Of a stretch of 64,000 nt of DNA, positions 1 through 64,000 are shown piece after piece. This DNA is from Candidatus Levyibacteriota bacterium. Its GTDB lineage: Bacteria; Patescibacteriota; Microgenomatia; Levybacterales; UBA12049. Positions within the stretch are counted from its first letter, which is position 1. Each line of letters opens with the position of its first letter. The translations under genes and the position numbers were made by a program. The notes beneath the pieces were generated by a model that worked only from the letters and a program-made list of their open reading frames with translations, searched no databases and had not been told where the DNA came from. The stretch is taken from the NCBI GenBank assembly GCA_016182235.1, contig JACOXT010000003.1, forward strand, positions 130,209-194,208, in the 5' to 3' direction.

Positions 1-421
1 TATTTTTATCTCCATGATACTCATGAACCCAAGTTTTTATATCTTTATCTGTTTTTTGAGGTTTAGCAATTACTAAGGAAGCTCCATCGAATAATTCTGT
101 GCCAGCAATTTGTTTCTTGCCAGAAATACCGACATAAAATATATCACCATCTCTAAAAAACTGACTTTCTATAGAAAATTCCCATGATCTTGGATATTCT
201 ATCTAGAATCTGTATATAGTGTTTCTGTACCTCTTCCAGTAAAGTTTATCTGTATCTTCGATTATATACGGAAGTATTTTAATGGTCGGTTTAGAATCCG
301 TATTTTGCTTATTTTGGAGGTCTAAATAAGATATTAGAGTAAAAAGAAAAATAAGTATTATTAGAGTAATTATTACTTTGGACAAAAAGGAAACTTTTGT
401 TAATCTTTTAGGGAGCTTCAT
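1..421 (-). pseudogene. Membrane-anchored exported protein broken by one in-frame TAG (203-205); partial at window edge
   Basis: ORF 203..421 encodes an N-terminal TM anchor (VIITLIILIFLFTLISYL). My reverse translation of 1..202 stays open in the same frame for 67 codons (IEYPRSWEFSIESQFFRDGDIFYVGISGKK...) with no ATG/GTG/TTG. The two parts therefore read as one gene split by TAG. Confidence 0.5.
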
Positions 422-575
422 TGCTTTTGCGATCTTTCTTATTTCTCGATTCTATCAGATCCCAAATCATGTCGTTAATTTTAACACGCATATCTTTAAG
501 GACCCCGTCGATATCTTTAGTATTATCCTGTAGGTTTATTAACTTTTGGGTTAACTTTTTAATATTCTCTTCCAT
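408..575 (-). CDS. Small 55-aa hypothetical helical protein, below the ORF-track cutoff
   Basis: Hand translation: MEENIKKLTQKLINLQDNTKDIDGVLKDMRVKINDMIWDLIESRNKKDRKSNEAP. It overlaps the start of the next minus-strand gene by 14 nt and has a consensus promoter upstream. It replaces the implausible plus-strand ORF 421..648. Confidence 0.45.
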   Translation of the reverse strand: MEENIKKLTQKLINLQDNTKDIDGVLKDMRVKINDMIWDLIESRNKKDRKSNEAP

Positions 576-597
576 TCACAAAAAGATAATTACAAGA

Positions 598-626
598 ATC
601 ATATCAGCTGACACTTATTTTGTCAA
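598..626 (-). promoter_or_regulatory. sigma70-type promoter TTGACA-17-TATGAT (minus strand)
   Basis: Reverse complement of 621-626 is TTGACA and of 598-603 is TATGAT, with a 17-nt spacer. It lies upstream of the small ORF 408..575. Confidence 0.5.
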
Positions 627-636
627 CTATTTGATA

Positions 637-1455
637 TCAATTATTTGATAACTGGGTGGAGGAGAAAAATTTTTCTGTTCCTTTATCGGCAGGATAACAT
701 AAAATTACTTGAAATCTTGGATCTTTAATAACTCTTGCAGTTGAAAGATGTAAATTAAGTATTTTTTTTCTTTTTCCATAGATTCCAATTATTCTCTTAT
801 ACTCATAATCAAAAAGTTTTTTGGGATATGAATTTTGATCGGTACTAGGCCAAAGCTTCCTAAAATCATCATATTTCATTAGGCTTTGAATCAATTTTTT
901 ATACCAAGACTCATTTTGGTATTTTTCATTTTCTGTTTTAAAAGAAGCTATTTGTGCGATTTTAAAAGTCTTTAGGTTTTTTTCATCCTCACCTTTCATA
1001 ATTTCTACACTAATTTGATCGGAAGGGAGAAAAGGAAATTCTAAAAAATTTGGTTTATTTTTTTCTACCCATTTTTTTTGATTAATTGACATTTTCATAA
1101 CTTTTAAAGTATATAAATTTGTATATAGCCATCGAAAGCTGAAATCCATAAGAAAAGCTGGAAACGGCCAATTATCAATCTTGCTGCCAATTACTTTAAT
1201 AACATTTTTAACTTCCTGGTTGTTTGGTAAATATCCGCCTACCAATAAAAAATTCCCTTTTTCTTGCACATTTAATTTTAATGCTTTAATAATTCTTTCA
1301 ATTGTATCCCTAGAGGGTTTACTCACTCTACCTTGTTCTATCTTTGAAAGACGACTTGAATCTTTCCAGCCAATTCGCAAGGAAACTTCTAGCTGTGAAA
1401 GTCTTTTTCTAATTCTATGATCCTTTATCAGCCCACCTAATGTTGAAGTTAGCAT
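637..1455 (-). CDS. XRE-family helix-turn-helix transcriptional regulator with a C-terminal domain of unknown function
   Basis: The N-terminus LIKDHRIRKRLSQLEVSLRIGWKDSSRLSKIEQGRVSKPSRDTIERIIKAL matches the HTH_XRE pattern. Confidence 0.8.
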   Translation of the reverse strand: MLTSTLGGLIKDHRIRKRLSQLEVSLRIGWKDSSRLSKIEQGRVSKPSRDTIERIIKALKLNVQEKGNFLLVGGYLPNNQEVKNVIKVIGSKIDNWPFPAFLMDFSFRWLYTNLYTLKVMKMSINQKKWVEKNKPNFLEFPFLPSDQISVEIMKGEDEKNLKTFKIAQIASFKTENEKYQNESWYKKLIQSLMKYDDFRKLWPSTDQNSYPKKLFDYEYKRIIGIYGKRKKILNLHLSTARVIKDPRFQVILCYPADKGTEKFFSSTQLSNN

Positions 1456-1665
1456 AGATCTAAATCAGTTATTATAATTTTAGAAGAAAATAGATGGGCG
1501 TAACAATAAAACTTATATGTAGATTTTGTTACGGACATAAGCTAATTTTAGCATATTATTAGAATAATTTCATTTTCAGGACATGACCACACCATGCTCG
1601 TTAAATGAAAATCTACCGATAAATGTAAATAGAAAAATGTCTAACAGGTAATGCTCCGCTTCAGG

Positions 1666-2079
1666 CTATTGGGCTAAAATTTTTGCAGCTTCTTGTGCGC
1701 ATTGAGAATCTTGAGCGGTATCGGTTGATCCTCCGACACCTACTCCTCCAACTAGCTTATTTCCTATTTTTACAGGATGTCCTCCTGCTATTGGTGTAAT
1801 TTCTCCACCAAAAATAGTATTGAGTCCGAAATACGGTTTTCCTTCCGCAGTATAAGCACCTATGCCTTCAGTAGGCATGCCTAAGCTTGCCGACGTAAAA
1901 GCTTTGCTATATGCAAACCTTGGACTAATAGGAATTGCTCCATCCATTCTGCCAGCAGCTATTAAACTTCCATGTTCATCGACTATTACGGTAGTTACTG
2001 CAGTTCCTAGCTCTTTTGCTTTTTGTTCGGAAGCCTCAATTGCCCTTTTAGCCTTATCTAGCGTTATCAATACACTCAC
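1666..2079 (-). CDS. GlcG/HbpS-like heme-binding protein (DUF336 family)
   Basis: 137 aa. The GGHPVKIGNKLVGGVGVGGSTDTAQDSQCA motif is typical of GlcG/DUF336. Confidence 0.8.
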   Translation of the reverse strand: MSVLITLDKAKRAIEASEQKAKELGTAVTTVIVDEHGSLIAAGRMDGAIPISPRFAYSKAFTSASLGMPTEGIGAYTAEGKPYFGLNTIFGGEITPIAGGHPVKIGNKLVGGVGVGGSTDTAQDSQCAQEAAKILAQ

Positions 2080-2167
2080 CTCCTTTTACATGTATAATTA
2101 AAACTATAATAACGGATAAGCTTACAGCTTGTCAATCAAAGAATCTATTCTCTATATAGCTCATAAA

Positions 2168-2196
2168 TTGACAAGCCATTGGAGGATATATACAAT
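2168..2196 (+). promoter_or_regulatory. Candidate upstream promoter TTGACA-17-TACAAT
   Basis: TTGACA at 2168-2173 and TACAAT at 2191-2196. The -35 lies inside a 10-bp inverted repeat partnered with 2127-2136. Confidence 0.4.
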
Positions 2197-2232
2197 GATT
2201 AAGAATATTAGTTCCCGCTTTATTATTTTGGC

Positions 2233-2261
2233 TTGACAAAGGGGCGTTAGCAGTATATACT
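2233..2261 (+). promoter_or_regulatory. Consensus sigma70 promoter TTGACA-17-TATACT for gene 2278
   Basis: TTGACA at 2233-2238 and TATACT at 2256-2261. The ATG at 2278 implies a leader of about 9 nt with no Shine-Dalgarno sequence. Confidence 0.6.
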
Positions 2262-2277
2262 ATAAGTTATTATAAAT

Positions 2278-3261
2278 ATGCTTACAGAACGTAGTCTCCC
2301 TTCCCAGGACACATCTAGATTGAAGATCTCTCATGATAAAAATGTAGGGGGACTTCATCCTCTACTGAAAGTGGAGGGTGAAAATGGAACAAAATCTATT
2401 CCTATCCTATCAGTGCGTGAAAAAGCCCATCATGAAGCAATTGCAAATGCAATGGTGTCTGGAGATGCAGTAGCATTTGAAGTAGGAGTAGTTGGGCTCA
2501 TGATTGCTGTCGGTGATAAAAGATTAGGAGGAAATGCCTGGAAAACATTCTGGGAGGTAAAAAAAGGAAGAGCACCCGAAGATAAAGTCCCCTTTATGAT
2601 GTTGCCAGAAGATCATGATAAAGTTGTAGATTTCACTAAAATTCATGAAGATTTCCAATTCTTAAAAGATGCAGAAGCAAGAAAAAAGTTTTTTGGAGCT
2701 TTACCATTTCATACAATTTTACCTATTAGGGAAGATAATGAATCCCTTAATCGTAATGCATTTGTCACTACTCCTGAAGAAACTTTGAAAAAACCTGCAG
2801 ATCAACGCTTATCTGAATCAACTGTTTGTATATATTGGCAAGGTGGAGACACTGATTGGAGACGTATTGCAGAGTTGGCAAAGAAAATAAACCCAGATGT
2901 TTATCTTGGGATAACTTCGCTTAACGAGCATGGTAAGCCTTCTCCTTGGAATTTCAGTGAGCTTTTGAAACATATAGAAGATGGTCGGGGAAAGGAACTT
3001 AATCATATTGTTCAAGATCCAGTAATAGCAAAAGCAGATATAAAAAGTTCTCATACGCAAGTTAGAGTTCCACTTAAGGGAGAAAAGCCTGCAATTATTA
3101 TTGTAAGAAAAGGACCAATAAGCGCAGATACAATTAACAAATTCACCGGTTTTCCAGTTAGAACATTAGAAAGTGCAAAGCTAGCTTCTCGCGGTCATTC
3201 TCCAGACGTCTCTCTTGATGAAAGAATACTTGAACATCTTCAAAAAGTTAATAGAGCTTAA
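2278..3261 (+). CDS. Hypothetical protein, possibly a divergent YrdC/Sua5-like fold
   Basis: Weak resemblance to the YrdC pattern (VKKGRAPEDKVPFMML; SLNEHGKPSP; IIIVRKGPIS). The functional call is uncertain. Confidence 0.4.
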   Translation: MLTERSLPSQDTSRLKISHDKNVGGLHPLLKVEGENGTKSIPILSVREKAHHEAIANAMVSGDAVAFEVGVVGLMIAVGDKRLGGNAWKTFWEVKKGRAPEDKVPFMMLPEDHDKVVDFTKIHEDFQFLKDAEARKKFFGALPFHTILPIREDNESLNRNAFVTTPEETLKKPADQRLSESTVCIYWQGGDTDWRRIAELAKKINPDVYLGITSLNEHGKPSPWNFSELLKHIEDGRGKELNHIVQDPVIAKADIKSSHTQVRVPLKGEKPAIIIVRKGPISADTINKFTGFPVRTLESAKLASRGHSPDVSLDERILEHLQKVNRA

Positions 3262-3337
3262 AAGCATCCCCTCCAATTTTCGTTTACTAGTCAATTAGTT
3301 TCCTCGAATCCAAAATTACTGTATTATAATAAGGACA

Positions 3338-4798
3338 ATGTCCGAAATAACTAATTCACAAATTCTACTATTATTAATTTTAATAGTTATATCTCTTTCT
3401 TTGGGTGGTATATATTACCATAGGAGAAAAGTGGGGGGGATTAGACAGCGATCTGAGAGAGACCTTGAAGAAATAAATAGAGCACTTGTCACAAGCCAGA
3501 GAATAAACAAAATTATTTTGCAAAGTCTCAATTTTGATGATGTTGTCCAGAAAATATCAGATACTATCCCAAATGAACTTTTTTTTGTTACGGGTGTTGT
3601 TGCAGTAATTGAGAAAGTTAAAAGAACAATTAGAAGAGTGGGAGTTTCTTCTACAAAAGAAGCAAGCGAAGCAGTAAGTGCTTTGCGAGTTCCATTTAAT
3701 AAAATTGAGATCTCCTTAGATGATCCAAATAATTTTATGGCTAGAGCTGTCAGAGAAAAAAAAGGTCTTATTACTGAAGATATTTATGACGTACTAGGTC
3801 CTGTTTTGACGCATGATGAAGCAAATAAAATCCAAAATCTTATGGGTACAAAAACAACTGTAGTTTATCCAATTTATGGAGGAAGAGAAGGGGCAATTGG
3901 AGTGTTCGTTGCTAGCACAAAAAAGAAAAAAGAGGATCTTTCAGAATACGATTATGCTATGATTCAAAGTTTTGTTGACGGAGTTGGTATCGCAATGGAA
4001 CATGCAATGTTATATTCAAATCTTGAAAAAACTTCAGAGCAATTACAAGAAGCAAATATAAAATTAAAAGAGGTGGATAAATTGAAAGATGAGTTTGTGT
4101 CTTTGGCGTCTCATGAATTGAGAACTCCTATGACTATAATTAGTTCTTATTTGTGGTTAATGCTAAATAAGGATAATGCTTCCTCGCTTTCCGAAAAACA
4201 AAAAATGTATCTTGACCGTGCGTACATATCGACCCAAAGACTTATAAATTTAGTTAATGACATGCTGAATGTTTCTAGAATTGAATCCGGAAGACTTACT
4301 CTTGCGATAAAACCAACAGATATTGCTGAGCTAGTTAATTCTGTCTATGTAGAGATACTGCCTAAAGCGCAAGTGCAAAAAATAAATTTGATTTTTGAAA
4401 AACCTCAAGAAGTTTTACCCAAAGTTCAAGCTGATCCAGAAAAAATAGAGCAAGTGCTAATAAACTTAATTGGCAATTCACTCAAATTTACGAAAGAGCA
4501 AGGTTTGATAAAGATATCAATAGCTAACAATCCTTTACAAAAAACAGTAACAGTTACAGTTTTGGACGACGGAAAAGGGATAAACAAAGAAGACATACCC
4601 AAGCTTTTTCAAAAGTTTGGTATGGTAGGAAATAATTATCTTGTAAAGCAGAATACCCAAGGAACAGGACTAGGATTGTATTTATCCAAATCGATAATTG
4701 AACTCCATGGAGGAAAAATCTGGGTAGAGTCAGAAGGTGAAGGAAAAGGTTCTAAGTTTAGTTTTACTTTAAAAACAGTGGATAGTAAAGTTAGCTAA
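3338..4798 (+). CDS. Membrane sensor histidine kinase (TM, GAF-like domain, HisKA, HATPase_c)
   Basis: H-box FVSLASHELRTPMT; G-boxes DDGKGI and GTGLGLYLSKSIIELHGGKIWVESEGEGKGSKFSFTL; N-terminal TM helix. Confidence 0.9.
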   Translation: MSEITNSQILLLLILIVISLSLGGIYYHRRKVGGIRQRSERDLEEINRALVTSQRINKIILQSLNFDDVVQKISDTIPNELFFVTGVVAVIEKVKRTIRRVGVSSTKEASEAVSALRVPFNKIEISLDDPNNFMARAVREKKGLITEDIYDVLGPVLTHDEANKIQNLMGTKTTVVYPIYGGREGAIGVFVASTKKKKEDLSEYDYAMIQSFVDGVGIAMEHAMLYSNLEKTSEQLQEANIKLKEVDKLKDEFVSLASHELRTPMTIISSYLWLMLNKDNASSLSEKQKMYLDRAYISTQRLINLVNDMLNVSRIESGRLTLAIKPTDIAELVNSVYVEILPKAQVQKINLIFEKPQEVLPKVQADPEKIEQVLINLIGNSLKFTKEQGLIKISIANNPLQKTVTVTVLDDGKGINKEDIPKLFQKFGMVGNNYLVKQNTQGTGLGLYLSKSIIELHGGKIWVESEGEGKGSKFSFTLKTVDSKVS

Positions 4799-6006
4799 AT
4801 TATATATTCCACCAATGCATTCGCTAATTGTCTTTTTGATTGTAAAGGGAACTTTTTATATGTTCCGTTTTTTGCAACAACTACTGCTGCATTTGTATCA
4901 ACATCAAAACCCTGTTTTAGTTTTCCAACGTCGTTGACTACAAGAAAATCTATATTTGAATTGTGTAATTTGCGCCTTGCTTCTTCAAGCAATTCCTTAC
5001 CGCTCTTTTTCCACTCTGCTTTAAAAGCGATAAGCTTAATCTTTGGATTACTTGCTTTAACTTGTGTATATATTTTTTGTCTTGGCATTAACCGTAATGT
5101 TAAAGCTTGTTCGCTTGGTATTTTTCCTTCTTGCGCAGCAACTTTAAAGTCAGATACAGCTGCAGTATGAAAACAAATATTGTATATTGAAGCATGTCGT
5201 TTGACTAGTGAGGTTAATTCATCAGCAGTTTCAAAGGTCGCTTCTTGTATTGGATAACGTGGTTTTATTGCATTTCTACTCCTCAACAAAAGTACATCTG
5301 CTCCTTGTAAGAAGCACACCTCTGCGATGGAGATTCCCATCTTCCCCGAACTTCTATTCGTGATAAAACGAATATTATCAATTGGTTCTCTTGTACCGCC
5401 TGCAGTAACAATAATTCGTTTTCCTTTTAGTTGTTCTTGTTTATATAATGCAGTTAAAATCTCTTTTTTGATTTTCGAAACGTTTGTTAGTCTTCCTTTG
5501 CCTTCGTATCCACAAGCAAGCATACCTGAATCTGGTCCAAGGAATTGATAACTAAGAGATTGTAATTTTTTTACATTTTCTTGTACAACCGAATTTGCCC
5601 ACATATTGACATTCATGGAAGGACAAATCATAACAGGGGCTTGAGTTGCAAGAAGGGTAGTAGTTAGAAAATCATCTGCGATACCATGAGCGATTTTCCC
5701 TATAATGTTTGCGGTAGCAGGTATTATTATAAAAAGATCAGCTTTATCAGCAAGTTCGATATGATCAACTTTACGATTTTTTAATATTGTTTTGTAGTTA
5801 AAATTCTCTTCAAAAAGTGTTCTAAAAACTTTATGTCCTGATATCTTATGGAATTCTTCTGGATTTACAAATGCCTCAGCACTTTTTGTCATAATGACAA
5901 ATACATCAATATTTTCTTTCTTTAAACCCTTAATCAATTCAATAACTTTAAATGCCGCTATGCCACCACTTATCCCAATTACTACTGTTTTGTTTACATA
6001 TTTCAT
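4795..6006 (-). CDS. coaBC: Bifunctional phosphopantothenoylcysteine decarboxylase / phosphopantothenate-cysteine ligase
   Basis: Flavoprotein N-domain GISGGIAAFKVIELIKGL and PATANIIGKIAHGIADDFLTT, followed by a DFP ligase C-domain. Confidence 0.9.
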   Translation of the reverse strand: MKYVNKTVVIGISGGIAAFKVIELIKGLKKENIDVFVIMTKSAEAFVNPEEFHKISGHKVFRTLFEENFNYKTILKNRKVDHIELADKADLFIIIPATANIIGKIAHGIADDFLTTTLLATQAPVMICPSMNVNMWANSVVQENVKKLQSLSYQFLGPDSGMLACGYEGKGRLTNVSKIKKEILTALYKQEQLKGKRIIVTAGGTREPIDNIRFITNRSSGKMGISIAEVCFLQGADVLLLRSRNAIKPRYPIQEATFETADELTSLVKRHASIYNICFHTAAVSDFKVAAQEGKIPSEQALTLRLMPRQKIYTQVKASNPKIKLIAFKAEWKKSGKELLEEARRKLHNSNIDFLVVNDVGKLKQGFDVDTNAAVVVAKNGTYKKFPLQSKRQLANALVEYII

Positions 6007-6008
6007 AC

Positions 6009-7217
6009 TTAGAATCTTCCTTTTACCAAATCAGGCAATACACGTAGATTATCTCTTTGGCGCTGCATAGTAATAGAATGGAAAATATTATCGAGAGGTA
6101 ACGACGAGTCATTATGAAGTTTTAAAATTCCACCTTCTGAACTGGTCGCTTCAATAGCATTTCTAATTGCTTGGTGTAATTTTATTGGAGAAAGATAGGG
6201 AATAGTGTTGGCGCAATGTACTAACGCAGAATCTTGGATAACAGTTTTAATACTAGGATTCAAAGGTTCTCCGAAGTCAACTCCATAGAGAATAGTCAAT
6301 ACTCGATTTTCTCTTAAGTCCTCCATTTTTGCCAAAGCTTCATTTAAGGGAACAAGTCGTCTATTAGGATTTGCATAATCAATTATGCGTAATGAACTTA
6401 GATTGCGCAGGGGATTATTATAATCTAAAAGAATAATACGTCCCTGCATTTGCAATGTTTTTGCTATCTCAACAGCAGATATCCCAATACTTGAACCAAC
6501 ATCTAATAAATTTCCTTCTTTATTGACAATTTTTCCAACTGTATCCCATGGTTCTGTGGCAAAGCGATTAAATCCTGTCCATTCGGAGCTCATTAATTGT
6601 TTCATAAGCTGCAAATAGTCTTCTCGTCTATTATGGGAGTAAACATACCATAATCCTTCTGTGCCCCTTACCTTAAACAGTTCTGTTAGAAGAGGATTCC
6701 ATGTTGTATTTAAGGGCATTACAGGCGATATTCTCTGGCTAAAATAATCCTGTAGGTTCACCAAATCATGGAAAAATTCAGAATTTGTTCTTAAAAGTAC
6801 TAACATGCGTCTTGTCTCTATAGGACTTTCAATTCCTCGACGTGCTTGCGGAACACTAGCAATACGTAAACGCTCACCAATAAAACGTTTGAAAGGCTGA
6901 GAAAATTCGCCAGTATAATTATGGCTTGCTGCAATTTCTGTTAAAAATTCTTCGGTTCCTTCATGTAATTGAGGTTTCCCTTCTAATAAAAAAGAGAACG
7001 TTAAAATAAGCGCTTGTTGATCCAACGAATCAGTTTGTTGCAATTCTTGAACAGCGGTTGTAATTAATGATCTTGGTCCTATATCTTCAGTTTTAAACAG
7101 TTCTGAAATGGCTCTAGCTGTCGTTACCACATCTATAGGGGATGATGCTTTAACCCTATTGAGTGTTTGGGCATAATTTATTTCCCCTTCCGGGACGAAT
7201 CGTAAGTTTTCTTGCAT
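6009..7217 (-). CDS. Hypothetical protein with a class I SAM-methyltransferase-like C-terminal half
   Basis: Motif I-like NLLDVGSSIGISAVEIAKTL, then ILLDYN. Tightly packed between coaBC and the Nudix-PPAT gene. Confidence 0.5.
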   Translation of the reverse strand: MQENLRFVPEGEINYAQTLNRVKASSPIDVVTTARAISELFKTEDIGPRSLITTAVQELQQTDSLDQQALILTFSFLLEGKPQLHEGTEEFLTEIAASHNYTGEFSQPFKRFIGERLRIASVPQARRGIESPIETRRMLVLLRTNSEFFHDLVNLQDYFSQRISPVMPLNTTWNPLLTELFKVRGTEGLWYVYSHNRREDYLQLMKQLMSSEWTGFNRFATEPWDTVGKIVNKEGNLLDVGSSIGISAVEIAKTLQMQGRIILLDYNNPLRNLSSLRIIDYANPNRRLVPLNEALAKMEDLRENRVLTILYGVDFGEPLNPSIKTVIQDSALVHCANTIPYLSPIKLHQAIRNAIEATSSEGGILKLHNDSSLPLDNIFHSITMQRQRDNLRVLPDLVKGRF

Positions 7218-8254
7218 TAGCTAGCTGGTTTATTATTTTGTTCTGCTTGTCGTAAAAGTGTGGAAGAGATCACTTCGCCTTGTGTAGTTCTAAATAATGG
7301 GATAATAACAGTTTCAAGTGGATAAACATGGTTTTGAGCTCTCAGGTTATTAACAAAATCTCCCCCAGTACGTGTCTCCTCGCTCACAACAATTGCCGAC
7401 AATTTCGGATCAAGTGCCTTTGGTCCAGCAGTATCTTCCAAGGGAAATATAATTGTACGATTTAAAACTCCTTCTTCATCTAAATATCTTCGTAGGCTAG
7501 CAAGTCGTTCCTCATAAGGATATACTTTTTCTTTGAGTTGTTTGCTTGACCGTTCAATATACTCATCTGTTGTGAGTCCAATGTAGGCATAATCTCCAAC
7601 TTCAAGGGCTTTTTGTAAGAGTCTCTTGTGTCCTTCGTGTAGTCTATCAAAAGTTCCTCCCATAAGTACTTCGCCATATTGGCGTATATGTTCACCTGAT
7701 AAGTACTCTTTAACCCTCTGGATTGCAAAAATTCCTGACGGAAGAATTTTCATCTCTCCGTTTGTTGCCTTATCTAAAGCCTCTTGAGGGTCAAACCACC
7801 CCCAATCGGTCATTTCATCTGGAGAAGCAACTTTTGGCTGTGGTTGATCATCATGATATCTTGTTACATACACTAATAGATCATGTTTAATATTAAATGC
7901 ATCAGGGTCAGTAATATAATTTGCTAGGGGAAAAAGTCTATTACGTTCTGAATCAAGGATTATTCCTGCTTCTTCAAAGGTTTCCCTTCTAGCTGCTTGG
8001 TTATGTGTTTCTCCTGGATCAACGGAACCACCAGGATAAACCCAATCATCACCATAATTATTACCATAATCAACACGTTTCATTAAAAGAATTTTATTTT
8101 CTGAGTTAACAATAGCAACTGCAGAAGCCGCTTTAGGAGCTTCTGGAGAACGAAGTTGCTCTCTGTTTGGTAACTCTTGTCTAAATTCTCTTGGACTCTC
8201 TTGGTATGTCATATGAAATTTTAATTGGAGATGAGTGTACATCAAATCAGGCAC
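7217..8254 (-). CDS. Fusion protein: N-terminal Nudix hydrolase plus C-terminal archaeal-type phosphopantetheine adenylyltransferase-like cytidylyltransferase
   Basis: Nudix box GGSVDPGETHNQAARRETFEEAGI. The C-domain GGTFDRLHEGHKRLLQKA...IVVSEETRTGGDFVNNLR...ISSTLLR matches the (T/H)xGH nucleotidyltransferase pattern of archaeal PPAT. Confidence 0.75.
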   Translation of the reverse strand: MPDLMYTHLQLKFHMTYQESPREFRQELPNREQLRSPEAPKAASAVAIVNSENKILLMKRVDYGNNYGDDWVYPGGSVDPGETHNQAARRETFEEAGIILDSERNRLFPLANYITDPDAFNIKHDLLVYVTRYHDDQPQPKVASPDEMTDWGWFDPQEALDKATNGEMKILPSGIFAIQRVKEYLSGEHIRQYGEVLMGGTFDRLHEGHKRLLQKALEVGDYAYIGLTTDEYIERSSKQLKEKVYPYEERLASLRRYLDEEGVLNRTIIFPLEDTAGPKALDPKLSAIVVSEETRTGGDFVNNLRAQNHVYPLETVIIPLFRTTQGEVISSTLLRQAEQNNKPAS

Positions 8255-8303
8255 ACTTGCAAGTTTTTCTGCTTCGCTTTTATTAATGAATAAATATTAG
8301 GAG

Positions 8304-9314
8304 TTACTTAACTTGGGAACTATAATCTGGAAAATCGTCGATATCTTCAGCATGAAGAATGCTGCTTTTTATTGCTTTGGCTAAAGCGTCAGCTGCCCCA
8401 AGCCCTACAACATCTGTAACTATCGTATCTGCAACTCCTGGAATATTTCGTCGTTCTCCTGAGTGAGAAGATGTTGCAAATACAATGTCTCCATCATAAG
8501 TGGCATGAACAGGAAGAATAGAACGAGCCATGCCGTCTTGCGCTATCTCTGCCACTTTTAGTAATTGATTCCTATTCATTGCCATATTTGTAGCAATCAC
8601 AGCAAGTGTAGTATTTAAAGGGATTGAGCTTGATTGGGTAAATCCCTCAAGATTGTCAGGTAAATGATGTTTCCCCAAGTCAAAATTGCCCTCATCATAG
8701 TAGAATTTCCCCGTTTTCGGGTTAACAATATCTCCAGATGAATTCGTTACAACAAAAGCGCAGACTAAAATATCTTGAGGTAAATGTACTTCGGCAATGC
8801 CAAAACCGCCTTTAAGGTGTTTTCCGTCAAACCACTTACCGGTCGTTGCTCCGGTGCCAACACCTACATTTCCTTCCCTGGGAATATTATAGGAGGAATT
8901 TTCTGCTGCTTTATATCCATTTTCTTTCGTCGGTCGAACTTTCGCGCTACCTACGGTTAAATCATAAATAACCCCGCCGGTTATTCCAGGTACGATACCA
9001 GCTTTTGTTTTATTGCCAATACCCTGTTTCTCAAGATATTCCATAACTCCAAAGATCGATTCAAGACCGTATGAGCTGCCACCGGTTAAAACAATTGCTT
9101 GAGCAAGCCGAGTTGCAGCTTTCGGATTACCATAAGCTTCTGTATTATGTGATCCCGTACTTGATCCCTTAACATCTATCCCAATATCTGCGCCTTTCTC
9201 GGCAATAAAAACAGTTAATCCTGTAAGATTTTCTCTATCTGTATAATGGCCGATTTTTATACCAACTCTTCTTAGCGACTCTTTATCCATGCAGATACAT
9301 TTTAGCAGAATCAC
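8304..9314 (-). CDS. Peptidase S58 (DmpA/BapA-type aminopeptidase family)
   Basis: GLTVFIAEKGADIGIDVKGSSTGSHNTE and NTTLAVIATNMAMNRNQL. The true start is probably the ATG at 9290 (MDKESLRR...). Confidence 0.8.
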   Translation of the reverse strand: MILLKCICMDKESLRRVGIKIGHYTDRENLTGLTVFIAEKGADIGIDVKGSSTGSHNTEAYGNPKAATRLAQAIVLTGGSSYGLESIFGVMEYLEKQGIGNKTKAGIVPGITGGVIYDLTVGSAKVRPTKENGYKAAENSSYNIPREGNVGVGTGATTGKWFDGKHLKGGFGIAEVHLPQDILVCAFVVTNSSGDIVNPKTGKFYYDEGNFDLGKHHLPDNLEGFTQSSSIPLNTTLAVIATNMAMNRNQLLKVAEIAQDGMARSILPVHATYDGDIVFATSSHSGERRNIPGVADTIVTDVVGLGAADALAKAIKSSILHAEDIDDFPDYSSQVK

Positions 9315-9342
9315 GATTTTTTTTAATATGCCACTTGCCTAA

Positions 9343-9500
9343 GAAGGAAGAAATTGCTGAAGCAATTTTGAAAGGGACAGGATTATATGGGAGGGAAAAT
9401 TTGGGCAGAGTCTGAGGGGATTGGTAAAGGTTCGAAGTTTAGTTTTACTTTAAAGACAGCTGAGGACGCACAAGAAATACAACATATAAAGACTCTATAA
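9343..9500 (+). pseudogene. Remnant of a histidine kinase C-terminus (HATPase_c fragment)
   Basis: 9387..9500 translates to MGGKIWAESEGIGKGSKFSFTLKTAEDAQEIQHIKTL, paralogous to the end of the kinase at 3338..4798. A shifted upstream frame reads KEEIAEAILKGTGLY, which indicates an internal deletion. There is no HisKA part. Confidence 0.7.
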
Positions 9501-9508
9501 TTTTTTTA

Positions 9509-9538
9509 TTGACAATAAGCTATTGTTTGTTCTATAGT
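9509..9538 (+). promoter_or_regulatory. sigma70 promoter TTGACA-18-TATAGT
   Basis: TTGACA at 9509-9514 and TATAGT at 9533-9538, upstream of the ATG at 9567. Confidence 0.55.
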
Positions 9539-9566
9539 AAGGCCGTTGAGTAATTAATCAACAAAA

Positions 9567-9857
9567 ATGGCAAATATAGAAGCACTTCGAGGGACAGCTT
9601 TGGAAACTGGTAGAGCAGAATCGACCTCTGTTAAGTGGGATTTTATTTCTACTTTTTCACCTAAACATGGAGCTGCTGTAGGTGAGTCATTAGGACCAGA
9701 AGCAATTGCCGGTCATTTAAAGGGTGAAAATGGTGATGCAATAAAAGTGGACCATTTTGATATGCAGCTTGATTCACTTGAAAAGATTATGTCAAACGTA
9801 TCTACACATGAGCCGGACGTAATTGGCATATCGGTCAAAATTGGAGCGCTTCAGTAA
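9567..9857 (+). CDS. N-terminal fragment (start of the B12-binding domain) of a B12-binding radical SAM enzyme, ending at an in-frame TAA
   Basis: ...HEPDVIGISVKIGALQ then TAA. The same frame continues open from 9858. Confidence 0.6.
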   Translation: MANIEALRGTALETGRAESTSVKWDFISTFSPKHGAAVGESLGPEAIAGHLKGENGDAIKVDHFDMQLDSLEKIMSNVSTHEPDVIGISVKIGALQ

Positions 9858-10019
9858 ACAGACCAAATTGTTAATGCTATCAATGATATCTCATGGAAAA
9901 AGGGACGAAAACCCCTACTCGTTTTAGGCGGTGTTGTTCCAACATTTGCTACATCTGATCTTTTACGTCGTTATCCGAAAACGATTTTAGCAACAGGTGA
10001 AGCTGAAGTCGCATCGCAA

Positions 10020-11252
10020 ATGATAGTTGAGGCTATACGAGGCGACAGAACTTTTGAAGAAATTCCTGGAGTTGCTTATATTAACGGTGACGGTAGGCTT
10101 GTTGCAAATCATCATAAATTGTGGCCGCAAGAAAACCTTCATTTGCCCGCAAGAATTACCACCAAACGAATTCATGATGAAGTCAAAGGGATGGTTTGGG
10201 CAGAAGATTCTCGTGGATGCGATTCTAATTGTACATTTTGTTCAAGACGCGGATTAAGAGGATCTGGATTTTCGGGAGATATGTCGCCAAAACGTGTTGC
10301 GGATGATCTGGAACAATTAAATAACATGGACATTTATAAAGTAAGTTTTACTGGCGATGATTTTGGTGGTGATCCAGAAAGGACATTTCGTATTGCTGAT
10401 GAAATTATACAAAGAGGAATTCGGATGGAGTGGTCTGTATCCACTCGAGCTGATCATGTTTTTGAAAGAAAAAATACTCCCGAACAAAACGCTCGATTAA
10501 AAGAAATAATGAAACATTGTGCAGAAGCAGGATTGACTCGTGTATTCTTAGGCTTAGAGTCCGGTTCACAGTCACAGTTGAAAAGATATGGTAAACAAAT
10601 AACTGTTGAAGAAAACTATAAGGCAATTGAAGTGCTTCGAGAGATAGATGTAGATGTAGTTGCGGGATATATGCCAATAGATTATCTTATGACGGTTACA
10701 GAATTGCGTGAAACGCTGGAGTTTCTAGAAAAGACAGGAATGGGCCTTAAAGTTTCAAACCCTCTTAGCGTGTTGCGTGTACAAGCCGGCAGTCCATATC
10801 TGAAGCTTATGAAGAATGAAGGTCTTTTAGGAGAAAAAACTGAGGATCTCGTATTTTATAAGGCACATTTTAAAGATCCAAGGATTGAACTTGTTGCTCA
10901 ACTGGCAGATAAGTGGGTGGAAGATTTGTATCCTTTAATCTTCGGATTAAAAGGAGAAGTTGCAACTGTAACTCTTGCAAAAGAAAATCAAAATAGTCCT
11001 GCCCGAAATGTAGAAACAACACTCCATGCGTTTCGTCGGCTAGAGTTAGAATTTCTCAAGGTTCTAGTTGGCAACTTGGAAGTAAGCGAAAGTATTGATC
11101 GCGATTCTGTCAACACAATCCGAGAAACTTTTGTAGAAAAAAGGCGCCAGCTTTTAGAAGGGGTTAAATCTCAACTTCTTATGGGCGCATATGGTGATAT
11201 TCAAACGTCCCGGTTGCTTAATTGTCTTAAAGAGGTTTCTCAGTATTGTTAG
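10020..11252 (+). CDS. B12-binding radical SAM enzyme, main part (same frame as 9567..9857; frame open from 9858)
   Basis: Codons 9858-10019 read TDQIVNAINDISWKKGRKPLLVLGGVVPTFATSDLL...ILATGEAEVA, the rest of the cobalamin-binding fold. Radical SAM cluster motif CDSNCTFC. Confidence 0.8.
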   Translation: MIVEAIRGDRTFEEIPGVAYINGDGRLVANHHKLWPQENLHLPARITTKRIHDEVKGMVWAEDSRGCDSNCTFCSRRGLRGSGFSGDMSPKRVADDLEQLNNMDIYKVSFTGDDFGGDPERTFRIADEIIQRGIRMEWSVSTRADHVFERKNTPEQNARLKEIMKHCAEAGLTRVFLGLESGSQSQLKRYGKQITVEENYKAIEVLREIDVDVVAGYMPIDYLMTVTELRETLEFLEKTGMGLKVSNPLSVLRVQAGSPYLKLMKNEGLLGEKTEDLVFYKAHFKDPRIELVAQLADKWVEDLYPLIFGLKGEVATVTLAKENQNSPARNVETTLHAFRRLELEFLKVLVGNLEVSESIDRDSVNTIRETFVEKRRQLLEGVKSQLLMGAYGDIQTSRLLNCLKEVSQYC

Positions 11253-11256
11253 GTTT

Positions 11257-11847
11257 TTATTTACTTCTATTCTGTACGTGAATGTATCCTGCCCATATAC
11301 ACGCTCTACTTGGTAAATCAACGATTTTACCCTCATCCATTAATTTAAATGCATCCTCAAATGTCATCTCTACTTTTTCAATGTTTTCATCTACGTCATG
11401 TTTATGGTCACCATGCAACAATCCTTCGGCAATATAAAAGTAATTATAACCTTCTTCATGAATACCGTTGTAATGCGTACTAACCAGTGTCCATTTTGTT
11501 GCAGATAAACCCACTTCTTCTTTGATCTCTCTTTTTGCTGCTGCTAAAGGATTAATGTCATTTTTTTCTTTCTTTCCCATCGGGACACCATATACAAGCC
11601 CATGGTTATGACGATATTCTTTTGTAAGAATTATGTTTCCTTCCCGAGTCAATGGTAAGATAAGAACGCCTTCTGGCGATTGGAGAATTTCATGAATTTC
11701 CTGTTGTCCATTAGCATGAATGACTGTATCTTCACGAATGGAAAATTCTGCAGTTTCGAATGTTACTCTAGAATGAACTTCATAAACCTTTTCTTTCATA
11801 ATTATTTTATTGGGCATGGTGTTTTGATAGGCTGGTTTTTTCAACAA
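11257..11847 (-). CDS. Nudix hydrolase (ADP-ribose pyrophosphatase-like)
   Basis: Nudix box GKKEKNDINPLAAAKREIKEEVGL. The 11847 start is TTG; ATG alternatives are at 11817 and 11799. Confidence 0.8.
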   Translation of the reverse strand: MLKKPAYQNTMPNKIIMKEKVYEVHSRVTFETAEFSIREDTVIHANGQQEIHEILQSPEGVLILPLTREGNIILTKEYRHNHGLVYGVPMGKKEKNDINPLAAAKREIKEEVGLSATKWTLVSTHYNGIHEEGYNYFYIAEGLLHGDHKHDVDENIEKVEMTFEDAFKLMDEGKIVDLPSRACIWAGYIHVQNRSK

Positions 11848-11930
11848 TAATCACATCGCATCTCTTGATTAACCTTTTCTTGCCGGCGAAAGAAGAGTGG
11901 AAATAAATTTTCATTTTCTTATAGGGGCTT

Positions 11931-11959
11931 ATTATACACGAAATATCCATTTCAGACAA
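11931..11959 (-). promoter_or_regulatory. Promoter TTGTCT-17-TATAAT (minus strand, TG directly upstream of the -10)
   Basis: Reverse complement of 11954-11959 is TTGTCT and of 11931-11936 is TATAAT. Confidence 0.5.
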
Positions 11960-12012
11960 TAAAATAAAGAAAGCAATGCAGAGACTTCAAAGAGGTCAGT
12001 ACTCAGATAATT

Positions 12013-12405
12013 CTATTTATATTTGTCAAGATATACCCTTACTTCCTCAACAAGATTTCCCGGGGTGATTTTACTTTTAATTAAATAGCCATTTCCCAGC
12101 TGCAAAGCTGCTTTAATTTCTTCGTCCTTGTCGAGATTTGTCAAGAAAATAACGCATTTGTTGGGATTTTGAGGAGACGGTTCACTTTTTATTCGCCTCA
12201 TGACCTCTAATCCATCTATTTTTGGCAAGATTATATCCAACAGAACTAGATCGTATCCCCCGAGTTTTATTTTTGAGAGAGCCTCTTCCCCATCTTCCGC
12301 CACATCAATCTGGTATCCTTCTGTTTTTAGGGTATCTATATATAATTCCCGTAGAAACAAATCATCCTCGACAATCAAAATTCTTCCTGTATTCATAAAA
12401 ATCAA
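12013..12405 (-). CDS. Single-domain response regulator (CheY-like receiver)
   Basis: ILIVEDDLFLRELY...DLVLLDIILPKIDGLEV...K. Confidence 0.85.
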   Translation of the reverse strand: MIFMNTGRILIVEDDLFLRELYIDTLKTEGYQIDVAEDGEEALSKIKLGGYDLVLLDIILPKIDGLEVMRRIKSEPSPQNPNKCVIFLTNLDKDEEIKAALQLGNGYLIKSKITPGNLVEEVRVYLDKYK

Positions 12406-12463
12406 TTAAAATTATGTATAATCTTATTGAATAGTATAGCATAAATATAGTATTATCTAAAAT

Positions 12464-12799
12464 ATGGGGAGTATTAATCTTTCTGATTATAAGGAGATAT
12501 ATTTTGAGACGGCAAGGGAATATGTTAAAAATTTATTCAAGAGCAGTGCTGAACTAGAGAAGGATTTTTCTAATATTGACGCATTAAAGCAGTTACATAT
12601 AAGCGCTCATTCATTAAGGAGTCAAAGTCATGTAATGAATTACATGAAAATTGCAGGTTTTGCGCAAAGTATTGAAAGTTCAGCAAGAAACTTGTTGGCT
12701 AATGATATTGAACTGGATAAAAGAACTTTTGATTCTATAAAAATTAATGTTAATAATTTGAACTCGGCTTTCACAGAGATTGAAAAAGAAGAAACATGA
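12464..12799 (+). CDS. Hpt (histidine phosphotransfer) domain protein
   Basis: LKQLHISAHSLRSQSHVMNY fits the HxxKG-type Hpt helix. 4-nt overlap with the downstream receiver gene. Confidence 0.6.
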   Translation: MGSINLSDYKEIYFETAREYVKNLFKSSAELEKDFSNIDALKQLHISAHSLRSQSHVMNYMKIAGFAQSIESSARNLLANDIELDKRTFDSIKINVNNLNSAFTEIEKEET

Positions 12800-13191
12800 A
12801 GATTTTACTTATAGAAGATGATAGATTTTTTCAAAAATTCTATGCGTCAAAACTTAAAGAGCAGAACATTGACGTTGATATCGCTTCTGATGGAGAAGAG
12901 GGGCTTTTAAAAATGAGAAACGGGATGCCGGATTTGATTTTACTTGATTTAATTATGCCAAAAATAGACGGCTTTTCGGTCCTTAAATCTAGGCTTCAAG
13001 ATCCAACTCTTGCAAAAATTCCAGTTATTGTATTCTCCACTTTGGGGCAGGAAAATGATGTGAAGTTTGCCAAATCTCTTGGAGCAAATGATTATATTAA
13101 TAAAAGTTTTTTTGACTTTGGAATTATGATGACAAAAGTCAATAATATTATGAAGATGTCAAGAGTCGAAAATATAATGAAAAGCTCATAG
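12796..13191 (+). CDS. Single-domain response regulator (receiver)
   Basis: ILLIEDDRFFQKFY...DLILLDLIMPKIDGFSVL. Confidence 0.85.
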   Translation: MKILLIEDDRFFQKFYASKLKEQNIDVDIASDGEEGLLKMRNGMPDLILLDLIMPKIDGFSVLKSRLQDPTLAKIPVIVFSTLGQENDVKFAKSLGANDYINKSFFDFGIMMTKVNNIMKMSRVENIMKSS

Positions 13192-13206
13192 TTATTTTAC
13201 TGCCCT

Positions 13207-14889
13207 ATGCTTATTTCGAATGATCAATTAAAATCGTTAATACTTAAGACTGGTCTTATTGATGAAAGAGGATACGCCAAAATTGAGGCAGAGGCAAAAA
13301 GCGCTGACAGAACAATTTCGGAAATCTTAATTGAAAGAGATGTAATCTCCGATGAGAATTTAGGCATATTAATCGGTGATTTTCTTAAGATCCCTTTTAT
13401 AGTTCTTGCAAAGACTGCGATAGCTCCAGATGTTTTTAATATAGTTCCAGAAAAAATGGCACGAAAGCAAAAAGTGATACCTTTTACTCGCGATAGTAGC
13501 GGAGTTAAGCTTGCGATGGCAGACCCTTTCAACAAAGAATTGGCTCAAATGATATCGAAAAAAATTGGCCTACCTGTTATCCCATATCTTGCTACAGAAC
13601 AAGATATTTACAACACTCTTCGGATATATAGAAAAGATTTACAAAAAACCTTTAACCTTATGGTAAAAAGTGAAATCGGGACAGGCGCAGGAACCATTAA
13701 TGACGTACCGATGACAAAAATTGTTGATTTATTGATAAACTATGCTTATCAAGATAAAGCTTCAGATATCCATATAGAGCCTGAGGAAAAAGATTCTCTG
13801 GTTCGATTTAGAATAGATGGAGTCTTACACGATGTTTTATTCTTGCCGAAAAATCTCCATGACCAGATAATTACAAGAATAAAAATTTTGTCTCGTCTTA
13901 GAACAGATGAGCATTTAAGCCCACAGGACGGAAAAATGAGAATGGTTTTGGAGGAAGAGGAAATTGATATCCGGGTTTCAATCCTCCCTGTTACTGAGGG
14001 CGAGAAGGCAGTTCTAAGACTTTTATCCTCAAGATTTAGAAAGTTTTCTCTTATGGATTTGGGGATGAACGAGAAAGATTTGAAAAAAGTTACGAATGCT
14101 TACAAAAAATCCTATGGAATGATTCTTTCAACGGGCCCTACCGGATCCGGAAAAACCACATCTATTTACGCAATTTTAAAAATATTAAATACAAGAGAGC
14201 AGAATATTACGACAATAGAGGATCCGGTTGAGTATAGAATAAAAGGCGTAAATCAGATTAATGTTAATGCTAAGACAAACCTGACTTTTGCAAGCGGTCT
14301 AAGATCTATTCTTCGGCAAGATCCTAATATAATTTTTGTTGGAGAAATTAGAGATAGCGAAACAGCCGGCATTGCGGTTAACGCTTCTTTGACAGGACAT
14401 TTAGTTCTATCTACCCTTCATACGAATGATGCGGCAACAGCACTGCCCAGACTTTTGGATATGAATATAGAGCCTTTCTTGGTAGCATCAACTATAAATG
14501 TAATTATTGCTCAAAGGCTTGTTCGCAGAATTTGCGAGATGTGCAAAGGCAGCATCTCTATTACAAAAGAGGAACTCTTGCAGAACCTTCCTTCAGATAT
14601 TATTGAAAAGCAAATTGGCAGTAAGAGAAGTGTTACTATTTATCAGGGAATCGGGTGCAAAATATGTCATTTTACTTCTTATTCCGGAAGAGTTGGGGTA
14701 TTTGAAGTTTTGGGTATGACCGAGGCCATAAGGGATTTGGTAGCAAAAAGAAGTAATGCAGATGTAATTTTACAAAAAGCAAAAGAAGAAGGAATGACGA
14801 CAATGCTGGACGATGGTTTGGAAAAGGTGCTAAAAGGAGTTACTACCATAGAGGAGATATTAAGAGTAACAAAGGTACAAATTAATTAA
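13207..14889 (+). CDS. pilB: Type IV pilus assembly ATPase (GspE/PilB family)
   Basis: Walker A GPTGSGKTT; Asp/His boxes; C-terminal CxxC...CxxC tetracysteine motif. Confidence 0.9.
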   Translation: MLISNDQLKSLILKTGLIDERGYAKIEAEAKSADRTISEILIERDVISDENLGILIGDFLKIPFIVLAKTAIAPDVFNIVPEKMARKQKVIPFTRDSSGVKLAMADPFNKELAQMISKKIGLPVIPYLATEQDIYNTLRIYRKDLQKTFNLMVKSEIGTGAGTINDVPMTKIVDLLINYAYQDKASDIHIEPEEKDSLVRFRIDGVLHDVLFLPKNLHDQIITRIKILSRLRTDEHLSPQDGKMRMVLEEEEIDIRVSILPVTEGEKAVLRLLSSRFRKFSLMDLGMNEKDLKKVTNAYKKSYGMILSTGPTGSGKTTSIYAILKILNTREQNITTIEDPVEYRIKGVNQINVNAKTNLTFASGLRSILRQDPNIIFVGEIRDSETAGIAVNASLTGHLVLSTLHTNDAATALPRLLDMNIEPFLVASTINVIIAQRLVRRICEMCKGSISITKEELLQNLPSDIIEKQIGSKRSVTIYQGIGCKICHFTSYSGRVGVFEVLGMTEAIRDLVAKRSNADVILQKAKEEGMTTMLDDGLEKVLKGVTTIEEILRVTKVQIN

Positions 14890-14897
14890 AGTGTCAA

Positions 14898-15950
14898 ATG
14901 AAAACAGAAAATATTACCCTTTCAAACAACGACAAGCTTAGCATATTAAGCGATCTTTCGACCATGCTTTCTGCTGGAATTCCTCTTCTTGAAAGCGTCA
15001 ATGCCCTGCTTGAAGACTCAAAAGGAAACCAGAGAAAACTTTTAGAGACTCTGCAAAGCGACCTGACTCAAGGCAAGCATGTGTACTTTACTTTTTCCAA
15101 ATTTCCAAATGTTTTTACAAAAGTTACAACAAATATTGTTAAGGCATCTGAAGAGGCTGGGACGCTAGATGTCACACTAAAGGATCTTAAAGATAATTTG
15201 AAAAAAGAGATAGAGTTCTCAGACAAAATAAAATCAGCTTTAGTGTATCCACTATTTATAGTTTTTGTTTTTTTCGGAGTACTACTTATGATTCTTATTG
15301 TGGTAATTCCTAAAATTTCCTCAGTCTTTTTAAGACTAAATGTTGAGTTGCCATTACCAACCAAGATGCTAATCTTTATGTCAAATGCGCTTTTGACTCA
15401 GACAATCCCTGTAGTGATAGGATTTGTATTATTCACTTTGGTACTGCTATTTCTTTACAAAAAAAATAAGTCATTTCTTTTAAACGCATTATTTAATTTG
15501 CCGCTTCTGTCTAGCTTGGCAAGAGATATTGATCTCACTCGCTTTTCAAGAAGCTTTTACCTTCTTCTTAACGCAGGTCTGCCAATTACAAATGCTTTGG
15601 AGCTGACAGAAGACGTTATTGTAAAAAAAGAGGTTGCAACTGCTGTCAGGCATGCTAGAGAAGCAGTGGTTGGAGGCAAGAAGCTTTCGGAAGGCTTCAA
15701 AGACAAAAAGAAGATTTTTCCCTCAATCGCAATAAGAATTACTGAGGCGGGAGAAAGAAGCGGAACTCTGGACAAATCCATGGTTGAGATTTCAGAATTT
15801 CTTGATTATCAAACAGGCAATCGCCTAAAAACAATAACCTCGCTTCTTGAACCAATCCTTATGGTTGTGATTGGAGGATTGGTTGGCGGAATGATGCTTG
15901 CGATTATTGCCCCCATATATGGACTTATTGGACAAATCGGACAAAGATGA
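14898..15950 (+). CDS. pilC: Type IV pilus platform protein (GspF/PilC family)
   Basis: Duplicated T2SF domain with three TM segments. Adjacent to pilB. Confidence 0.9.
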   Translation: MKTENITLSNNDKLSILSDLSTMLSAGIPLLESVNALLEDSKGNQRKLLETLQSDLTQGKHVYFTFSKFPNVFTKVTTNIVKASEEAGTLDVTLKDLKDNLKKEIEFSDKIKSALVYPLFIVFVFFGVLLMILIVVIPKISSVFLRLNVELPLPTKMLIFMSNALLTQTIPVVIGFVLFTLVLLFLYKKNKSFLLNALFNLPLLSSLARDIDLTRFSRSFYLLLNAGLPITNALELTEDVIVKKEVATAVRHAREAVVGGKKLSEGFKDKKKIFPSIAIRITEAGERSGTLDKSMVEISEFLDYQTGNRLKTITSLLEPILMVVIGGLVGGMMLAIIAPIYGLIGQIGQR

Positions 15951-16423
15951 AGATTTTTAAAGTTTTAAAAAGTGGTCGCGGGTTTACCTTAGTGGAATTG
16001 GGAATAGTAATTGGCATGCTCGCGACCCTTATTGGATTTGCGACAATAAGTTTGTTAAATGTTCAACAGAAGGCCTCTATAAATACAACAGTTCAAGTAA
16101 TAATAGCAGACTTAAAAGCACAACAAGCAAAAGCAATGATTGGAGACACAGAGGGTAGGCCAACACCTAGCCCATATGGCGTGCATCTTGACAATGATCA
16201 ATACGTCTTATTTTATGGCTCAACTTATTCATCAACTGAGACAACAAATTTTGTAGTTAAGCTTTCTGAAAATCTTGAATTTACAACCCCAAGTACAGAT
16301 ATTATTTTTTCTCAAACAACTGGCGAAATATCATCGCCAGTTTCAATAACAATTAGAAATACCAGTAGCGAAGAGAAAACAATTCAACTAAATAAGTACG
16401 GAGTGGTTACGGGAGTAAACTAA
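15947..16423 (+). CDS. Prepilin-type pseudopilin
   Basis: Leader and cleavage/methylation motif MKIFKVLKSGRG/FTLVELGIVIGML. Confidence 0.8.
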   Translation: MKIFKVLKSGRGFTLVELGIVIGMLATLIGFATISLLNVQQKASINTTVQVIIADLKAQQAKAMIGDTEGRPTPSPYGVHLDNDQYVLFYGSTYSSTETTNFVVKLSENLEFTTPSTDIIFSQTTGEISSPVSITIRNTSSEEKTIQLNKYGVVTGVN

Positions 16424-16424
16424 G

Positions 16425-18398
16425 ATGAAAAATCAAAAGGGACAGTCGTTAATTGAGATATTGATTGTAATAGGTTTGAGCGCGATTTTGTTGCCCGCGC
16501 TTCTCACTGGACTTGTCGCGTCTCGGGAAGGAAAAGCTCAAGATTCTCAAAGATCTCAGGCTTTAACTCTTCTAACAACGACTATAGAGGCAGCGCGCAG
16601 CGTACGCGAGAACGGTTGGGCTAGTTTTGCTATAAACGGTACATTTCATCCGGAAATTTCAGGGTCGTCTTGGACGCTTGTAGGAGGGAGTGATACTATA
16701 AATGGATTCACGAGAAAAATTGAGATTAGCGATGTAAACAGAGACTCAAATGGAACAATTGTTACAACTGGCGGAACTCTTGACCCATCAACTAAAAAAA
16801 TAGTAGCAACAATTTCATGGGGACTTCCTTATATTTCCTTAATTTCCGACACGCTTTATATGACCAGATATTTAGACAACAATGGCCATATAGATACTAC
16901 CACAAGTGATTTCACAATTGGAGCTACGCATACAAGCACAGTCACCCAAGATCCTCCGTCTGCAGATGGAGAGGTTATTTTGGGTGCTGGTGGAGGAGGA
17001 GGAAATTGGTGCACGCCAAGCGCATCAATTGTTGCACAAGATTTGCCCAAAAGTGGAGTGGCAAATGCGATTACAGCAATAGAGGGATCAGATGGAAATG
17101 TTATTGTATTTGCTGGTACGGGGGATAATTCTTCCGGTGTATCATTTGCAGATGTTGATATTGTTGGAGATACTCCGTCCATTTCTACTTCTATTCCTGC
17201 AACTTTTGATGGTTACAAAACTAACGCGGTTTTTGGAGAGAATGACTATTCATATCTTGCAACGGATAACAATTCAAAAGAAATAGTAATAATGAGCCTA
17301 ACTCAATTTAGCAATCCTCCTACAAATTCGAAATATCTGGAAGTTGGTTCAATTAATTTACCGGGAAACGTAAATGGAAATAGTATTTTTGTGGTCAACA
17401 ACAAAGCTTATGTCCTTTCTTCCAATAATAAGTTTTATATTTATAATCTTTCAGCTGATCGAACTTCTGCTACTCTTCAAAATACAGGAGGCCTTACGAT
17501 TTCAGGATCTGGCAAAAAAGTTTTGGTTGCAGAAGATTATGCGTATGTAGCAACTGGTGCAACATCAAATCAGTTCCAGATAATCAACGTAGAAAGTTCT
17601 TCAAGTCCAAATATTGCCGGACAAATAACTCTTGGATCATCCCAAACAGGAGTTGATATATATGTGAATACCAACATAGAGGAACCTTCTGTTGCTTATT
17701 TTGTAACTTCGTATTCAGCAGGTAATTCGAATGTATTTAAAATTAATATCTCAAATGAATCCAGCCCAGTGGTAGAAGGTAGTGGTTATAGCACGAATGG
17801 AATGAATCCTACAGGTATAACTGTTGTTACAGGGAATAAGGGAATAGTCGTAGGATCTGGGGGAACAGAACAATATCAAGTGTTTGATGTTGGAACTTTC
17901 GTTAAATGCGCAGGGCTAGTTTATTCCACAGGAATAAATGGTGTGTCGTCTGTTTTGAAAACCAGTGGATATGCTTATTCTTATATTATTACTGGAGATG
18001 CGAGCGCAGAGCTTAAAATAATTCTTGGAGGCGGCGGAAGCGGAACAACTTATGCTCCGGCAGGAAGTTTTATTTCAGATGCAGTAGATGCTCTTATTCC
18101 AACAGTATTTAATCGATTTGAATTTACAGTTACTCAGCCTTTGCAGACAACCATAGGATTTCAGGTAGCAGTTGCAAATCCTGCTCCAGATTGTGCAAGC
18201 GCAACCTATGAATTCATTGGTCCGGGTCTTACTTCTAATATAAGTGATGTATTTACAACCGGAAGTCCAGTACCAATACTAAGCAGTGGCTCTTATCAAA
18301 ATCCCGGTCAATGTTTTAAATATAAAGTTTATTTTACAACTGTTGATTCAAACCAAACACCAGTTTTATATGATTTTACACTAAATTATAGTCCATGA
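16425..18398 (+). CDS. Large (657 aa) pseudopilin with an LVIVD-like beta-propeller module; candidate tip adhesin
   Basis: N-terminus KG/QSLIEILIVIGLSAILL. Repeated blocks include DYSYLATDNNSKEIVIMSL..SNPP, NKAYVLSSNNKFYIYNLS, DYAYVATGATSNQFQIINVESSSSP and VAYFVTS...VFKINISNESSP. Confidence 0.7.
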   Translation: MKNQKGQSLIEILIVIGLSAILLPALLTGLVASREGKAQDSQRSQALTLLTTTIEAARSVRENGWASFAINGTFHPEISGSSWTLVGGSDTINGFTRKIEISDVNRDSNGTIVTTGGTLDPSTKKIVATISWGLPYISLISDTLYMTRYLDNNGHIDTTTSDFTIGATHTSTVTQDPPSADGEVILGAGGGGGNWCTPSASIVAQDLPKSGVANAITAIEGSDGNVIVFAGTGDNSSGVSFADVDIVGDTPSISTSIPATFDGYKTNAVFGENDYSYLATDNNSKEIVIMSLTQFSNPPTNSKYLEVGSINLPGNVNGNSIFVVNNKAYVLSSNNKFYIYNLSADRTSATLQNTGGLTISGSGKKVLVAEDYAYVATGATSNQFQIINVESSSSPNIAGQITLGSSQTGVDIYVNTNIEEPSVAYFVTSYSAGNSNVFKINISNESSPVVEGSGYSTNGMNPTGITVVTGNKGIVVGSGGTEQYQVFDVGTFVKCAGLVYSTGINGVSSVLKTSGYAYSYIITGDASAELKIILGGGGSGTTYAPAGSFISDAVDALIPTVFNRFEFTVTQPLQTTIGFQVAVANPAPDCASATYEFIGPGLTSNISDVFTTGSPVPILSSGSYQNPGQCFKYKVYFTTVDSNQTPVLYDFTLNYSP

Positions 18399-18967
18399 AG
18401 ACAATACAAATTGTTAAATTGCTAAATTGTTATATTGCCAAGTTAATAAAAAACAATACAACAATAAAACAATACAACAATCATAATGGCTTTACGATTG
18501 TTGAGTTGCTGATGTTTATGGGGCTTTTGTCAATAATGCTTGTTATATTGACGGGGATCTTTGTATCAGCTCTAGATGTTCAGCTTGAATCTGAAGCCAA
18601 TTCTTCTGTACAGCAAGATGGAAATTACATCCTTGCCAAATTATCGGGAGACATGCATAAGGCAACAAATATTTCAATCCCGAGTTCCTTAGGCGGATCT
18701 GCAACCAATTTTCAAGTAGTTGTTGGAGGTGTAAGCTATACGTATAATGTAAATTCGGATAACCTTGAGCTAAATGATGGGGTTTCAGCAGACGCTCTTA
18801 ATAGTTATAATTCAAGTATCTCTAATTTTTCGGCAACTCGATTGGGAAATAGCGGAAAAGTAGAAGATACGCTTAAAATTAATTTTACACTGACAAGCAA
18901 AACAAAAAAAAATACGGGTTTTGAGACAAAAGATTTTGAGACAACGCTTTCTCTTAGAAGACAATGA
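18395..18967 (+). CDS. Prepilin-type pseudopilin with an unusually long 32-aa leader
   Basis: ...YNNHNG/FTIVELLMFMGLLSIML. ATGA overlap with the upstream gene. Confidence 0.75.
   Translation: MKTIQIVKLLNCYIAKLIKNNTTIKQYNNHNGFTIVELLMFMGLLSIMLVILTGIFVSALDVQLESEANSSVQQDGNYILAKLSGDMHKATNISIPSSLGGSATNFQVVVGGVSYTYNVNSDNLELNDGVSADALNSYNSSISNFSATRLGNSGKVEDTLKINFTLTSKTKKNTGFETKDFETTLSLRRQ
18401..18482. repeat. Mirror-symmetric array of degenerate 8-bp repeats (about 4 x AAATTGNT, then about 4 x AACAATAN) inside the prepilin leader coding region
   Basis: Read directly: ttaaattg ctaaattg ttatattg ... aacaatac aacaataa aacaatac aacaatca. The arms are imperfect reverse complements. Confidence 0.6.
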
Positions 18968-19371
18968 TGCATAAATTTCAAATTTCAAATTTCAAATTTC
19001 AAATTTCAGAGGGTGGGCAGGCTTTAACTACACTTTTGATTTTTGTAATAATAGCTGTAACAATTACATCGGGAGCAATAGTAGTTCTTATCGCGAATAC
19101 CACATCGACAAGTAAAATTCAGGAAGGTTTGGCTGCGTATTACGCGGCAGAGAGCGGCGTTGAGAATGCGCTACTTCGTCTGTTAAGAGACCCGAATTAT
19201 ACAGGTGAAACTTTATCTATAGATACGTCAACTGCTGAAATTACCGTAACAGGAAGTAATCCAAAAACTGTTGTTTCAGTTGGGCAAAATGGAAACTTTA
19301 AACGCACTGTTCAAGTACAAATGAATTATAATAGTGGGTATTACACCTTTTCCAGTTGGAAAGAGATTTAA
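18964..19371 (+). CDS. PilX-N-like minor pilin / pseudopilin
   Basis: GGQALTTLLIFVIIAVTITSGAIV followed by AAYYAAESGVENALLRLL, the PilX N-terminal pattern. Confidence 0.6.
   Translation: MMHKFQISNFKFQISEGGQALTTLLIFVIIAVTITSGAIVVLIANTTSTSKIQEGLAAYYAAESGVENALLRLLRDPNYTGETLSIDTSTAEITVTGSNPKTVVSVGQNGNFKRTVQVQMNYNSGYYTFSSWKEI
18973..19007. repeat. Perfect tandem heptamer (AAATTTC) x5 in the 5' coding region of the PilX-like gene
   Basis: Read directly; encodes KFQISNFKFQIS. The unit length is not a multiple of three. Confidence 0.9.
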
Positions 19372-19373
19372 TT

Positions 19374-20099
19374 ATGTTTTCAAAAAACAATACGATTATT
19401 TTACTATTAGATAGAAGCGGATTTATTCTATTTAGAGACAGCTTGACGAATGTTTTGAGGTTCCCATTTGCGCCTGATATTGTCGCGAATCTGGATGTAG
19501 TTAATAAAGATCAGCTTACTAATCTAGTCATTTCCTTTATTGAAAAAAATAAGATAAATCCAGGCATAATGGTAGTATTATTGTCAGACGCTACTATATA
19601 CGAAAAAAACATATCTATACTTCCGCAGAAAACTCAATCTTCGGTTAACGGCATGAATCATAACTTTAATCACGAGGAAGAGATTCAACAGTATCTCCAG
19701 AATATTCCATTTGAAGACATTCTTGCCAGGGTTATAAAAACAGAGAAGAATTCCATGTTGGTTGCGGCCAACAAAGATCTTATTTCTTCAATTATAAACC
19801 CATTTATTAAAAAGGGGTTTGTTGTAGAATATGTAGTTCCAAGCTTCTTATACGGACAAAACTTAAATATTACAAATGGATTAACGTCAGATATTGCTCG
19901 GGCAGTCTTAAGAAAAACAGAGTTATTAAAAGTTGCCAATCTGTTAATAGGTCAAGAACATATAAACATTCCTCAGGATTCGCAACGAAATGGAAAAGAT
20001 ATAGAAGAAAAACCAAAAAGTATCAGGCAATTTATTCTCATTGGTGTCTTTATTTTTTTGGCAATAGTTTTGGTAGTTATGCTTCTTACTTTAAAATGA
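19374..20099 (+). CDS. Hypothetical tail-anchored membrane protein in the pilus operon (possible PilM/N-like role)
   Basis: C-terminal TM FILIGVFIFLAIVLVVMLLTL. The ORF-track start at 19356 overlaps the upstream gene; the ATG at 19374 follows its stop. Confidence 0.5.
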   Translation: MFSKNNTIILLLDRSGFILFRDSLTNVLRFPFAPDIVANLDVVNKDQLTNLVISFIEKNKINPGIMVVLLSDATIYEKNISILPQKTQSSVNGMNHNFNHEEEIQQYLQNIPFEDILARVIKTEKNSMLVAANKDLISSIINPFIKKGFVVEYVVPSFLYGQNLNITNGLTSDIARAVLRKTELLKVANLLIGQEHINIPQDSQRNGKDIEEKPKSIRQFILIGVFIFLAIVLVVMLLTLK

Positions 20100-20103
20100 C
20101 CCC

Positions 20104-20133
20104 TTGACAACAGCTTTTTTATATGTTTATACT
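20104..20133 (+). promoter_or_regulatory. Consensus promoter TTGACA-18-TATACT for the major pilin
   Basis: TTGACA at 20104-20109 and TATACT at 20128-20133. This argues that the TTG start at 20104 in the ORF track is not used. Confidence 0.6.
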
Positions 20134-20157
20134 GGATATATCAGAAATTTACTGCCC

Positions 20158-20652
20158 ATGAAATTATTTAGAAATAATCAAAAAGGTTTTACACTCATAG
20201 AGCTTTTAGTCGTAATCGGCATCCTCGCAATCCTTCTGGCAATCACACTTATCGCTATTAATCCCGCAAGACAATTTGCCCAAGCAAACAATACCCAGAG
20301 ACAGAGTGATGTAAACGCAATCTTGAATGCTGTCCATCAGTATATGGCGGATAATAATGGCACTCCACCTGCGGGCATTCCTGTTGATGATGGAGATCCG
20401 GCAACAGATGACACTCTTCCAATTGGAGTAAATGCAGCACTCCCGGCAAGCGTAGTTGATCTTTGCACTCCTCTAGCTCCTACATATATTGCGGCCATTC
20501 CTACCGATCCGCAATCAGGCGTTACCCCTGTAACCGATTGTGCGGTTGATCACGATACTGACTACAGGATAGTACAAAGTGCTACAAATTCAAGAATTAC
20601 TATATCTGCTCCAGATGCTGAACTAACTGCAATCATTTCTGTAACAAGATAA
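20158..20652 (+). CDS. Type IV major pilin
   Basis: MKLFRNNQKG/FTLIELLVVIGILAILLAI, a class III signal, plus a C-terminal Cys pair. Start moved to the ATG at 20158. Confidence 0.85.
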   Translation: MKLFRNNQKGFTLIELLVVIGILAILLAITLIAINPARQFAQANNTQRQSDVNAILNAVHQYMADNNGTPPAGIPVDDGDPATDDTLPIGVNAALPASVVDLCTPLAPTYIAAIPTDPQSGVTPVTDCAVDHDTDYRIVQSATNSRITISAPDAELTAIISVTR

Positions 20653-20742
20653 ATTCCTCATAATACTTAAAATAAGATATATACTCTGGTTTTACTCATC
20701 TTATCTTGCATTACACAATATTCTCTATTATAATTTAATAAA

Positions 20743-22935
20743 TTGAGATTAATAGCCGGTGGATTTTTCTGTTTGTTTCTTTTTCTATTTTCTTTGAGTA
20801 ACGTAAATAAAGTTTATGCGGACTTAACTAATGAATTTTTTGCAACTAGCAATATCATTTGCAATAATTGGGTAAATATAGAAAGTTCTTTAGGTCCTCC
20901 TGATTTAATATATGCAACTATTTCTAACAAAATTCCTGTTTGTAGATGGAATTTTAATACACCTTTTAATATTCCTCTAGAGTCAGAAATAAATGAGATA
21001 AAAGTAAAAGTTTATTACAGCAGTTCAGGGAATAATGGTAATTCTTCAATGTCACCTTTTTATAATGGAATCCAATCGTGCGTTCCACCTCCTTTTTGGC
21101 CTGCTCGTATCTTTAACGATGCTCACGAATATGTAGTTACACCCTTAAATTGTCCTACAACATTTCCAACTCTTGCACAACTGAATAGTTCTGGGATGAG
21201 TTGGCGTTTCTTCAACTCAGGCAATATAAACGCAGCTATAGATGCAGTATCCATGCGGGTTTCTTATACTCCATTCAGTACGCCAGCTCCTCTTCCCCTT
21301 TTCGATCTTCCGTGGGATTATGAGGGGAAAGGAATTTCATTTAATGAGGCCGCATTGGCGATAAATTCATATTTTGACCATGACTATCCTTTATTAAGTT
21401 CTGGTTTAAGCGAGCCAGCAGACAGTTTGGGGACAATTATTAATTATTTAGGTTTTCCCCGTGTGAATAAATTTTACTCGAGTCATGATGGTTATGATTA
21501 TGGCATACCTGCAAATGTTCATCTCGGCGATCCAGTTCTGGCTGCAGGAGATGGAATTGCGACTTATATTAATTCCTGTAGTGATTGCGGAAATATGATT
21601 ATTATAGATCATGGAAACGGATATCAAACTCGATATCTTCATTTACAAAAAGATGGATTAATATCATCCACTCCTGGTGAAGAAATTAATGTAAATGCAG
21701 GACAGCAAATTGGCCTTGTTGGCGCGACTGGGAAAACTACAGGAGCCCATATCCATTTTGGAGTTTTCCAAGACAAAAATAATGATGGAAATTTTTCAGA
21801 CAATATCCCAGATGGTGTAACAGATCCATTTGGATGGCAGTCAAAAGATCCTGATCCTTGGGAGACTTACTCGTTTTTCTACAATGGTGAAGATAGATCA
21901 GGAAATAAATCTTATTATCTTTGGAAGAAAAATCTTGACAAGCTTGACGCGATACTTACATCAAATGGCGGCGTATTTAATACAGAAAGATTTGAACTTG
22001 ATTTTCCGCAAGATTCGGTAGTTAACGAAACGCATTTGAGCATTAAGTCGGCTCCAATAATAAAAGACTTAAATAACCTTTCGTCTATTGGTTCAACTTT
22101 AGACATTCATGCTTTTGATTCTCAGGGCAACGAAGTTTTAAATTTTGAAAAAGAATTCACTTTGACGGTTGGTTTTAATGACTTTGATCTTATCCCTTAT
22201 AACACAGATAGTTTCTCTATTTATTCAAGTGCGGATGGAGTTGTTTGGAATAAAGAACCAACTCTTGTTGATTTTGTTAATAAGTCTGCAATTGCTAGAT
22301 TTAATCACCTAACTCATTTTGCTCTTATGGCAGAAAGATTTGATACAGATCCTCCCGTTACGACTGCTGTTTTAGATGGACAAAATGGTCAATCAAATTG
22401 GTTTAGATCCGATGCTTATGTTAGTTTAAATTCGGATGACGGAAGAGGTTTGGGTACTGACTATACTTTATATAGAAAAGAAGATGAGGACTGGGAAACT
22501 TACGAAGGCCCACTACTATTTACCGATGAAGGGCATCATAAAATAGAATTTTATTCTGTTGACAAAGACGAAAATATTGAGGATGTGAAATCAGTAAAAT
22601 TCGATATTGATAAAACAGCGCCTGAGGCAGAAATTGACATAAATCCCAAAACAATTTGGCCGGCAAACGGGAAGATGATAAATATTTCTGTTACCGGCGA
22701 TGTAAGCGATTTACATCTATTCTCCAAACAAATTTTAGTTATTGACGAGTATGACCAAATACAGCCTGCTATTTCTGATTTTGGACAAACAATTCAGCTT
22801 GAAGCAAAAAGAAGAGGTAATGATTTAGATGGAAGAATATATGTTCTAGGAATACTAGCAGAAGATTTAGCAGGAAATGTAAAAGAGGATCAAGTTAAAG
22901 TAGTAGTTCCTCATGATCAGGGAAAAGACAAATAG
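20743..22935 (+). CDS. Secreted M23 family metallopeptidase with a C-terminal Ig-like/adhesion region
   Basis: Signal peptide; HDGYDYG (HxxxD), IIIDHGNGYQTRYLHL, GATGKTTGAHIHFGVF (HxH). Confidence 0.85.
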   Translation: MRLIAGGFFCLFLFLFSLSNVNKVYADLTNEFFATSNIICNNWVNIESSLGPPDLIYATISNKIPVCRWNFNTPFNIPLESEINEIKVKVYYSSSGNNGNSSMSPFYNGIQSCVPPPFWPARIFNDAHEYVVTPLNCPTTFPTLAQLNSSGMSWRFFNSGNINAAIDAVSMRVSYTPFSTPAPLPLFDLPWDYEGKGISFNEAALAINSYFDHDYPLLSSGLSEPADSLGTIINYLGFPRVNKFYSSHDGYDYGIPANVHLGDPVLAAGDGIATYINSCSDCGNMIIIDHGNGYQTRYLHLQKDGLISSTPGEEINVNAGQQIGLVGATGKTTGAHIHFGVFQDKNNDGNFSDNIPDGVTDPFGWQSKDPDPWETYSFFYNGEDRSGNKSYYLWKKNLDKLDAILTSNGGVFNTERFELDFPQDSVVNETHLSIKSAPIIKDLNNLSSIGSTLDIHAFDSQGNEVLNFEKEFTLTVGFNDFDLIPYNTDSFSIYSSADGVVWNKEPTLVDFVNKSAIARFNHLTHFALMAERFDTDPPVTTAVLDGQNGQSNWFRSDAYVSLNSDDGRGLGTDYTLYRKEDEDWETYEGPLLFTDEGHHKIEFYSVDKDENIEDVKSVKFDIDKTAPEAEIDINPKTIWPANGKMINISVTGDVSDLHLFSKQILVIDEYDQIQPAISDFGQTIQLEAKRRGNDLDGRIYVLGILAEDLAGNVKEDQVKVVVPHDQGKDK

Positions 22936-22973
22936 AGCAACATCTATCTGTCAGAGTTTTGTCATTTTGGCTA

Positions 22974-23001
22974 TTGACGTTTGGGAAGAAATATGTATAA
23001 T
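22974..23001 (+). promoter_or_regulatory. Candidate tuf promoter TTGACG-16-TATAAT
   Basis: TTGACG at 22974-22979 and TATAAT at 22996-23001. Confidence 0.5.
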
Positions 23002-23010
23002 ATAGTTTAG

Positions 23011-23036
23011 CCTTAAAAGACTTAAGGTCTTTTTTT
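23011..23036 (+). terminator. Terminator-like hairpin plus T-run located in the tuf leader
   Basis: ccttaa-aagac-ttaagg followed by tcttttttt. Confidence 0.4.
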
Positions 23037-23042
23037 GAAGTT

Positions 23043-24230
23043 ATGGCGGAATCTAAAAAATACGAAAGAACAAAACCTCATGTTAATATTGGAACAATTG
23101 GCCATGTTGATCACGGAAAAACCACTTTAACAGCAGCTATAGCAACAGTTCTCTCAAAAAAAGGGTTGGCCCAAGCTAAAAAATACGAAGACATTGATAA
23201 CGCCCCTGAAGAAAAAGCAAGAGGTGTTACTATTAACATTTCCCATATCGAGTATGAGACGGCAAAGCGCCATTATGCTCATATAGATGCTCCGGGACAT
23301 GCGGATTATATTAAAAATATGATTACGGGAGCCGCTCAAATGGATGGGGCGATCTTAGTTGTATCTGCTCCAGATGGACCGATGCCACAAACTCGAGAAC
23401 ACATTCTTCTTGCACGGCAAGTTGGAGTTCCAGCAATTGTTGTATTTCTTAATAAAGTTGACATGGTTGCCGACAAAGAGCTTTTGGATTTGGTTGAAAT
23501 GGAAGTTAAAGATCTTCTTAAAAAATATCAATATCCGGGGGATGAAATCCCGATCATAAAAGGATCTGCTCTTAAGGCTCTTAATGGAGATGCTGAGGGA
23601 GAAAAGCAGATAATGGAGTTGATGGATAAAGTTGATAGTTATATTCCAACTCCAAAAAGAGACATTGATAAGCCATTTCTCATGCCTGTTGAGGATGTTT
23701 TTTCTATTAAAGGACGCGGAACTGTTGTAACAGGAAGAATTGAAAGAGGGAAGATAAAAATTAATGATCCTGTTGAGATTGTCGGTATTCGCGAAACCAA
23801 ATCAAGTGTCGTAACTGGAGTTGAAATGTTTAGAAAGCAATTGGATGAAGGGCAAGCAGGAGATAACGTCGGACTTCTGGTCCGAGGAATTGAGAAAAAC
23901 GATGTTGAAAGAGGACAGGTATTAGTCAAGCCGGGATCAATGACTCCACATAAAGAATTTGAGGCAGAAGGTTATATTCTTACAAAAGAAGAAGGGGGAA
24001 GACATACGCCATTCTTTACAGGCTATAGACCTCAGTTCTATATCAGAACAACAGATGTAACCGCTGAAGTGACTCTCCCAAAGGGCGTTGAAATGGTAAT
24101 GCCAGGAGATAACACCAAAATGACAGTTAAGCTTATTGTTCCTGTTGCTATGGAAGACGGACTTAGATTTGCAATTCGTGAAGGCGGAAAGACGGTTGGA
24201 GCAGGAGTAATAAGCAAAATTATTGCATGA
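23043..24230 (+). CDS. tuf: Translation elongation factor Tu
   Basis: [19 protein letters not shown]; full-length 395 aa. Confidence 0.98.
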
Positions 24231-24253
24231 AATTGGTAAATGTGATATAAATG

Positions 24254-24276
24254 TGGCCGTAAAGGCCATTTTTTTT
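24254..24276 (+). terminator. Rho-independent terminator after tuf
   Basis: tggcc-gtaaa-ggcca followed by tttttttt. Confidence 0.6.
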
Positions 24277-24318
24277 GGTTTTTGCCAAGTCAAACTTGGC
24301 CTTGCACCTTAATTTAAT

Positions 24319-24627
24319 ATGCCAAAAGGAAGAATAAGGGTACGTTTAAAAAGTTATGACGCTCGAGTAATTGATAACTGCTGTCAACAGATATTAGATA
24401 CAGCTATTAGAACAGGTGCAAAAGTCGTTGGCCCTATACCTCTTCCTACTCAAAGAAGCGTTTACGCGGTTAATAAATCTCCATTTATAGATAAAGACGC
24501 AAGAGATCATTTTGAAATAAAAGTCCACAAAAGATTAATAGATATAATTTCCCCGACAGACAAAACAATAGATAGTCTTACTCATTTAGAATTGCCTGCA
24601 GGAGTAAGTATAGAAATCAGAATGTAG
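24319..24627 (+). CDS. rpsJ: 30S ribosomal protein S10
   Basis: IRVRLKSYDARVIDN...; position in the cluster. Confidence 0.97.
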   Translation: MPKGRIRVRLKSYDARVIDNCCQQILDTAIRTGAKVVGPIPLPTQRSVYAVNKSPFIDKDARDHFEIKVHKRLIDIISPTDKTIDSLTHLELPAGVSIEIRM

Positions 24628-24716
24628 TCAACCTCACGTGTCTATTGCATTTATATCCACCTCGTTATATAATTATTCTTAGAAAAGTCATGATAAACCG
24701 ATTGGGGGTGTTGAGA

Positions 24717-24780
24717 ACTACATAGACAACTAATCGAAGGCATGCTTGAGATTAAGGCGACTCTATGTAGTCGCTTTTTT
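24717..24780 (+). promoter_or_regulatory. Attenuator-like structure: long-range stem competing with an intrinsic terminator between rpsJ and rplC
   Basis: actacataga (24717-24726) is complementary to tctatgtagt (24762-24771). A gcgac/gtcgc hairpin (24757-24774) uses that same segment as its loop and is followed by tttttt. Confidence 0.4.
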
Positions 24781-24802
24781 GGTGCACTTGACTTAACTTA
24801 AT

Positions 24803-25471
24803 ATGAATTCATTATTAGGTATAAAAGTAGAGCAATCGCAAAAGTTTTTGGAGAATGGTCTTCGTATACCTGTCACAAAATTGAAGGTGGGAGGTAATGT
24901 TGTGGCTGGCATTAAAACCTTGGATAAACACTCATATTCTGCCATACAACTAGGATTTGGAGGCACAAAGCCTCCTTTTAAATTTTTAAGAGAGATTAGG
25001 ATTGCTGATGGCAATTCCTCTTTGCCAGATAAAGGCGAGATGCTTAAGGCAACTTCTCTTTTCAAGCCAGGCGATGTGATTAATGCTACTGGTATTTCTA
25101 AGGGAAAAGGATATGCTGGCGTTGTTAAGAGACATCATTTTAAGGGAGGTCCTAGAACTCACGGTCAATCAGATAGAGAAAGAGCACCAGGCGCAATTGG
25201 ATCAACCACAACTCCGGGAAGAGTATATCGGGGAAAGCGTATGGCAGGCCGAATGGGACATGAAAGAATAACAATTAAAAATCTAGAAGTAGTTTCTGTA
25301 GATGACGATTTCATGCTGGTAAAAGGTTTAGTGCCCGGAGGAAAAAATAGTTTATTAATGCTTAAAAAGGTTGGAGAGGATAAGAAATTTGTACCCATTC
25401 ACACAGAAACGCAGAGTATTCCACAGAAAGAAACTGAAACGCAGAAGGAGGTAAAGGGAAATGCCAGCTAA
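24803..25471 (+). CDS. rplC: 50S ribosomal protein L3
   Basis: GISKGKGYAGVVKRHHFKGGPRTHGQSDRERAPGAIG. Confidence 0.95.
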   Translation: MNSLLGIKVEQSQKFLENGLRIPVTKLKVGGNVVAGIKTLDKHSYSAIQLGFGGTKPPFKFLREIRIADGNSSLPDKGEMLKATSLFKPGDVINATGISKGKGYAGVVKRHHFKGGPRTHGQSDRERAPGAIGSTTTPGRVYRGKRMAGRMGHERITIKNLEVVSVDDDFMLVKGLVPGGKNSLLMLKKVGEDKKFVPIHTETQSIPQKETETQKEVKGNAS

Positions 25472-26246
25472 GAAGTTTCCGTCAAAGGCGGATCAGCCTA
25501 AGGTTGAGAAAGTTGCTAAAAAGAGCGCTAAGCTTGATCTTAAGAAAGAATTAAAATCTGAGGTTAAATTTGTTAAAAAAGAAGTTAAGAGCGTAAGCAA
25601 ATTGAACGCTGACGTTTTTGATGTTAAGGGAAAAGTAATAGGAAAAGTTTCTCTTCCTCAAGAAATATTTGGAGCAAAAATCAATAAAGTACTTTTGTCT
25701 CAAGCTGTGAGAGTGTATCTTGCCAATCAACGCTTGGGAACTGCGAAAACAAAAGACAGAGGAGAAGTTCATGGGACAACAAAAAAAGTCTGGCAGCAGA
25801 AAGGAACTGGGCGTGCAAGACATGGTTCAAGAAAAGCTCCAATCTTTGTTCATGGGGGCATTGCCTTTGGTCCTCGCCCTCGAGATTTTTCACTGAAACT
25901 TTCAAAAAAAATGAGAAAACAAGCTCTTTTTTCGGCATTTTCCTCTAGAGTTAAAGATAGGCAGTTAAGAATAGTCGCAGGACTTGAGAAAATTAAACCC
26001 AAAACAAAAGTAATGGTTGGGACTTTTAAAGATTTGGGAATAAAAGATAAAGAAAAGATTCTTCTGATAACTCCTTCAAAAGGTGGTTCTTATGACAATG
26101 TTTATAGGTCTGCAAGAAATATCGAAGGAGTACAAATTCTCGCTTCTAATATTCTTAATGCTTACGAAGTTTTAGATAACAATTTAGTTATTGTTATGCG
26201 GGATGCGATAAATTCTATAAAAGATAATTTTTTGAGGGAAAGATAA
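25461..26246 (+). CDS. rplD: 50S ribosomal protein L4 with a Lys-rich N-terminal extension of about 48 aa
   Basis: Core VWQQKGTGRARHGSRKAPIFVHGG, preceded by KKFPSKADQPKVEKVAKKSAKLDLKKELK... Confidence 0.93.
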   Translation: MPAKKFPSKADQPKVEKVAKKSAKLDLKKELKSEVKFVKKEVKSVSKLNADVFDVKGKVIGKVSLPQEIFGAKINKVLLSQAVRVYLANQRLGTAKTKDRGEVHGTTKKVWQQKGTGRARHGSRKAPIFVHGGIAFGPRPRDFSLKLSKKMRKQALFSAFSSRVKDRQLRIVAGLEKIKPKTKVMVGTFKDLGIKDKEKILLITPSKGGSYDNVYRSARNIEGVQILASNILNAYEVLDNNLVIVMRDAINSIKDNFLRER

Positions 26247-26247
26247 A

Positions 26248-26547
26248 ATGGATACAAGAGATGTTATCATAGCGCCAATTATAACCGAAAAATCAACTAA
26301 GGATTCTAGCCTTGGAAGATTTACTTTCAAAGTAACAAAGATTGCTGATAAAAATGTTATAAAAAAAGCAGTTGAAGAAAAATTCAAGGTAAAAGTACTT
26401 CAAACTTTCGTTATCGTTACTAAGGGGAAAAGGAATAGGATTGGAAAAAGGAGAACTGAGGTAAATGTAACGCCTTGGAAGAAAGCAATTGTTAAATTGG
26501 CAAAAGATCAGAAGATAAGCTTGTTTGAATCAGGAGCAAAGGCATAA
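26248..26547 (+). CDS. rplW: 50S ribosomal protein L23
   Basis: IIAPIITEKSTKD...FTFKV; position in the cluster. Confidence 0.93.
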   Translation: MDTRDVIIAPIITEKSTKDSSLGRFTFKVTKIADKNVIKKAVEEKFKVKVLQTFVIVTKGKRNRIGKRRTEVNVTPWKKAIVKLAKDQKISLFESGAKA

Positions 26548-27284
26548 TGAATAAACTTAAGTTTATAAAAAAGAAAAAATCGGGTAGGGATGCAAGCGGG
26601 AAAGTAGTTGTCAGACATCAGGGCGGAGAGCATAAACGGTTTATGCGAGTTATTGATTTCAAGCGAAGAAAGACAACTTCAGGAAGAGTCATCTCGATAG
26701 AATATGATCCCAACAGAACTTCTGAAGTTGCGTTAGTTCAATATACTGATGGAGAAAAAAGATATATTCTTAGACCTTCAGGGTTAGATATCGGGAGAGA
26801 AATAAAGTCTTGGGAAAATAATGAAATTCAAGTTGGCAATGCGCTGCCGTTAAAAGTACTTCCGGTCGGTACGTTTGTGCATAATGTCGAAATAACTCCG
26901 GGTCGGGGAGGACAGTTGGTAAGAGGGGCAGGAACAGGAGCTCTTGTTCTGGCAAAAGAGGGAGATTTTGTTGATCTTAAGTTACCTTCTGGGGAATTAA
27001 GAAGAATAAGCAATTTATGCTTTGCTACGGTTGGAACTTTGGGAAATGAAGATTTAAAGAATGAGAAAAGAGGCAAAGCAGGACGAAATATACATATGGG
27101 TATACGGCCGAGTGTTCGTGGGGTAGCTCAGAACCCAAGATCGCATCCTCATGGAGGAGGAGAAGGAAGAAGCGGAATTGGAATGTCTACTCCAAAAACA
27201 TATGCTGGGAGGTCAGCCGTTGGAAAGACAAGAAGAAAGAGGAAATATTCGGACAAGTATATACTGAAAAGGAGAAAGAAATGA
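26547..27284 (+). CDS. rplB: 50S ribosomal protein L2 (short N-terminus)
   Basis: [20 protein letters not shown]...GGGEGRSG. Confidence 0.95.
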
Positions 27285-27565
27285 GCAGAAGTTCTAAGAA
27301 AGGTCCATTCATAGATCCGAAATTACAAAAAAAAGTGATGAAGCAAAAACAAATGGGAGATAAATCTCCTATAAAGACATGGGCAAGAGCTTCACAAATT
27401 CCACCCGAGTTTGTTGGGCACACATTCGCAATTCATAATGGAAAAGTGTTTATAAGTGTGTTTATACAGGAGGCTATGGTTGGACATAGGCTTGGAGAGT
27501 TTGCGCCAACAAGAACATTTAGGAGTCATGGTAGAGTTGTTGCAAGGGAAATTTCCAAGACATAG
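27281..27565 (+). CDS. rpsS: 30S ribosomal protein S19
   Basis: [12 protein letters not shown]...[10 protein letters not shown]. Confidence 0.96.
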
Positions 27566-27573
27566 TAAAAATT

Positions 27574-27921
27574 ATGGAGATAGTTGCTAGAACAAAATCA
27601 ATTAGGATAAGCCCAAGAAAAGTAAGGTTAGTTGCGGATAGCATAAGAAATCTTACAATAAGAGAAGCTCTTAATACTCTAAGTTTGGTTCAGAAAGTAG
27701 GAGCCAGTGCTCTTTACGACACATTACAAAGTGCAGTAGGGAATGCAATAAATAATGCAAAGAAAAAAGAAAGCGACATGTTTATTAAGAGCATCGAGGT
27801 TTTCGAAGGACCTTCCCTTAAAAGATTTCATCCCTCAACGAGAGGAAGAATACATTCATACAAAAAAAAGAGCAGCCACATAAAGATAGTACTTGAAACG
27901 AAAGGAGAACATAGCGCCTAG
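27574..27921 (+). CDS. rplV: 50S ribosomal protein L22
   Basis: IRISPRKVRLVADSIR; position in the cluster. Confidence 0.95.
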   Translation: MEIVARTKSIRISPRKVRLVADSIRNLTIREALNTLSLVQKVGASALYDTLQSAVGNAINNAKKKESDMFIKSIEVFEGPSLKRFHPSTRGRIHSYKKKSSHIKIVLETKGEHSA

Positions 27922-27981
27922 CAATTAGCCTCTAGCGTTCAGTTTTAACTAGACGCTTGACGCTGATAACTAAACGCTAAA
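27912..27981. repeat. Heptamer-periodic mirror array (4 x TAGCNNN, then CGCTNNN/AACTNNN units) spanning the rplV stop and the rplV-rpsC gap
   Basis: tagcgcc tagcaat tagcctc tagcgtt cagtttt aactaga cgcttga cgctgat aactaaa cgctaaa. tagcgtt (27933-39) pairs with aacgcta (27973-79). Confidence 0.65.
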
Positions 27982-27986
27982 AAGAT

Positions 27987-28631
27987 ATGGGACAAAAAGT
28001 TAATCCAAGAATATTAAGACTGGGAACAATTTACAACTGGAGCAGTCGTTGGTTTGATGATAAAAAATACAAAGATGTTCTTCTTGAGGACTACAAACTT
28101 AGGCGTGCTCTTATGGAAAAACTCTCAAGTGCTGGAATTTCAGAGATTGAGATCGAAAGATCTATTAACAGTTTGAAATTAACCATATATGTTTCAAGGC
28201 CAGGTATGGTTATAGGGCGCGGTGGTTCGGGACTGGAAGATATGAAAGATTATATATATAAACTTCTTAATATTAAGAAAAACGCTAAAACAGCGCCAAA
28301 GATAGATATTAGAATAGAGGCTATAAAAGAACCAAATTTAGACGCATACTTAGTCGCAAAAAACATTTCTGACCAGCTGGTAAAACGGCTTCCTCATAGA
28401 AGAGTTATGGCTCAGGCAGTTGATAGAGTTATCGGAGGGGGCGCAAAAGGAATAAGAATCATTATTTCTGGAAGAGTTGGTGGCGCAGAAATAGGAAGAC
28501 GAGAAAAGTTACAGCAAGGTACGGTTCCTTTATCAACCATTAGAGAAAAGATTAATTTCGCAAGTGTTCCCGCGCTTACAAAGAAAGGCTATATAGGGGT
28601 AAAGGTTTGGATAAATAGAGGAGAGAAATAA
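27987..28631 (+). CDS. rpsC: 30S ribosomal protein S3
   Basis: [13 protein letters not shown]... Confidence 0.97.
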
Positions 28632-28632
28632 T

Positions 28633-29052
28633 ATGTTGGTTCCAAAAAGAGCAAAGTATAAAAAACAACAAAAAGGCAGAGTAAGAGGTAAAGCTCACAA
28701 AGGAGTTAGGGTTTCCTTTGGTGAATATGGCCTCCTTGCGGAGAAACGGGGATTGATTACAAGTAGGCAAATAGAGGCGGCAAGAAGGGCTATAACTCAT
28801 TATACCCAAAGGGGAGGAAGGCTTTGGATAAGAATTTTCCCTCATAAGCCGATTACAAAAAAACCAGCAGAGACAAGAATGGGTGGAGGTAAAGGAGACG
28901 TATTTGAATTTGTTGCCCAGATTAAGCCTGGCAGAATGTTATTTGAAATGGGTGGAGTTACAAAAGATATAGCTTTCTCAGCACTAAAACTTGCGTCACA
29001 TAAGCTTAATATAAAAACAAGAATTGTTGTAAAAGAAGAATACAATCTCTAA
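28633..29052 (+). CDS. rplP: 50S ribosomal protein L16
   Basis: [16 protein letters not shown]... Confidence 0.97.
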
Positions 29053-29054
29053 AT

Positions 29055-29270
29055 ATGAAAACAAAAGATAAAACGACACTTAGAACTAAAAGTTTAAATG
29101 AGCTTAAGGACATGGCTATAAGTGCCCAAGATTTACTTTCAGAATTAAATCTTTCCAAATCTCAAAACAAACTTAAGAACACAAGACAAATTTTTCTAAA
29201 GAGGAAAGAGCTTGCGCAGATCTTGACTATTATAAGAGAGAAGGAATTATTGGAGGGTTTGAGGACTTAA
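29055..29270 (+). CDS. rpmC: 50S ribosomal protein L29
   Basis: Size, position in the cluster and helical pattern. Confidence 0.85.
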   Translation: MKTKDKTTLRTKSLNELKDMAISAQDLLSELNLSKSQNKLKNTRQIFLKRKELAQILTIIREKELLEGLRT

Positions 29271-29271
29271 T

Positions 29272-29514
29272 ATGAGAAAAATACAGGGATTTGTTATTTC
29301 GGTTAATATGCAAAAAACAGCGGTTGTTAATGTTACGAGGAAAAGTCCCCATCCGTTATATTCTAAGCTTATAAAGAAAGACAAAAAGATAAAAGTTGAT
29401 ATCGGAAATTTTACTCCTGTTGTAGGAGATAGGGTAAAAATTATTGAGACAAAACCAATTTCGGCTACTAAATATTTTAAGATTGTTGAGGTAATAAAAC
29501 ATGGTACAACATAG
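29272..29514 (+). CDS. rpsQ: 30S ribosomal protein S17
   Basis: GFVISVNMQKTAVVNV...HPLY.K; position in the cluster. Confidence 0.92.
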   Translation: MRKIQGFVISVNMQKTAVVNVTRKSPHPLYSKLIKKDKKIKVDIGNFTPVVGDRVKIIETKPISATKYFKIVEVIKHGTT

Positions 29515-29875
29515 AACAATGCTTGAGGTTGCGGATAATTCAGGGGCAAAAAGCCTAATGGTTATTCATATTTTTGGAGGATCAAAAAGAAGGTATGGGT
29601 ATGTTGGAGACACGCTTAATTGCGTAGTAAAAGGAGCAAGCAGTGTTGGGTTGGTTAAAGATAATCAGATAGTAAAAGTAGTTATTGTTAGAACTAGAAA
29701 AGAGAAGAGAAGAAGTGACGGATCCTATATTAGATTTTCTGATAACGCGGGAGTCCTGATCGATAATTTGACAGACAAAAATCCGATCGGAACAAGAATT
29801 TTTGGTCCAATTGCTCGAGAAGTTAAAGACAAAGGTTTCTCAAAGATCGCAAGTATGGCACTTGAGGTTGTTTGA
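29501..29875 (+). CDS. rplN: 50S ribosomal protein L14
   Basis: MVQHRTMLEVADNSGAK. Confidence 0.97.
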   Translation: MVQHRTMLEVADNSGAKSLMVIHIFGGSKRRYGYVGDTLNCVVKGASSVGLVKDNQIVKVVIVRTRKEKRRSDGSYIRFSDNAGVLIDNLTDKNPIGTRIFGPIAREVKDKGFSKIASMALEVV

Positions 29876-29925
29876 AAAAATATGACCCCTCAACAAGTTC
29901 AGGGTCATAGTGAGGAATTCGAACT

Positions 29926-30231
29926 ATGAAATTAAAAAAAGGAGATAATGTCAAGGTGGTTTTGGGAAAAGATAAAGGTAGGATTGCCAAAATAGAAAAA
30001 GTATTTTCAAAGACTGGAAAAGTGCTTGTTACTGGGGTCAATCAATATAAAAGGCATCTTAAGGCAAGGTCTCAAAGTCAGCGTTCGGAGATTATTACGA
30101 TCACAAAACCTTTACCTTTACAAAACGTTTCTTTGATTTGTCCGAACTGTAAAAAACTAACAAGAGTTGGGTTTAAAATCGAAGCTGATAAGAAAATTAG
30201 AGTCTGCAGGAAGTGCAAGAAAGAGATATAA
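29926..30231 (+). CDS. rplX: 50S ribosomal protein L24 (with a C-terminal CxxC...CxxC ribbon)
   Basis: MKLKKGDNVKVVLGKDKGR; CPNC...CRKC. Confidence 0.93.
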   Translation: MKLKKGDNVKVVLGKDKGRIAKIEKVFSKTGKVLVTGVNQYKRHLKARSQSQRSEIITITKPLPLQNVSLICPNCKKLTRVGFKIEADKKIRVCRKCKKEI

Positions 30232-30244
30232 TCTGAAGCTTAAT

Positions 30245-30784
30245 ATGGATAATTTGAGAGATAAATTTAGAAAACAAATAATTAAAGATTTACAAAAAGC
30301 GCTAGGTCTTAAAAACCTTCAGGCCGTACCTCATTTGACAAAAATTGTTCTTAATATGGGAGTAAAAGATGCGCTTTTAGATAAGAAAAATTTGGAAAAA
30401 GGAAGCATGGTTCTTACTCAAATAACCGGGCAGAAACCCAAGTGGACTTCTGCCAAAAAATCTATATCCACTTTTAAATTAAGAGAGGGAGACAGGATAG
30501 GAATGATGGTAACGCTTCGAGGCAAGAGAATGTATGATTTTTTTGAAAGATTAATTTCTGTGGTATTGCCAAGACTTCGTGACTTTCATGGTTTGGATAA
30601 GAAAAGTTTTGATGGACATGGAAACTATTCAATGGGTTTTTCGGAAAGTACAGTCTTTCCCGAGATAGATCCTGGAAAAATTGATAGAATACAAGGGTTT
30701 GAAGTAAGTATCGCAACTAATGCAAAAACAGATAAGGAGAGCTTTGAGCTTCTAAAGGCATTGGGAATGCCGTTTCAAAAATAA
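30245..30784 (+). CDS. rplE: 50S ribosomal protein L5
   Basis: Start moved to the ATG at 30245 ([17 protein letters not shown]...[13 protein letters not shown]). The ORF-track start at 30167 would overlap rplX. Confidence 0.93.
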
Positions 30785-30786
30785 AT

Positions 30787-30972
30787 ATGGCTAAAGTATC
30801 TAATATCATAAAAATGAGGAGAAAGCAGAAATATAAAGTAAGAAATAAAAATATTTGCAATCTCTGTGGCAGGTCAAAAGGGTATATGAGGAGATTTGGT
30901 TTATGCAGGCTTTGTTTTAGGGATCTTGCATTAAAAGGTCAGTTGCCCGGAGTGACTAAAGCAAGTTGGTAG
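30787..30972 (+). CDS. rpsN: 30S ribosomal protein S14, type Z (zinc-binding, 61 aa)
   Basis: [22 protein letters not shown]. Confidence 0.95.
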
Positions 30973-30989
30973 TTCTAGTTCTGTAGAGA

Positions 30990-31391
30990 ATGGATGATAT
31001 GAATCATAAAGTATCGGATTTAATAATTAGAATTAAAAATGCATCAAGGGCTCGAAGGCGCGAGATAGTTGTTGACAATTTGCGTATCAATAAGGCAATT
31101 TGTAAAGTTTTGGTTGACTTAGGATTTTTGGAAGAAGCTAAGACAGACACCAAGGATGGAAAAAAGGTTCTGGTTGCCAGGATTAAGTATTATAAAAGAG
31201 AACCTGTTTTGAATGATGTCAAGGTAGTTTCCAAACCTTCCCTTAGGATATATGCTGGAGCAAGTAATGTTTCAGGGATTCAAAGGCGCGGGAAAGTAAC
31301 AGCAGTGCTCTCAACTAGTAGGGGAATTATGACAGGACAGGACGCGGTAAAGAGGAAGATTGGAGGCGAGGTTCTTTTTAAGATATGGTAA
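30990..31391 (+). CDS. rpsH: 30S ribosomal protein S8
   Basis: VSDLIIRIKNA...; position in the cluster. Confidence 0.94.
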   Translation: MDDMNHKVSDLIIRIKNASRARRREIVVDNLRINKAICKVLVDLGFLEEAKTDTKDGKKVLVARIKYYKREPVLNDVKVVSKPSLRIYAGASNVSGIQRRGKVTAVLSTSRGIMTGQDAVKRKIGGEVLFKIW

Positions 31392-31397
31392 TACACT

Positions 31398-31952
31398 ATG
31401 TCTAAACTTGCAAAAAAACCAGTTATTATAAAAGAAGGTGTTAATGTAACAATCGAAAATGGCACTCTTAAGGTAAGTGGACCTAAGGGAGTCCTTGCTT
31501 TTAAAATTCCCGAGGGAGTTGTTGTCAAAGTTACGAATGGCCAGGGCATTGTCACAATTTTGGAAAAAAATACTGAAGATTTAAAGCCTGTACTTGGTTT
31601 GACAAGGGCAATGTTGGCGAATATGGTTACGGGGGTATATAGTGGATTCGAGAAGAAGCTTGAGTTGTCTGGAGTTGGATATAGAGCGCAAGTTTCCGGA
31701 AATGATCTTTCGCTTTCTGTAGGATTTTCTCATCCAGTTAAGATCGCGAAGGCTCCCGGAATAAACTTTGAAGTCGCAGATAATATTATTACTGTTTCTG
31801 GAATTGATAAAGATAGTGTTGGAAGTATGGCAGCAGAGATCAGAGCCATACAGCCACGCGAACCCTATAAGGGTAAAGGAATTGGGTATGTGGGTGAGCG
31901 AATAAGGAGAAAAGCCGGAAAAGCGGCAAAGACATTGGGGGCAACGAAATAA
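31398..31952 (+). CDS. rplF: 50S ribosomal protein L6
   Basis: SKLAKKPVIIKEGVNV...; position in the cluster. Confidence 0.94.
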   Translation: MSKLAKKPVIIKEGVNVTIENGTLKVSGPKGVLAFKIPEGVVVKVTNGQGIVTILEKNTEDLKPVLGLTRAMLANMVTGVYSGFEKKLELSGVGYRAQVSGNDLSLSVGFSHPVKIAKAPGINFEVADNIITVSGIDKDSVGSMAAEIRAIQPREPYKGKGIGYVGERIRRKAGKAAKTLGATK

Positions 31953-31960
31953 ATTAATAT

Positions 31961-32308
31961 ATGGATAAAAATATTCAGAAATTAAGAAGAAAAGAAAGAA
32001 CTCGGAAAAAAATTAAAGGCACAAAAGATCGGCCAAGACTTTCTGTGTTTAAATCGAATCGTTTTAGCTATGCGCAGTTGATAAATGATGAGACTGGAGA
32101 GACAATTGTTGGCGTATCGGAAAAACATATTTCTCAAAAAGTAAATTTAAAAAAGAAAGAATTGGCAAAAAAAGTTGGGATTCTGTTAGCAAAAAAAGCG
32201 CAAGATATGAAGATAAAAAAAGTTGTATTTGACAGGGGGAGTTATACTTATCAGGGAAGAGTAAAGGAGATTGCGGAAGGAGCAAGGGAAGGAGGTTTGA
32301 AATTTTGA
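31961..32308 (+). CDS. rplR: 50S ribosomal protein L18
   Basis: RPRLSVFKSNRFSYAQLIND...FDRGSYTYQGRVKEIAEGAREGGLKF. Confidence 0.95.
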   Translation: MDKNIQKLRRKERTRKKIKGTKDRPRLSVFKSNRFSYAQLINDETGETIVGVSEKHISQKVNLKKKELAKKVGILLAKKAQDMKIKKVVFDRGSYTYQGRVKEIAEGAREGGLKF

Positions 32309-32796
32309 TGAATGATTCTAGATTTTCAAAAGCGAAGAGCCCAGACGGTTTTGAAGAAAAAATAGTTCAGGTTAATAGAGTTTCTAAGAAAACAAAAGGC
32401 GGAAATAAGATTGGATTTTCGGTTTTGGTAGTTGTTGGAGATAAAAAAGGTAAGGTTGGAGTGGGACTAGGAAAAGCACCGGATATATCTGCGGCCATTA
32501 AAAAAGGAGTATCAATAGGAAAGAAGCATTTGATTACCGTACCCATTATAAATGGAACTATTCCTTTTGAATTTAATATAGAGCTTGGTGCTGCGAAAAT
32601 AATGATTAAGCCAGCACCGCGCGGCAGCGGAGTTATCGCGGGAGGTGCCGTAAGAAGCGTTGTTGCTGCGGCGGGAATAGAAAATATTTCATCAAAGGTT
32701 TTGGGAACAAAGAATCAGGCAAGTAATGTTTATGCAACAATCACAGCCTTAAAAAGAATGACAGAAAGATATAATAAGGAAAGAAAAATTAAATAG
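32305..32796 (+). CDS. rpsE: 30S ribosomal protein S5
   Basis: VVQVNRVSKKTKGGNKIGFSVLVVVGD. Confidence 0.95.
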   Translation: MMNDSRFSKAKSPDGFEEKIVQVNRVSKKTKGGNKIGFSVLVVVGDKKGKVGVGLGKAPDISAAIKKGVSIGKKHLITVPIINGTIPFEFNIELGAAKIMIKPAPRGSGVIAGGAVRSVVAAAGIENISSKVLGTKNQASNVYATITALKRMTERYNKERKIK

Positions 32797-32798
32797 GT

Positions 32799-33239
32799 AT
32801 GAAGCTTTCATCTTTGACAAAAATAACGGCAGTTGAGAAAAGAAGACTTGGACAAGGCCCTGGGTCAGGAAGGGGAAAAACAGGCGGTCGTGGCACAAAG
32901 GGGCAAAAAGCAAAAAGAACAATTCCTCTTGATTTTGAAGGAGGAGCGCTTCCTCTTATAAAAAGACTTCCTTTTATGAGAGGGAAGGGTAAAAATAAGC
33001 TGTTTAAGAAAAAACCAATTATTATTAATGTAAAGGCATTAAATCTATTGAAAAAGGATAGCATAGTTGACTTAAAGACTCTTGTTGCAAATCGTATAGT
33101 TCTTGAGGAGGAGGGAAAAATGTATGGTGTTAAAATTTTGGGAGATGGAGAACTTTCTATTCCCCTAACTGTAAAATTGCCAGTTTCCAAGGGAGCTAGG
33201 AAAAAAATTGAGAAAATAGGTGGAAAGGTGGAGGTATGA
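32799..33239 (+). CDS. rplO: 50S ribosomal protein L15
   Basis: [17 protein letters not shown]. It starts 3 nt after rpsE, so there is no L30 gene. Confidence 0.94.
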
Positions 33240-34522
33240 ATAGCATATTCGAGGTTTTTACCAGAAGCTTAAAGACTCCAGAGGTAAGGAAAAAACTTCT
33301 ATTTACGTTTGGGATATTTGTAATATTTAGAATTTTTGCTCATATACCAGTTTCGGGTGTGAATTTAGCCGCGTTAAAAGCGCTTTTTTCTCAAAATCAA
33401 TTCTTAGGACTTTTGGATATCTTTTCCGGGGGAACTCTTGCAAATTTTTCAGTGATGGCTCTGGGGCTTAATCCTTATATCAACTCTTCAATTATCTTGC
33501 AGCTTTTAACCATGGTTTTTCCAAAGCTTGAGGCTTTATCAAAAGAAGGAGAAACTGGACGGCAGAAAATAAATCAATATACTAGATTTCTTACAGTTCC
33601 CTTGGCGGTTTTACAAGCCGTTGGAATGTACGCTTTACTTAGAAGCCAGGGAATTATTTCCTCTTTAGACCCAGTTAACATTGTTTCATTTGTCGTCACA
33701 ATGACTGCCGGTACAATGCTTCTTGTCTGGCTGGGAGAACTTATTTCTCAAAAAGGAGTTGGAAATGGCATATCTTTATTAATTTTTGCGGGAATAGTCA
33801 ACAGAATTCCTGTAATTTTTGGTCAAACAATATCAACTGCGCAAGCCGCCAATTATTTCAATCTGGCGGTCTTTATTGTGATGGGGGTAATGGTAATAGC
33901 TTCAATAGTTGTTATTAATGAAGGCACTCGCAAGATAACGGTTTATTATGCTAAAAGAGTAAGAGGAAACAAGATGTATGGAGGTCAGTCAACGCATCTC
34001 CCCCTTAGGGTTAATCAGGCAGGAGTTATTCCGATCATTTTCGCGGTTTCTTTGGTGCTTCTTCCATCAATTGTCGCGAACTATCTGACAGCATCTCCAA
34101 ATAAGATTTTATATAACATTGCTACATCAGTTACAGCGCTATTCAATCCGTCCGGCCCATTTTATAACGGATTGTACTTTTTATTAGTTGTTGGGTTTAC
34201 TTATTTTTATACCGCAGTAATTTTTAGCCCAAAAAAAATAGCCTCAGAAATACAGAAATACGGCGGTTTTATTCCGGGCATTAGGCCGGGAAGTCCTACC
34301 GCAAACTACTTAAACTATATCTTAACTCGCATAACGCTGGCCGGTGCAATTTTTTTAGGTACCATAGCAATCTTTCCAGAAATCGCCCGCGCGCTTACAA
34401 ATGTTCAGACTCTTGTTCTGGGCGGAACGGGAATACTGATTGTGGTCTCTGTGGTTTTGGAGACTATTAAGAAAATTGAAGCTCAATTGGTAATGAGAAG
34501 TTACGAAAGATTCACTAAGTAA
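33236..34522 (+). CDS. secY: Preprotein translocase subunit SecY
   Basis: 10-TM protein; [16 protein letters not shown]; position in the cluster. Confidence 0.97.
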
Positions 34523-34533
34523 AATCCTAAACT

Positions 34534-35076
34534 ATGAAGATAATATTGATTGGTATTCAAGGTGCGGGAAAATCTACTCAAGGAAACCTTCTTTCAAAGG
34601 AACTCGGAATTCCCTACCTTTCAACAGGACATATATTTAGGGCTCTTGCCAAGGAGAAGACAAAACTTGGTCGCTACATAAAAGAGGTAATGAATGCAGG
34701 GTATCTTATCCCTGACAGAAAAACAATGTCGATTGTTAGCGACTATCTCAAAAGATCTAAATATCAGAATGGATATATATTGGACGGTTTTCCAAGGACT
34801 ATTGTGCAGGCAAAGGCGTTTAGAAATGGAATTGACAAAGTGATTTACCTTAGAGTCTCTGATAAAGAGGCATTGTGGAGACTTTCTTATAGAAATGGGG
34901 ATGACCGAAATGATGAGACATTGATGGCGATTAGAAAAAGAATCGAGCTTTTTCATAAATTGACAGAGCCGGTTTTAGATTTTTACCGAGCAAAAAAAGC
35001 GTTAATTGAGGTTGACGGCGAAAGGCCGATAGGGGAGATTTATAAGGAAATTTTAGATAAAATTAACACTAAATAA
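34534..35076 (+). CDS. adk: Adenylate kinase (short form without a zinc lid)
   Basis: GIQGAGKSTQ, ILDGFPRTIVQA. Confidence 0.88.
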   Translation: MKIILIGIQGAGKSTQGNLLSKELGIPYLSTGHIFRALAKEKTKLGRYIKEVMNAGYLIPDRKTMSIVSDYLKRSKYQNGYILDGFPRTIVQAKAFRNGIDKVIYLRVSDKEALWRLSYRNGDDRNDETLMAIRKRIELFHKLTEPVLDFYRAKKALIEVDGERPIGEIYKEILDKINTK

Positions 35077-35081
35077 TTGCT

Positions 35082-35735
35082 ATGGTTGAGGCAGGATCTG
35101 GTATTCAAGGTAGTTCGCCAGAGGCTCAAGAAAGAAGGCGGGAAATAGTTGTGATTTGCGGTCCGGAAGGGTCCGGAAAAACAACTCAAGCAATTAATCT
35201 TTCGAGAGATTTAAATTTACCTTATGTCACAATGGGGGATGTATTTGTAGAACTAGCAAAAGAGGAAACAGAATTCGGCCTAGAAATTAAAACTATGCTA
35301 AAAGAACATAGATACTCGACCATAAAAGAGTTTGAAACGGCTTTTCTTTGGAGAATGGCAAAAGGTGATGTTAAAGAGGGATTTATACTTGATGGAGGAT
35401 TTAGGACAGTAGAGCAAGTTCAAAATTTTGAGTTACAGCTCAGAAAAGCAGGGATATCAGAGAGCATTCCTATTGATGTTGTATATTTCCGTGTAGCAGG
35501 ATGGGAGGCAATAGATAGGGTTTTAACTGGAAACAGAGAGGGTCGTTTGTATGACACTGAGGAAGGAGTATTAGATAGACTTTCTCATCATTATTATCAA
35601 TTAGGAGAAAGAATGTCATATGCCCGAAGGAAATGGCCATTTATTATAATAGATTGCACAAATAAGACTGAAGAGATGATCGAAGAAGAGACAATGAAAA
35701 ATTTAGCAGCTAACAGGGTGGTGATGAAAGAATGA
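35082..35735 (+). CDS. Adenylate-kinase-family paralog (divergent NMP kinase)
   Basis: GPEGSGKTTQ, ILDGGFRTVEQV. Confidence 0.65.
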   Translation: MVEAGSGIQGSSPEAQERRREIVVICGPEGSGKTTQAINLSRDLNLPYVTMGDVFVELAKEETEFGLEIKTMLKEHRYSTIKEFETAFLWRMAKGDVKEGFILDGGFRTVEQVQNFELQLRKAGISESIPIDVVYFRVAGWEAIDRVLTGNREGRLYDTEEGVLDRLSHHYYQLGERMSYARRKWPFIIIDCTNKTEEMIEEETMKNLAANRVVMKE

Positions 35736-35935
35736 ATGAAAGATATCAGGAATTGCATCCGTTACATTTTGAAATTCTAAATGAAGTTAAAGATGCTTCA
35801 GGAAATAAGCGGGTATCATTAGCAAAGGATTATATTAGCGGAATCGATGGAGGTTTAGCAACAACGTTTGATACGGAAGTGAACTTTGAGGGATTATTAA
35901 TACTTAAGAATCTACTCGAGAAAAGACTAAAATGA
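35732..35935 (+). CDS. Hypothetical 67-aa protein embedded in the kinase array
   Basis: 4-nt overlap with the upstream gene. No recognisable motif. Confidence 0.45.
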   Translation: MNERYQELHPLHFEILNEVKDASGNKRVSLAKDYISGIDGGLATTFDTEVNFEGLLILKNLLEKRLK

Positions 35936-35949
35936 AGTAATTCAAACGC

Positions 35950-36534
35950 ATGGCGCTAACAGAACATAAACCTTTTATTATCGGAATTACCGGGGCGTTT
36001 GGGAGCGGCAAGTCAACAGCCGCTAATTTTTTTGAAGATAAGGGGCTTAAAAAAATCGTTCTCTCCTCTTTCATTGAGGAGGAAGCGAAAAAAAGAGGGA
36101 TAAAAAAGATTACCAGAAAGTTGTTACAAGATATTGGAAATGATTTAAGAGATAAATTTGGTTCTGGAATTCTTGCTAAAAAAGCAGTTCTATTTTTGAA
36201 AAATGAGAGGTTAGATAGGGCAGTTGTTGATGGAGTGAGAAATCTTGGTGAAGTTGAAGAATTTAAAAAGAATAGCAATTTTGTTCTTATCGCGGTTGTA
36301 GCTAATCGAAAAACCAGGTTTGAACGCTTAAGAAATCTTAAAAGACGTGAAAAGTTAAATTGGGATACATTCGAAAAGCTTGATAGAAGAGATCTGGGCA
36401 TTGGAGAGAAACAAACAGGTCTTCAAACAGCTTTTTGCATAGCTTCGGCTGATATATTTGTCGAAGGAAATGAAGATATTGATGAATTTAGGCAAAAACT
36501 AGATAAGATTCTAAGAAGAATTGAGAATTTATGA
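35950..36534 (+). CDS. P-loop kinase of the dephospho-CoA-kinase / dNMP-kinase-like type
   Basis: IIGITGAFGSGKSTAANFF resembles the CoaE P-loop. Substrate unknown. Confidence 0.55.
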   Translation: MALTEHKPFIIGITGAFGSGKSTAANFFEDKGLKKIVLSSFIEEEAKKRGIKKITRKLLQDIGNDLRDKFGSGILAKKAVLFLKNERLDRAVVDGVRNLGEVEEFKKNSNFVLIAVVANRKTRFERLRNLKRREKLNWDTFEKLDRRDLGIGEKQTGLQTAFCIASADIFVEGNEDIDEFRQKLDKILRRIENL

Positions 36535-37091
36535 TAATTGTTTTTATAGGCCCGCCATTTGCGGGAAAAGATACTCAAGCAGTAATGCTGTCAAAGAAAT
36601 TATCGTTATCGCTATTTAGCATGGGTGGTTTGATAAGAGAAGCTCGTGAGAAAGGAGACAAAGTTATAGAAGATGCATATAGGAATTATTCATTGAAAGG
36701 CTTGCATCTGCCGATTGGTATTAAGTTTGGGTTGCTTAGGAAAAAAATAGAAAATCTCAATGACGGATTCATTCTAAACAATTTCCCTGCGACAAATGAA
36801 GACCTGCAAGTTTTTAATGAATATTTAAAAGAGCATAATCTAAGCGTATATAAAGCATTTTATCTAAATATCTCAAAAAATATAATGCAAAAAAGACTTG
36901 ACGCATCAACCAGAAAAAGATCGGATGATGATTTAAAAATAATTTTGGCAAGAAGAGAGATACAAGACAAAGATAGAATTCCTGTTATCAATTACTTTAG
37001 AAATTTGGGAATACTTGAGGAGGTAGACGGAGAAAGAGAGATTGATGAGGTAAATAAAGATATATTAAGTCGTTTGAGAAAAATAACATGA
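36531..37091 (+). CDS. Adenylate-kinase-family paralog (third copy)
   Basis: GPPFAGKDTQ, ILNNFPATNEDL. Confidence 0.65.
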   Translation: MIIVFIGPPFAGKDTQAVMLSKKLSLSLFSMGGLIREAREKGDKVIEDAYRNYSLKGLHLPIGIKFGLLRKKIENLNDGFILNNFPATNEDLQVFNEYLKEHNLSVYKAFYLNISKNIMQKRLDASTRKRSDDDLKIILARREIQDKDRIPVINYFRNLGILEEVDGEREIDEVNKDILSRLRKIT

Positions 37092-37870
37092 TCAATATTA
37101 AAACTAAAGAGGAAATAGAGATAATGAGAGAAGGGGGAAGGATATTGGCGGAAGTTTTATTTACGCTTATTGAAAGTGTGAGGCCAGGAGTTTCTGAGCT
37201 GGATATTGATAAACTTGCCGAAACATTAATTTTAAAGGCGGGAGGAGAACCAGCATTTAAAAGAGTGAAAGACTACAAAAATACAATTTGTGTATCTACA
37301 AATGACGTTGTAGTTCATGGCGTCCCAACTGACTATACATTTAAAGAAGGGGACGTTGTCGGAATAGATTGCGGAGTCTATTATAAAGGATTTAATACGG
37401 ATATGGCGGAAACGCTTCGCGTCTCAACAGAGAACGAAGGACTAAGAACTAAAAACTCAAGTAATGAAATAGATAGGTTTTTGGAGACTGGGATGAAGGC
37501 GCTTCAGGCTGGGATAAATGCCGCTCATTTAGGAAATAGAGTTGGACATATTTCTAGGGCAATCCAGAGCATTGTTGATAAGGAAGGATACTCTGTTGTA
37601 AAGAGTCTTGTTGGGCATGGGATTGGGCAAAACCTTCACGAGGAGCCAGATGTGCCTGGATATCTTTCTCAATCTCTTGATAAGACTTCGGAGTTAAGAC
37701 AGGGAATGGCAATTGCGATTGAGGCCATCTATAATATGGGAAAAGATGATGTAATTTACTCCAACTCAGACGGATGGACTATTAAAACTAAAGATCAAAG
37801 CTTGTCAGGGCTTTTTGAAAGAACAGTCGCGATTACAAAAGAAGGGCCATTAATCTTAACTAAGAAGTGA
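37088..37870 (+). CDS. map: Methionine aminopeptidase type I
   Basis: GIDCGVYYKGFNTDMAET, GHGIG, IEA. Carries an extra segment of about 9 aa encoded by a heptamer repeat. Confidence 0.93.
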   Translation: MINIKTKEEIEIMREGGRILAEVLFTLIESVRPGVSELDIDKLAETLILKAGGEPAFKRVKDYKNTICVSTNDVVVHGVPTDYTFKEGDVVGIDCGVYYKGFNTDMAETLRVSTENEGLRTKNSSNEIDRFLETGMKALQAGINAAHLGNRVGHISRAIQSIVDKEGYSVVKSLVGHGIGQNLHEEPDVPGYLSQSLDKTSELRQGMAIAIEAIYNMGKDDVIYSNSDGWTIKTKDQSLSGLFERTVAITKEGPLILTKK

Positions 37871-37899
37871 TTGAAGTTTTGAGGCAGATTTGATATAAT
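37871..37899 (+). promoter_or_regulatory. Internal promoter TTGAAG-17-TATAAT upstream of infA
   Basis: TTGAAG at 37871-37876 and TATAAT at 37894-37899. Confidence 0.55.
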
Positions 37900-37907
37900 T
37901 TGTAGTT

Positions 37908-38126
37908 ATGCCACATCAGGGTTCTTTTGAAATTGAAGGAGTTGTTAAAGAGTCTTTGCCGAATACCCTTTTTAGAGTTGAGTTGGCAAACGGGGTTGTT
38001 ATCTTATGTCATTTATCAGGCAAGATGAGAATGAATTTTATTAAAATTTTGCCCGGAGACAAAGTGCGTATAGAGATGACTCCCTATGATAAAGCAAAAG
38101 GAAGGATAGTGTACAGATATAAATGA
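37908..38126 (+). CDS. infA: Translation initiation factor IF-1
   Basis: [20 protein letters not shown]...[16 protein letters not shown]. Confidence 0.97.
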
Positions 38127-38236
38127 AAGTTCAGGCGAGTGTTAAAAAAAGATGCGTTAAGTGCAAAATTATAAGAAGACGCGGAGTTGTCCGTGTTGTT
38201 TGTGACAATCCAAAGCACAAGCAGAGACAAGGATAA
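38123..38236 (+). CDS. rpmJ: 50S ribosomal protein L36 (37 aa, absent from the ORF track)
   Basis: Hand translation [41 protein letters not shown] overlap with the infA stop. Confidence 0.93.
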
Positions 38237-38237
38237 T

Positions 38238-38645
38238 ATGAGGATTGCAGGATATAATTTACCGGATACAAAAAGAGTAGATATTGCTCTGACCTACGTT
38301 TATGGAATCGGACGGAGAAATGTTGTGGGAATTCTTAAAAAAGCCGGTGTTGAAAGCTTTAAAAGAGTGAATGTTCTTTCTGAAGAAGAGCAGAAAAGAA
38401 TACAAAATGCTTTAGAGACATATAAACTTGAAGGAGATCTAAGAGCAGAGGTAAGCACTGATATTAAAAGATTAAAAGAAATTTCTTCTTATAGAGGAAC
38501 GCGTCATAGCAAGAATCTTCCAGCGAGAGGACAGCGCACAAGATCTAATGCGAGAACCAAAAGAGGAAAAAGAGTTACAATTGGAGCGATTAAAAAAGAA
38601 GTCGCTGTAAAGCTCGGGATTGACAAGAAAGAAGAGGGGAAATAG
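38238..38645 (+). CDS. rpsM: 30S ribosomal protein S13
   Basis: Start moved to the ATG at 38238 (MRIAGYNLPDTKRVDIALTYVYGIG). Confidence 0.95.
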   Translation: MRIAGYNLPDTKRVDIALTYVYGIGRRNVVGILKKAGVESFKRVNVLSEEEQKRIQNALETYKLEGDLRAEVSTDIKRLKEISSYRGTRHSKNLPARGQRTRSNARTKRGKRVTIGAIKKEVAVKLGIDKKEEGK

Positions 38646-38651
38646 TTTTAT

Positions 38652-39050
38652 ATGGCGGATAGTAAAAGTGAAAAAGAAAAAGTAAAGAAAAAAAATGTTC
38701 TGGTCTCTAGTAACGGTAGAGCTTATATAACCTCTACATTTAATAATACTATAGTTACAATAACAAATGACAAAGGAGAGGTTATCGGATGGAGTAGTGC
38801 CGGAGCAAGCGGTTTTAAGGGTACAAGAAAATCTACTCCATATGCTGGAACTACAGCAGCAGAGAATGTTACTAGAAAGGCAGTTGCAAAAGGTCTGAAG
38901 ACAGTTGAGGTATACGTAAAAGGTCCGGGGGGAGGTCGGGACTCTGCGCTTCGCGGAATTAAAAGCGGCGGACTTTCGATATCTTTGATTGCAGATATAA
39001 CACCTATGCCACATAACGGACCGAGGGCTAAAAAGAAGAGGAGGATCTAG
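38652..39050 (+). CDS. rpsK: 30S ribosomal protein S11
   Basis: [15 protein letters not shown]...WSSAG..GFKG.RK.TP.A. Confidence 0.96.
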
Positions 39051-39064
39051 TTAACTTATAGTTT

Positions 39065-39142
39065 TTGGTCTTTGGTCTATAGCAAATGACTAAAGACTAA
39101 TAGCAAATGACTAAAGACTAATAGCAAATGACTAAAGACTAA
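39065..39142. repeat. 2 x TTGGTCT followed by 3 perfect copies of a 21-bp unit (tagcaaatgactaaagactaa = three heptamers), ending immediately before the rpsD ATG
   Basis: Read directly: copies at 39080-39100, 39101-39121 and 39122-39142. uuggucuuugguc can pair with gacuaaagacuaa using G-U wobbles. Confidence 0.9.
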
Positions 39143-39143
39143 T

Positions 39144-39752
39144 ATGGGAAGATATACTGGGCCGAAACATAAAACAGCAAGAAGAGAAGGAATAAATATT
39201 CTAGAAAAAGAGTCGGAAAGCCTCAAAAGAAGGTTGAATGTTCCACCGGGAGGCATACAGAGAAAAAAAATAAGAAGAAGGCTTTCTGAATATGGCCAAC
39301 AGCTTCGAGAGAAACAGAAAGCTAAAGCAATATACGGGCTTTTGGAAAAACAGCTTGCAAATTTGGTTAAAGAATTGGGAAAGAAAAAGGGAGAAACAGG
39401 AGAAATGATAATAGCCTCTCTAGAAACAAGATTAGACAATATCGTTTTTCGTTTGGGTTTTGCAAAAACAAGAGCACATGCTCGCCAGCTTGTTGCTCAT
39501 AAACACGTTTTAGTTAATGACAAGAAAGTAAATATCCCATCTTACTATGTAAAGGTAAATGATGTTATTTCTTTGACTTCCCCAACGCAGAGTAATGTTC
39601 AGATAGCGCCTCTTCTCTCGGAAAAAGATCGTAAGGTTTTACCATATCTTAAAAAAGAGGGAACAGTAGGGAAGCTTTTAAGAATGCCCAAAAAAGATGA
39701 CGTCCAAGTTCTTTTTGATTTGCAGCCCATTATTGAATATTATTCAAGATAA
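39144..39752 (+). CDS. rpsD: 30S ribosomal protein S4
   Basis: MGRYTGPKHKTARREG... Confidence 0.96.
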   Translation: MGRYTGPKHKTARREGINILEKESESLKRRLNVPPGGIQRKKIRRRLSEYGQQLREKQKAKAIYGLLEKQLANLVKELGKKKGETGEMIIASLETRLDNIVFRLGFAKTRAHARQLVAHKHVLVNDKKVNIPSYYVKVNDVISLTSPTQSNVQIAPLLSEKDRKVLPYLKKEGTVGKLLRMPKKDDVQVLFDLQPIIEYYSR

Positions 39753-39768
39753 TGGTACAATGTAGCTT

Positions 39769-40692
39769 ATGGTAAATCCGATATTTAAGGTAAAAGAAGA
39801 GAAAACTGGCGAAAATGAAAGCAGATTTATTATTGAACCTTTAGACCAGGGTTTTGGTCATACTCTCGGAAATGCTTTACGAAGAGTGCTTTTAACTTCT
39901 ATAACAGGTGCTGCAGTCACTTCAGTTAAGATTCCTGGTGTAAAACATAAATTCTCAACCATTTCTGGAGTTAAAGAAAACGTTATTGATCTTTTACTTA
40001 ATATAAAAGGTTTAAATTTTAAACTTCTTGACTCAACGAATAAAGGAAAGGTTTCCTTGTCAATTAAAGGGCCGAAGAAAATAACAGCTTCAGATTTTGA
40101 CCTGCCTGAAAATATTGAGATTGTAAATAGCGACCATTATATTGCTTATATTAACGATAAAAAGGCAAAGCTTGAAATGGATTTGACAGTCGAGCAAGGC
40201 TTGGGATTTACTTCGTCTGAAGATCAAAAAACCAGCTCACTTGGCGTAATGCCGCTAGATGCAGTTTTTACCCCTGTTAGAAGAGTAAGCTACGAAGTCT
40301 CTGCTACCCGAGTTGGCAGACAGACAGATTTAGACAAACTAGTTTTGAATATTTTGACGAATGGAGTTGTCAGTCCAAGGGAGGCATTGGATGAAGCAGC
40401 TGAAATATTAAGCTCGTACTTTTTGCAGGTTTATGAACCAAAATATTCGGAACCCTCAAAATCATCAACTCAAGAGTCTATGGCTGTTGATAGTATTTCA
40501 AAACTTACAATCGACGAACTAGATTTGCCAACGAGAATTTATAACAGTCTTCGCAATGGAAGCGTTGAGACTATAGGCGATCTTTTGTCTTCAACAAAAA
40601 AGAACTTGATGTCAATGCGAAATATGGGAAACAAATCAATCATGGTTATAGAGGAAAAACTTAAACAAAGAGGGGTATCGTTAGCACAATAA
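39769..40692 (+). CDS. rpoA: DNA-directed RNA polymerase alpha subunit
   Basis: GFGHTLGNALRRVLL; C-terminal domain LDLPTRIYNSLRN. Confidence 0.96.
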   Translation: MVNPIFKVKEEKTGENESRFIIEPLDQGFGHTLGNALRRVLLTSITGAAVTSVKIPGVKHKFSTISGVKENVIDLLLNIKGLNFKLLDSTNKGKVSLSIKGPKKITASDFDLPENIEIVNSDHYIAYINDKKAKLEMDLTVEQGLGFTSSEDQKTSSLGVMPLDAVFTPVRRVSYEVSATRVGRQTDLDKLVLNILTNGVVSPREALDEAAEILSSYFLQVYEPKYSEPSKSSTQESMAVDSISKLTIDELDLPTRIYNSLRNGSVETIGDLLSSTKKNLMSMRNMGNKSIMVIEEKLKQRGVSLAQ

Positions 40693-40776
40693 TTGTGCTA
40701 AATCTCAAATCTTAAATCGCAAAGCCCAAAGCTGCAGCTTTCAGTTTTGACTTTTGACATTTGAGTTTTGAGATTT
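40681..40776. repeat. 9-bp perfect hairpin across the rpoA stop codon, then a mirror array of heptamers (5 x AAANNNN | 6 x NNNNTTT)
   Basis: ttagcacaa-taa-ttgtgctaa; then aaatctc aaatctt aaatcgc aaagccc aaagctg | cagcttt cagtttt gactttt gacattt gagtttt gagattt. Confidence 0.85.
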
Positions 40777-40781
40777 TTATT

Positions 40782-41279
40782 ATGCGGAAAAATGTTTTTG
40801 GAAGAAAGTTCAAAAGAGACACAAATGAGAGAAAAGCTTTGTTTAAAAGTTTGATATCTTCTTTGATTTTAAATGGAAAAATTAAGACAACTTTGGAAAA
40901 GGCAAAAGCTATAAAAGGAGATGTTGATAAAATTGCCAATAAGGCAAAAAAGGGAGAGGCGCGATATCTCTTACAGCCCATTTTGGACAGTGATGTATTA
41001 GAGAGATTAATCAAGAATATTGTACCCAGGGTTTCTGATAGAAATAGCGGATACACAAAGCTTACCAAACTTGGAAGGAGGTTTTCTGACAATGCTCAAA
41101 TGGTTTTGATGGAATGGATAGGAGAAGAAATTAAAGATCAAGGATCTCGCCTCGCAGCGAAGCGGGCAAACATAAAAAATGAAAACAAAAAACTTGCAAT
41201 TATAGAAGCACCCGTCTCTGCTAAGGCTTCGGCGGGCAAGCAGAAAAAACGTGAAGTACAGAAAGCAAGAAGGAAATAG
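40782..41279 (+). CDS. rplQ: 50S ribosomal protein L17 with a Lys/Ala-rich C-terminal extension
   Basis: Start moved to the ATG at 40782 (MRKNVFGRKFKRDTNERKALFKSL...KTTLEKAK). Confidence 0.92.
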   Translation: MRKNVFGRKFKRDTNERKALFKSLISSLILNGKIKTTLEKAKAIKGDVDKIANKAKKGEARYLLQPILDSDVLERLIKNIVPRVSDRNSGYTKLTKLGRRFSDNAQMVLMEWIGEEIKDQGSRLAAKRANIKNENKKLAIIEAPVSAKASAGKQKKREVQKARRK

Positions 41280-41283
41280 TTCT

Positions 41284-41709
41284 ATGAACAATTCAACTAA
41301 GGCAACAAAATTATCTGATGTCAAACGAGAGTGGCATTTGGTTGATGTTGAGGAGAAGATTTTAGGGAGAGTGTCCTCGGATATAGCGAAGATTTTAATG
41401 GGCAAATCAAAGCCCTATTATGTTAGCAACTTAGACTGTGGAGATTATATAGTTGTCGTAAACGCCAGTAAAGTTAAAGTTACCGGAAAAAAAGAATACT
41501 TGAAAAAATATTCTCATCATTCAGGATACCCGGGGGGATATACAGAAGAGAGTTTAGGTGCACTTAGAAAAAGAAACCCCTCAGAAATTATAAGGCATGC
41601 TGTTTTGGGGATGTTGCCGCAAAATAAATTAAGGGATAGAATGATGACTCGTTTGTTTGTGTTTGAAGGTATGGATCACTCGTATAAAGATAAATTCAAA
41701 AATGGTTAA
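41284..41709 (+). CDS. rplM: 50S ribosomal protein L13
   Basis: Start moved to 41284 (MNNSTKATKLSDVKREWHLVDVEEKILGR). Confidence 0.93.
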   Translation: MNNSTKATKLSDVKREWHLVDVEEKILGRVSSDIAKILMGKSKPYYVSNLDCGDYIVVVNASKVKVTGKKEYLKKYSHHSGYPGGYTEESLGALRKRNPSEIIRHAVLGMLPQNKLRDRMMTRLFVFEGMDHSYKDKFKNG

Positions 41710-42157
41710 GCAAACAAATAAAATAACACAAAATAATAAAGATTATATTTCTGCTCTTGGGAGACGAAAAAACGCCACAGCTTTAGTCCGTTTGTATAAA
41801 AATGATGTGACTTTGTTCGGAGGAGTTGTTAAAAAAGGAGAGATTGTTGTTAACAAAAAAAATGCATTAGAATATTTTGGAAAAGACACGGAATCAATAT
41901 GTAGAGAGCCCTTACGTATTACAAATATCGAGAACAAGTTTGCTGTCTCGATCAAGGTAACTGGTGGAGGCAATAGGGGGCAATTAGACGCTGTAGTTTT
42001 GGGAATGGCTAGAGCCTTGGATAAATTTGACCGCGAAAAGTTCCACACAGTTCTTAAAAGAAAGGGAATGCTTACTCGAGATTCTAGAATTAAAGAAAGA
42101 AGAAAAGTTGGAATGGGTGGAAAATCAAGAAGAAAGAAACAGTCTCCAAAGAGATAA
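41702..42157 (+). CDS. rpsI: 30S ribosomal protein S9
   Basis: Start moved to 41702 (MVKQ...ALGRRKNATALVRL; C-terminal KKQSPKR). Confidence 0.93.
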   Translation: MVKQTNKITQNNKDYISALGRRKNATALVRLYKNDVTLFGGVVKKGEIVVNKKNALEYFGKDTESICREPLRITNIENKFAVSIKVTGGGNRGQLDAVVLGMARALDKFDREKFHTVLKRKGMLTRDSRIKERRKVGMGGKSRRKKQSPKR

Positions 42158-42214
42158 CCTGCAACCACAGAAATACTGAAGTCTTCTGAAGTACAGAGGT
42201 CGTTCGCATTTTTT

Positions 42215-42775
42215 CTAAAGTACGCTGCTATGTAGCAACATACTTTGGAAATGTCTATTTTCTAATAATTCTTGTACTTCCAACACGCTCCAGGGGGAAT
42301 ATTTATTTGGGTTTTTATTTATATCTTCAACAAATGTTTTCCATTCAATCCATTTAGTGTCTTCAATCTCATCTTTATTGATCACTGGTTTCTGATTTGT
42401 AAATCCAACAAGAACAGGACATATCTCATTTTCTACAATTTCATCCTTTTCTACCCTATAAGAAAAGTTGGGTAGTATTTCGTGTAATTCGCCAAGTTCT
42501 ATTCCTAATTCAAATATTGCTCTCCTTTTTGCAGCATTAATACTTGACTCATTTAACTTTGGATGTCCGCAGACGGAATTTGACCATACCAACGGCCAAG
42601 TTTTTTTCTTGCGACTTCTTTGCTGAAGCAATAGTTCTCCATCAGAATTAAATAAAAAAACAGAAAAACCCCTATGAAGCGGCGTATTAGCATTATGAGC
42701 TGCTAATTTTGGAGAGGTTCCCAAAACATTATTTTGTTTATCAACTAAAACAACGTATTCTTGATTACTATTCAT
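42215..42775 (-). CDS. idi: Isopentenyl-diphosphate delta-isomerase, type 1 (Nudix fold)
   Basis: LHRGFSVFLFNSDGELLLQQRS..K..WPLVWSNSVCGHP. Confidence 0.85.
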   Translation of the reverse strand: MNSNQEYVVLVDKQNNVLGTSPKLAAHNANTPLHRGFSVFLFNSDGELLLQQRSRKKKTWPLVWSNSVCGHPKLNESSINAAKRRAIFELGIELGELHEILPNFSYRVEKDEIVENEICPVLVGFTNQKPVINKDEIEDTKWIEWKTFVEDINKNPNKYSPWSVLEVQELLENRHFQSMLLHSSVL

Positions 42776-42781
42776 ATTACT

Positions 42782-43099
42782 TTATTTTTTCCACAACGCG
42801 ATTAAGAAATTAATTAACAAGTATAATAATAAAGCCTGCCAAAGAAGTATTGAAATTAAAACAGTGCTTAAGAAAATTGCAATCGCTTCTCTTCTTAGGC
42901 CATAAAAATCCAATAGAAATGCTCCAAGTCTGCCAAAAACAAAAAAGGAAGCAAGACCTATAAATGGGGAGAATATAACAGGTAAAAGGACAGGTCGTCT
43001 TGTAACTTGTCTTATTGTGGAGAAAGGATGGAATGTAATACCAAGAAGTGTCTTGGTCCATACATAAGCGACAAAGATTAAAAATGTACTTTTCTTCAT
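42782..43099 (-). CDS. Hypothetical integral membrane protein
   Basis: Three predicted TM helices. Follows the sigma factor operon. Confidence 0.5.
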   Translation of the reverse strand: MKKSTFLIFVAYVWTKTLLGITFHPFSTIRQVTRRPVLLPVIFSPFIGLASFFVFGRLGAFLLDFYGLRREAIAIFLSTVLISILLWQALLLYLLINFLIALWKK

Positions 43100-43120
43100 G
43101 TCCTTCGACTCCGCTCAGGA

Positions 43121-43348
43121 TTATAATTTTCCAAATATCTTCAAAATAAATTCATCATAGCGTCCTCCAAATAGTCCGTGAAGTATTAAAGTGACAATTA
43201 ATGCAAGCGGAATTAAAATTCTATAAGGGTGATTGCCTAACCAGAAACTTACAGAAGTAAAGATATTTGGCAAAAACGTGCTTTTTATGATTTTTTCTTG
43301 TTCCTTCGCTCTTTGCTCTAGTGTTTTAAGAAATTCACGCTCGTTCAT
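43121..43348 (-). CDS. Small membrane protein, possible anti-sigma factor
   Basis: 14-nt overlap with the ECF sigma gene. Cytoplasmic N-terminus followed by TM segments. Confidence 0.4.
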   Translation of the reverse strand: MNEREFLKTLEQRAKEQEKIIKSTFLPNIFTSVSFWLGNHPYRILIPLALIVTLILHGLFGGRYDEFILKIFGKL

Positions 43349-43871
43349 AAGCGAGTTTAAAACTCCGGCGGGCTCTAAAAAGAAGAGATTCCGTTGCTTT
43401 GAAAGTTAAATTTAAAATAATTGATAGTTCTTTTACTGAAACATTTTCTTCATAATGAAGTCTTAATATTTTTTGATACTTAAGAGAAATTTTATGGAAT
43501 GTAAACTCAATTCTATCCCGGATTTTATTTTTTTCGTATTGGAATTCCGGTTGATTAATTTCAGAAGCAACGATTTGTAGAAATGGCATTTGGGATAAAA
43601 GTATTGATTTTATTTTCCTTTTACGATAAAAATCAACCATTTTGTTGTGGGCTATTCGATAAAGCCAAGAAGAGATATTTTCTTCTTTACTAAGCATTGA
43701 TAATGAGTCAGTTGCTTCTAAAAAAACGTCATTCGTCAGCTCCTGCGCATCCTCAAAACATGGTAGTTTTTTTGAAAGATAAGAGAGAATCTTTGGGGAG
43801 TAAAATTTGTAAAATTCTCTTACTGCTTTACTGTCTCCTTCCAGGATTCGTTTTACAAAAGAGTGAGACAT
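43335..43871 (-). CDS. ECF-type RNA polymerase sigma-70 family factor
   Basis: Region 2 WLYRIAHNKMVDFYRKRK; region 4 HTH LSVKELSIILNLTFKATESLLFRAR. Confidence 0.85.
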   Translation of the reverse strand: MSHSFVKRILEGDSKAVREFYKFYSPKILSYLSKKLPCFEDAQELTNDVFLEATDSLSMLSKEENISSWLYRIAHNKMVDFYRKRKIKSILLSQMPFLQIVASEINQPEFQYEKNKIRDRIEFTFHKISLKYQKILRLHYEENVSVKELSIILNLTFKATESLLFRARRSFKLAYERA

Positions 43872-43959
43872 AATGAGATTATAACAGATTTATTATCAAA
43901 GTTGCATTTTCGAATGATTTTGCCCAATTCTCCGTCTAAATTATAAAGAGGGCAAAATT

Positions 43960-44676
43960 ATGAAAGAGCAAGAAAGACAAATTGATCCATTAAAAGAACC
44001 AGTCGCAGAAGAGACAATTGGAGCTATTGTTGAGGAATGTCATAGAATATTTCTTGACCCAACGCCTCCTACAATAGTAAAAGAGTCAATATTTGATGAT
44101 CGTGAAGGGATAACAAGAGATGGAAAAACCGTTGCAATAATACATAATTATTTTAGAATTGATTCGGAAGATGAAAAAAATGGAGAGATGGCGGAACGAT
44201 ATGGTCTTAAAGATACTTCCTTTTCAGATTCATACAATCCAATAAATAGATATGGCATACATGTTACAGAGATATTTAGCCAAGATAGTACTAAACCAAA
44301 GAAAATTATTTCAATAGATAAATATTTTCTTGCAGAAGATTTAATAGACAACGGCATAATAAATGATAAGTATCAAGTGATTTCTTATTTATATGCAATA
44401 GATTCAGATGCTAATTTTTTGCAATTATATATATGTCATCCTGCTTTATTATTTTGGTTTCCAAAAGAACTTCCTTTAGCGGAGAACGAGGCCAAAGATC
44501 TTTTGACAAGAGGAGTTCCCATGGCTAGAGTTAGTTTTGAGACAGGTTGGCCTAACTTTGGTGTTTCTCTTTCTGATGCAATTAGACCAAGTGAGGAACA
44601 CGCACAAACTTTACTTCAGTCGTTAAAGGGATTACAGCAGGTTATAAGAATAAATCTTGATAAGCCGGACTTTTAG
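43960..44676 (+). CDS. Hypothetical protein
   Basis: Long ORF with no motif I recognise. Confidence 0.5.
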   Translation: MKEQERQIDPLKEPVAEETIGAIVEECHRIFLDPTPPTIVKESIFDDREGITRDGKTVAIIHNYFRIDSEDEKNGEMAERYGLKDTSFSDSYNPINRYGIHVTEIFSQDSTKPKKIISIDKYFLAEDLIDNGIINDKYQVISYLYAIDSDANFLQLYICHPALLFWFPKELPLAENEAKDLLTRGVPMARVSFETGWPNFGVSLSDAIRPSEEHAQTLLQSLKGLQQVIRINLDKPDF

Positions 44677-44784
44677 TTTTAAAAATTTTAATTTTTACTC
44701 CGAATGATTACGGGGAATTTTACGACTATAATTATACTAATACTTAGCATGGATAGGGTACAGGCTTAATGTTTATAATAAACT

Positions 44785-45300
44785 ATGGTTGAATCTTTTC
44801 GTCCAGGTTTTCCAATAGATGAATCTGGTGTGTCTATTCCAACTACGGAGCAACCTAAGTACAAGGACTTAATCAATCTTCCAGGTAATCATAGAAAATT
44901 AATTGCAGAAAGGATTGCGAAGTTGGATATTCCCCTATCTGAGTCAGAGCTTAAGTTTTTTGAGTTTCCAAATAGGCATAACGGTTCAGACGCAGTCTAT
45001 TTGTTGGAACAGTTTGTAGATGAAGATTGGCTTTTGGCTTCTCATCTTGAACCAAAGCGCAATACATCCAGACATAAACACATTGCTCCTATGGGTACAG
45101 AGCAATATTATTGGCTTGCTGGAGAAGCTATTCTTAATATCGATGGAGAGGATGTGCCATTAGATAGTGAGCATGATTTTAGAGTGGTTCCATTAGATGC
45201 GGTTCATCAATTAAGAACAGAAGGTGCTTTTGTTCTGACTCTTATCGTAATGAAAAACGCAAGATTGGTAACGCCGGAAAATCGACATATTCGCGTTTAA
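44785..45300 (+). CDS. Cupin-fold protein (hypothetical)
   Basis: HKHIAPMGTEQYYWLAGEAILNIDGE...VVPLDAVHQLRTEG resembles the two cupin motifs. Confidence 0.5.
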   Translation: MVESFRPGFPIDESGVSIPTTEQPKYKDLINLPGNHRKLIAERIAKLDIPLSESELKFFEFPNRHNGSDAVYLLEQFVDEDWLLASHLEPKRNTSRHKHIAPMGTEQYYWLAGEAILNIDGEDVPLDSEHDFRVVPLDAVHQLRTEGAFVLTLIVMKNARLVTPENRHIRV

Positions 45301-45316
45301 GTTCTGTATCTCCATT

Positions 45317-46093
45317 ATGAGAAAAGTAATCCTTATTAAATTTGGAGGATCAATAATTACGGACAAAAACGTGCCGTATAAGGCGCGTCCAGATGTTATA
45401 AGAAGATTAGCAAAAGAGTTGAAAAAAATAAAAGATGCATCTATAATTCTTGCTCATGGTAGCGGAAGTTTTGGGCATACTTCTGCCAAAGAATTTGGGG
45501 GAAAAAAGGGTTATAAGAGTAATTGGGGCATTGCCAAAGTTGCAAGGGATGCAATGGAAATAAATAGAATTGTTATGGACATACTTGTTGATGAAGGATT
45601 ACCCACAGTATCTCTTCGACCCATGAGCATGATGACAACAAATGCTGGAAAGCTAGAAGAAAATTTCTTTAAACCAATAGTTGAAGTTCTCAATCGAGAC
45701 TTACTACCCGTTGTATATGGAGATGTTATTTGGGACAGAGAATGGAAAAGTACAATTCTTTCTGGAGAGGTGATCCTTAATGAAATTGGAAAATATCTAA
45801 TGAAAAAGGGCTTTAAGGTTGGTAAAATTATTCAGGTTGGAGAAACAAATGGAGTTTATGACGATAATGGCAACACAATCCCTTTTATTACAAATACAAA
45901 CTGGGAGAATATTAAACATTATATTTTTAGAAAAAATAAAATTGATGTAACTGGAGGAATGCGACACAAAATAGAAAACGCATTACTAATAGCAAATGAA
46001 GGTGTTGAAACATGGATTGCTAATGGAATTATTCCAAACGAATTATCTCATGCGCTTAACGGCAAAGATATTCGAGGTACGATTATTCAATAA
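45317..46093 (+). CDS. Isopentenyl phosphate kinase (amino acid kinase family)
   Basis: ILIKFGGSIITDK, AHGSGSFGH, DVTGGMRHKIENAL. Confidence 0.8.
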   Translation: MRKVILIKFGGSIITDKNVPYKARPDVIRRLAKELKKIKDASIILAHGSGSFGHTSAKEFGGKKGYKSNWGIAKVARDAMEINRIVMDILVDEGLPTVSLRPMSMMTTNAGKLEENFFKPIVEVLNRDLLPVVYGDVIWDREWKSTILSGEVILNEIGKYLMKKGFKVGKIIQVGETNGVYDDNGNTIPFITNTNWENIKHYIFRKNKIDVTGGMRHKIENALLIANEGVETWIANGIIPNELSHALNGKDIRGTIIQ

Positions 46094-46095
46094 AT

Positions 46096-46806
46096 ATGAT
46101 CAGAGAAAGAGAATCAGGTAGCATTAATGGGGTCCACCTTGAACAGGAAAGAAGAAAAGGATTTGGAGTACTTTTGCCTATCGTTGAGATAGATCCCAGT
46201 AGAAATGGAGAAAATATAACACAGCCTAAATTGTTCACTATTATAGAGAAGAAATCTAAGCCTGAGACAGGAAAGATAGCTGGACAAATTTCATTTCCAG
46301 GCGAAACTGCAAAAATTCATAATGAACCGATGGGGGACAATATAATTGGAGGAATAGCAGAGGTTACAGATAATGATTATACAATTAGAAACAATATTTT
46401 TTTCATGCGAGATTCCTCTTTTATTAAAGAAAGAATTTTTATAAACGGCAATCCTTTTGATATGGCTATATTAATACATGTTGGTCCTTTCGATAATGCC
46501 ATCAAACCTGTGGATGTTAATGAAGTTTCACCAAACGGACCAATGACAATTCAAGAAATTAGAAGAAAAGATCCTACCAGAGATTCTAGAATTGTAAGAC
46601 GAATTGTGCATCAAGTCGCAGACTTAGAAGATTCGGAAGGTCTCATAAGAAGGGTCGTATCTGACTTTTTTAATTTTCCTACCTTGAGAATTCCTTTGCG
46701 AGCTATTTTGCCTGATGGCTTTTCCTCTATAAGGGATTTTTTTCAAGAAAGAGAAAGGACTGTAGACGTTATTGGCTCACTTTCCAAACCTTCTCTGTCT
46801 TCTTGA
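46096..46806 (+). CDS. Hypothetical protein with a degenerate Nudix-like segment
   Basis: GQISFPGETAKIHNEPMGDNIIGGIAEVT lacks the REx2EE catalytic residues. It starts 3 nt after the kinase gene. Confidence 0.45.
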   Translation: MIRERESGSINGVHLEQERRKGFGVLLPIVEIDPSRNGENITQPKLFTIIEKKSKPETGKIAGQISFPGETAKIHNEPMGDNIIGGIAEVTDNDYTIRNNIFFMRDSSFIKERIFINGNPFDMAILIHVGPFDNAIKPVDVNEVSPNGPMTIQEIRRKDPTRDSRIVRRIVHQVADLEDSEGLIRRVVSDFFNFPTLRIPLRAILPDGFSSIRDFFQERERTVDVIGSLSKPSLSS

Positions 46807-47475
46807 GTATTCTGCAATAGCGTTTTCTATATCTTCGTCATTAAGATCTGGAAAGTGTTTCTCAAGAAAAAAATACTCCGCATATGCTGCTTGCCAGATC
46901 ATAAGGCCTGATGTTCGCATCTCTCCACTTGTTCTTATGATTAAATCCGGATCAGGATGAGGTTGATTAGCAGTATCTAAAAATTGGCTAAAGTTCTCTA
47001 TGTTAATACTTAATACTTTATACTTTATACTTAATACTTTCTTTATTGCCCTTATTACTTCATCGCGTCCTCCATAATCGAGCGCAATATTTAAGACATA
47101 TTTGTCAAATGATTTTGTTTTTTCCTCTGAATTTTGGATTTTTTTAAGTAAACCTTTTGGGATTCTGTCTTTTCTTCCAAGATGAATAATTCTTATTTTT
47201 TCCTTCATTGCCTCCTTTAGATTTTTGTCTATGAATATTTCGTACATCTTCATAAGGTAATTCACTTCTTCTTTACTTCTGTCCCAATTTTCAGTTGAGA
47301 ATGCCCACATTGTGAGAGTATTAACGCCAAGGGATCGAATTTTTCTCCCGATTTTTATTGCCACATCAAATCCTCGTCTATGTCCTTCAAGACTTGGAAG
47401 TCTGTGTTCTTTTGCCCACCTTCTGTTTCCATCAGGAGTAATTGCTATATGATTAGGGATATTAAGATTAGCCAT
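46777..47475 (-). CDS. uppS: Isoprenyl transferase (undecaprenyl diphosphate synthase family)
   Basis: HIAITPDGNRRWAK, DLIIRTSGEMRTSGLMIWQAAYAE. Confidence 0.92.
   Translation of the reverse strand: MANLNIPNHIAITPDGNRRWAKEHRLPSLEGHRRGFDVAIKIGRKIRSLGVNTLTMWAFSTENWDRSKEEVNYLMKMYEIFIDKNLKEAMKEKIRIIHLGRKDRIPKGLLKKIQNSEEKTKSFDKYVLNIALDYGGRDEVIRAIKKVLSIKYKVLSINIENFSQFLDTANQPHPDPDLIIRTSGEMRTSGLMIWQAAYAEYFFLEKHFPDLNDEDIENAIAEYSRRQRRFGK
47003..47037. repeat. Five tandem heptamers (ttaatac ttaatac tttatac tttatac ttaatac) inside the uppS coding sequence
   Basis: Read directly. On the minus strand it encodes KVLSIKYKVLSI. Confidence 0.8.
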
Positions 47476-47532
47476 TTATTTGCATAAGTATACCATATTG
47501 TATTTTTGTAGAAATTGTGCAATAATCTAAAA

Positions 47533-48192
47533 ATGGCAAGTAGAAAAACCTCAAGAGAGAAATCAGATACATCAGTGCTGCCTATAAATACGAAATCTTC
47601 AGGATTTGGAAGAGTTAAAAACTCAAGGATCTTTTATATTTTTATAATTTTAGTTATTGCAGGAATATTGTTTTATTTCAAAGGATTTTTTATTGCAGCC
47701 TTAGTAAATGGTCAACCGATTTCAAGGCTTGCGATAATTGAGGAACTTGAGAGAAGAGATGGAAAGAACGCCATGACCGCCCTTGTAAATCAGGCTCTTA
47801 TTATGCAGGAGGCGAAGAAAAAAAATATAGAAGTTAATCAAGAAGAAATTAATGCGGCATCTAAAGAAATTGAGGATAGTCTAAAAAAGCAAGGACAAAA
47901 TTTGGATTCCGCGTTAACCGCGCAAGGGATGACAAGAAAAGATTTTGAGGATCAACTTAAAATAAGAAAATTGGTTGAGAAGTTGTTGGCAAATGATATA
48001 AAAGTTACAGATAAAGAGATTAATGGTTATATAGACCAAAATAAAGATCTAATTCCAAAGGACCTAAAAGCTGAAGAAGTGACAGCAAGTGCACGACAAC
48101 AGTTAGAACAACAAAAATTGTCTGTCAAATCTCAGGAATGGTTGGCAAGTCTTGAGAAAAACGCGAAAATCAACTACTTCGTAAATTACTAA
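47533..48192 (+). CDS. Membrane-anchored SurA-N-like chaperone domain protein (no PPIase domain seen)
   Basis: N-terminal TM, then VNGQPISRLAIIEELERRDG...; ATG at 47533 preferred over the TTG at 47515. Confidence 0.6.
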   Translation: MASRKTSREKSDTSVLPINTKSSGFGRVKNSRIFYIFIILVIAGILFYFKGFFIAALVNGQPISRLAIIEELERRDGKNAMTALVNQALIMQEAKKKNIEVNQEEINAASKEIEDSLKKQGQNLDSALTAQGMTRKDFEDQLKIRKLVEKLLANDIKVTDKEINGYIDQNKDLIPKDLKAEEVTASARQQLEQQKLSVKSQEWLASLEKNAKINYFVNY

Positions 48193-49130
48193 TCCTTGTT
48201 AGTAAGTTTATTCTTTTCTATGTAATTAGTATACCAGCTGTAACTTCCTCCCAGAAGTTTTGCGATTAACTCAATTCCAAGTTCCGCAGTTTTTCCATCG
48301 ATATCTCTTAGGGGATTATATTCATCAATATCAAGTCCAACAACATTACAATTTTTACCTATATATTCTGCAATAGTTGTTATTTCTCGGTAATTAAACC
48401 CTCCTTTATTTGGCATACCAACGCCCGGTGCATAAATTTCATCTATTACATCTAGATCCAGACTTACCCAAATATTTTTTACTCTTTTGCAAAGATTATT
48501 AATATAGTCAAACAATGGCCTTAGTCCAAAAGAAAGCATGTCGATTGTTTTGAAGCATAATAGATTTTCTTTTTCAATAAGCTCAATTTCTCCAGGATCA
48601 AAATCAATCCCGCCAATATGAAGTACGTTTTCTTTTGAAATCTTCTTTTTTAGTTTGTAGATATTTATAAGCTGTTCGTCTCCAAATCCCATGAGTGAGG
48701 CTAATGGCATACCGTGAATGTTTCCCGTTAAGGTCGTTTCCGTCGTATTCATGTCTCCATGAGCATCAAGATAGATTATTCCAATCTCCCCATTTAGAGC
48801 AGCTGACGCGCCGGAGACAACGCCCAAACATAGTGAGTGGTCGCCTCCAAGCGCTACTGCTTTCTCCCCTTTTTGAATAATTTGAAATGTTTTTCCCGCA
48901 GATTCTTCAGAAACTCTAAGAATTTCCTCAAGATATCTTAGCTTTGGATTTCCAATTTGTAGGTGTTTTTTGGGTAGACATTTAATATTGCCCCCATCTT
49001 TGACAGTAAAACCAACATTAGTTAATTTTTCAACAATTTTCTGATGTCTGAATGCATCCGGTCCTATATCAACTCCTAAATTTTCAGCACCCAAATCAAG
49101 AGGAACCCCAAAAATAGTAATTTTTTCCAT
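48189..49130 (-). CDS. rocF: Arginase (ureohydrolase family)
   Basis: GGDHSL, DAHGD, GNIHGMPLA, SLDLDV. Confidence 0.8.
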   Translation of the reverse strand: MEKITIFGVPLDLGAENLGVDIGPDAFRHQKIVEKLTNVGFTVKDGGNIKCLPKKHLQIGNPKLRYLEEILRVSEESAGKTFQIIQKGEKAVALGGDHSLCLGVVSGASAALNGEIGIIYLDAHGDMNTTETTLTGNIHGMPLASLMGFGDEQLINIYKLKKKISKENVLHIGGIDFDPGEIELIEKENLLCFKTIDMLSFGLRPLFDYINNLCKRVKNIWVSLDLDVIDEIYAPGVGMPNKGGFNYREITTIAEYIGKNCNVVGLDIDEYNPLRDIDGKTAELGIELIAKLLGGSYSWYTNYIEKNKLTNKD

Positions 49131-49159
49131 CCATGTATTTTAGCAGGTTTTTTCAGCTA

Positions 49160-49197
49160 TTGACAAATATAATTACAGCATTTATTATATTAATATA
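49160..49197 (+). promoter_or_regulatory. Promoter TTGACA-17-TATTAT with an overlapping 12-bp palindrome TATATTAATATA; likely leaderless start at the ATG at 49197
   Basis: TTGACA at 49160-65, TATTAT at 49183-88, palindrome at 49186-49197. The ATG lies 8 nt after the -10. Confidence 0.5.
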
Positions 49198-49565
49198 TGT
49201 TCAATCGTTCATACATACAACTTCACAAAGGGCATCCTCATTACATGACAGACTCGAAAGCTTTATCCTTGCAAAAAAAGACCACATTGTCTATTGAAGA
49301 AGAAAAGCTTTTAATAATTGCACATAATCTCTCCAATCCCACAAAACTTAAAATCTATTCACTTCTGACAAGAGTAAAATCAATGCCTGTAACAGATATA
49401 AGTCTAATTTTAAATCTTTCTCAATCTGCAGTATCTCATGCATTGGCTGATTTAAGAAATCTGGGACTAGTAGAAAGTTATCGCTGTGGACAATTGATTT
49501 GTTATTCACTCAAAAGAGGTAAACAAAAGAATAAATTCTTAAGTTTTTTTGATAATTTTAATTAG
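49197..49565 (+). CDS. ArsR/SmtB-family transcriptional regulator (copy 1)
   Basis: LSNPTKLKIYSLL...VTDISLILNLSQSAVSHALADLRNLGLV. Confidence 0.8.
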   Translation: MFNRSYIQLHKGHPHYMTDSKALSLQKKTTLSIEEEKLLIIAHNLSNPTKLKIYSLLTRVKSMPVTDISLILNLSQSAVSHALADLRNLGLVESYRCGQLICYSLKRGKQKNKFLSFFDNFN

Positions 49566-49567
49566 CT

Positions 49568-50014
49568 ATGAAACCGTTTAACATTTTTGTAATTTTAATA
49601 CTAGCAATAATTACAATAGGATTTATCTTCTTTAAAGATATGTTTAATTTGCCTCAAAATAAAACTGAGAGCGAGAGTTCTAATAACCCTATTCTAATGG
49701 ATCGGATTAACTATCTTGATTACACAAAAGAGAGCTTAAATTCTTCGAAAGGATCTGGAAGGTCAGTTTTGTTTTTTGCGGCAACTACCTGGTGTCAGAC
49801 TTGTAGTCAGTTAGATAAAGAAATTAAAGAGAATGCCCAACGTTTGCCATCAGATGTAACTATTTTGAAAGTAGATTATGATAATGATAGGGAGATGAAA
49901 AGAGCATGGGGAATAACTATCCAACATACTCTTATTGTTTTGGATAAAGACGGCAAAGAAATCAAAAGATGGGTGGGAGGGAATTTCGATTTACTGCTTA
50001 GGGAGCTTTCTTAA
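49568..50014 (+). CDS. Membrane-anchored thioredoxin-fold protein (CxxC)
   Basis: N-terminal TM; FFAATTWCQTCSQLDKEI. Confidence 0.75.
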   Translation: MKPFNIFVILILAIITIGFIFFKDMFNLPQNKTESESSNNPILMDRINYLDYTKESLNSSKGSGRSVLFFAATTWCQTCSQLDKEIKENAQRLPSDVTILKVDYDNDREMKRAWGITIQHTLIVLDKDGKEIKRWVGGNFDLLLRELS

Positions 50015-50029
50015 GAGGAAAGGCTAGAT

Positions 50030-51037
50030 ATGAAATTTATTATACTAATTATCGGAATCATAGTTTTAATAATTTGGGTATTGATAAACATGCCAAAAAT
50101 ATGGACTCAGATTGATCAATCAAGAGGAGGAACACCGGTGCAAAAAGCAAGCCCCGGTGAAATTGTTGTAAGAAAAGTGTCTTTGCAAAATGATTTTACT
50201 GGAGCTAAGGTAAAACAAGAAGATCTATTGCAGGGGTGTTTTGGACAGGACTGCATTCCTTCTATTGACAGTCCGAAATTTGAATCAGCGCAGGATGCTA
50301 GCTGGTTAAGAGGTGAAGACAGAGTATTTGCAATTGATTATAAGGAAACTCAAAGAGCCTATCCACAAAGAATTTTGAATTGGCATGAGATTGTAAATGA
50401 TACTATAACAGGCGATCCAATTGTCATAACTTTTTGCCCTCTTTGTGGATCAGCTTTGGCATTTGAGCGAAAAGTTGACGGAGTAATCACCGAGCTTGGA
50501 GTATCCGGCAAACTGCATAACTCTGATTTAGTTATGTACGATAGATATGAAGGCAATTTATGGCAGCAAGTTACAGGCGAGGGAATTGTTGGTCCGGCGG
50601 CAAGAAGAAATGAGATTCTAAAACAAGTGCCGATAATAACTGTTCCGTGGGGGCAATGGAAAAAGGAACATCCAGGAACACAAGTTCTTTCAAGGGATAC
50701 GGGCCATAGCAGGAATTACGACCAATACCCCTATGGAACTTACGAACAGGATGATGAAATTTACTTCGGAGTTAAAGATCTAAACAGACAACTTCAAATA
50801 AAAACAGTAGTCTATGGAGTAGAGATAAATGGATCATCTAAGGCTTACCCTGAAAGTGTTTTTGATAAGAGAAAAGTAGTTGAGGACACGGTTGGAAATA
50901 CAGCAATAAGATTGGAAAGAACTGACTCAGGACAAATTAAAGTCACTAACTTGCAAACCCAAGAGGAAATCATTCCAATTCGGCTATTCTGGTTTGCCTG
51001 GGCAGCATTCCATCCGGATACAGAGCTTTTTAAGTAA
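50030..51037 (+). CDS. DUF3179 domain protein (membrane-anchored)
   Basis: DCIPSIDSPKF, YPQRILNWHEIVND, ITFCPLCGS, GVSGKLHNSDLVMYDR..GNLWQQ. Confidence 0.8.
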   Translation: MKFIILIIGIIVLIIWVLINMPKIWTQIDQSRGGTPVQKASPGEIVVRKVSLQNDFTGAKVKQEDLLQGCFGQDCIPSIDSPKFESAQDASWLRGEDRVFAIDYKETQRAYPQRILNWHEIVNDTITGDPIVITFCPLCGSALAFERKVDGVITELGVSGKLHNSDLVMYDRYEGNLWQQVTGEGIVGPAARRNEILKQVPIITVPWGQWKKEHPGTQVLSRDTGHSRNYDQYPYGTYEQDDEIYFGVKDLNRQLQIKTVVYGVEINGSSKAYPESVFDKRKVVEDTVGNTAIRLERTDSGQIKVTNLQTQEEIIPIRLFWFAWAAFHPDTELFK

Positions 51038-51260
51038 TCCTTGATGACAATTGTAGAAAAAATCCGATAATAATTAGTATCATACCTAATAAGGTTAACC
51101 AAATTTCATTAGAGATTTCCGAGACCACAGACTTATCAATTTTGCGTTCTCTCCTAACTCCCAGATGAACTTTAAGAATGGAATATCCAATTAGGAGTTC
51201 GCCTAAAGTGGTGAGTATGAAACCAAATGCCGGCAGAGTCATATTTTTAGTGTAACACAT
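51030..51260 (-). CDS. Small two-TM membrane protein (hypothetical)
   Basis: Two hydrophobic helices. Convergent 8-nt overlap with the DUF3179 gene. Confidence 0.45.
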   Translation of the reverse strand: MCYTKNMTLPAFGFILTTLGELLIGYSILKVHLGVRRERKIDKSVVSEISNEIWLTLLGMILIIIGFFLQLSSRIT

Positions 51261-51270
51261 TTAGGAGCTC

Positions 51271-51318
51271 TTGACAGACAGATTTTAAAGATGTATTATT
51301 TGAATAATCGTTCAAATA
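51271..51318 (+). promoter_or_regulatory. Promoter TTGACA-17-TATTAT plus operator TATTTGAA-N6-TTCAAATA
   Basis: TTGACA at 51271-76 and TATTAT at 51294-99. A perfect 8-bp inverted repeat at 51297-51318 overlaps the -10. The same operator recurs at 53581-53602. Confidence 0.7.
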
Positions 51319-51320
51319 GT

Positions 51321-51632
51321 ATGGATAAACACTCTTGGATTAAAAAGAAATTAGGTAATAAAAAAGAACTGGTTGAGTGTGCCAAGCAGCTGGGAGTTGT
51401 TGGTGACACTACCAGACTCAAGATTTGTTATCTTCTCTGCAATTATCCAGAGATAAGTGTTGGCGATATGGCAGAAATATTAGATACCTCTGTTTCCGTT
51501 GTTTCCCATAGCGTTAAGAAACTTCTTAAACTTGATCTTGTAAAAAGAAGAAAGGAAGCTCAGACAGTATATTACTCGCTTGCAAAGAACGAGTTTACAA
51601 GGACTTTGAGAGATTTCATTACGAGTCTATGA
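51321..51632 (+). CDS. ArsR/SmtB-family metal-sensing regulator (copy 2)
   Basis: TTRLKICYLLCNYPEISVGDMAEILDTSVSVVSHSVKKL. Start moved to the ATG at 51321 because 51291 lies inside the promoter/operator. Confidence 0.8.
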   Translation: MDKHSWIKKKLGNKKELVECAKQLGVVGDTTRLKICYLLCNYPEISVGDMAEILDTSVSVVSHSVKKLLKLDLVKRRKEAQTVYYSLAKNEFTRTLRDFITSL

Positions 51633-51838
51633 AAAATAATGAATCAAAAATGAACAATTGGATTTTTCTTGCTGCTATTTTCTGCTGCGGATTGCCTTTA
51701 TTGCTTCTTTTGGGCGCAGGGTCAGCTTTTGCGCTAGGCATAAGTTTCTTAACAGACAATCTAATCTTTCTGATTTTAGGACTGGTTTTTGCTTTTGTAT
51801 TTATCTGGTTGTTTATAAAAAGGAGAGTTGGTGAGTAA
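51629..51838 (+). CDS. Small two-TM protein with a vicinal Cys pair in TM1 (MerT/MerF-like)
   Basis: AAIFCCGLPLLLLLGAG resembles the CC-x-x-P motif of the first TM helix of mercury transporters. Confidence 0.5.
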   Translation: MKNNESKMNNWIFLAAIFCCGLPLLLLLGAGSAFALGISFLTDNLIFLILGLVFAFVFIWLFIKRRVGE

Positions 51839-52397
51839 TTCTAGTATGGTAAAAATTACAAGTACTATAATTGTGATTGCGGTTGTGGTTCTCGGACTTC
51901 TTACAACAGACGTTATCAAATTTGGGGAGTCGAGTTCTGAGACTAAAGTCTCATCGCAAGTTCAGACTGCTGGTTTGTCCATCGGAGACAAGGCTCCGGA
52001 TTTTACACTTACTACTATTGATGGCGTAAATTTGACGCAAAGCAATCTTCAGGGAAAAATTCTGGTAATTACATCTGGTGCTGCCTGGTGCCCAACCTGC
52101 ATTATTGAAAATAAAAATTTCAATCCAGTTTTTAAGGAAGTCAAAGATAAAGGAGTTGAGTTTATAACAGTTGACATAGACCCGATAGATGACGAAGTGG
52201 CAATTGCTGAATTTCAAAGACTTTATGCGCCTTGGCATAATGTTTCGCAAGAAAACGCAAAGAAAATGATTGAAGATTATGGATTTTGGAGATTTGAAAT
52301 TACTTATATTGTAGATAGAGAAGGAATTATCCGCTTTAAAGATGGTGGTATTACCTCAACAGAAACTCTACGCAACGAGCTTGGTAAACTAATATGA
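51828..52397 (+). CDS. Membrane-anchored TlpA-like thiol:disulfide oxidoreductase (redoxin fold)
   Basis: GKILVITSGAAWCPTC. Confidence 0.8.
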   Translation: MVSNSSMVKITSTIIVIAVVVLGLLTTDVIKFGESSSETKVSSQVQTAGLSIGDKAPDFTLTTIDGVNLTQSNLQGKILVITSGAAWCPTCIIENKNFNPVFKEVKDKGVEFITVDIDPIDDEVAIAEFQRLYAPWHNVSQENAKKMIEDYGFWRFEITYIVDREGIIRFKDGGITSTETLRNELGKLI

Positions 52398-53056
52398 TTG
52401 ATTCGGGACTATTAATACTTGCTTCTACCTCCGGCATTTTTGCTTTTTTTACACCATGCAGCGTGGCCTTGATTCCCGGCTTTGTAGGTTTTCTCGTGAA
52501 GACTGACGACGAAGGCAAGATATTAAGAGGGGTGAAAGTCGGGTTAGTTTCTGCTTTGGGGCTTTTGACTGTTTTTATGGGGCTGGGACTCCTGATAAGT
52601 TTGTTTGGCAATTTTATAGCGCCTTTTACATTCTTTATTGGCGTTACTGCCGGAGTGATACTGATTATTTTGGGTCTGTATCTTCTGGCAGGGAAAACGA
52701 TAGGTGTGGCTATTCCTAATTCGATAGGGGAAAATCGCGGAGTTAAAGGATATTTTTTATTTGGAGCGACTTATGGACTTGCCTCTTTGAGCTGCACTTT
52801 GCCTATTTTTCTTCTGGTAATGTTTCAGGCTTTGTCTGTAGGCGGAGCAAAAGCGGGAATACTGATCTTTTTAATTTACAGCGCAACAGCAGCCTCTTTT
52901 ATGGCGCTGACTGCTTTTGCAGCTATTCTATCCAAGGATTTAGTGAGAAATTACCTTGGAAAAGCATTGCCTGTTGTAACAAGACTTAGCCCAATTCTAA
53001 TAATATTGGCAGGAATGTATCTGATATATTTTCAGTTAAGAGCTTTTTATTTATGA
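52394..53056 (+). CDS. ccdA: CcdA/DsbD-type transmembrane thiol-disulfide electron transporter
   Basis: FFTPCSVALIPGFVG and ASLSCTLPIFL, one conserved Cys in each half. Confidence 0.75.
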   Translation: MIDSGLLILASTSGIFAFFTPCSVALIPGFVGFLVKTDDEGKILRGVKVGLVSALGLLTVFMGLGLLISLFGNFIAPFTFFIGVTAGVILIILGLYLLAGKTIGVAIPNSIGENRGVKGYFLFGATYGLASLSCTLPIFLLVMFQALSVGGAKAGILIFLIYSATAASFMALTAFAAILSKDLVRNYLGKALPVVTRLSPILIILAGMYLIYFQLRAFYL

Positions 53057-53574
53057 GAGAGGTTTACTTGGCAATAATAAACGTTTTTAAGGAAAGAAAT
53101 TATTTTTTGGCTTTTGTACTTATAGCAATGGTCTTTTTTGCGCTGTTTATTTTTATTCCTGTTTTCACTATTCCAGGAAATGATCTTGGGTTTCAACTGT
53201 CCATTTACTCGCAAAAGGACTATGTTCTGATGTTTTTATTAGCCGCTCTGGTAGGACTTAATTTGGCCTTGCAAGTTTATATTTTTAGAAAACAAAGAGA
53301 GGAACGCAGGTTAACTCAGTCAACAGGTCAATTAGCAGTGTCGGGAATTTCTGGAGTATTTGGAGCAGTTGTTGGGACAGCGGCCTGTGCATCATGTCTT
53401 GCATTCTTTTTCGGACTTATTGGGTTGGGAGCAGGAAGCGTCATTTTTGTTTTGAATAATCAAATATATTTTTTTGTTGGCGCAATAATTTTGCTCTTAA
53501 TTTCTCTATATTTTACAGCTCGAAAAGTTAATGGTGTCTGTGAATCTTGCCATATTGACAAAGCGAAAACATAG
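53053..53574 (+). CDS. Integral membrane protein with an intramembrane CASC and a C-terminal CESC motif (unknown; candidate metal or thiol handling)
   Basis: VGTAACASCLAFFFGLIGLG; NGVCESCHIDKAKT. Confidence 0.5.
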   Translation: MREVYLAIINVFKERNYFLAFVLIAMVFFALFIFIPVFTIPGNDLGFQLSIYSQKDYVLMFLLAALVGLNLALQVYIFRKQREERRLTQSTGQLAVSGISGVFGAVVGTAACASCLAFFFGLIGLGAGSVIFVLNNQIYFFVGAIILLLISLYFTARKVNGVCESCHIDKAKT

Positions 53575-53602
53575 AGTTACTATTTGAATAGTTGTTCAAA
53601 TA
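53555..53602 (+). promoter_or_regulatory. Internal promoter TTGACA-17-TACTAT plus a second copy of the operator TATTTGAA-N6-TTCAAATA, upstream of the merA-like gene
   Basis: TTGACA at 53555-60, TACTAT at 53578-83, inverted repeat at 53581-53602. Confidence 0.65.
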
Positions 53603-53608
53603 AATATT

Positions 53609-55009
53609 ATGGATACTTATGATTTAATTATCATCGGCGGCGGAGCAGGAGCTTTTGCTGCGGCTATCAAAGCCAATGAACTTGGCGCAAAAACTTTGAT
53701 GGTTAATAAAGGATTACCTCTCGGTGGAACTTGCGTCAATGTGGGTTGTGTTCCTTCCAAGACTTTACTTTGGGCAGGGGAAGTAATGCACCTTGCCAAA
53801 AACCATAAAATTCCGGGAATTGATATGGAAGTAAAAAACTTCGATTTTGCAACTGTTCTTCAGCATGAACTCGATCTTGTTGCAAAATTAAGAGAAGAAA
53901 AATATGAGAAGGTGCTAAGGAATTTAGAAAACGTCACTCATTTAGAAGGACGCGCATCTTTTGTGTCTGCAAATGAAATTGAGGTTAATGGTCAGAAATA
54001 TCAAGGAAAGAAATTTATTATTGCCGCCGGATCAACAACTACAGTACCGCCGATTGAAGGTATTAAGGAGGTAGGCTTTATAACCCATATTGAAGCCTTA
54101 AAACTTAAAGAACAGCCAAAAGAACTGATTGTTATTGGTGCGGGTCCTGTAGGGCTTGAGTTTGCCCAAATGTATGCCCGGTTCGGCACGAAGGTAACAA
54201 TTCTTCATAGAGGCTCAACTATTTTTAGAGGTGAAGAAGAATTGACCACAAGATTGGCAGAGATACTGACTGATGAAGATATTACTATTAAAACAAATGT
54301 CCAAGTGAAAAGTGCGAGAAAAGAAGGCGACAAAAAGATTGTTTCCTATCTTGTTGAGGGCAAGCAGGAAGAAGTAGTGGCAGATGAAGTTTTACTCGCC
54401 GTTGGCAAAACACCAAATACGAAAGATCTAGGACTTGATAAAGCCGGCATTGAAATTGATGAAAAACAAGCAATCAAAGTAAGTCCCAATTTTCAAACTT
54501 CTCAACAGTATGTTTATGCGGTAGGCGATGTAATAAACTTACCCATAAGACAAGAACCGACAGCAGGTAGAGAAGGAACATTAGCTGCTGAAAATGCTCT
54601 GAAAAATACGCAAAATAGTATTGACTACAATACTGTTCCCTGGACTATTTTTACAGACCCGCAACTTGCAGGAGTTGGATTTACCGAGGAGGAACAGATG
54701 AAACGGTTTGGAACGTGTATGTGTAAGGCTGTCTCTTTCAAAGATATACCTAAAGCTATTATTTTAAATAGAACCGAAGGACTTATTAAGATGGCAATTC
54801 ACCCAGAAACAAAACAAATTATGGGGGTTCATATTCTGGCGCCTAATGCGGGAGAGTTAATCGCGCAAGCTATGATTCTTATTAAAAATAAAAATACTAT
54901 TGACGATGTTGTTAATTCCCTGCCGATGTTTCCGACACTTTCCGAGGCTATTAAAATTGCCGCCCTATCCTTTACCCAAGACATTACCAAACTTAGTTGT
55001 TGTGTTTAG
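53609..55009 (+). CDS. merA: Mercuric reductase-like FAD-dependent disulfide oxidoreductase (core MerA without the NmerA domain)
   Basis: Redox-active GGTCVNVGCVPSK and a C-terminal vicinal cysteine pair ...ITKLSCCV, as in MerA. Confidence 0.7.
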   Translation: MDTYDLIIIGGGAGAFAAAIKANELGAKTLMVNKGLPLGGTCVNVGCVPSKTLLWAGEVMHLAKNHKIPGIDMEVKNFDFATVLQHELDLVAKLREEKYEKVLRNLENVTHLEGRASFVSANEIEVNGQKYQGKKFIIAAGSTTTVPPIEGIKEVGFITHIEALKLKEQPKELIVIGAGPVGLEFAQMYARFGTKVTILHRGSTIFRGEEELTTRLAEILTDEDITIKTNVQVKSARKEGDKKIVSYLVEGKQEEVVADEVLLAVGKTPNTKDLGLDKAGIEIDEKQAIKVSPNFQTSQQYVYAVGDVINLPIRQEPTAGREGTLAAENALKNTQNSIDYNTVPWTIFTDPQLAGVGFTEEEQMKRFGTCMCKAVSFKDIPKAIILNRTEGLIKMAIHPETKQIMGVHILAPNAGELIAQAMILIKNKNTIDDVVNSLPMFPTLSEAIKIAALSFTQDITKLSCCV

Positions 55010-55011
55010 CT

Positions 55012-55677
55012 ATGAATAGTAAACTTTGGTATTTAAAACAATTAAATCTTTTTAAATCATTACCTCAAAAAGAGGTCGAGATGCTTTCGCACAATCTGGT
55101 GATGAAGGAATACGGCAAGAGGAAAGTTATTTTAGAGCCCGAAGATAGCGATAAAGTTTTTATATTAAAGATGGGGAGGGTAGAAATATATGAACTGACC
55201 CCTGATGGCAAAAAGATCATTGTGGATATCCTTACCCCAGGGAATGTTTTTGGGGACTTAGGTGTTGAAGAAACAAATGAGAATTTTGTAGAAGCCACAA
55301 CAAATTCACTTGTTTGTGTTATGAAAAAACAGGAATTCTTCGAGATGGTATCTAAAAACCTGGCTGTTTCTTATCAGCTGATTCGGGAGCTGTTCCAAAA
55401 AACTGTTGAAGATAAAAAAACTGTTGCAGCATTAGCTTCTGATAGTTTACTCACTAAGGTCAAAAACTTACTATTAAGATTGGCTAAAAGATATGGAGAG
55501 AAAAAAGAAAATACAGTAACCATAGCTGCTAAGTTTACTCATGAGGAGTTGGCAGACATGGTGGGAATTTCCCGTCCAACGATGACTGAACTGCTTAATA
55601 AACTAGATCGCATAGGGGTTATTAAAAGAGTAGGAAAAATTATTACATTTGATCCCCGGAAACTTGCTGAGATATAG
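55012..55677 (+). CDS. Crp/Fnr-family transcriptional regulator (no FNR Cys cluster)
   Basis: cNMP-binding-like beta-roll followed by a C-terminal HTH HEELADMVGISRPTMTELLNKL. ATG at 55012 preferred over the TTG at 54997. Confidence 0.85.
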   Translation: MNSKLWYLKQLNLFKSLPQKEVEMLSHNLVMKEYGKRKVILEPEDSDKVFILKMGRVEIYELTPDGKKIIVDILTPGNVFGDLGVEETNENFVEATTNSLVCVMKKQEFFEMVSKNLAVSYQLIRELFQKTVEDKKTVAALASDSLLTKVKNLLLRLAKRYGEKKENTVTIAAKFTHEELADMVGISRPTMTELLNKLDRIGVIKRVGKIITFDPRKLAEI

Positions 55678-55681
55678 CATT

Positions 55682-55702
55682 TTGTCGCCCGAATGACAGA
55701 AT
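55682..55702 (+). promoter_or_regulatory. CRP-geometry site 1: TTGTCGCCCGAATGACAGAAT
   Basis: Core TGTCG-N6-TGACA. TATAGT begins 30.5 bp from the site centre, the class II activator geometry. Confidence 0.65.
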
Positions 55703-55771
55703 TAAGCGTCACTTTCTTTATATAGTTTATTTAGGTTTTAAATCTGAAAACCTGGAAGGAGGTGAAAACTT

Positions 55772-56131
55772 ATGAAAAACATGACACCAATAATGATGGG
55801 AATGATGATGGCACTTATGCTCGCAGGTATTATTTTTGCCTGGCAGGGAGTAAGCATGCACAGACAAGTAAGTGTTGAAGAAGCGAAATTTCATGCGCTT
55901 CAATCCGAGTATTTCATTCAGAGCAAAGAAGTTAGAGATGAGGCAGTAACAGGGTCAGAACTCAATTCCCAACTGGTGCAAATACAAAATTACCCCTCTG
56001 AGCTTTTAAGACTCAAACTTGTAGGGGTAGGTAATATACTGACCGGAATATTTATCCTTCTTTTTGGAATTTTGGTTGCATTAATTATGATGCCAAAGAG
56101 ACTTGGGAAGATTATTTCGGAAAAAAGATAA
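55772..56131 (+). CDS. Hypothetical two-TM membrane protein
   Basis: Strong SD GGAAGGAGGTGA; TM helices at both ends. Confidence 0.6.
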   Translation: MKNMTPIMMGMMMALMLAGIIFAWQGVSMHRQVSVEEAKFHALQSEYFIQSKEVRDEAVTGSELNSQLVQIQNYPSELLRLKLVGVGNILTGIFILLFGILVALIMMPKRLGKIISEKR

Positions 56132-56137
56132 AAGAGC

Positions 56138-56151
56138 GTCGTCCGGACGAC
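56138..56151. terminator. Bidirectional terminator-like GC palindrome GTCGTCCGGACGAC between convergent genes
   Basis: Perfect 14-bp palindrome with A/T runs on the flank. Confidence 0.45.
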
Positions 56152-56181
56152 CGAACAAAAACAAATTTTTTTAAGATCAAC

Positions 56182-56910
56182 TCAAAGCTTAATCGTCCCC
56201 TCTTTTGTGAAAAGATGCGTTATGTTAATCCCTAATTTTTCATATACTTGTTTTGGAATAGACAAATCAGCAACATATAACTCTCCAACATAATCTTTTG
56301 CTTTGTCCACCAAAAGACCAACCTTAGGTAAAGCAAGAGTGATTGTTGTTGAGGCCCTTACGGTAGGATTATTAGCATCTCCTGAATTTCCGTTAAGACC
56401 TGAAGGAATATCAACAGCAAGAATTAGCTTACCTGAATTATTCGAAATATCAATTAGGTTAGAGTAGGGCACCCTAGGATTGCCTTTCAAATTATATCCA
56501 AGGAGGGCATCGATTATCAGATCCGAATCTTTTATTTTTTCCTGGATCAAGTTTATTTGTTCATTTGAGAATTCTATAATGTCTGCTCCTGTATTTATTA
56601 AGATATTAAACTGTACTTGAGCATTTTCAGCAAGATTTTCCTTCTTTTCTGCAAGTATACAAGTAATCTTCCCGCCAAAGTTAATCAAATGGCGTGCAGC
56701 GCCAAGCCCATCCCCGCCGTTATTTCCTCTGCCGCAAAGAATAACGATTTTTTTATTCTTTACACTTCCCGAAAGTATTTTCCGGGTAAGCCCTGCAATA
56801 TTTATTGATGCGTTTTCCATCATCATAAGGATTGAAGTACCAATCTCCTCAACCATAAGTCTATCTACCTCTGCCATCTGATCAACGGTTAGGGCCGGAA
56901 TTCTTCTCAC
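56182..56910 (-). CDS. nnrE: NAD(P)H-hydrate epimerase (YjeF N-terminal domain)
   Basis: ILCGRGNNGGDGLGAARHL. Confidence 0.85.
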   Translation of the reverse strand: MRRIPALTVDQMAEVDRLMVEEIGTSILMMMENASINIAGLTRKILSGSVKNKKIVILCGRGNNGGDGLGAARHLINFGGKITCILAEKKENLAENAQVQFNILINTGADIIEFSNEQINLIQEKIKDSDLIIDALLGYNLKGNPRVPYSNLIDISNNSGKLILAVDIPSGLNGNSGDANNPTVRASTTITLALPKVGLLVDKAKDYVGELYVADLSIPKQVYEKLGINITHLFTKEGTIKL

Positions 56911-56940
56911 GTCTTAATAATACATTATTCTCTAGTAAAT

Positions 56941-56961
56941 TTGTCGCCTGGATGACAGAAT
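56941..56961 (+). promoter_or_regulatory. CRP-geometry site 2: TTGTCGCCTGGATGACAGAAT
   Basis: 18 of 21 nt identical to site 1. TAGAAT at 56979-84 begins 29.5 bp from the centre. The predicted TSS is at or next to the ATG at 56992 (leaderless). Confidence 0.65.
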
Positions 56962-56991
56962 ATAAAAAATGCAAAGACTAGAATTAGTTTT

Positions 56992-57324
56992 ATGAAAGGA
57001 ATAGCTACGTGTCAAAATTGCATTATTGAGCTGTGGAAAAATGATTGCGAACATTGTGAGGCTGTTAAGCCCATTGTCGCGGAGCTTGAAAAAGAAGGAT
57101 ATGTTTTTGAAAAACACAATATTGAAGAAAAAGATGGAGAAACTCTGTGGCATGAGTATGCCGAGGAAATTGAGAAAAATAATAAAAGCATGGGATATGA
57201 TGAAGGGTATATTTATACACCAACATTTATTAATCCAGACAACAGAAACATTATTGCGTTTACCGATCGTGAGCCGACTAAAACTGAGTTAATCCGGTTT
57301 GCGGAAGGAGGCGAACCAAAATGA
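56992..57324 (+). CDS. Thioredoxin/glutaredoxin-fold protein with a CEHC motif
   Basis: IIELWKNDCEHCEAVKPIVAELEKEG. Confidence 0.65.
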   Translation: MKGIATCQNCIIELWKNDCEHCEAVKPIVAELEKEGYVFEKHNIEEKDGETLWHEYAEEIEKNNKSMGYDEGYIYTPTFINPDNRNIIAFTDREPTKTELIRFAEGGEPK

Positions 57325-57461
57325 TGGGGCATGGAAAACACGATAACTGCGCGATGTGCAGAATGGGAAAAGCTGTTGGGATGATAGAAAAGCATCCTGA
57401 GGGCTGTGAGTGCGAAACTCATCCAAAGAAGAAAGATGAAAGAGAAAACTATGGTAAATAA
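57321..57461 (+). CDS. Cys/His-rich micro-protein A (46 aa; absent from the ORF track)
   Basis: Hand translation MMGHGKHDNCAMCRMGKAVGMIEKHPEGCECETHPKKKDERENYGK. SD GGAGG lies 9 nt upstream. ATGA overlap with the upstream stop and 11-nt overlap with the gdh start. A paralog lies at 59433. Confidence 0.7.
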   Translation: MMGHGKHDNCAMCRMGKAVGMIEKHPEGCECETHPKKKDERENYGK

Positions 57462-58743
57462 TAATCCCTGGAAAAGAGCACAAAAACAATTACGGAAAGC
57501 GGCAAGGTATATCAAGCTTGATCCTCTAACGCTCGCAAAACTATCAAATCCTGATAGGGTGGTTGAGGTTTCTCTGCCTATAAAACTTGGCAGTGGCGAA
57601 ATAAAGGTTTTTCAAGGTTATAGAGTTCAACATAATAATATCAGAGGTCCCTATAAAGGTGGGCTAAGATATCATCAAAAGGTGGACATGGATGAAGTAA
57701 AAGCTTTGGCTTTTTGGATGACTATAAAAAATGCAGTGGTAAACGTGCCGTTTGGTGGTGGTAAAGGCGGTATTGCAGTTGATCCCAAGACTCTTGAGGA
57801 ATTGGAGCTTGAAAAACTCACCCGCCAGTTTACCAGAAAAATTGCAGACTTTATTGGCCCTCAAAAAGATGTCCCAGCGCCTGATGTAAATACTAATCCT
57901 AAAATCATGTCTTGGATTAAGAATGAATATAGCAATCTAACGGGTCAAGATTCGCCTGCGGTGGTAACTGGTAAGCCTATTGAGGATGGGGGTTCGCAAG
58001 GCAGAACTGAAGCTACAGGATTGGGTGGCGTTTACGCTTTGTTGACTGTTTTAAGCAAATTAGGTAAAGATCCCAAAGGGATGAGTGTGGCTATCCAGGG
58101 TTTTGGTAATGTGGGGAGTTTTTTGGCTAAATTTTTACAAAAAGAGGGATTTAAAGTTGTAGCGCTATCAGATTCTAAGGGTGGAATTTATATTCCGGAT
58201 GGCATAAGGGATATTGATGAAGTTAAGCGTTGTAAAGAAGAAAAAGGACTACTGGCTGGATGCTATTGCGTTGGTTCTGTCTGTGATCTAAAAAATATGA
58301 AAAACTTAGGAGGAAAAAATATTGAAGCCGATAAAGTTTTAACTCTTCCTGTTGATATCATTGTACCTGCTGCTTTAGAAAACTCAATTACCAAAGAGAA
58401 TGCTGAAAAGATAACAGCAAAGATAATACTAGAAATGGCTAATGGTCCGACAACATTAGAAGCGGATGAAATATTGCAAAAAAAGGACGTTGTGGTAATA
58501 CCGGATATTTTAGCAAACTCTGGAGGCGTGGCTGTTAGTTACTTTGAGTGGTATCAAAATTTAAACAGTAAGCACTGGGGTAAGGAAGAAGTGTTTAAGA
58601 AGCTAAGGGAAAAAATGGAAAAAGCTACAGGTAAAGTACTTGATACTTCTAATAAATATGGCGTTAGTTTAAGAGAAGCCGCATACATAGTCGCTTTAAA
58701 TAGGATTCAAGAAAAGAGCCAAAATATTTTGTCGTTGAAATAA
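57451..58743 (+). CDS. gdhA: Glutamate dehydrogenase (Glu/Leu/Phe/Val dehydrogenase family)
   Basis: VNVPFGGGKGGIAVDPK. Start moved to the ATG at 57451 (MVNNNPWKRAQKQL). Confidence 0.9.
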   Translation: MVNNNPWKRAQKQLRKAARYIKLDPLTLAKLSNPDRVVEVSLPIKLGSGEIKVFQGYRVQHNNIRGPYKGGLRYHQKVDMDEVKALAFWMTIKNAVVNVPFGGGKGGIAVDPKTLEELELEKLTRQFTRKIADFIGPQKDVPAPDVNTNPKIMSWIKNEYSNLTGQDSPAVVTGKPIEDGGSQGRTEATGLGGVYALLTVLSKLGKDPKGMSVAIQGFGNVGSFLAKFLQKEGFKVVALSDSKGGIYIPDGIRDIDEVKRCKEEKGLLAGCYCVGSVCDLKNMKNLGGKNIEADKVLTLPVDIIVPAALENSITKENAEKITAKIILEMANGPTTLEADEILQKKDVVVIPDILANSGGVAVSYFEWYQNLNSKHWGKEEVFKKLREKMEKATGKVLDTSNKYGVSLREAAYIVALNRIQEKSQNILSLK

Positions 58744-58749
58744 CAGAAT
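58729..58749 (+). promoter_or_regulatory. CRP-geometry site 3: TTGTCGTTGAAATAACAGAAT (overlaps the gdh stop codon)
   Basis: 16 of 21 nt identical to site 1. TATACT at 58767-72 begins 29.5 bp from the centre. Confidence 0.55.
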
Positions 58750-58796
58750 TAAATTAAAAGCTCGAATATACTGTGTTTATACAAAAATAAGATTTT

Positions 58797-59417
58797 ATGA
58801 AAGCAAATCAAAAATTTAGCAAATTAGCAAGCAATCAAATAATTGAAAAAACAGTTAATGCGCTTGAGAGAAACGGAATTAAAACGTTTGTTGCAGAAAA
58901 TGGCAGCGAGGCAAAAAGGAAAGTTGTAGAAATGTTGCCGGATGGGGCAGAGGTTTTAACCATGACGTCTCAGACCGCAGAAATAGTGAGTTTGGCAAAA
59001 GAAATAAACGAATCTGGAAAATATAATTCCGTGAGGCAAAAACTCATAGCAATGGATAAAAGTACGCAGGGTCGTGAGATGGCAAAAATGGGGGCGGCAC
59101 CCGAATTTGTAGTAGGGTCTTTGCATGCGGTCACAGAGGATGGGCAGCTTTTGATAGCTTCTGCAACAGGCAGTCAACTTCCGGCAGAGTCCTATGCCGC
59201 AGGAAAGGTTATTTTCGTGGTTGGAGCACAAAAGATAGTTAAGGATACTCAAGAGGGATTAAGAAGAATTTATGAGTACTCCTATCCTTTGGAAGACGAA
59301 AGAGCGCAAAAAGCATATGGCATGAGAAGCGGAGTTAATAAAATCCTTATAATCAACAAAGAAATGATGCCGGGCAGAATAACGATTGTTTTTATTAAAG
59401 AAAACTTAGGATTTTAA
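58797..59417 (+). CDS. LUD-domain (LutC/YkgG-like, DUF162) protein
   Basis: Size and the pattern ...LIASATGSQL...VIFVVGAQKIVKD. Confidence 0.6.
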   Translation: MKANQKFSKLASNQIIEKTVNALERNGIKTFVAENGSEAKRKVVEMLPDGAEVLTMTSQTAEIVSLAKEINESGKYNSVRQKLIAMDKSTQGREMAKMGAAPEFVVGSLHAVTEDGQLLIASATGSQLPAESYAAGKVIFVVGAQKIVKDTQEGLRRIYEYSYPLEDERAQKAYGMRSGVNKILIINKEMMPGRITIVFIKENLGF

Positions 59418-59432
59418 GGGAGGTGACATTAT

Positions 59433-59576
59433 ATGATGGGGCATGGAAAACACGATAACTGCGCGATTTGTCAAATGGGAAAAGCTGTTGGTATGATAGA
59501 AAAATGTACAGATAAAAATTGTACTAATCCAGTTCATAAAAAAGAGAAAGAGGAGGAAATTAAAAAAAGTGAGTAG
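59433..59576 (+). CDS. Cys/His-rich micro-protein B (47 aa; absent from the ORF track)
   Basis: Hand translation MMGHGKHDNCAICQMGKAVGMIEKCTDKNCTNPVHKKEKEEEIKKSE. SD GGGAGGTGA. 8-nt overlap with the GTG start of the downstream glutaredoxin-like gene. Confidence 0.7.
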   Translation: MMGHGKHDNCAICQMGKAVGMIEKCTDKNCTNPVHKKEKEEEIKKSE

Positions 59577-59868
59577 TAAAAACAAACTTATCTTTTATGG
59601 AGCTGACTGGTGTCCGGATTGTAGAAGATCTAAGCAATTTCTGGATGAAAAAGGAATTGAGTATGAATATATAAATATCGAGGAAGTGCCGGGAGCAGCT
59701 AAAGAGGTAGAAAGAATTAACAATGGTTACCAGTCAATTCCAACTATTGTTTTTCCTGACGGGAAAGTGCTTGTTGAACCATCCAATGCTGAGTTGGAAA
59801 AAGCACTGGAAGAAAATAAAAATCTGATTATTGTTCATAAAAGCGACATGGAAGGAGGTGGTAAATAA
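59569..59868 (+). CDS. Glutaredoxin/NrdH-like small redoxin (CPDC)
   Basis: LIFYGADWCPDCRRSKQFLDEKGIEYEYINI. Confidence 0.8.
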   Translation: MSSKNKLIFYGADWCPDCRRSKQFLDEKGIEYEYINIEEVPGAAKEVERINNGYQSIPTIVFPDGKVLVEPSNAELEKALEENKNLIIVHKSDMEGGGK

Positions 59869-60065
59869 TGGATGCTAATTTAAAATGCCCGACGTGCGGT
59901 GGTCAGTTTAACTCTCAACAGGAGTTGGATGAACATGCAAAAGGGACTCACAGTAACCAAGCAGGTGAGGAGCAACAGGAACATTCAATAAGTTGTTCAA
60001 AGTGTGGTTTAAAAGCAAACTCCAAAGTGGAGCTTGAAGAACATGAGCAACACCACAGTATGTAA
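59868..60065 (+). CDS. 65-aa protein with two classical C2H2 zinc-finger motifs
   Basis: CPTCGGQFNSQQELDEHAKGTH (C-x2-C-x3-F-x5-L-x2-H-x4-H) and CSKCGLKANSKVELEEHEQHH. Confidence 0.7.
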   Translation: MDANLKCPTCGGQFNSQQELDEHAKGTHSNQAGEEQQEHSISCSKCGLKANSKVELEEHEQHHSM

Positions 60066-60110
60066 TCCTTGGCGAAGATTACAATTTATTGATAAACTTA
60101 AGGAAGTACT

Positions 60111-61442
60111 ATGAAAAAATTTGATGTTTTGGTTGTCGGCAGTGGAGCTGGTCTTGAGGTGGCTTCATTTGCTGCAGAACGCGGTATGTCTGTTGCAGTA
60201 GTTGAGGAAGGTCCGCTGGGCGGAACATGTCTTAATCGCGGCTGTATTCCCTCTAAAATATTGATTCATTCGGCAGATGTTGCTGAGACTATTAAAAAAT
60301 TCGGGATTAAAAGCAAGATTGAAAATATTGATTTTGCAGCGATTGTAAAAAGAGTTTCTCAAGTTGTGGATGGTGACTCAAGTGGTATTGAAAAGGCAAT
60401 AAGACAAGGCAATAATCCAAACCTTTATAAAATGCGTGGTAAGTTTATCGGTCCAAAACTTATGCAAGTTGGCTCCGAACAAATAGAGGCAGACAAAGTG
60501 TTTATTGTGGGTGGAACAAGACCCTCTATTCCGCCAATTCCAGGCTTGAAAGATACACCATTTCTAGATAGTACAAAAGCATTAAGACTTGAAAAACAAC
60601 CGGAACATCTGGTAATTATAGGCGGTGGTTATATTGCGGCAGAGCTTGCTCATTTTTATGGATCACTCGGAACAAAGGTTACTATTCTAGTTCGGGGCAA
60701 TATCATGTTAAGTAACGAGGATGAAGAAATAGCACAATGGTTTACAAAAGAATTTATTAAGAAACATGAAATCCTCTTCAGCACGAAGGTAAGTAGTGTT
60801 TCTTATCATGATGAAATTTTTAATATTGGATTAAATGATGGGAAGAAATTGGAAGCGGACCAATTGCTGATTGTCACAGGAAGGATTCCTAATACCGATA
60901 TTTTGAATGTTAAAGCAACAGGGGTTGAAACGGACGAAAAAGGATATATAAAAGTAAACGAGTATTTGGAAACTAATGTAAACGGTGTCTTTGCATTCGG
61001 AGATATTATTGGGATTTTACCCTTTAGGCATACTGCCAATGATCAAGTTAGCTTTGCAATCAGAAACGCATTTACAGAAAAGAAGATTCCTGTCAACTAT
61101 TTTGCCATTGGTCATGCAGTATTTTCCTCTCCCCAAGTCGGTGGAGTTGGTAAAACCGAGGAGGAGTTAAAAAAGGAAGGAGTTTCATATAAAGTTGGCA
61201 GAGCAGAGTTAAAAGATACAGGTATGGGAGGAGCATTGCAAGAAAATGGTCTTGCTAAAGTTCTGGCAGATCAGGAGGGAAATATTTTAGGAGTTCATAT
61301 AGTTGGCCCACAAGCTTCAGTTTTAATTCATGAAGCAATAGTCGCCATGAAGGCAAATGGAACAGTCAGTGCTATTACCGATTCCGTTTATATTCACCCG
61401 GCTTTGCCTGAATGGCTGCAAAGAGCATTTTTTGCAATATGA
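60111..61442 (+). CDS. Class I FAD-dependent pyridine nucleotide-disulfide oxidoreductase (lipoamide/mycothione-reductase-like; not MerA)
   Basis: GGTCLNRGCIPSK; C-terminal HIHPALPE His-Glu dyad; no C-terminal Cys pair. Confidence 0.8.
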   Translation: MKKFDVLVVGSGAGLEVASFAAERGMSVAVVEEGPLGGTCLNRGCIPSKILIHSADVAETIKKFGIKSKIENIDFAAIVKRVSQVVDGDSSGIEKAIRQGNNPNLYKMRGKFIGPKLMQVGSEQIEADKVFIVGGTRPSIPPIPGLKDTPFLDSTKALRLEKQPEHLVIIGGGYIAAELAHFYGSLGTKVTILVRGNIMLSNEDEEIAQWFTKEFIKKHEILFSTKVSSVSYHDEIFNIGLNDGKKLEADQLLIVTGRIPNTDILNVKATGVETDEKGYIKVNEYLETNVNGVFAFGDIIGILPFRHTANDQVSFAIRNAFTEKKIPVNYFAIGHAVFSSPQVGGVGKTEEELKKEGVSYKVGRAELKDTGMGGALQENGLAKVLADQEGNILGVHIVGPQASVLIHEAIVAMKANGTVSAITDSVYIHPALPEWLQRAFFAI

Positions 61443-63049
61443 GTAGTAAAACCCAGCTTAATTGGTCAAGAAAAGTTGTTGTTTATCAAATTTATCCGCG
61501 AAGTTTTAAGGACAGCAATAATGATGGTATTGGTGATTTGCAAGGGATAATCGACAAGCTCGATTATCTGAATGACGGAACAGAAAAATCTCTTGGCATT
61601 GATGCAATTTGGCTTTCTCCCATCTATAAATCTCCTATGATTGATTTCGGTTACGACATTTCAGATTATCTGGATATAGATCCTGTTTTTGGCGATCTTG
61701 AAATATTCGATCGTTTCATAAAAGAGGCCCATAAACGCAATATAAAAGTTATTATGGATTTTGTTGCAAATCATACTTCAGATAAGCACATTTGGTTTAA
61801 AGAGTCTAGGTCTTCAAGGCATAATTCAAAAAGAGATTGGTATATTTGGAAAGACCCAAAACCTGATGGATCACCACCCAATAATTGGCTTAGTGTGTTT
61901 GGCGGTTCTTCTTGGGCTTTGGATAAAAGAACAAATCAGTATTATCTCCATAGTTTTTTACCTGAGCAGCCTGATTTAAATTGGCGAAATATTGAGGTAA
62001 AAACAGCAATGGAAAAGGTATTGGAATTTTGGATTCACAAAGGCGTTGACGGTTTTCGATCCGATGCTTCTTACCATTTGATAAAAGATGATCAATTTCG
62101 AGACGATCCTGGAAATCCAAACTACAAAGGCCCTAAAAATTCTTACAAAAGATTTCTCCATATCTATAGTCAGGGTCGGCCTGAAGCTTTAGATACTATA
62201 AACACTTTTTGTTCGATTCTGGGACTTCATAAAGATAAATATATTGTCAGTGAGGCCTATCTTGATATCCCCGAAATGACCAAACTTTACAAAGCTTGTT
62301 CCAATGGCCTCCATGCTCCGTTTAACTTTAATCTTATATCGCTTCCATGGGACGCACAAATAGTAAAAAGCCACATAGATAATTTTGAGGCATCCCTTAA
62401 TAAAAATGATTGGCCAAATTATGTATTAGGCAATCACGACAGACAGCGCGTGGTTTCACGTGTTGGCAAGAAAAGAGCAAAATTGTTAGCTATGCTACTT
62501 TTCACCTTGCGGGGCATGCCTTTTGTGTATTATGGCGAAGAGATTGGCATGGAGAATGTCGGCCTATCTTCCGATAAGCAAAAAGATTTAGTTGGGAATC
62601 GTCTAACAGCAAATCGAGATGGTGAAAGAACACCCATGCAATGGGACGAATCGGCGCATGCCGGTTTTTCTATTGTTAAACCATGGTTGCCAGTGGGAGA
62701 AAAATACAAAGATGTAAATGTCAAGAAAGAATTAAACGATCCCATATCTATGCTTCGTTTGTACCGTCATCTTATTCATTATCGTACTCATAATCATGTT
62801 CTTCTTCACGGATCCTATCGTTCATTAGGCTTTGGCAATAGAAATGTCTTTGCTTTTCTTCGCGAACTTGGTGATGAAAAAATTCTTGTTATATTAAATT
62901 TTTCAAAAGACGAAGAATCTGTTTCCCTTCCCTATCAAAAAGCAAAAGTTGTATGTACTACAAATAGAGAAAAAGAGGGAGAAACTATTAATATCAAAAA
63001 GATAATTTTGTTCGCATATCAAGGGTATGTGATGGAGGTGATTGAGTAA
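61439..63049 (+). CDS. GH13 alpha-glucosidase / oligo-1,6-glucosidase family enzyme
   Basis: YQIYPRSFKDSNNDGIGDLQGI, DFVANHTS, GVDGFRSDA, VSEAY, GNHD. ATGA overlap, so start moved to 61439. Confidence 0.88.
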   Translation: MSSKTQLNWSRKVVVYQIYPRSFKDSNNDGIGDLQGIIDKLDYLNDGTEKSLGIDAIWLSPIYKSPMIDFGYDISDYLDIDPVFGDLEIFDRFIKEAHKRNIKVIMDFVANHTSDKHIWFKESRSSRHNSKRDWYIWKDPKPDGSPPNNWLSVFGGSSWALDKRTNQYYLHSFLPEQPDLNWRNIEVKTAMEKVLEFWIHKGVDGFRSDASYHLIKDDQFRDDPGNPNYKGPKNSYKRFLHIYSQGRPEALDTINTFCSILGLHKDKYIVSEAYLDIPEMTKLYKACSNGLHAPFNFNLISLPWDAQIVKSHIDNFEASLNKNDWPNYVLGNHDRQRVVSRVGKKRAKLLAMLLFTLRGMPFVYYGEEIGMENVGLSSDKQKDLVGNRLTANRDGERTPMQWDESAHAGFSIVKPWLPVGEKYKDVNVKKELNDPISMLRLYRHLIHYRTHNHVLLHGSYRSLGFGNRNVFAFLRELGDEKILVILNFSKDEESVSLPYQKAKVVCTTNREKEGETINIKKIILFAYQGYVMEVIE

Positions 63050-63052
63050 ATT

Positions 63053-63583
63053 ATGAACAACGAAAAAAAACTTTTAAAATTTAGAAAAGAAAAAGACATC
63101 GCTTGGAAAAATGATAAAGAATCGCCTTTAACTGAGGAACAGAGAAGAATTTTTGAAGGATTAAATTATTTTCCATCTAATCGTAATTTGAGTTTTGAGC
63201 TGTTGCTTAATAAAAACGTTCCCGATGCAGGCAAAGAGGTAACTATTAAAACTACAGGCGGAGAGGAACAGGTTTATTTAAGAGCTGGGAAAGTTAGATT
63301 CAGAGTTGAGGGTATTGATGTTGAAGCAATTGTTTTTGAAGATCCTGAGCAGGAACAGTTTCAGTATTGTCTACTTTTTAGAGACCTAACAACTGGGAAA
63401 GAGACCTATAAAAATGGCAGGATGTTACAAATTCCAAAAAAAGGAGACAAGTTAGTTGTTGACTTTAATTATGCCTATAATCCCTATAGTTCCTACAATG
63501 ATAATTGGGATTGTCCAATTACACCAGAAAAAAATGTGTTGCCTGTTGCAATTAAAGCCGGAGAAAAGAAGTTTAATTCATGA
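63053..63583 (+). CDS. DUF1684 domain protein
   Basis: YAYNPYSSYNDNWDCPITPEKNVLPVAIKAGEKKF. Confidence 0.75.
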   Translation: MNNEKKLLKFRKEKDIAWKNDKESPLTEEQRRIFEGLNYFPSNRNLSFELLLNKNVPDAGKEVTIKTTGGEEQVYLRAGKVRFRVEGIDVEAIVFEDPEQEQFQYCLLFRDLTTGKETYKNGRMLQIPKKGDKLVVDFNYAYNPYSSYNDNWDCPITPEKNVLPVAIKAGEKKFNS

Positions 63584-63942
63584 AGTCGCTGCTTTTTGTT
63601 TATAATGCTGACTCGTCTTTATTTAATCAAATTGGTGATTTAATTCACAAAACTATTTCTCCTAAAACCTATCAATGTAATTTATGCGGGCTAACTTACT
63701 CGGGAATAAGTATGAAAAGCGGCTGGAAAGATTTTATCAACTCGTTACCCATTAAAGCAGTGTTTCTACACAAGGATGAATTTCTTAAGCAATATCCTAA
63801 TATGCAGAATACAAATTTTCCCATAGCTTTTACCAAACAAAATAATAATCTGGTAGAACTAATTTCAACACAGGAAATAAACCAGGCAAAAAGTTTGGAA
63901 GAATTGGAAAAACTGATTTTAGAAAAAACGCTACGATTTTAA
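63580..63942 (+). CDS. Hypothetical protein with a CxxC motif
   Basis: LLFVYNADSSLFNQIGDLIHKTISPKTYQCNLCGLTY. Family not recognised. Confidence 0.5.
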   Translation: MKSLLFVYNADSSLFNQIGDLIHKTISPKTYQCNLCGLTYSGISMKSGWKDFINSLPIKAVFLHKDEFLKQYPNMQNTNFPIAFTKQNNNLVELISTQEINQAKSLEELEKLILEKTLRF

Positions 63943-64000
63943 GCCACTAAATTTTTCGTGGGCTCAGTTATTTACGGATTCACTTTCAGTCGGGGCGCCC

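What the first reader, a model, noticed from the sequence alone, without database searches (positions are those of the whole stretch)
18964..19010. Perfect (AAATTTC) x5 tract at codons 4-15 of a PilX-like minor pilin: candidate slipped-strand phase switch
Five exact tandem heptamers (18973..19007) sit just after the ATG of the PilX-N-like gene. This ATG is the gene's only in-frame start and overlaps the upstream stop codon. Because 7 is not a multiple of 3, gain or loss of one unit shifts the frame and abolishes the protein. Only changes of three units restore the frame. Short non-triplet repeats at the 5' end of surface-structure genes are the classical contingency-locus architecture in host-associated bacteria. 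A pilus-associated switch would be notable in an episymbiotic CPR-type organism.
Basis: partly seen in the sequence, partly recalled or inferred. Interest (0 to 1): 0.6.

Follow-up and report, generated by a model that had tools for sequence, protein, structure and literature searches.

The report
Heptamer microsatellite in minor-pilin leader
A perfect five-copy 7-base repeat sits in the disposable leader-peptide part of a small pilus-tip protein gene of a groundwater Levybacteria (CPR) genome, and related genomes show such repeats change fast, so it can plausibly flip the gene on and off by frameshift, though almost every assembled genome has it "on".

Summary
(AAATTTC)x5 lies at 18973..19007 and is not a chance match. 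It occupies codons 4-15 of a 135-aa PilX/GspK-like minor pilin in a type IV pilus operon of a Candidatus Levybacteria MAG. The tract lies entirely in the 17-18-residue leader that precedes the invariant G|QAL start of the mature protein. It is not a one-off. In about 100 related loci, AAWTTTC-type heptamer arrays are almost the only microsatellites. They sit in the leaders of four minor-pilin genes and never in the major pilin. They turn over far faster than their flanks. One lineage carries 5 versus 3 units as the only difference in 3.3 kb. Another pair has identical flanks but a rebuilt leader. In the window allele only 2, 5 or 8 units keep the frame. So the switch is mechanically real and the tract is probably hypermutable. 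Against an adaptive switch, 115 of 115 DNA loci are in frame. Only one weak candidate OFF contig was found. Arrays never exceed 38 nt, and some units carry an ATG that buffers frameshifts. Verdict: a probable slippage-driven ON/OFF locus, a new variant of a known kind. Adaptive use is unproven.

The parts
18973..19007 (+). Five perfect AAATTTC units (36 nt including the extra A at 19008). This is the slippage-prone tract, read as K-F-Q-I-S-N-F-K-F-Q-I-S.
18964..19014 (+). Leader-peptide-coding segment (codons 1-17, MMHKFQISNFKFQISEG). It precedes the invariant G18 codon (19015-19017) and the Q19-A-L mature N-terminus.
   Evidence: G18, Q19, A20 and L21 are invariant in 30 homologues while residues 1-17 are not alignable. 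The PilX_N match starts at residue 18. Residues 1-14 have pLDDT below 50.
18964..19371 (+). PilX/GspK-like minor pilin gene, 135 aa.
   Evidence: Pfam PilX_N E=0.002, below the cut-off, with 6 of 30 family members matching. Predicted helix 16-75 plus a five-stranded sheet. Best PDB matches are minor pilins.
18965..18967 (+). TGA stop of the upstream pseudopilin gene (18395..18967). It overlaps the ATG at 18964 in an ATGA junction, which implies translational coupling.
   Evidence: The same ...AGAAGACAATGA junction occurs in many sibling loci.
19015..19098 (+). Codons for G18 and the hydrophobic N-terminal helix of the mature pilin (GQALTTLLIFVIIAVTITSGAIVVLIAN).
19025..19027 (+). TAA stop reached when the tract has 1, 4 or 7 units (product ...FQRVGRL*).
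   Evidence: with coordinates.
19113..19115 (+). TAA stop reached when the tract has 0, 3, 6 or 9 units (product ...RGWAGFNYTF...HIDK*).
   Evidence: with coordinates.
19036..19038 (+). The only other in-frame start-like codon (TTG, L25). It lies inside the transmembrane helix and is unlikely to rescue an OFF allele.
19374..20099 (+). Next gene of the operon (241 aa, no Pfam hit). It starts 2 nt after the PilX-like stop, so it could suffer polar effects from premature termination. This is inference only.
13207..22935 (+). Type IV pilus operon context. Members are: PilB-like ATPase 13207-14889; PilC 14898-15950; pseudopilin 15947-16423; giant pilin 16425-18398; pseudopilin 18395-18967; the PilX-like gene; an unknown gene; the major pilin (probable start 20158) to 20652; M23 peptidase 20743-22935.

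Best explanation
The tract is a slippage-prone heptanucleotide microsatellite. It sits in the part of a PilX/GspK-like minor-pilin gene that encodes only the N-terminal leader. That leader lies ahead of the invariant G|QAL site, is probably cytoplasmic, and is presumably removed by the prepilin peptidase. Because the leader is disposable, in-frame repeat numbers (2, 5 or 8 units) all yield the same mature pilin. Any other number shifts the frame, and translation stops at 19025-19027 or 19113-19115. Replication slippage would therefore produce heritable, reversible subpopulations lacking this pilus-tip or priming subunit, and possibly with reduced coupled translation of the downstream gene. What is shown: the tract, its position in the leader, the frame consequences, the family-wide presence of such arrays in four minor-pilin leaders, and their rapid length and sequence turnover in sibling lineages. 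What is inferred: that the window's own tract slips at an elevated rate, that the leader is cleaved, that loss of the protein changes piliation, and that switching is of use to the organism.
For: 1. The tract is perfect, has a non-triplet unit and lies at the 5' end of the ORF. It is not a chance match.
2. Only 2, 5 or 8 units keep the frame.
3. The tract is confined to the leader. Homologues share an invariant G-Q-A-L and a conserved mature part, but their leaders are unrelated and range from 2 to 76 codons. Residues 1-14 are disordered in the model.
4. There is direct length polymorphism in a sibling lineage. Eight contigs from different samples are identical over a 3.3-kb alignment except for a 14-nt (two-unit) indel in an (AAATGTC)n tract: 5 units versus 3.
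5. L155 and L078 show no differences in 1283 nt upstream or about 540 nt downstream. Yet the leader is rebuilt: (AAATTTC)x2 versus (AATTTTC)x4.6, with different start-codon junctions.
6. Protein clusters at 90% identity, including members with identical mature parts, carry several different leader arrays.
7. Arrays stay perfect (32-38 nt) in at least 10 of 18 loci with 17-codon leaders, although the mature proteins are only 60-80% identical to the window's. This implies continuing homogenisation by slippage.
8. Placement is non-random. Perfect arrays of at least 21 nt occur in 18/102 PilX-like leaders, 8/61 upstream-pseudopilin leaders and 2/23 giant-pilin leaders, but in 0/67 major-pilin leaders (Fisher p=1.5e-4).
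9. One contig (L149) has (CTCATCT)x5.3 with the mature frame closed upstream and no start codon. It is a candidate OFF allele.
10. Precedent exists: neuO of E. coli K1 switches through a 5'-coding heptanucleotide repeat (PMC13001214).
Against: 1. All 115 DNA loci found by similarity have an in-frame start. For comparison, 65.6% of neuO-carrying genomes are OFF.
2. The single OFF candidate is a 671-nt contig at 1x coverage, and its putative ATG is cut by the contig end.
3. Five units is short for a fast switch. No perfect array exceeds 38 nt, and the leader length is strongly modal at 17 codons. This pattern fits constraint better than free length variation.
4. In the best-sampled lineage, 23 of 24 contigs group with the 5-unit allele.
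5. Some arrays (AAATGTC) contain an ATG, so every frame keeps a start. That buffers switching rather than exploiting it.
6. Heptamer-built elements also occur outside pilin genes in this window: in the rpsD and rplQ spacers and inside uppS. A general heptamer-generating process could therefore explain the tract's presence without selection for switching.
7. Part of the leader diversity is mosaic, pointing to recombination rather than slippage.
8. No reads or sibling assemblies exist for this strain.
Confidence: 0.55

Rival explanations
1. The tract is a tolerated by-product, not a switch. Levybacteria have a process or an ancestral array that spawns AAWTTTC heptamer repeats. The repeats persist only where sequence is unconstrained, namely cleavable minor-pilin leaders and intergenic spacers. 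Selection merely keeps the frame, and OFF variants are deleterious dead ends.
For: No OFF consensus among 115 loci. Narrow, modal array size. ATG-containing units that neutralise frameshifts. Heptamer arrays in r-protein spacers and in frame inside uppS. Many lineages carry decayed, imperfect arrays, as in an ordinary microsatellite life cycle. 23 of 24 contigs of one lineage share one allele.
Against: The major-pilin leader should be equally tolerant, yet it has 0/67 arrays against 28/186 in minor pilins. Within the pilus loci, about 30 of 31 arrays lie in leaders, which make up only a few percent of the sequence. Even under this view, OFF cells are produced mechanically, so the difference from the best explanation concerns usefulness, not mechanism.
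Confidence: 0.3
2. The heptad array is a cis-acting nucleic-acid element. It would be a row of 7-nt binding sites, or an unstructured A/U-rich platform next to the start codon, that tunes translation or coupling of low-abundance minor pilins. This would be analogous to the TAACTGA heptamer repeats found just upstream of start codons in Beggiatoaceae and cyanobacteria. It lies inside the ORF only because the ATGA gene overlap leaves no intergenic room.
For: Only period-7 repeats occur: 41 against 3 for all other periods from 2 to 12. Units share a consensus AAWTTTC, with 19 of 31 within one mismatch against 2.6% expected. Arrays start 2-6 codons after the ATG. Heptad-built elements abut the rpsD and rplQ starts in this window. 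The tract is unstructured as RNA (z=+0.25). L009 uses the same unusual unit, TTGTATC, in two different leaders. Precedent: PMC4679880.
Against: Units differ between strains whose mature proteins are identical or nearly so, which is hard to reconcile with a fixed trans-acting reader. Many family members have no array at all, with leaders of 2-10 codons. No candidate binding protein was identified. The elements outside the pilins are imperfect, are 21-mers, or form hairpin arms.
Confidence: 0.1
3. The tract is a programmed -1 ribosomal frameshift site. AAATTTC fits the slippery pattern X XXY YYZ (A AAU UUC). Five tandem copies present it in every reading frame, so the ribosome rather than the DNA would change frame.
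For: The unit matches the X XXY YYZ pattern. The third unit is read as A AAU UUC in the zero frame. Both points come from sequence inspection and established knowledge of -1 frameshift sites.
Against: Sibling arrays at the same position do not fit the pattern: AATTTTC, AAATGTC, AAAGTCA, ATCTCTC, ACTTTGC, TTGTATC. There is no downstream stimulatory structure. The -1 and +1 frames end in short peptides with no conserved product.
Confidence: 0.02

Closest known systems
Neisseria opa genes (CTCTT pentamer repeats) and pilC (poly-G tract), both in the signal-peptide-coding region (from my own knowledge)
   Same: A non-triplet repeat sits in the part of a surface or pilus protein gene that encodes only the removable signal or leader. 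In-frame repeat numbers therefore give an unchanged mature protein, and other numbers give OFF. pilC switching also controls piliation.
   Different: The unit here is a heptamer with only five copies. The leader is a class III (prepilin) leader of a minor pilin, not a Sec signal peptide. Sibling loci are essentially always ON, whereas most opa copies are OFF at any time. The host is an uncultivated groundwater CPR bacterium, not an animal pathogen.
E. coli K1 neuO (CUS-3 prophage O-acetyltransferase), AAGACTC heptanucleotide repeat in the 5' coding region (PMC13001214)
   Same: A heptanucleotide unit at the 5' end of the ORF. The full-length product is made only in one repeat-number class modulo 3.
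   Different: neuO carries 3-53 units and is OFF in 65.6% of genomes. Its repeats remain in the protein, and the paper cites earlier work that a longer repeat region raises enzyme activity. Here arrays never exceed about 5.4 units, the consensus is always ON, and the encoded residues are presumably cleaved off.
TAACTGA heptamer direct repeats of Beggiatoaceae, Cyanobacteria and Bacteroidetes (PMC4679880)
   Same: Lineage-specific, heptamer-only direct repeats concentrated next to start codons, including in ribosomal-protein operons.
   Different: Those repeats share one fixed unit genome-wide and are mostly intergenic, a few nucleotides upstream of the start. Here the unit drifts (AAWTTTC variants), and the arrays are translated as part of a leader peptide.
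Streptococcus gallolyticus pil1 pilus phase variation through repeats in an upstream leader-peptide ORF, acting by attenuation (PMC3894217, seen by title and abstract; details from my own knowledge)
   Same: Short non-triplet repeats in a 'leader peptide' control a pilus operon stochastically.
   Different: There the leader is a separate regulatory mini-ORF acting through a transcription terminator, and the pilus is sortase-assembled. Here the leader is part of the pilin precursor itself, and no terminator-like structure follows.

Membership tests
SSR-mediated phase-variable (contingency) locus | Perfect simple-sequence repeat with a non-triplet unit inside the ORF or promoter of the gene | tested here: met
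   (AAATTTC)x5.1, 100% matches, codons 4-15.
SSR-mediated phase-variable (contingency) locus | Repeat number differs between otherwise identical or clonal genomes | tested here: inconclusive
   Met in sibling lineages: 5 versus 3 units as the only difference in 3.3 kb, and a rebuilt leader in identical flanks. It could not be tested for the window's own strain, which has one assembly, no contig record and no reads.
SSR-mediated phase-variable (contingency) locus | Both ON and OFF repeat numbers are found in natural populations | tested here: inconclusive
   115 of 115 similarity-retrieved loci are ON. One candidate OFF contig exists at 1x coverage with its start cut by the contig end.
SSR-mediated phase-variable (contingency) locus | High-frequency, reversible switching with a phenotype | not testable with these tools
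   Needs reads, amplicons or reporter assays.
Type IV pilin superfamily, minor pilin of the PilX/GspK (PulK) type | Class III signal: a short N-terminal leader ending in Gly, followed by a hydrophobic helix of about 20 residues | tested here: met
   The G18|QALTTLLIFVIIAVTITSGAIVVLI motif has G18-Q-A-L invariant in 30 homologues. The model has a helix at 16-75.
Type IV pilin superfamily, minor pilin of the PilX/GspK (PulK) type | Pfam PilX_N (PF14341) at or above the gathering score | tested here: not met
   18.5 bits against a cut-off of 25.5 (E=0.002). 6 of 30 family members match at E<=0.01, best 4.1e-5. Sources name some members PilX N-terminal domain protein or PulK.
Type IV pilin superfamily, minor pilin of the PilX/GspK (PulK) type | Pilin fold (N-terminal helix packed on a beta-sheet) resembling solved minor pilins | tested here: inconclusive
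   The model has pLDDT 86.4, a helix plus a five-stranded sheet. Best PDB matches are S. sanguinis minor pilin PilA and T. thermophilus ComZ, with probability 0.96-0.98 but E only 0.13-0.6 and TM about 0.4-0.5.
Type IV pilin superfamily, minor pilin of the PilX/GspK (PulK) type | Encoded in a pilus operon with the assembly ATPase, the platform protein and other pilins | tested here: met
   T2SSE (E=6.5e-127), T2SSF (E=8.7e-46) and N_methyl pilins flank the gene.
Type IV pilin superfamily, minor pilin of the PilX/GspK (PulK) type | Leader removed by a prepilin peptidase (PilD, A24 family) | not testable with these tools
   No A24-like motif was found among window ORFs. Cleavage is assumed by analogy.
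-1 programmed ribosomal frameshift site | A conserved slippery heptamer X XXY YYZ plus a downstream stimulatory structure and a conserved trans-frame product | tested here: not met
   AAATTTC fits the pattern, but sibling units do not. The fold z-score is +0.25. Alternative frames end after 11-59 aa.
TAACTGA-type start-proximal heptamer direct repeats | One fixed heptamer, intergenic, within a few nucleotides upstream of start codons genome-wide | tested here: not met
   Units vary around AAWTTTC. The arrays lie downstream of the ATG inside leaders. Only the heptamer period and the proximity to start codons are shared.

The most novel reading that the evidence does not exclude
Levybacteria, and perhaps other Microgenomates, may run a small 'phasome' built only from AAWTTTC-type heptanucleotide microsatellites. 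The repeats sit in the disposable prepilin leaders of up to four minor-pilin genes: two pseudopilins, the giant LVIVD-repeat pilin and the PilX-like subunit. Independent frameshift switching of these genes would give combinatorial, heritable variation of pilus-tip composition or of piliation. This would occur in an uncultivated, non-pathogenic groundwater lineage. It would be the first contingency-locus system described in the CPR, and the first to use class III signal peptides as the neutral housing for the repeat. The restriction to heptamers would further point to a dedicated mechanism or to a factor that reads the repeats.
Probability: 0.3. Interest if true: 0.8.

Novelty: new variant of a known kind. 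Interest (0 to 1): 0.62.

Why it matters
Type IV pili are thought to be central to CPR biology, serving in attachment to hosts and in DNA uptake, yet their regulation in these reduced genomes is essentially unknown. Phase variation by simple repeats has been documented mainly in host-adapted pathogens. A repeat-driven stochastic switch would extend the contingency-locus concept to environmental ultra-small bacteria, here with the repeat housed in the cleavable leaders of minor pilins across many groundwater Levybacteria. It is directly testable with existing metagenomic reads by counting units per read. It would also explain a practical nuisance: the odd 'KFQISNFKFQ', 'NFQFSIFNFQ' and 'KVKSQKLKVKS' N-termini and the unstable start-codon calls of these proteins in CPR annotations. 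Even if switching is not adaptive, two features are unusual and unexplained: only heptamer repeats occur, and leaders turn over extremely fast between otherwise identical genomes.

Tried and rejected
1. Exact-protein look-up of the window protein found no contig on record, so own-strain polymorphism could not be examined.
2. A scan of viral contigs for relatives found none.
3. Exact-protein look-ups for P0018 returned only identical tracts. This is expected, because identity look-ups cannot return alleles whose product differs, so this route is biased towards invariance. The 3-unit allele (L143) was found only because its ATG-containing unit let two gene calls share one product.
4. The look-up of P0163 gave a single contig.
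5. Rfam found nothing near a gathering score at the tract or at the r-protein spacer elements.
6. RNA folding of 18940-19060 shows no structure (z=+0.25). A riboswitch, attenuator or terminator reading was therefore dropped.
7. The -1 frameshift reading was rejected because sibling units do not fit the slippery pattern.
8. Chance or assembly artefact was rejected. The tract is far shorter than reads and k-mers. The same (AAATTTC)x5 occurs independently in L003, L073 and L076.
9. A peptide-level function for the repeat is unlikely. Translations differ completely between strains with the same mature protein, and the segment is predicted disordered.
10. A simple motif search for a prepilin peptidase in the window found none.
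Full report
**The observation**

The tract is real. The sequence reads ...AGACAATGATGCAT(AAATTTC)x5 AGAGGGTGGGCAGGC.... Tandem Repeats Finder gives 18973..19008, period 7, 5.1 copies and 100% matches. The 35-mer is unique in the window. With up to three mismatches allowed, it is absent from all 100 dinucleotide-preserving shuffles.

It lies in ORF 18964..19371 (+, 135 aa) and occupies codons 4-15. The ATG at 18964 overlaps the TGA (18965-18967) of the upstream ORF 18395..18967. There are two adjacent in-frame ATGs (18964 and 18967). There is also one further in-frame TTG at 19036, but that lies inside the hydrophobic helix.

**The gene and the organism**

The protein is 100% identical to a hypothetical protein of a Candidatus Levybacteria MAG (HYT07_00985, 600-kb contig). 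It has 301 homologues, almost all from Levybacteria/Microgenomates metagenomes.

The gene sits in a type IV pilus operon:
- Hpt and response-regulator genes
- PilB-like ATPase (T2SSE, E=6.5e-127)
- PilC (T2SSF)
- a pseudopilin
- a 657-aa pilin with LVIVD-like repeats
- a second pseudopilin
- this gene
- a 241-aa protein with no family match
- the major pilin
- an M23 peptidase

Pfam PilX_N matches residues 18-67 at E=0.002, below the gathering score. Six of 30 family members match, the best at 4.1e-5. Some sources name relatives 'PilX N-terminal domain protein' or 'PulK'.

An AlphaFold model built from a 30-sequence alignment has pLDDT 86.4. It shows a disordered segment 1-14, one long helix (16-75) and a five-stranded sheet, which is the pilin architecture. 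The best PDB matches are the S. sanguinis minor pilin PilA and the T. thermophilus competence pilin ComZ. Their probability is high (0.96-0.98) but the E-values are weak (0.13-0.6). I therefore call it a PilX/GspK-like minor pilin, on context and fold rather than on a curated family score.

**Where the tract sits in the protein**

In an alignment of 30 homologues, G18, Q19, A20 and L21 and much of the rest are invariant. Everything before G18 cannot be aligned. The shortest relatives start MKNFQKG|QAL..., an ordinary prepilin leader. Others carry 10, 13, 17, 24 or up to 76 leader codons.

The window's tract therefore encodes only the leader (MMH-KFQISNFKFQIS-EG|G...). By analogy with other type IV pilins, the leader stays in the cytoplasm and is cut off. 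Cleavage itself was not testable.

**The family pattern**

I fetched 142 related loci from genome and metagenome collections and anchored them on the G-Q-A-L codons.

- *Arrays are common.* 55 of 115 anchored loci have at least two perfect heptamer units within 130 nt upstream of the G codon, and 18 have four or five. Units differ between lineages. AAATTTC occurs in the window, L003, L073 and L076. Others are AATTTTC, AAATGTC, AAAATTC, AATTCAG, AATTTAC, ATTTCTC, ATCTCTC, ACTTTGC and TTGTATC.
- *Units are related.* 19 of 31 units are within one mismatch of AAATTTC in some rotation, against 2.6% expected. The consensus is AAWTTTC.
- *Only heptamers occur.* In 410 kb of 101 distinct loci, perfect repeats of about 20 nt or more number 41 for period 7. 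All other periods from 2 to 12 together give 3.
- *Arrays sit in minor-pilin leaders.* With stricter criteria, 31 of 31 non-triplet arrays are heptamers. Seventeen lie at -48..-2 of the PilX-like G codon and eight at about -720..-520. Three lie at about -3000..-2700 and two in long leaders. Only one lies elsewhere. Translation shows that the upstream clusters sit between the Met and the G|F or G|Q site of the other minor pilins of the operon.
- *The major pilin is spared.* Perfect arrays of at least 21 nt occur in 18/102 PilX-like leaders, 8/61 upstream-pseudopilin leaders and 2/23 giant-pilin leaders. They occur in 0/67 major-pilin leaders (Fisher p=1.5e-4).

**Evidence that the arrays are unstable**

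(a) *Rifle-type lineage.* Eight contigs from different samples are identical over a 3.3-kb alignment. The only difference is a 14-nt indel in the tract: (AAATGTC)x5 in seven contigs and x3 in one. This is a two-unit, frame-shifting change. It survives because the unit contains an ATG that supplies an in-frame start (MSNVKCQSG... against MRNVKCQMSNVKCQSG...). Of 24 contigs carrying the downstream protein, 23 group with the five-unit allele and one has three units.

(b) *L155 versus L078.* These have no differences in 1283 nt upstream or about 540 nt downstream of the leader. The leader itself is rebuilt. One has an ATGA start plus (AAATTTC)x2. The other has a TAAcATG start plus (AATTTTC)x4.6 and a different 3' junction.

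(c) *Protein clusters.* Clusters at 90% identity contain members with identical or nearly identical mature parts but several unrelated leaders. One groundwater population has mature DNA 94-99% identical and at least six leader types.

(d) *Persistent perfection.* Perfect 32-38-nt arrays persist in more than half of the loci with 17-codon leaders, although the mature proteins are only 60-80% identical to the window's. That requires ongoing homogenisation.

Part of this diversity is mosaic. L156 and L087 share an identical 50-nt leader although their mature DNA is only 82% identical. Recombination therefore contributes alongside slippage.

**Consequences for the window allele**

I rebuilt the gene in silico with 0-9 units. 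With 2, 5 or 8 units it gives the full protein. With 1, 4 or 7 units it ends ...FQRVGRL* at 19025-19027. With 0, 3, 6 or 9 units it ends at 19113-19115.

AAATTTC contains no start codon, so the rescue seen with AAATGTC is not available here. The next gene starts 2 nt after the stop, so polar effects through lost coupling are conceivable. That point is inference only.

**What argues against an adaptive switch**

- All 115 loci retrieved by similarity, irrespective of gene calls, have an in-frame start. In neuO, the known heptanucleotide switch, 65.6% of genomes are OFF.
- The only OFF candidate is L149. It carries (CTCATCT)x5.3. The mature frame is closed by a stop 21 codons upstream with no ATG, GTG or TTG. 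The likely ATG at the contig edge is in another frame ending ...GGKL*. But the contig is 671 nt at 1x coverage, and the ATG is cut by the contig end.
- Arrays are short, never above 38 nt, and leader length has a sharp mode at 17 codons.
- ATG-bearing units neutralise frameshifts.
- Heptad-built elements also occur outside pilins in this window. One is a hairpin whose arms are AAATCTC-like repeats between rpoA and rplQ (z=-3.4). One is a perfect 21-mer x3.1 abutting the rpsD start. One is an in-frame array inside uppS.

A general heptamer-generating process, filtered by selection, could therefore explain the tract's presence.

**Explanations weighed**

*Best explanation (0.55).* The tract is a slippage-prone microsatellite in a disposable leader. 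Mechanically it gives reversible frameshift ON/OFF of a minor pilin. ON is strongly favoured in population consensus.

*Rival 1 (0.30).* The mutational behaviour is the same but there is no adaptive use. The array is merely tolerated.

*Rival 2 (0.10).* The heptads form a cis-acting platform next to the start codon, as proposed for TAACTGA repeats. The heptamer exclusivity and the consensus unit favour this. The unit differences between near-identical strains, and the many array-less relatives, count against it.

*Rival 3 (0.02).* A -1 ribosomal frameshift site. AAATTTC fits X XXY YYZ, but sibling units do not. There is no downstream structure and no conserved trans-frame product.

Rfam gives nothing.

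**Comparison with known systems and novelty**

It works like Neisseria opa and pilC, which carry a repeat in the signal-peptide-coding region (from my own knowledge). It also works like neuO, which carries a 5' heptanucleotide repeat.

It differs in several ways. The repeat is housed in class III prepilin leaders and spread over several minor pilins. Copy number is low and modal. The unit is heptamer-only. The consensus state is almost always ON. The host is an uncultivated CPR bacterium.

Full-text searches found no report of repeat-mediated phase variation in CPR/Patescibacteria. The nearest is an in-frame 9-mer hypervariable surface protein in a Gracilibacterium.

I rate it a new variant of a known kind, with interest 0.62. 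The decisive test is simple and feasible: count repeat units per read in the source metagenomes.

Noticed in passing
window 40700..40776 (+), between rpoA (39769..40692) and rplQ (ATG near 40783): A long hairpin whose two arms are themselves degenerate heptamer repeats: AAATCTC AAATCTT AAATCGC AAAGCCC AAAGCTG paired with CAGCTTT CAGTTTT GACTTTT GACATTT GAGTTTT GAGATTT. Its energy is -27.7 kcal/mol and z=-3.4. No shuffle folds as well, and no Rfam family matches. It uses the same AAAT(C/T)TC-like unit family as the pilin-leader arrays.
   Followed up: partly
window 39079..39144 (+), spacer between rpsK (38652..39050) and rpsD (ATG 39144): A perfect 21-mer (ATAGCAAATGACTAAAGACTA) x3.1, made of three AA-initial heptads, ends exactly at the rpsD start codon. 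It is preceded by TTTGGTC x2.1. This resembles the start-proximal heptamer repeats described in Beggiatoaceae ribosomal-protein operons.
   Followed up: no
window 47003..47039, inside the 232-aa ORF 46777..47475 (- strand), which looks like undecaprenyl diphosphate synthase (uppS) by sequence inspection only: TTAATAC x5.3 (93% matches) lies inside a housekeeping-type ORF, translated in frame as ...KKVLSIKYKVLSIN.... It shows that heptamer arrays in this genome are not confined to pilin genes.
   Followed up: no
window 18408..18481 (+), leader of the upstream pseudopilin (18395..18967): The 31-residue leader (MKTIQIVKLLNCYIAKLIKNNTTIKQYNNHNG|FTIVELL) contains two imperfect 8-mer arrays: AAATTGTT x3.8 and AACAATAC x3.8. 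They are roughly reverse-complementary and form a weak hairpin (z=-1.7). In sibling genomes the same leader often carries perfect heptamer arrays instead.
   Followed up: partly
window 18904..18912 (+), 3' part of the upstream pseudopilin gene: An A9 homopolymer, the only homopolymer of at least 9 nt in the window. It is another potential slippage site 55 nt upstream of the PilX-like start. It is not conserved as a homopolymer in siblings.
   Followed up: no
loci L064 and L069 compared with L065 and L066 (leader region just upstream of the GQAL codons); also proteins P0051, P0126, P0086 and P0159: A GC-rich insert of about 36 nt (encoding ...GQACL(P/L)(R/H)(L/F)AKHSG...) is present or absent. 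It is flanked by GGNCAG direct repeats. It occurs on both of two different heptamer-array backgrounds in genomes with 94-96% identical mature DNA. All four combinations exist, which indicates recombination or recurrent gain and loss within about 40 nt.
   Followed up: partly
loci L080, L093-L098, L004/L081/L084, L102 and L134 (leader region): Some relatives have leaders of 38-76 codons. These consist of hairpin-like elements with heptad-repeat arms (for example ...AAATCCGAAATCCGAAAC...TTTCGAATTTCGTGCTTCGAATTTCGAATTTTCAG), translated as '...KSETNSN..KFKIVSNFVLRISNF...'. The same leader occurs on different mature backbones (P0123 against P0068), so these elements appear to move or recombine between lineages.
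   Followed up: partly
window 20104..20652 (+), major pilin: The mechanical ORF starts at TTG 20104. The prepilin motif (MKLFRNNQKG|FTLIELL) indicates that the real start is the ATG at 20158. Its leader has no repeat, as in 67 of 67 sibling loci.
   Followed up: partly
L078 compared with L155, about 590 nt downstream of the leader, inside the next gene: A 45-nt in-frame deletion, bounded by a short GCAA... repeat, is the only other internal difference between two otherwise identical contigs.
   Followed up: no
window 16425..18398 (+): A 657-aa pilin-like protein has a normal prepilin N-terminus (MKNQKG|QSLIEILIV) and a weak LVIVD beta-propeller-repeat hit. It is a candidate pilus-tip adhesin. 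Its orthologues in L009 and L054 carry heptamer arrays in their leaders.
   Followed up: partly

Follow-up and report, generated by a model that had tools for sequence, protein, structure and literature searches.

MITEs have a parent IS and are bounded by defined terminal inverted repeats and a target-site duplication, which is TA in Correia and RUP; several of them, such as Correia/NEMIS of Neisseria, RUP and ERIC, are co-transcribed in operons as mRNA hairpins. Mycobacterial MIRUs are direct tandem units of 40-100 bp with small ORFs, being neither hairpins nor heptad-built, and in phage T4 genes 38 and 25 a stem-loop draws the Shine-Dalgarno (SD) sequence and the AUG of a split ribosome-binding site close enough together to work. 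The halves known as REPs are short imperfect palindromes with a GTAG/CGTC head (PMC3733652). Heptamer tandem repeats were described as over-represented in many bacteria (LSSR, Mrazek 2007), with slippage proposed as the origin, according to the summary given in PMC4679880. The TAACTGA repeats of Beggiatoaceae are found a few nucleotides upstream of start codons, also in r-protein operons (PMC4679880), and the GGGAATC repeats of Xanthomonas include inverted pairs (PMC4692102). The omega (ParB) protein of plasmid pSM19035 reads contiguous 7-bp units, direct and inverted, of which at least four are needed for function (PMC9499535).

The window analysed here, a stretch of 64,000 nucleotides, is a chromosome segment of Candidatus Levybacteria (CPR/Patescibacteria) with the S10-spc-alpha r-protein block. 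The sequence at 27912-27979, between rplV and rpsC, is a copy of a dispersed, non-coding palindromic family of about 68 nt that occurs in Levybacteria and related CPR, and probably represents a mobile element, non-autonomous and similar to REPINs or MITEs. The element resembles REPs and REPINs (Bertels & Rainey, PMC3116915, PMC3337134; Di Nocera et al., PMC3733652) in being short (those are ~70-110 nt), dispersed, extragenic and multi-copy, in having inverted halves that form a long imperfect hairpin with a variable spacer or loop and no target-site duplication (PMC3337134), and in having copies that are kept at orthologous sites yet differ between relatives. Unlike REPINs, its arms are runs of degenerate heptads, with no REP palindrome bearing an unpaired GTAG/CGTC head (the CGTC in its arms is internal, in AGCGTC), and no RAYT (the Y1 transposase that REPINs flank) was found among the 25 most frequent Pfam families of 121 flanking ORFs. 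Its copies lie mainly at gene starts and inside operons, whereas REPINs lie downstream of genes, and its host has an AT-rich CPR genome of ~1 Mb.

With bacterial MITEs the element shares the character of small non-autonomous palindromes placed between genes in either orientation, with presence/absence polymorphism (PMC10969869, PMC3184786), but it has no detectable duplication and no known parent IS and is heptad-periodic throughout, a substructure that classical REPINs and MITEs lack. The 7-nt unit, the intergenic position, the variation between relatives and the occasional stem-loop inverted pairs are in common with LSSR, cyanobacterial STRR, TAACTGA and GGGAATC repeats. However, those are near-perfect direct repeats of one heptamer whose copy number changes by slippage, whereas the units of the element are degenerate (~4/7 conserved), in a fixed order and always mirrored, and the whole ~68-nt unit recurs. 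As with MIRUs, the repeats lie between operon genes and provide, or overlap with, stop and start signals for the adjacent cistrons, whose expression goes on, although the element is a heptad-built hairpin. The omega arrays offer a precedent for the reading of DNA with a 7-bp period, and the element likewise has 4-5 contiguous heptads per arm; omega, however, has few plasmid sites upstream of promoters and a known ribbon-helix-helix partner, in contrast to more than 100 dispersed chromosomal copies with a central loop and no known partner. The geometry of the window copy would also allow a bridging similar to that of the T4 split site (3 nt, the helix end, then 7 nt). TIGR-Tas arrays were rejected as a candidate, given their unit of ~36 nt with spacers rather than 7 nt. 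The element is thus regarded as a new variant of small dispersed palindromic repeats, and is not filed as a member of REPIN, MITE or STRR. No description of such elements in CPR/Patescibacteria was found in the searchable literature, which is weak evidence of novelty.

The period-7 array and its predicted hairpin

The initial annotation described ten heptamers at 27912-27981 that start within the last codons of rplV (Table 1). Direct reading of the sequence gave the same letters and coordinates, and the rplV stop codon TAG (27919-27921) belongs to the second TAGC unit. All three forward frames are closed by TAG at 27912, 27919 and 27926, and the right arm of the window copy adds TAG, TGA and TAA, again covering all frames. 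The element ends 7 nt upstream of the rpsC AUG. Self-identity of 27912-27981 at lag 7 is 0.556 (0.48 at lag 14 and 0.47 at lag 21), compared to 0.248 +/- 0.059 in dinucleotide-preserving shuffles. Not one of 5000 shuffles came up to 0.556, even with the best lag between 3 and 15 allowed, so that the proposed period-7 signal exceeds that of shuffled sequence. The motif TAGCNNNTAGC occurs three times in the 64 kb, always within the array, a weak sign if taken alone (at least three occurrences in 10 of 100 shuffles), and TRF at a score of at least 30 did not call the array at 27912-27981. An independent Logan assembly (L081, SRR12113430) is 100% identical over 461 nt spanning rpsS-rplV-spacer-rpsC, array included; the array is therefore not an assembly artefact of the window.

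Table 1 Features in and around the rplV-rpsC junction and related arrays of the window
Feature	Positions	Strand	Basis or remark
rpsS stop TAG and 8-nt gap (TAGTAAAAATT)	27563..27573	+	inferred possible remnant of a lost copy
rplV (L22)	27574..27921	+	ORF; comparison with L006, L008, L010, L011, L014
AAAGGAG, ancestral rpsC Shine-Dalgarno in the rplV 3' end	27902..27908	+	alignment with L008 (acgaaaggagaaactcATGGGAC)
Complete copy of the 'TAGCGTN / NACGCTA' palindromic repeat	27912..27979	+	profile match, pairwise match, fold
Left arm, TAGCGCC TAGCAAT TAGCCTC TAGCGTT CAGTTTT	27912..27946	+	sequence; lag-7 identity 0.61 in the arm
Heptamer units, left	tagcgcc 27912; tagcaat 27919; tagcctc 27926; tagcgtt 27933; cagtttt 27940	+	
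Right arm, reverse-complement heptads, AACTAGA CGCTTGA CGCTGAT AACTAAA CGCTAAA	27947..27981	+	1 mismatch to the family consensus AACTAGACGCTAGACGCTGATAACTAAACGCT
Heptamer units, right	aactaga 27947; cgcttga 27954; cgctgat 27961; aactaaa 27968; cgctaaa 27975	+	
A-rich unpaired tail AAAAGAT, from the hairpin base to the rpsC ATG	27980..27986	+	sequence, fold
rpsC (S3), directly downstream of the element	27987..28631	+	ORF; S3 identity to 80 MAGs
Other period-7 arrays	39064-39144; 40700-40776; 47003-47039		
Period-8 mirror array	18408-18481		

For 27912-27979 the predicted fold is one imperfect hairpin of 68 nt (-26.6 kcal/mol, z -3.24; none of 200 shuffles was as stable) that has a mismatch or a small internal loop about every 7 bp and is retained when folded in a context of 241 nt. 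The minus strand gave -32.5 kcal/mol (z -4.73), and DNA parameters for the same hairpin gave -11.7 kcal/mol (z -2.2). Single arms folded alone reached -1 to -6 kcal/mol with no REP-like stem. The mirror relation of the units is borne out by the arms 27933-27944 and 27968-27979, which are complementary at 92%. As for the more specific claim that tagcgtt at 27933-27939 pairs with 27973-27979, the two stretches are indeed complementary, but the minimum-energy fold pairs 27934-27939 with 27952-27957 instead; the repeated units permit several alternative pairing registers.

The rplV-rpsC junction among relatives

The comparison set comprised 80 MAGs of Levybacteria relatives, whose S3 proteins are 64-90% identical to that of the window. 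The gap between rplV and rpsC measures 65 nt in the window; it is -17 to +7 nt in 58 of the 80 relatives, and a spacer of 21-107 nt is present in the other 22. The initial annotation was therefore right that the L22 and S3 genes are normally nearly contiguous, and its view of the spacer as a structured insert at a normally closed junction agrees with the z score of the fold together with the 58 relatives that have no spacer. In a comparative alignment the spacer is not conserved as ordinary sequence. Most commonly the two genes overlap by 17 nt (...AAAGGAGnnnnnnATGGGACAAAAAGTTAA) and the rpsC SD sequence lies inside the end of rplV, and the ancestral L22 C-terminus, as found in L006, L008, L010, L011 and L014, reads ...KGETHGTKS-stop and overlaps ATGGGACAAAAAGTTAA. 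Alignment of the window with L008 and others revealed a clean indel of ~73 nt between AAAGGAG and the ATG. Because the genes abut or overlap in 58 of the 80 relatives, the spacer of the window is a ~73-nt insertion between the old rpsC SD sequence and the ATG.

The ancestral C-terminus of L22, which overlapped rpsC by 17 nt, has been replaced in the window by codons of the element: the last three codons, CAT AGC GCC, and the stop are element-derived from the final T of CAT onward. AAAGGAG now lies 78 nt from the rpsC ATG in linear distance, or ~11 single-stranded nucleotides plus the helix end if the hairpin forms.

The repeat family of the window is absent from the rplV-rpsC junction in all 80 relatives, 58 of them without a spacer and 22 with other sequences. 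These other spacers are non-homologous to that of the window, and most are again period-7 mirror arrays with different cores. The closest relatives (L001, L002 and L009) carry different heptad families at this junction, which indicates turnover of heptad families there. Translation runs into the array in L002 and L009, where it forms a C-terminal tail.

The dispersed family and other period-7 arrays

Copies of the window family are present at other r-protein junctions of relatives, namely rpsS-rplV (L003, L009, L038, L040, L052, L062 and L065) and rplE-rpsN (L016, L019 and L037), with the variant units in the same order as in the window copy. A search of a metagenome collection with a 24-nt degenerate motif of the right arm gave 107 stretches in 100 unique contexts, with the family consensus AGCGTCTAGCAACTAGCGTTCAGCGTTCAGTT-loop-AACTAGACGCTAGACGCTGATAACTAAACGCT. 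When 50 of the metagenome copies, with the window copy left out, were made into an nhmmer profile, this matched 27912-27979 at E=1.2e-16 (60.5 bits on the + strand, 48.8 bits on the - strand), and the best pairwise match was 91.5% over 71 nt (L166:1354-1424, at an infA/rpmJ junction). Copies have a median length of 68 nt and a variable loop of 2-20 nt. Each arm consists of 4-5 contiguous degenerate heptads with an invariant core, (C)TAG on the left and CTA(G) on the right, and the AG of each (C)TAG core does not vary across 42 aligned copies. The whole element is an imperfect palindrome with the ends AGCGT...ACGCT, so that terminal inverted repeats are present. Unit number differs between copies, L003 having one unit fewer and L154 extra units. 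RNAalifold on 10 and on 42 copies returned invariant pairs only and a shifted, weak consensus. In a pair table of the copies the cores were conserved, every heptad had one C.A mismatch and one U.G pair, and changes in the left arm were not compensated; with cores that do not vary, and a right arm already set by the motif used in the search, covariation could hardly show.

Several metagenome contigs contain 2-3 copies within 1-8 kb, up to three per 9-14 kb, and the rplV-rpsC copy is the only one in the 64 kb of the window. Hence, of the description as an array filling the rplV-rpsC gap, the heptamer-phased mirror construction stands, but the array is one copy of a dispersed family and not specific to that gap. 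The genes beside the copies are unrelated housekeeping genes: trxB/trxA, nusG/rplK (NusG/L11), tmk, infA (IF-1)/rpmJ, ssb and the S19 gene. Copies lie between two forward genes in 22 cases and between two reverse genes in 19, with no orientation bias, and none was seen between convergent genes against ~3 expected, a marginal difference. A gene start is found within 40 nt of one end of the copy in 59 of 76 copies, mostly at 4-10 nt, and most other copies have tails of 4-10 nt before start codons similar to the AAAAGAT of the window.

Among the 121 flanking ORFs, the 25 most frequent Pfam families were housekeeping families only, with no transposase or RAYT, and no heptad-binding ribbon-helix-helix protein was evident. 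Flank repeats of 2 nt, as would mark a target-site duplication, were present in 3 of 50 copies, which is chance level; a T precedes the left end in 35 of the 50, and the base after the right end is unbiased. A TA target-site duplication had been suggested by the r-protein junctions (empty, ACN-TA-AAAAT-ATG; filled, ACN-TA-[GCGT...ACGC]-TA-AAAAAT-ATG), but it failed in the 50 metagenome copies. Phage, plasmid and viral collections gave no family match. No filled/empty pair in near-identical strains was found, the sole same-species contig (L081) being identical. Rfam at gathering thresholds returned nothing for the whole window and only chance-level matches around the element, and no tRNA or tmRNA was detected in the window.

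The construction principle that the initial annotation saw as common to this array and those near 39065 and 40700 was confirmed, as all are period-7 mirror arrays. It extends to the lineage. The median gap is 1-4 nt at all r-protein junctions examined except rpsS-rplV (12 nt), and any given junction has a spacer of 25-400 nt in 3-35% of genomes. Of 128 inserted spacers with lengths of 34-200 nt, 76 autocorrelate best at lag 7, and 58 of the 65 significant ones do so. In an unbiased set (80 loci and the window), the period of tandem arrays is a multiple of 7 in 115 of 250 (46%). The spacers fall into sequence-unrelated families, including CTAATTA/TTAGAAA, NNNCAAA/TTTGNNN, TTGGAAA, CCTAAGT/ACTTAGG and ATGGTTC/GAACCAT. 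At least five such families share one architecture, 4-5 degenerate 7-nt units, a loop and the mirrored units, and span the interval between one gene's stop codon and a point a few nucleotides short of the next start; some have a conserved CGACTGAAAGGAG tail, that is, an SD sequence of their own. Near-identical spacers occur at different junctions in different genomes, as in rplB-rpsS of L053 and rplE-rpsN of L030. At rpsS-rplV in relatives, short gaps are associated with a TAA stop (38 to 2), and heptad arrays with TAG (13 of 39 long gaps). Since rpsS of the window ends in TAG, one may speculate that its rpsS-rplV junction (TAG and 8 nt) is the scar of a lost family copy.

Origin and accommodation of the element

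Mobility of the family is inferred because the copies are dispersed, are nearly identical at unrelated sites and are present in some relatives but not in others. An alternative is a heptanucleotide simple-sequence array grown in situ, in which slippage at the stop codon would have been followed by template-switch mirroring with no mobility involved. The over-representation of heptamer tandem repeats in many bacteria, with slippage proposed as its cause (PMC4679880, PMC4692102), is in line with such growth, as are small, apparently nascent arrays on stop codons (for example TAGAAAATAGAAAGTAGAAGA in L030, and one in L032), the varying unit number (L003, L154) and the dominance of period 7 in all arrays. 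Nevertheless, an ordered series AGCGTC-TAGCAAC-TAGCGTT-CAGCGTT-CAGTT ... recurs at ~90% identity at dozens of unrelated loci, which independent slippage cannot produce, and the units share only ~4/7 bases, unlike fresh slippage products; we therefore hold an origin by slippage in situ to be quite improbable. It is also unlikely that the heptads are operator- or centromere-like protein-binding sites, the dispersed copies being a regulon upstream of start codons, with a reader such as omega/ParB of pSM19035, a ribbon-helix-helix protein, or a post-transcriptional regulator like the one that has been suggested for TAACTGA repeats. This explanation is kept alive by omega itself, which binds at least four contiguous heptads in mixed orientation (PMC9499535), and by the CTAG-type cores, which do not vary and follow one another at intervals of exactly 7 in either arm. 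A start codon is only 4-10 nt from the end of most copies, convergent gene pairs have no copy between them, and TAACTGA repeats are likewise near start codons and in r-protein operons (PMC4679880). However, proximity to start codons is expected anyway where junctions measure 1-4 nt, and the absence from convergent junctions is marginal (~3 expected versus 0). The distribution is patchy, also among close relatives and at genes that are essential, a given junction may hold any of several unrelated heptad sequences according to the genome, and no candidate for a binding protein is evident among the flanking ORFs.

The element might instead be a cis-regulatory RNA dedicated to the S10 operon, for instance an operator for autoregulation, a processing site or a stabiliser specific to rplV/rpsC. 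A stable hairpin sits exactly between the two cistrons, and REP-like hairpins stabilise upstream mRNA segments, but the element is missing from rplV-rpsC in every one of the 80 relatives, precedes unrelated genes in both orientations and has no Rfam match. The presence of the family at many unrelated junctions in both orientations argues against a structure dedicated to L22/S3, and such a regulatory RNA appears largely refuted by the comparative data; we consider it very improbable. Hardly any weight is given to an intrinsic terminator, attenuator or internal promoter that would split the operon. Although a G+C-containing hairpin in an AT-rich spacer, with TTGACG ... TAAAAA in the window copy, could give that impression, the stem has no U-tract on either strand (the tail is AAAAAGAU), TTGACG is confined to the window copy (the family consensus has TAGACG), and a scan of 27500-28300 called no promoter- or terminator-like site near the element.

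The REPIN/MITE-like element, as the preferred explanation, would move or be copied as a hairpin, and a copy was inserted into the formerly overlapping rplV/rpsC junction, between the rpsC SD sequence and the ATG, as the comparison with relatives shows. Its tolerance there may have three reasons. The stops in three frames would end an upstream ORF within a few codons, as rplV ends at the second TAG. On the polycistronic mRNA, the hairpin would take ~68 nt out of the path and keep the rplV stop and the old SD sequence ~11 single-stranded nucleotides from the AUG, with 3 nt, the helix end and then 7 nt to the AUG. Finally, the unstructured A-rich tail would stay before the AUG. That the hairpin bridges the old SD sequence to the rpsC AUG is a doubtful suggestion, drawn from the geometry and concerning the window copy only. 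Most other copies have no SD sequence upstream, so that bridging would be a local adjustment at most and not a function that the family shares. Translational coupling of rplV and rpsC across the hairpin may likewise be suggested from the geometry. The 7-nt period found across the lineage would probably result from a heptamer bias of slippage combined with copying between arms, or else from a heptad-reading protein.

A broader possibility, which we regard as rather unlikely, is that the heptad-phased mirror arrays of CPR are a class of their own, spread across the lineage and propagating themselves between cistrons. If this were true, a common heptad-specific mechanism would generate, copy or read the arrays, the candidates being a heptad-reading protein or slippage combined with hairpin template switching, and the arrays may serve as portable modules between cistrons, bringing stops in all frames, a hairpin that holds stop and start together and, in some families, an SD tail.

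The strict 7-nt substructure in unrelated families bears on the long-noted excess of heptamer repeats in bacteria (Mrazek 2007; STRR; TAACTGA), and the heptad families offer a system to separate slippage bias from protein recognition. The elements alter gene ends, as in L22, which loses its overlap with rpsC and gains three codons, and displace SD sequences. They are also repeats able to break or mis-join metagenome assemblies in the very r-protein marker block that is used for CPR phylogeny. CPR/Patescibacteria genomes are ~1 Mb in size and tightly packed, and repeated invasion of the most essential operons by hairpin repeats was unexpected in them; it shows that small repeats of a selfish or semi-domesticated kind can survive genome reduction.

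Arrays and hairpins at other junctions of the window

Further repeat structures were located in the window. Within the rpoA-rplQ gap, which has a fold energy of -35 kcal/mol, the long hairpin is built of NNNCAAA units mirrored by TTTGNNN units, and its arm TTTTGACTTTTGA finds partial matches in the loci L110, L133, L100, L012, L031 and L032. In the rpsK-rpsD array, TTTGGTC has GACTAAA as its complement-type partner, while the 21-nt units are 100% identical to one another (TRF score 132) and the last of them stops 2 nt upstream of the rpsD ATG; no homologue of this array was found among the loci compared. The TTAATAC array lies at the junction between the ORFs 46777..47475(-) and 47515..48192(+).

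Repeat arrays and hairpins in the window outside the rplV-rpsC gap
Feature	Position	Location	Composition
Period-8 mirror array	18408-18481		AAATTGTT x4 / AACAATAC x4
Perfect heptad array	18973-19008		AAATTTC x5
Heptad array	39064-39144	rpsK-rpsD gap	TTTGGTC x2, then three perfect 21-nt (3 x 7) units ATAGCAAATGACTAAAGACTA
Hairpins	40684-40776	rpoA-rplQ gap	small perfect hairpin ttagcacaataattgtgctaa, then long heptad-phased hairpin
Tandem heptamer array	47003-47039		TTAATAC x5.3, 93% matches, without mirror arm

The rpsS-rplV junction of the window (27563-27573) consists of the rpsS stop TAG and an 8-nt gap. Among relatives with a short gap at this position the rpsS stop is TAA by 38 to 2, and TAG is otherwise associated at this junction with heptad arrays; an element since lost from the window junction may have left it as a scar. 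Two other gaps, rpsJ-rplC (24628-24802, 175 nt) and rplN-rplX (29876-29925, 50 nt), are unusually long within the S10-spc-alpha operon.

Other and nested elements in relatives

A different, non-heptad palindromic element of 64-126 nt, TGTCATCCTGAACTTGTTTCAGGATC...AATTCAGGATGACA, occupies the rpsS-rplV gap of five relatives (L001, L002, L004, L006 and L010), with additional sequence nested inside the copies of L002 and L006. Nesting was also observed in a copy of the TAGC family, the dispersed heptad-built palindrome of the rplV-rpsC gap, at L038:2547-2659, in which the right arm contains an unrelated G+C-rich second palindrome (CCACGTCAAACGTGGCAGTCGCGTTTGACCCG), the spacer being 117 nt long with a fold z of -8. 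The 197-nt rpsC-rplP spacer of L023 contains an A-rich heptad arm and a TTGGAWA heptad arm with a GAAAGGAG tail; the G+C-rich segment of about 110 nt between the two arms looks like an insertion inside an array.

Many of the metagenome-assembled records compared (TPA_asm; L002, L006, L009 and many others) are titled 'uncultured Gammaproteobacteria bacterium'. Their r-protein operons are clearly Levybacteria-like, with the same operon and S3 proteins 65-85% identical, and the titles appear to be mislabelling in these assemblies.

Arrays at the ends of coding regions

Two ORFs resembling type IV pilins, with the motifs GFTIVELL and GQALTTLL, have the period-8 and AAATTTC arrays at their 5' ends. 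Either the arrays are translated in frame within what would be the leader peptides, or translation actually starts downstream of the arrays. In L002 and L009, translation of the left arm of a heptad array (caaatgtcaaatgtcaaatctcaaatc) at the rplV 3' end gives L22 a low-complexity tail at its C-terminus (...KSQMSNVKSQIK*, ...NQKSNIKNQK*), and heptad arrays are thus able to extend coding regions.

Follow-up and report, generated by a model that had tools for sequence, protein, structure and literature searches.

In the archaeal spc operon the order is secY-adk-...-cmk, and the adk-map interval of the Patescibacteria compared here is alike in placing adk and a CMP kinase gene 3' of secY, although its genes are of bacterial type and its terminal gene is variable. 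The eukaryotic UMP/CMP kinases (TIGR01359; 1tev, 2ukd) provide a precedent for an Adk-family enzyme which acts on pyrimidine NMPs; they keep the equivalent of Arg88 (GFPRN), a residue important for catalysis in the characterised enzymes of the Adk family. In dephospho-CoA kinase (CoaE) the Asp-x-Asp following strand 2 is the proposed catalytic base, and a CoA-binding helical domain is a further feature of the enzyme. The archaeal UPF0200/arCOG01045 proteins are routinely mis-annotated as dephospho-CoA kinases, and two of them, TK1334 and TK2192, displayed no such activity when purified (PMC6650551); a search of the literature on the function of UPF0200, SSO1041 and arCOG01045 revealed nothing beyond that report. 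The Patescibacteria are devoid of de novo nucleotide synthesis and depend on phosphotransferases of the Adk/Cmk type (bioRxiv 10.64898/2026.06.21.733656). Since nucleotides are salvaged rather than made, the small NMP kinases are central to the metabolism of these bacteria.

The window, that is, the whole stretch of DNA analysed, comprises 64,000 nt from Candidatus Levyibacteriota bacterium (GCA_016182235.1 JACOXT010000003.1:130209-194208). Between secY and map it contains an array of five tightly packed genes, designated A to E (34534-37091, + strand), each of which proved to be an intact ORF:

secY, 33236..34522, + strand: upstream anchor of the slot; 428-aa ORF
A (adk), 34534..35076, + strand: 180 aa; canonical short-LID adenylate kinase
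B, 35082..35735, + strand: 217 aa; divergent Adk-family paralogue
C, 35732..35935, + strand: 67 aa; orphan ORF separating B from D, putative gene
D (D1), 35950..36534, + strand: 194 aa; SSO1041/UPF0200-type (arCOG01045-like) P-loop kinase
E, 36531..37091, + strand: 186 aa; divergent Adk-family paralogue directly before map
map (methionine aminopeptidase), 37088..37870, + strand: downstream anchor; TIGR00500 250.7 bits, cut-off 171

The original prediction of three genes of the Adk family, plus one more P-loop kinase, in this interval is borne out, as are the motifs quoted for them: GIQGAGKSTQ and DGFPRT in A, GPEGSGKTTQ and DGGFRT in B, GITGAFGSGKST in D, and GPPFAGKDTQ and NNFPAT in E. The packing was also correctly described, the genes being separated by gaps of 5 and 14 bp or joined by 4-bp ATGA overlaps, of which there are three. 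A sequence scan found no terminator-like site inside the array, and promoter and terminator scanning gave nothing exceeding shuffled controls. The array presumably belongs to, and would be co-transcribed with, the spc ribosomal-protein operon of Candidatus Levybacteria (Microgenomates/Patescibacteria); E lies in the ribosomal-protein operon just 5' of map, infA and rpsK. The five proteins are already deposited in GenBank (MBI2028185-MBI2028189, exact matches) under automatic names: three are called "nucleoside monophosphate kinase," one "hypothetical protein" and one "dephospho-CoA kinase."

Pfam ADK (PF00406, gathering threshold 26.8 bits) recognises A, B and E with scores of 122.2 [2.5e-35], 60.2 [3.2e-16] and 64.0 bits [2.2e-17], respectively, far above chance; D has no match to this family. 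None passes the UMP-CMP kinase model TIGR01359 (cut-off 207.6 bits; A 99.3, E 90.5, B 44). B, D and E have no significant match to the Cmk model TIGR00017, and A reaches only 20.8 bits, at the P-loop (cut-off 135.55). Besides the array, neither cmk nor a further small P-loop kinase was found within the 64-kb window, and tblastn with the Cmk sequences of four relatives gave no match in it.

Gene A is, by its sequence, the housekeeping adenylate kinase. Aligned with E. coli Adk it keeps K13, R36, R88, Q92, R123, R156, D158/159 and R167, sharing K13, R36, R123, R156 and R167 with the short-LID Adk of M. tuberculosis (PDB 2cdn/1p4s), and its identity to the gene immediately 3' of secY in related Levybacteria is 70-87%. 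Its best NCBIfam adk model gives 163 bits, under the 187-bit equivalog cut-off; missing such cut-offs is common for divergent lineages.

A SecY query yielded 80 related loci (52-87% SecY identity) from Levy-, Gottesman-, Davies-, Woyke- and Roizmanbacteria, and the slot census covered these species-representative loci together with the window, that is, 81 adk-map intervals. The terminal gene of the slot was Cmk in 29, E in 9 and D2, a D-like, UPF0200-like gene, in 20; no two of these occurred together in the 58 occupied terminal slots. The two slot cmk genes that were scanned (loci L003 and L014) scored 191-214 bits with TIGR00017, above its cut-off. D1 was present in 11 loci; the gene after it was Cmk in 6, E in 4 and another Adk-like gene in 1. 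In at least 12 related loci the slot holds Adk and nothing else, and in 20 just D2 is present; cmk, if universal, can therefore lie elsewhere. The array had been regarded as an insertion into a canonical secY-adk-map order. That view is not supported: in this lineage the gap is usually filled, with cmk as its commonest occupant, and the window is one variant, with Adk-B-(C)-D1-E as the fullest form of the slot in the comparison.

The content of the slot turns over among close relatives. The window shares Adk-B-D1-E with L048, L085 and L092, these four and L009 (Adk-B-D1-Cmk) being the only loci with B in the slot; L081 (93% SecY identity, found through protein look-up) has Adk-D1-E and neither B nor C. 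In the SecY tree Cmk, E and D2 alternate between closely related loci, with neighbours such as L013 (Cmk) and L020 (E), L014 (D1 and Cmk) and L018 (E), or L001 (B2 and D2) and the window. L008 carries 6.5 kb of unrelated DNA (radical SAM, Maf) inserted at the slot. Eighty further independent metagenomic loci carrying E were collected; map directly follows E in all 70 that could be classified, E itself follows Adk or D1, and cmk is absent within 6 kb on either side. E and cmk were thus never found together, be it in the 81 adk-map intervals or in the 80 further E loci.

Based upon these data, the adk-map gap appears to be a modular slot in which small P-loop nucleotide kinases are often exchanged, composed of Adk, an optional B-type gene, an optional D1 and one terminal gene (canonical Cmk, E or D2). 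Because E occupies the position of the relatives' cmk it is a plausible stand-in for Cmk, and most likely would replace it in place as a (d)CMP or pyrimidine NMP kinase in a cell living on salvaged nucleotides; B and D would then be accessory, with D not a dephospho-CoA kinase. We hold this reading, taken as a whole, tentatively, at a little short of an even chance. The original prediction was that the array might replace cmk, gmk, pyrH or tmk. Positional support exists for cmk, and for E alone among the genes: the slot holds cmk in 29 loci, the two are never together, and L009 has Cmk where the otherwise matching arrays have E. As regards gmk, pyrH or tmk the analysis yielded nothing in favour or against. 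E-bearing genomes might also keep cmk elsewhere, and the exclusivity could stem from exchange of whole cassettes instead of functional equivalence.

Gene E belongs to a family of 116 clusters at ≥48% identity, the named sources of which are exclusively Levybacteria and Patescibacteria. Among 113 sequences the invariant or near-invariant residues are, from the P-loop to the acceptor side, G7, P9, [YF]10, G12, K13, T15, Q16, M31, G32 and R36; in the middle, H59, K65, F66, N84, F85, P86, A87 and D91; and in the C-terminal part, R122, R128, R130, D132, D133, R141, Q145, D148 and R149. The family is thus under strong constraint, K13, R36, R122, R130, D132/D133 and R141 being invariant along with residues peculiar to it. 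The alignment with E. coli Adk confirms that the acceptor-site motifs have diverged among the Adk-family paralogues, and in E the changes are Thr31 to Met, Gly85 to Asn, Arg88 to Ala and Gln92 to an invariant Asp, with His59, Lys65 and Arg149 as added invariant residues. At the equivalent of Arg88 (A87) the 113 sequences have Ala (106) or Gly (7), never Arg, and P-loop Gly10 is replaced by Tyr (68) or Phe (44). E therefore lacks the marks of a bona fide Adk (Arg88 and the P-loop GxPGxGKGT), and with Arg88 gone and Tyr or Phe for Gly10 it is perhaps a poor kinase or no kinase.

The model of E (pLDDT 93.5) nevertheless superposes on M. tuberculosis Adk with a TM score of 0.90, and E shares K13, R36, R123, R156 and R167 with the bacterial short-LID enzymes (2cdn/1p4s); unlike these it has Ala88, Tyr/Phe10, Met31 and Asp92 and stands in the cmk position. 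With bacterial Cmk (TIGR00017/PF02224) it has in common the operon position before map and the NMP-kinase fold, but Cmk is 225-240 aa long in the relatives whereas E, at 186 aa, is of the Adk family and has no specific sequence relationship to Cmk. Unlike the eukaryotic UMP/CMP kinases it lacks Arg88; its TIGR01359 score comes close to that with the adk models (90.5 versus 99 bits), all of these being below cut-off, and all 61 E members tested match TIGR01359, none above the cut-off. By sequence and by fold E is nearer to the bacterial short Adk. Its sequence and model are those expected of an Adk-fold phosphotransferase which would keep the ATP-site and LID residues and have a remodelled acceptor site. 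One might go further and propose that in the Microgenomates Cmk, E and D2, which are unrelated or at most distantly related, have repeatedly displaced one another at a single operon position, and that E truly phosphorylates CMP (pyrimidine NMPs), dispensing with the Arg88 that other Adk-family enzymes conserve and using the new invariant residues His59, Lys65 and Arg149. We consider this extended proposal rather unlikely, though not idle. If true, it would provide a first hint of what the orphan arCOG01045/UPF0200 proteins do, as nucleotide kinases in the same pathway.

Gene D had been predicted to be CoaE-like, and it was suggested that the array could supply the dephospho-CoA kinase missing from the CoA cluster at 4.8-8.3 kb. 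This part of the prediction is not supported. The match of D to Pfam CoaE (PF01121) is 24.2 bits (cut-off 27) and confined to P-loop residues 10-50, and TIGR00152 gives 22.8 bits (cut-off 65.55). Where H. influenzae CoaE (1jjv) has its LVDAD stretch D has IVLSSF, with Leu, Ser and Phe in place of the Asp-x-Asp region. The model of D (pLDDT 92.2) found as its top Foldseek match 3lw7, SSO1041 bound to AMP (TM 0.78/0.88), as opposed to 0.49-0.63 for CoaE structures, and phmmer relates D to the same protein (PDB 3lw7/3h0k) over residues 10-191 at about 30% identity [1.4e-17]. It also matches PRK08356 over its full length [1.3e-17], a model hit by all 55 D1 members; because its 64 bits are below the 189-bit equivalog cut-off, D is better placed in a subfamily akin to that equivalog than in the equivalog itself. 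The 402 homologues of D have in common, among others, an invariant P-loop, R56, Q60, R67, G95-x-R97, E101, R123, R126, D145 and D148. On the sequence, the model and the archaeal analogues, D is probably not a dephospho-CoA kinase, and with the sub-threshold P-loop match, the poor fit to the CoaE fold and the arCOG01045 proteins that were devoid of this activity (PMC6650551) we have discarded CoaE as its identity. The tie to TK1334 and TK2192 is by family resemblance only. D would be an arCOG01045/UPF0200-type kinase, the acceptor of which is probably a nucleotide, possibly a cytidine nucleotide. D is like the archaeal proteins over its full length and in fold; unlike them it is bacterial (Patescibacteria) and embedded in an operon beside adk. 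GenBank and JGI call D-family proteins "dephospho-CoA kinase," and correcting this recurrent annotation bears on claims of CoA biosynthesis in reduced genomes.

Another relative of D is the kinase-like N-domain of the anti-phage dCTP deaminases (NF041025), matched at 6.3e-16 over model positions 3-208 of 437 only; this NCBIfam model matches the kinase-like domain of all 55 D1 members, and the PADLOC dCTPase model gives 90 bits [3.4e-26]. With 194 aa, D has no deaminase domain, and so not the full composition of such proteins (N-domain plus C-terminal zinc deaminase), nor is it in a defence-island context.

Gene B, which has an N-terminal extension of ~20 aa, belongs to a family of ~25 clusters whose sources, where named, are Levybacteria and Woesebacteria; in a complete Woesebacteria genome it occurs alone, outside the operon. 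The family consensus retains K13, R36, R88 (in DGG[FL]R), R123, R156, D158/D159 and R167, and differs from bacterial short-LID Adk (DGFPR) in that motif, in a remodelled 56-64 segment and in the extension. In the window's copy R36 is replaced by V and D158 by Y. Arg36 is kept in 25 of 29 other B-family sequences, and Asp158 in most. Loss of catalytic residues, which together with canonical NMP kinases elsewhere was named beforehand as a sign of non-enzymatic or decaying copies, thus holds for the window's B when it is compared with its own family, so that this sign is present in part; lacking two residues expected of a bona fide Adk, this copy may be catalytically impaired, while B-type proteins in general would be accessory Adk-like enzymes. 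Faster evolution of B than of D and E was considered and rejected, identity to L085 being 54% for B, 56% for D and 51% for E.

Gene C (GenBank "hypothetical protein HYT07_01125") is probably not a conserved gene. It had no Pfam, NCBIfam or PADLOC match, formed a singleton cluster, and tblastn found nothing in the related loci against which it was run. At the equivalent position L001 and L085 have ORFs of 73 and 113 aa, which resemble neither C nor each other (z about 0), and L048 and L009 have no ORF there. On these grounds a conserved small protein was ruled out.

How else might the array be explained? The kinases may be accessory or redundant, with canonical cmk, gmk, tmk and pyrH located elsewhere and B, D and E as lineage-specific salvage extras in a recombination hot spot, serving dNMPs, modified or damaged nucleotides, or the conversion of NDP to NTP, so that their gain or loss is of little consequence. 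The slot content of genomes at 87-93% SecY identity differs, cmk need not sit in the slot (the Adk-only loci), B lies outside the operon in Woesebacteria and in the window is without two family-conserved residues, and the radical SAM/Maf insertion in L008 also fits a hot spot. Against this stand the strict mutual exclusion of Cmk, E and D2 in the terminal slot, the position-locking of E before map (70/70) and the strong conservation of E and D1, and we regard redundancy as unlikely, though by no means far-fetched. That the genes are decaying adk duplicates, pseudogenes in the making, would agree with the substitutions in the window's B and with the orphan ORF C; it is very improbable, given that every ORF is intact, that invariant active-site residues mark both E, with its 116 clusters, and D1, with 402 homologues, as conserved families, and that neither Adk-like family is a recent copy of A, which matches B or E with only about 50 bits. 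Alternatively E, and possibly B, may no longer be an NMP kinase at all but an Adk-fold ATPase or nucleotide-binding factor, for example one associated with the ribosome by analogy with Fap7/AK6, or one that regulates chemistry of the Adk/Cmk type. The loss of Arg88 and the change of Gly10 to Tyr or Phe are family-wide, and the gene is inside a ribosomal-protein operon, 5' of map, infA and rpsK; this location tells little, however, since adk and cmk also live there. Every arginine of the ATP site and the LID is invariant, as is Arg36 for the acceptor phosphate, the acceptor-binding domain is highly conserved instead of degenerate, and the model fits a closed, ligand-bound Adk (TM 0.90), which together make a non-kinase improbable.

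The original prediction of a consolidated NMP/dNMP phosphorylation module, with D as the dephospho-CoA kinase and the module as a whole replacing more than one of cmk, gmk, pyrH and tmk, is favoured by the four kinase-fold genes with differing acceptor-site motifs, by the lack of other small P-loop kinases in the 64-kb window, by a CoA cluster (CoaBC plus a NUDIX-cytidylyltransferase-like fusion) that does lack a dephospho-CoA kinase, and by the GenBank/JGI label on D-family proteins. D, however, matches CoaE sub-threshold at the P-loop only and is without the Asp-x-Asp stretch, its archaeal counterparts had no dephospho-CoA kinase activity (PMC6650551), and for none of B, D and E is there a link to GMP, UMP or dTMP. 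As to conservation, B, D1 and E do recur in relatives, but most of these have just one or two of the genes and the array is therefore not a conserved four-enzyme module; we consider such a module quite improbable, a shade more so than a non-kinase E. A defence-related or phage-driven hot spot of nucleotide manipulation, with D akin to the kinase-like domain of the dCTP deaminases and a turnover like that of a defence island, might be read from the PADLOC and NCBIfam matches of D1 and the rapid exchange among close relatives. It is very unlikely, in that D has no deaminase domain, B, C and E match no PADLOC defence model, the genes are inside a core operon with translational overlaps, and not one relative of D1 or true relative of E occurs in 2.9 million viral contigs. 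A phage origin of D or E was likewise rejected, IMG/VR containing no relatives except one 25%-identical Adk-like match.

If cmk has repeatedly been swapped in a fixed slot, as we tentatively suggest, this would represent a clean natural case of in-place replacement by an unrelated enzyme. It would also draw attention to an enzyme of the Adk fold whose active site is unusual, and provide a lead, open to testing, on the widespread arCOG01045/UPF0200 proteins of archaea.

With respect to the ancestry of E, a recent origin by duplication of the adk in the array was rejected, A and E matching with only about 52 bits. Two relatives in which residue 88 is basic, P0285 (DNFPRTAED) and P0301 (EGFPKTQED), look like possible intermediates, which suggests that E is an older paralogue lineage.

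Between secY and map, five tightly packed ORFs were found, as the original prediction had described, and all of the motifs which it quoted are present in the translations:

33236–34522, plus strand, secY, upstream flank of the array
34534–35076, plus strand, gene A, 180-aa ORF
35082–35735, plus strand, gene B, 217-aa ORF
35732–35935, plus strand, gene C, 67-aa ORF
35950–36534, plus strand, gene D, 194-aa ORF
36531–37091, plus strand, gene E, 186-aa ORF
37088–37870, plus strand, map, downstream flank of the array

The genes are separated by gaps of 5 and 14 bp or else overlap by 4 bp (ATGA), and a scan of the array revealed no terminator-like site within it. The Pfam adenylate-kinase threshold was passed by A (2.5e-35), B (3.2e-16) and E (2.2e-17). 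GenBank holds the exact A–E proteins from a Candidatus Levybacteria MAG [MBI2028185–89], automatically named NMP kinase (three), hypothetical protein and dephospho-CoA kinase. By its SecY similarity, too, the window belongs to Levybacteria (Microgenomates/Patescibacteria). The locus falls under already known phenomena, namely NMP-kinase paralogues and non-orthologous displacement. The interpretation originally placed upon it is partly supported, the identification of D as a dephospho-CoA kinase (DPCK) being the part with evidence against it; no link was seen between the array genes and GMP, UMP or dTMP.

Conservation of the array was examined in the secY neighbourhoods of 80 species-representative genomes, retrieved without selection for kinases and with all ORFs from secY to map classified. 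Extra genes are present in most Levy- and Gottesmanbacteria, but their content varies. An interval containing adk only (ca. 520–570 bp) was found at just about a dozen loci, the existence of which means that cytidylate kinase (cmk) need not occupy this slot. In most Levy- and Gottesmanbacteria Adk is followed by an optional B-type gene, an optional gene of the type of D (D1) and one terminal gene before map. The latter is a canonical cmk at 29 loci, E at nine (the window counted) and a D-like gene, D2, at 20; no two of these occur together at any locus of the census. Two cmk genes scanned against TIGR00017 scored 191–214 bits, above the cut-off. D1 occurs in 11 loci, the next gene always being Cmk, E or another Adk-like gene; L009 reads Adk-B-D1-Cmk, whereas the window and three relatives (L048, L085 and L092) read Adk-B-D1-E. 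Close relatives on the SecY tree often differ in which of the three terminal states they have, these being mixed across it, and genomes at 93% and 87% SecY identity carry Adk-D1-E, without B or C, and Adk-B2-orf-D2 (B2 being a B-type gene), respectively, from which it follows that the slot content has changed many times. Among a further 80 E loci, drawn independently from metagenomes, E lies immediately 5' of map in all 70 which could be classified, with Adk or D1 ahead of it; B was found once among the 80 and cmk in none.

What we infer most strongly is that the cmk position has E as one of its alternative occupants, which would make E a candidate to replace cytidylate kinase in situ. There is a parallel in eukaryotes, where Adk-family enzymes serve UMP/CMP. 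Such a role would fit a lineage dependent on salvaged nucleotides (bioRxiv 10.64898/2026.06.21.733656), and would also be consistent with the acceptor site of E, which is remodelled yet stays conserved, Asp invariably standing where Adk has its base-recognising Gln92. We find little support for a defence- or phage-related reading of the array. The locus would be of greater interest if E were a true Arg88-independent CMP kinase, and if the slot helped to explain the UPF0200 proteins, an orphan family.

The E family comprises 116 clusters with identities of 48% or more, and those with a source name are from Levybacteria or Patescibacteria throughout; judged by its sequences it is a separate family under strong constraint. 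Invariant K13, R36, R122, R130, D132/133 and R141 are retained, alongside conserved changes (Gly10 to Tyr/Phe, Thr31 to Met, Gly85 to Asn, Gln92 to Asp) and new invariant residues (His59, Lys65, Gln145, Asp148 and Arg149). Position 88 is occupied by Ala in 106 of 113 sequences and by Gly in the other seven, never by Arg. To our knowledge, it is unusual for a characterised kinase of the Adk family to lack Arg88. The predicted model of E (pLDDT 93.5) has a TM score of 0.90 to ligand-bound M. tuberculosis Adk. When 1.84 billion representatives were searched with a profile, the NFPAT hallmark was confined to a handful of 50%-identity clusters, and the next relatives are still basic at position 88 (DNFPRTAED, EGFPKTQED). 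In our reading E is probably a derived offshoot of an older paralogue of Adk rather than a recent duplicate of A. Four short Adk-like relatives from the representative library (P0285, P0301, P0330 and P0353) have Asn85 and an acidic residue 92 in common with E, and differ in having Arg/Lys at 88 and a longer basic LID insert; they may represent steps on the way from ordinary Adk to the family without Arg88.

Aligned with E. coli Adk, A possesses the full set of catalytic and substrate residues with a short LID, and on this sequence evidence is the resident adk. The B family (ca. 25 clusters) is rarer than that of E, and in one complete Woesebacteria genome its gene is solitary, outside the operon. 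It has a characteristic N-terminal extension and conserves K13, R36, R88, R123, R156, D158/159 and R167. In the window's B, Val replaces Arg36 and Tyr replaces Asp158, so that this copy may be impaired or weakened. C matched no family model, nor was a homologue found. A small ORF lies exactly between the B- and D-type genes in three genomes (the window, 35732–35935, 67 aa; L001, 4535–4756, 73 aa; L085, 1006–1347, 113 aa), with no detectable mutual similarity, and two other genomes have none at this place.

D, proposed originally as the missing dephospho-CoA kinase, matches generic P-loop families; its CoaE match is limited to the P-loop and below threshold. Its alignment with S. solfataricus SSO1041 [UPF0200, PDB 3lw7/3h0k; 1.4e-17] spans the whole protein, and it also matches PRK08356 and anti-phage dCTP deaminases, the latter in their kinase-like domain. 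Its predicted model (pLDDT 92.2) gave TM scores of 0.78/0.88 to 3lw7, the crystal of which contains AMP, as against 0.49–0.63 for CoaE structures. Furthermore, TK1334 and TK2192, archaeal arCOG01045 proteins annotated as DPCK, lacked DPCK activity when purified (Shimosaka et al., PMC6650551). We tentatively place D with arCOG01045 since the TK1334 cloning primer encodes an SSO1041-like N-terminus and D has the same weak CoaE-like resemblance. The evidence weighs against D as the missing dephospho-CoA kinase; it is best described as a predicted arCOG01045/UPF0200-type kinase, the gene for which habitually comes immediately before the CMP-kinase slot. D1 and D2 are homologues (hhalign probability 99.6%), and an archaeal CMP-kinase model weakly matched 14 of 16 D2 members versus none of 55 D1. 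In four relatives (L007, L042, L078 and L080) the first gene after secY (373–378 aa) encodes Adk fused in frame at its C-terminus to a D2-type (UPF0200-like) domain, suggesting functional coupling of the two activities.

The CoA-related cluster to which the original prediction referred (4795–9314) consists of:

4795–6006, minus strand, CoaBC (DFP + Flavoprotein)
6009–7217, minus strand, 402-aa protein with no Pfam match
7217–8254, minus strand, NUDIX + cytidylyltransferase-like fusion, possibly PPAT-like
8304–9314, minus strand, peptidase S58 gene

Neither pantothenate kinase nor DPCK is recognisable in this cluster, and the 402-aa protein is therefore a candidate for a missing step.

Gottesmanbacteria have a different Adk type at the adk position, the first gene after secY (L031, L037, L038, L039, L045–L047, L049, L052, L053 and L061). 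This type (GPEGSGKGTQ, DGFPRNVEQ) scores only ca. 80 bits against the window's Adk. The terminal slot of L053 holds a third Adk-like gene (DNLIRS). In L008 (6806–12043), a Levybacteria relative, adk and cmk are separated by an insertion of 6.5 kb, in which lie genes for a B12-binding/radical-SAM protein and a Maf-like nucleotide pyrophosphatase together with three opposite-strand genes without assigned family, one of which (404 aa) begins with an Adk-like GxxGxGK...SSGDLLR motif.

Elsewhere in the window, 42215–47475 may be an isoprenoid cluster, the computed basis being two Pfam matches only; it also contains several ORFs without a Pfam match:

42215–42775, minus strand, NUDIX protein
45317–46093, amino-acid-kinase-family protein, N-terminus more isopentenyl phosphate kinase-like than PyrH-like
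46777–47475, minus strand, ORF resembling undecaprenyl-diphosphate synthase

Judging from translations only, the genes at 13207–22935 resemble those of a pseudopilin or type IV pilus system, with an ATPase (13207–14889; Walker A GPTGSGKT) followed by several short proteins, the hydrophobic N-termini of which are pilin-like (GFTLVELxxVIG).
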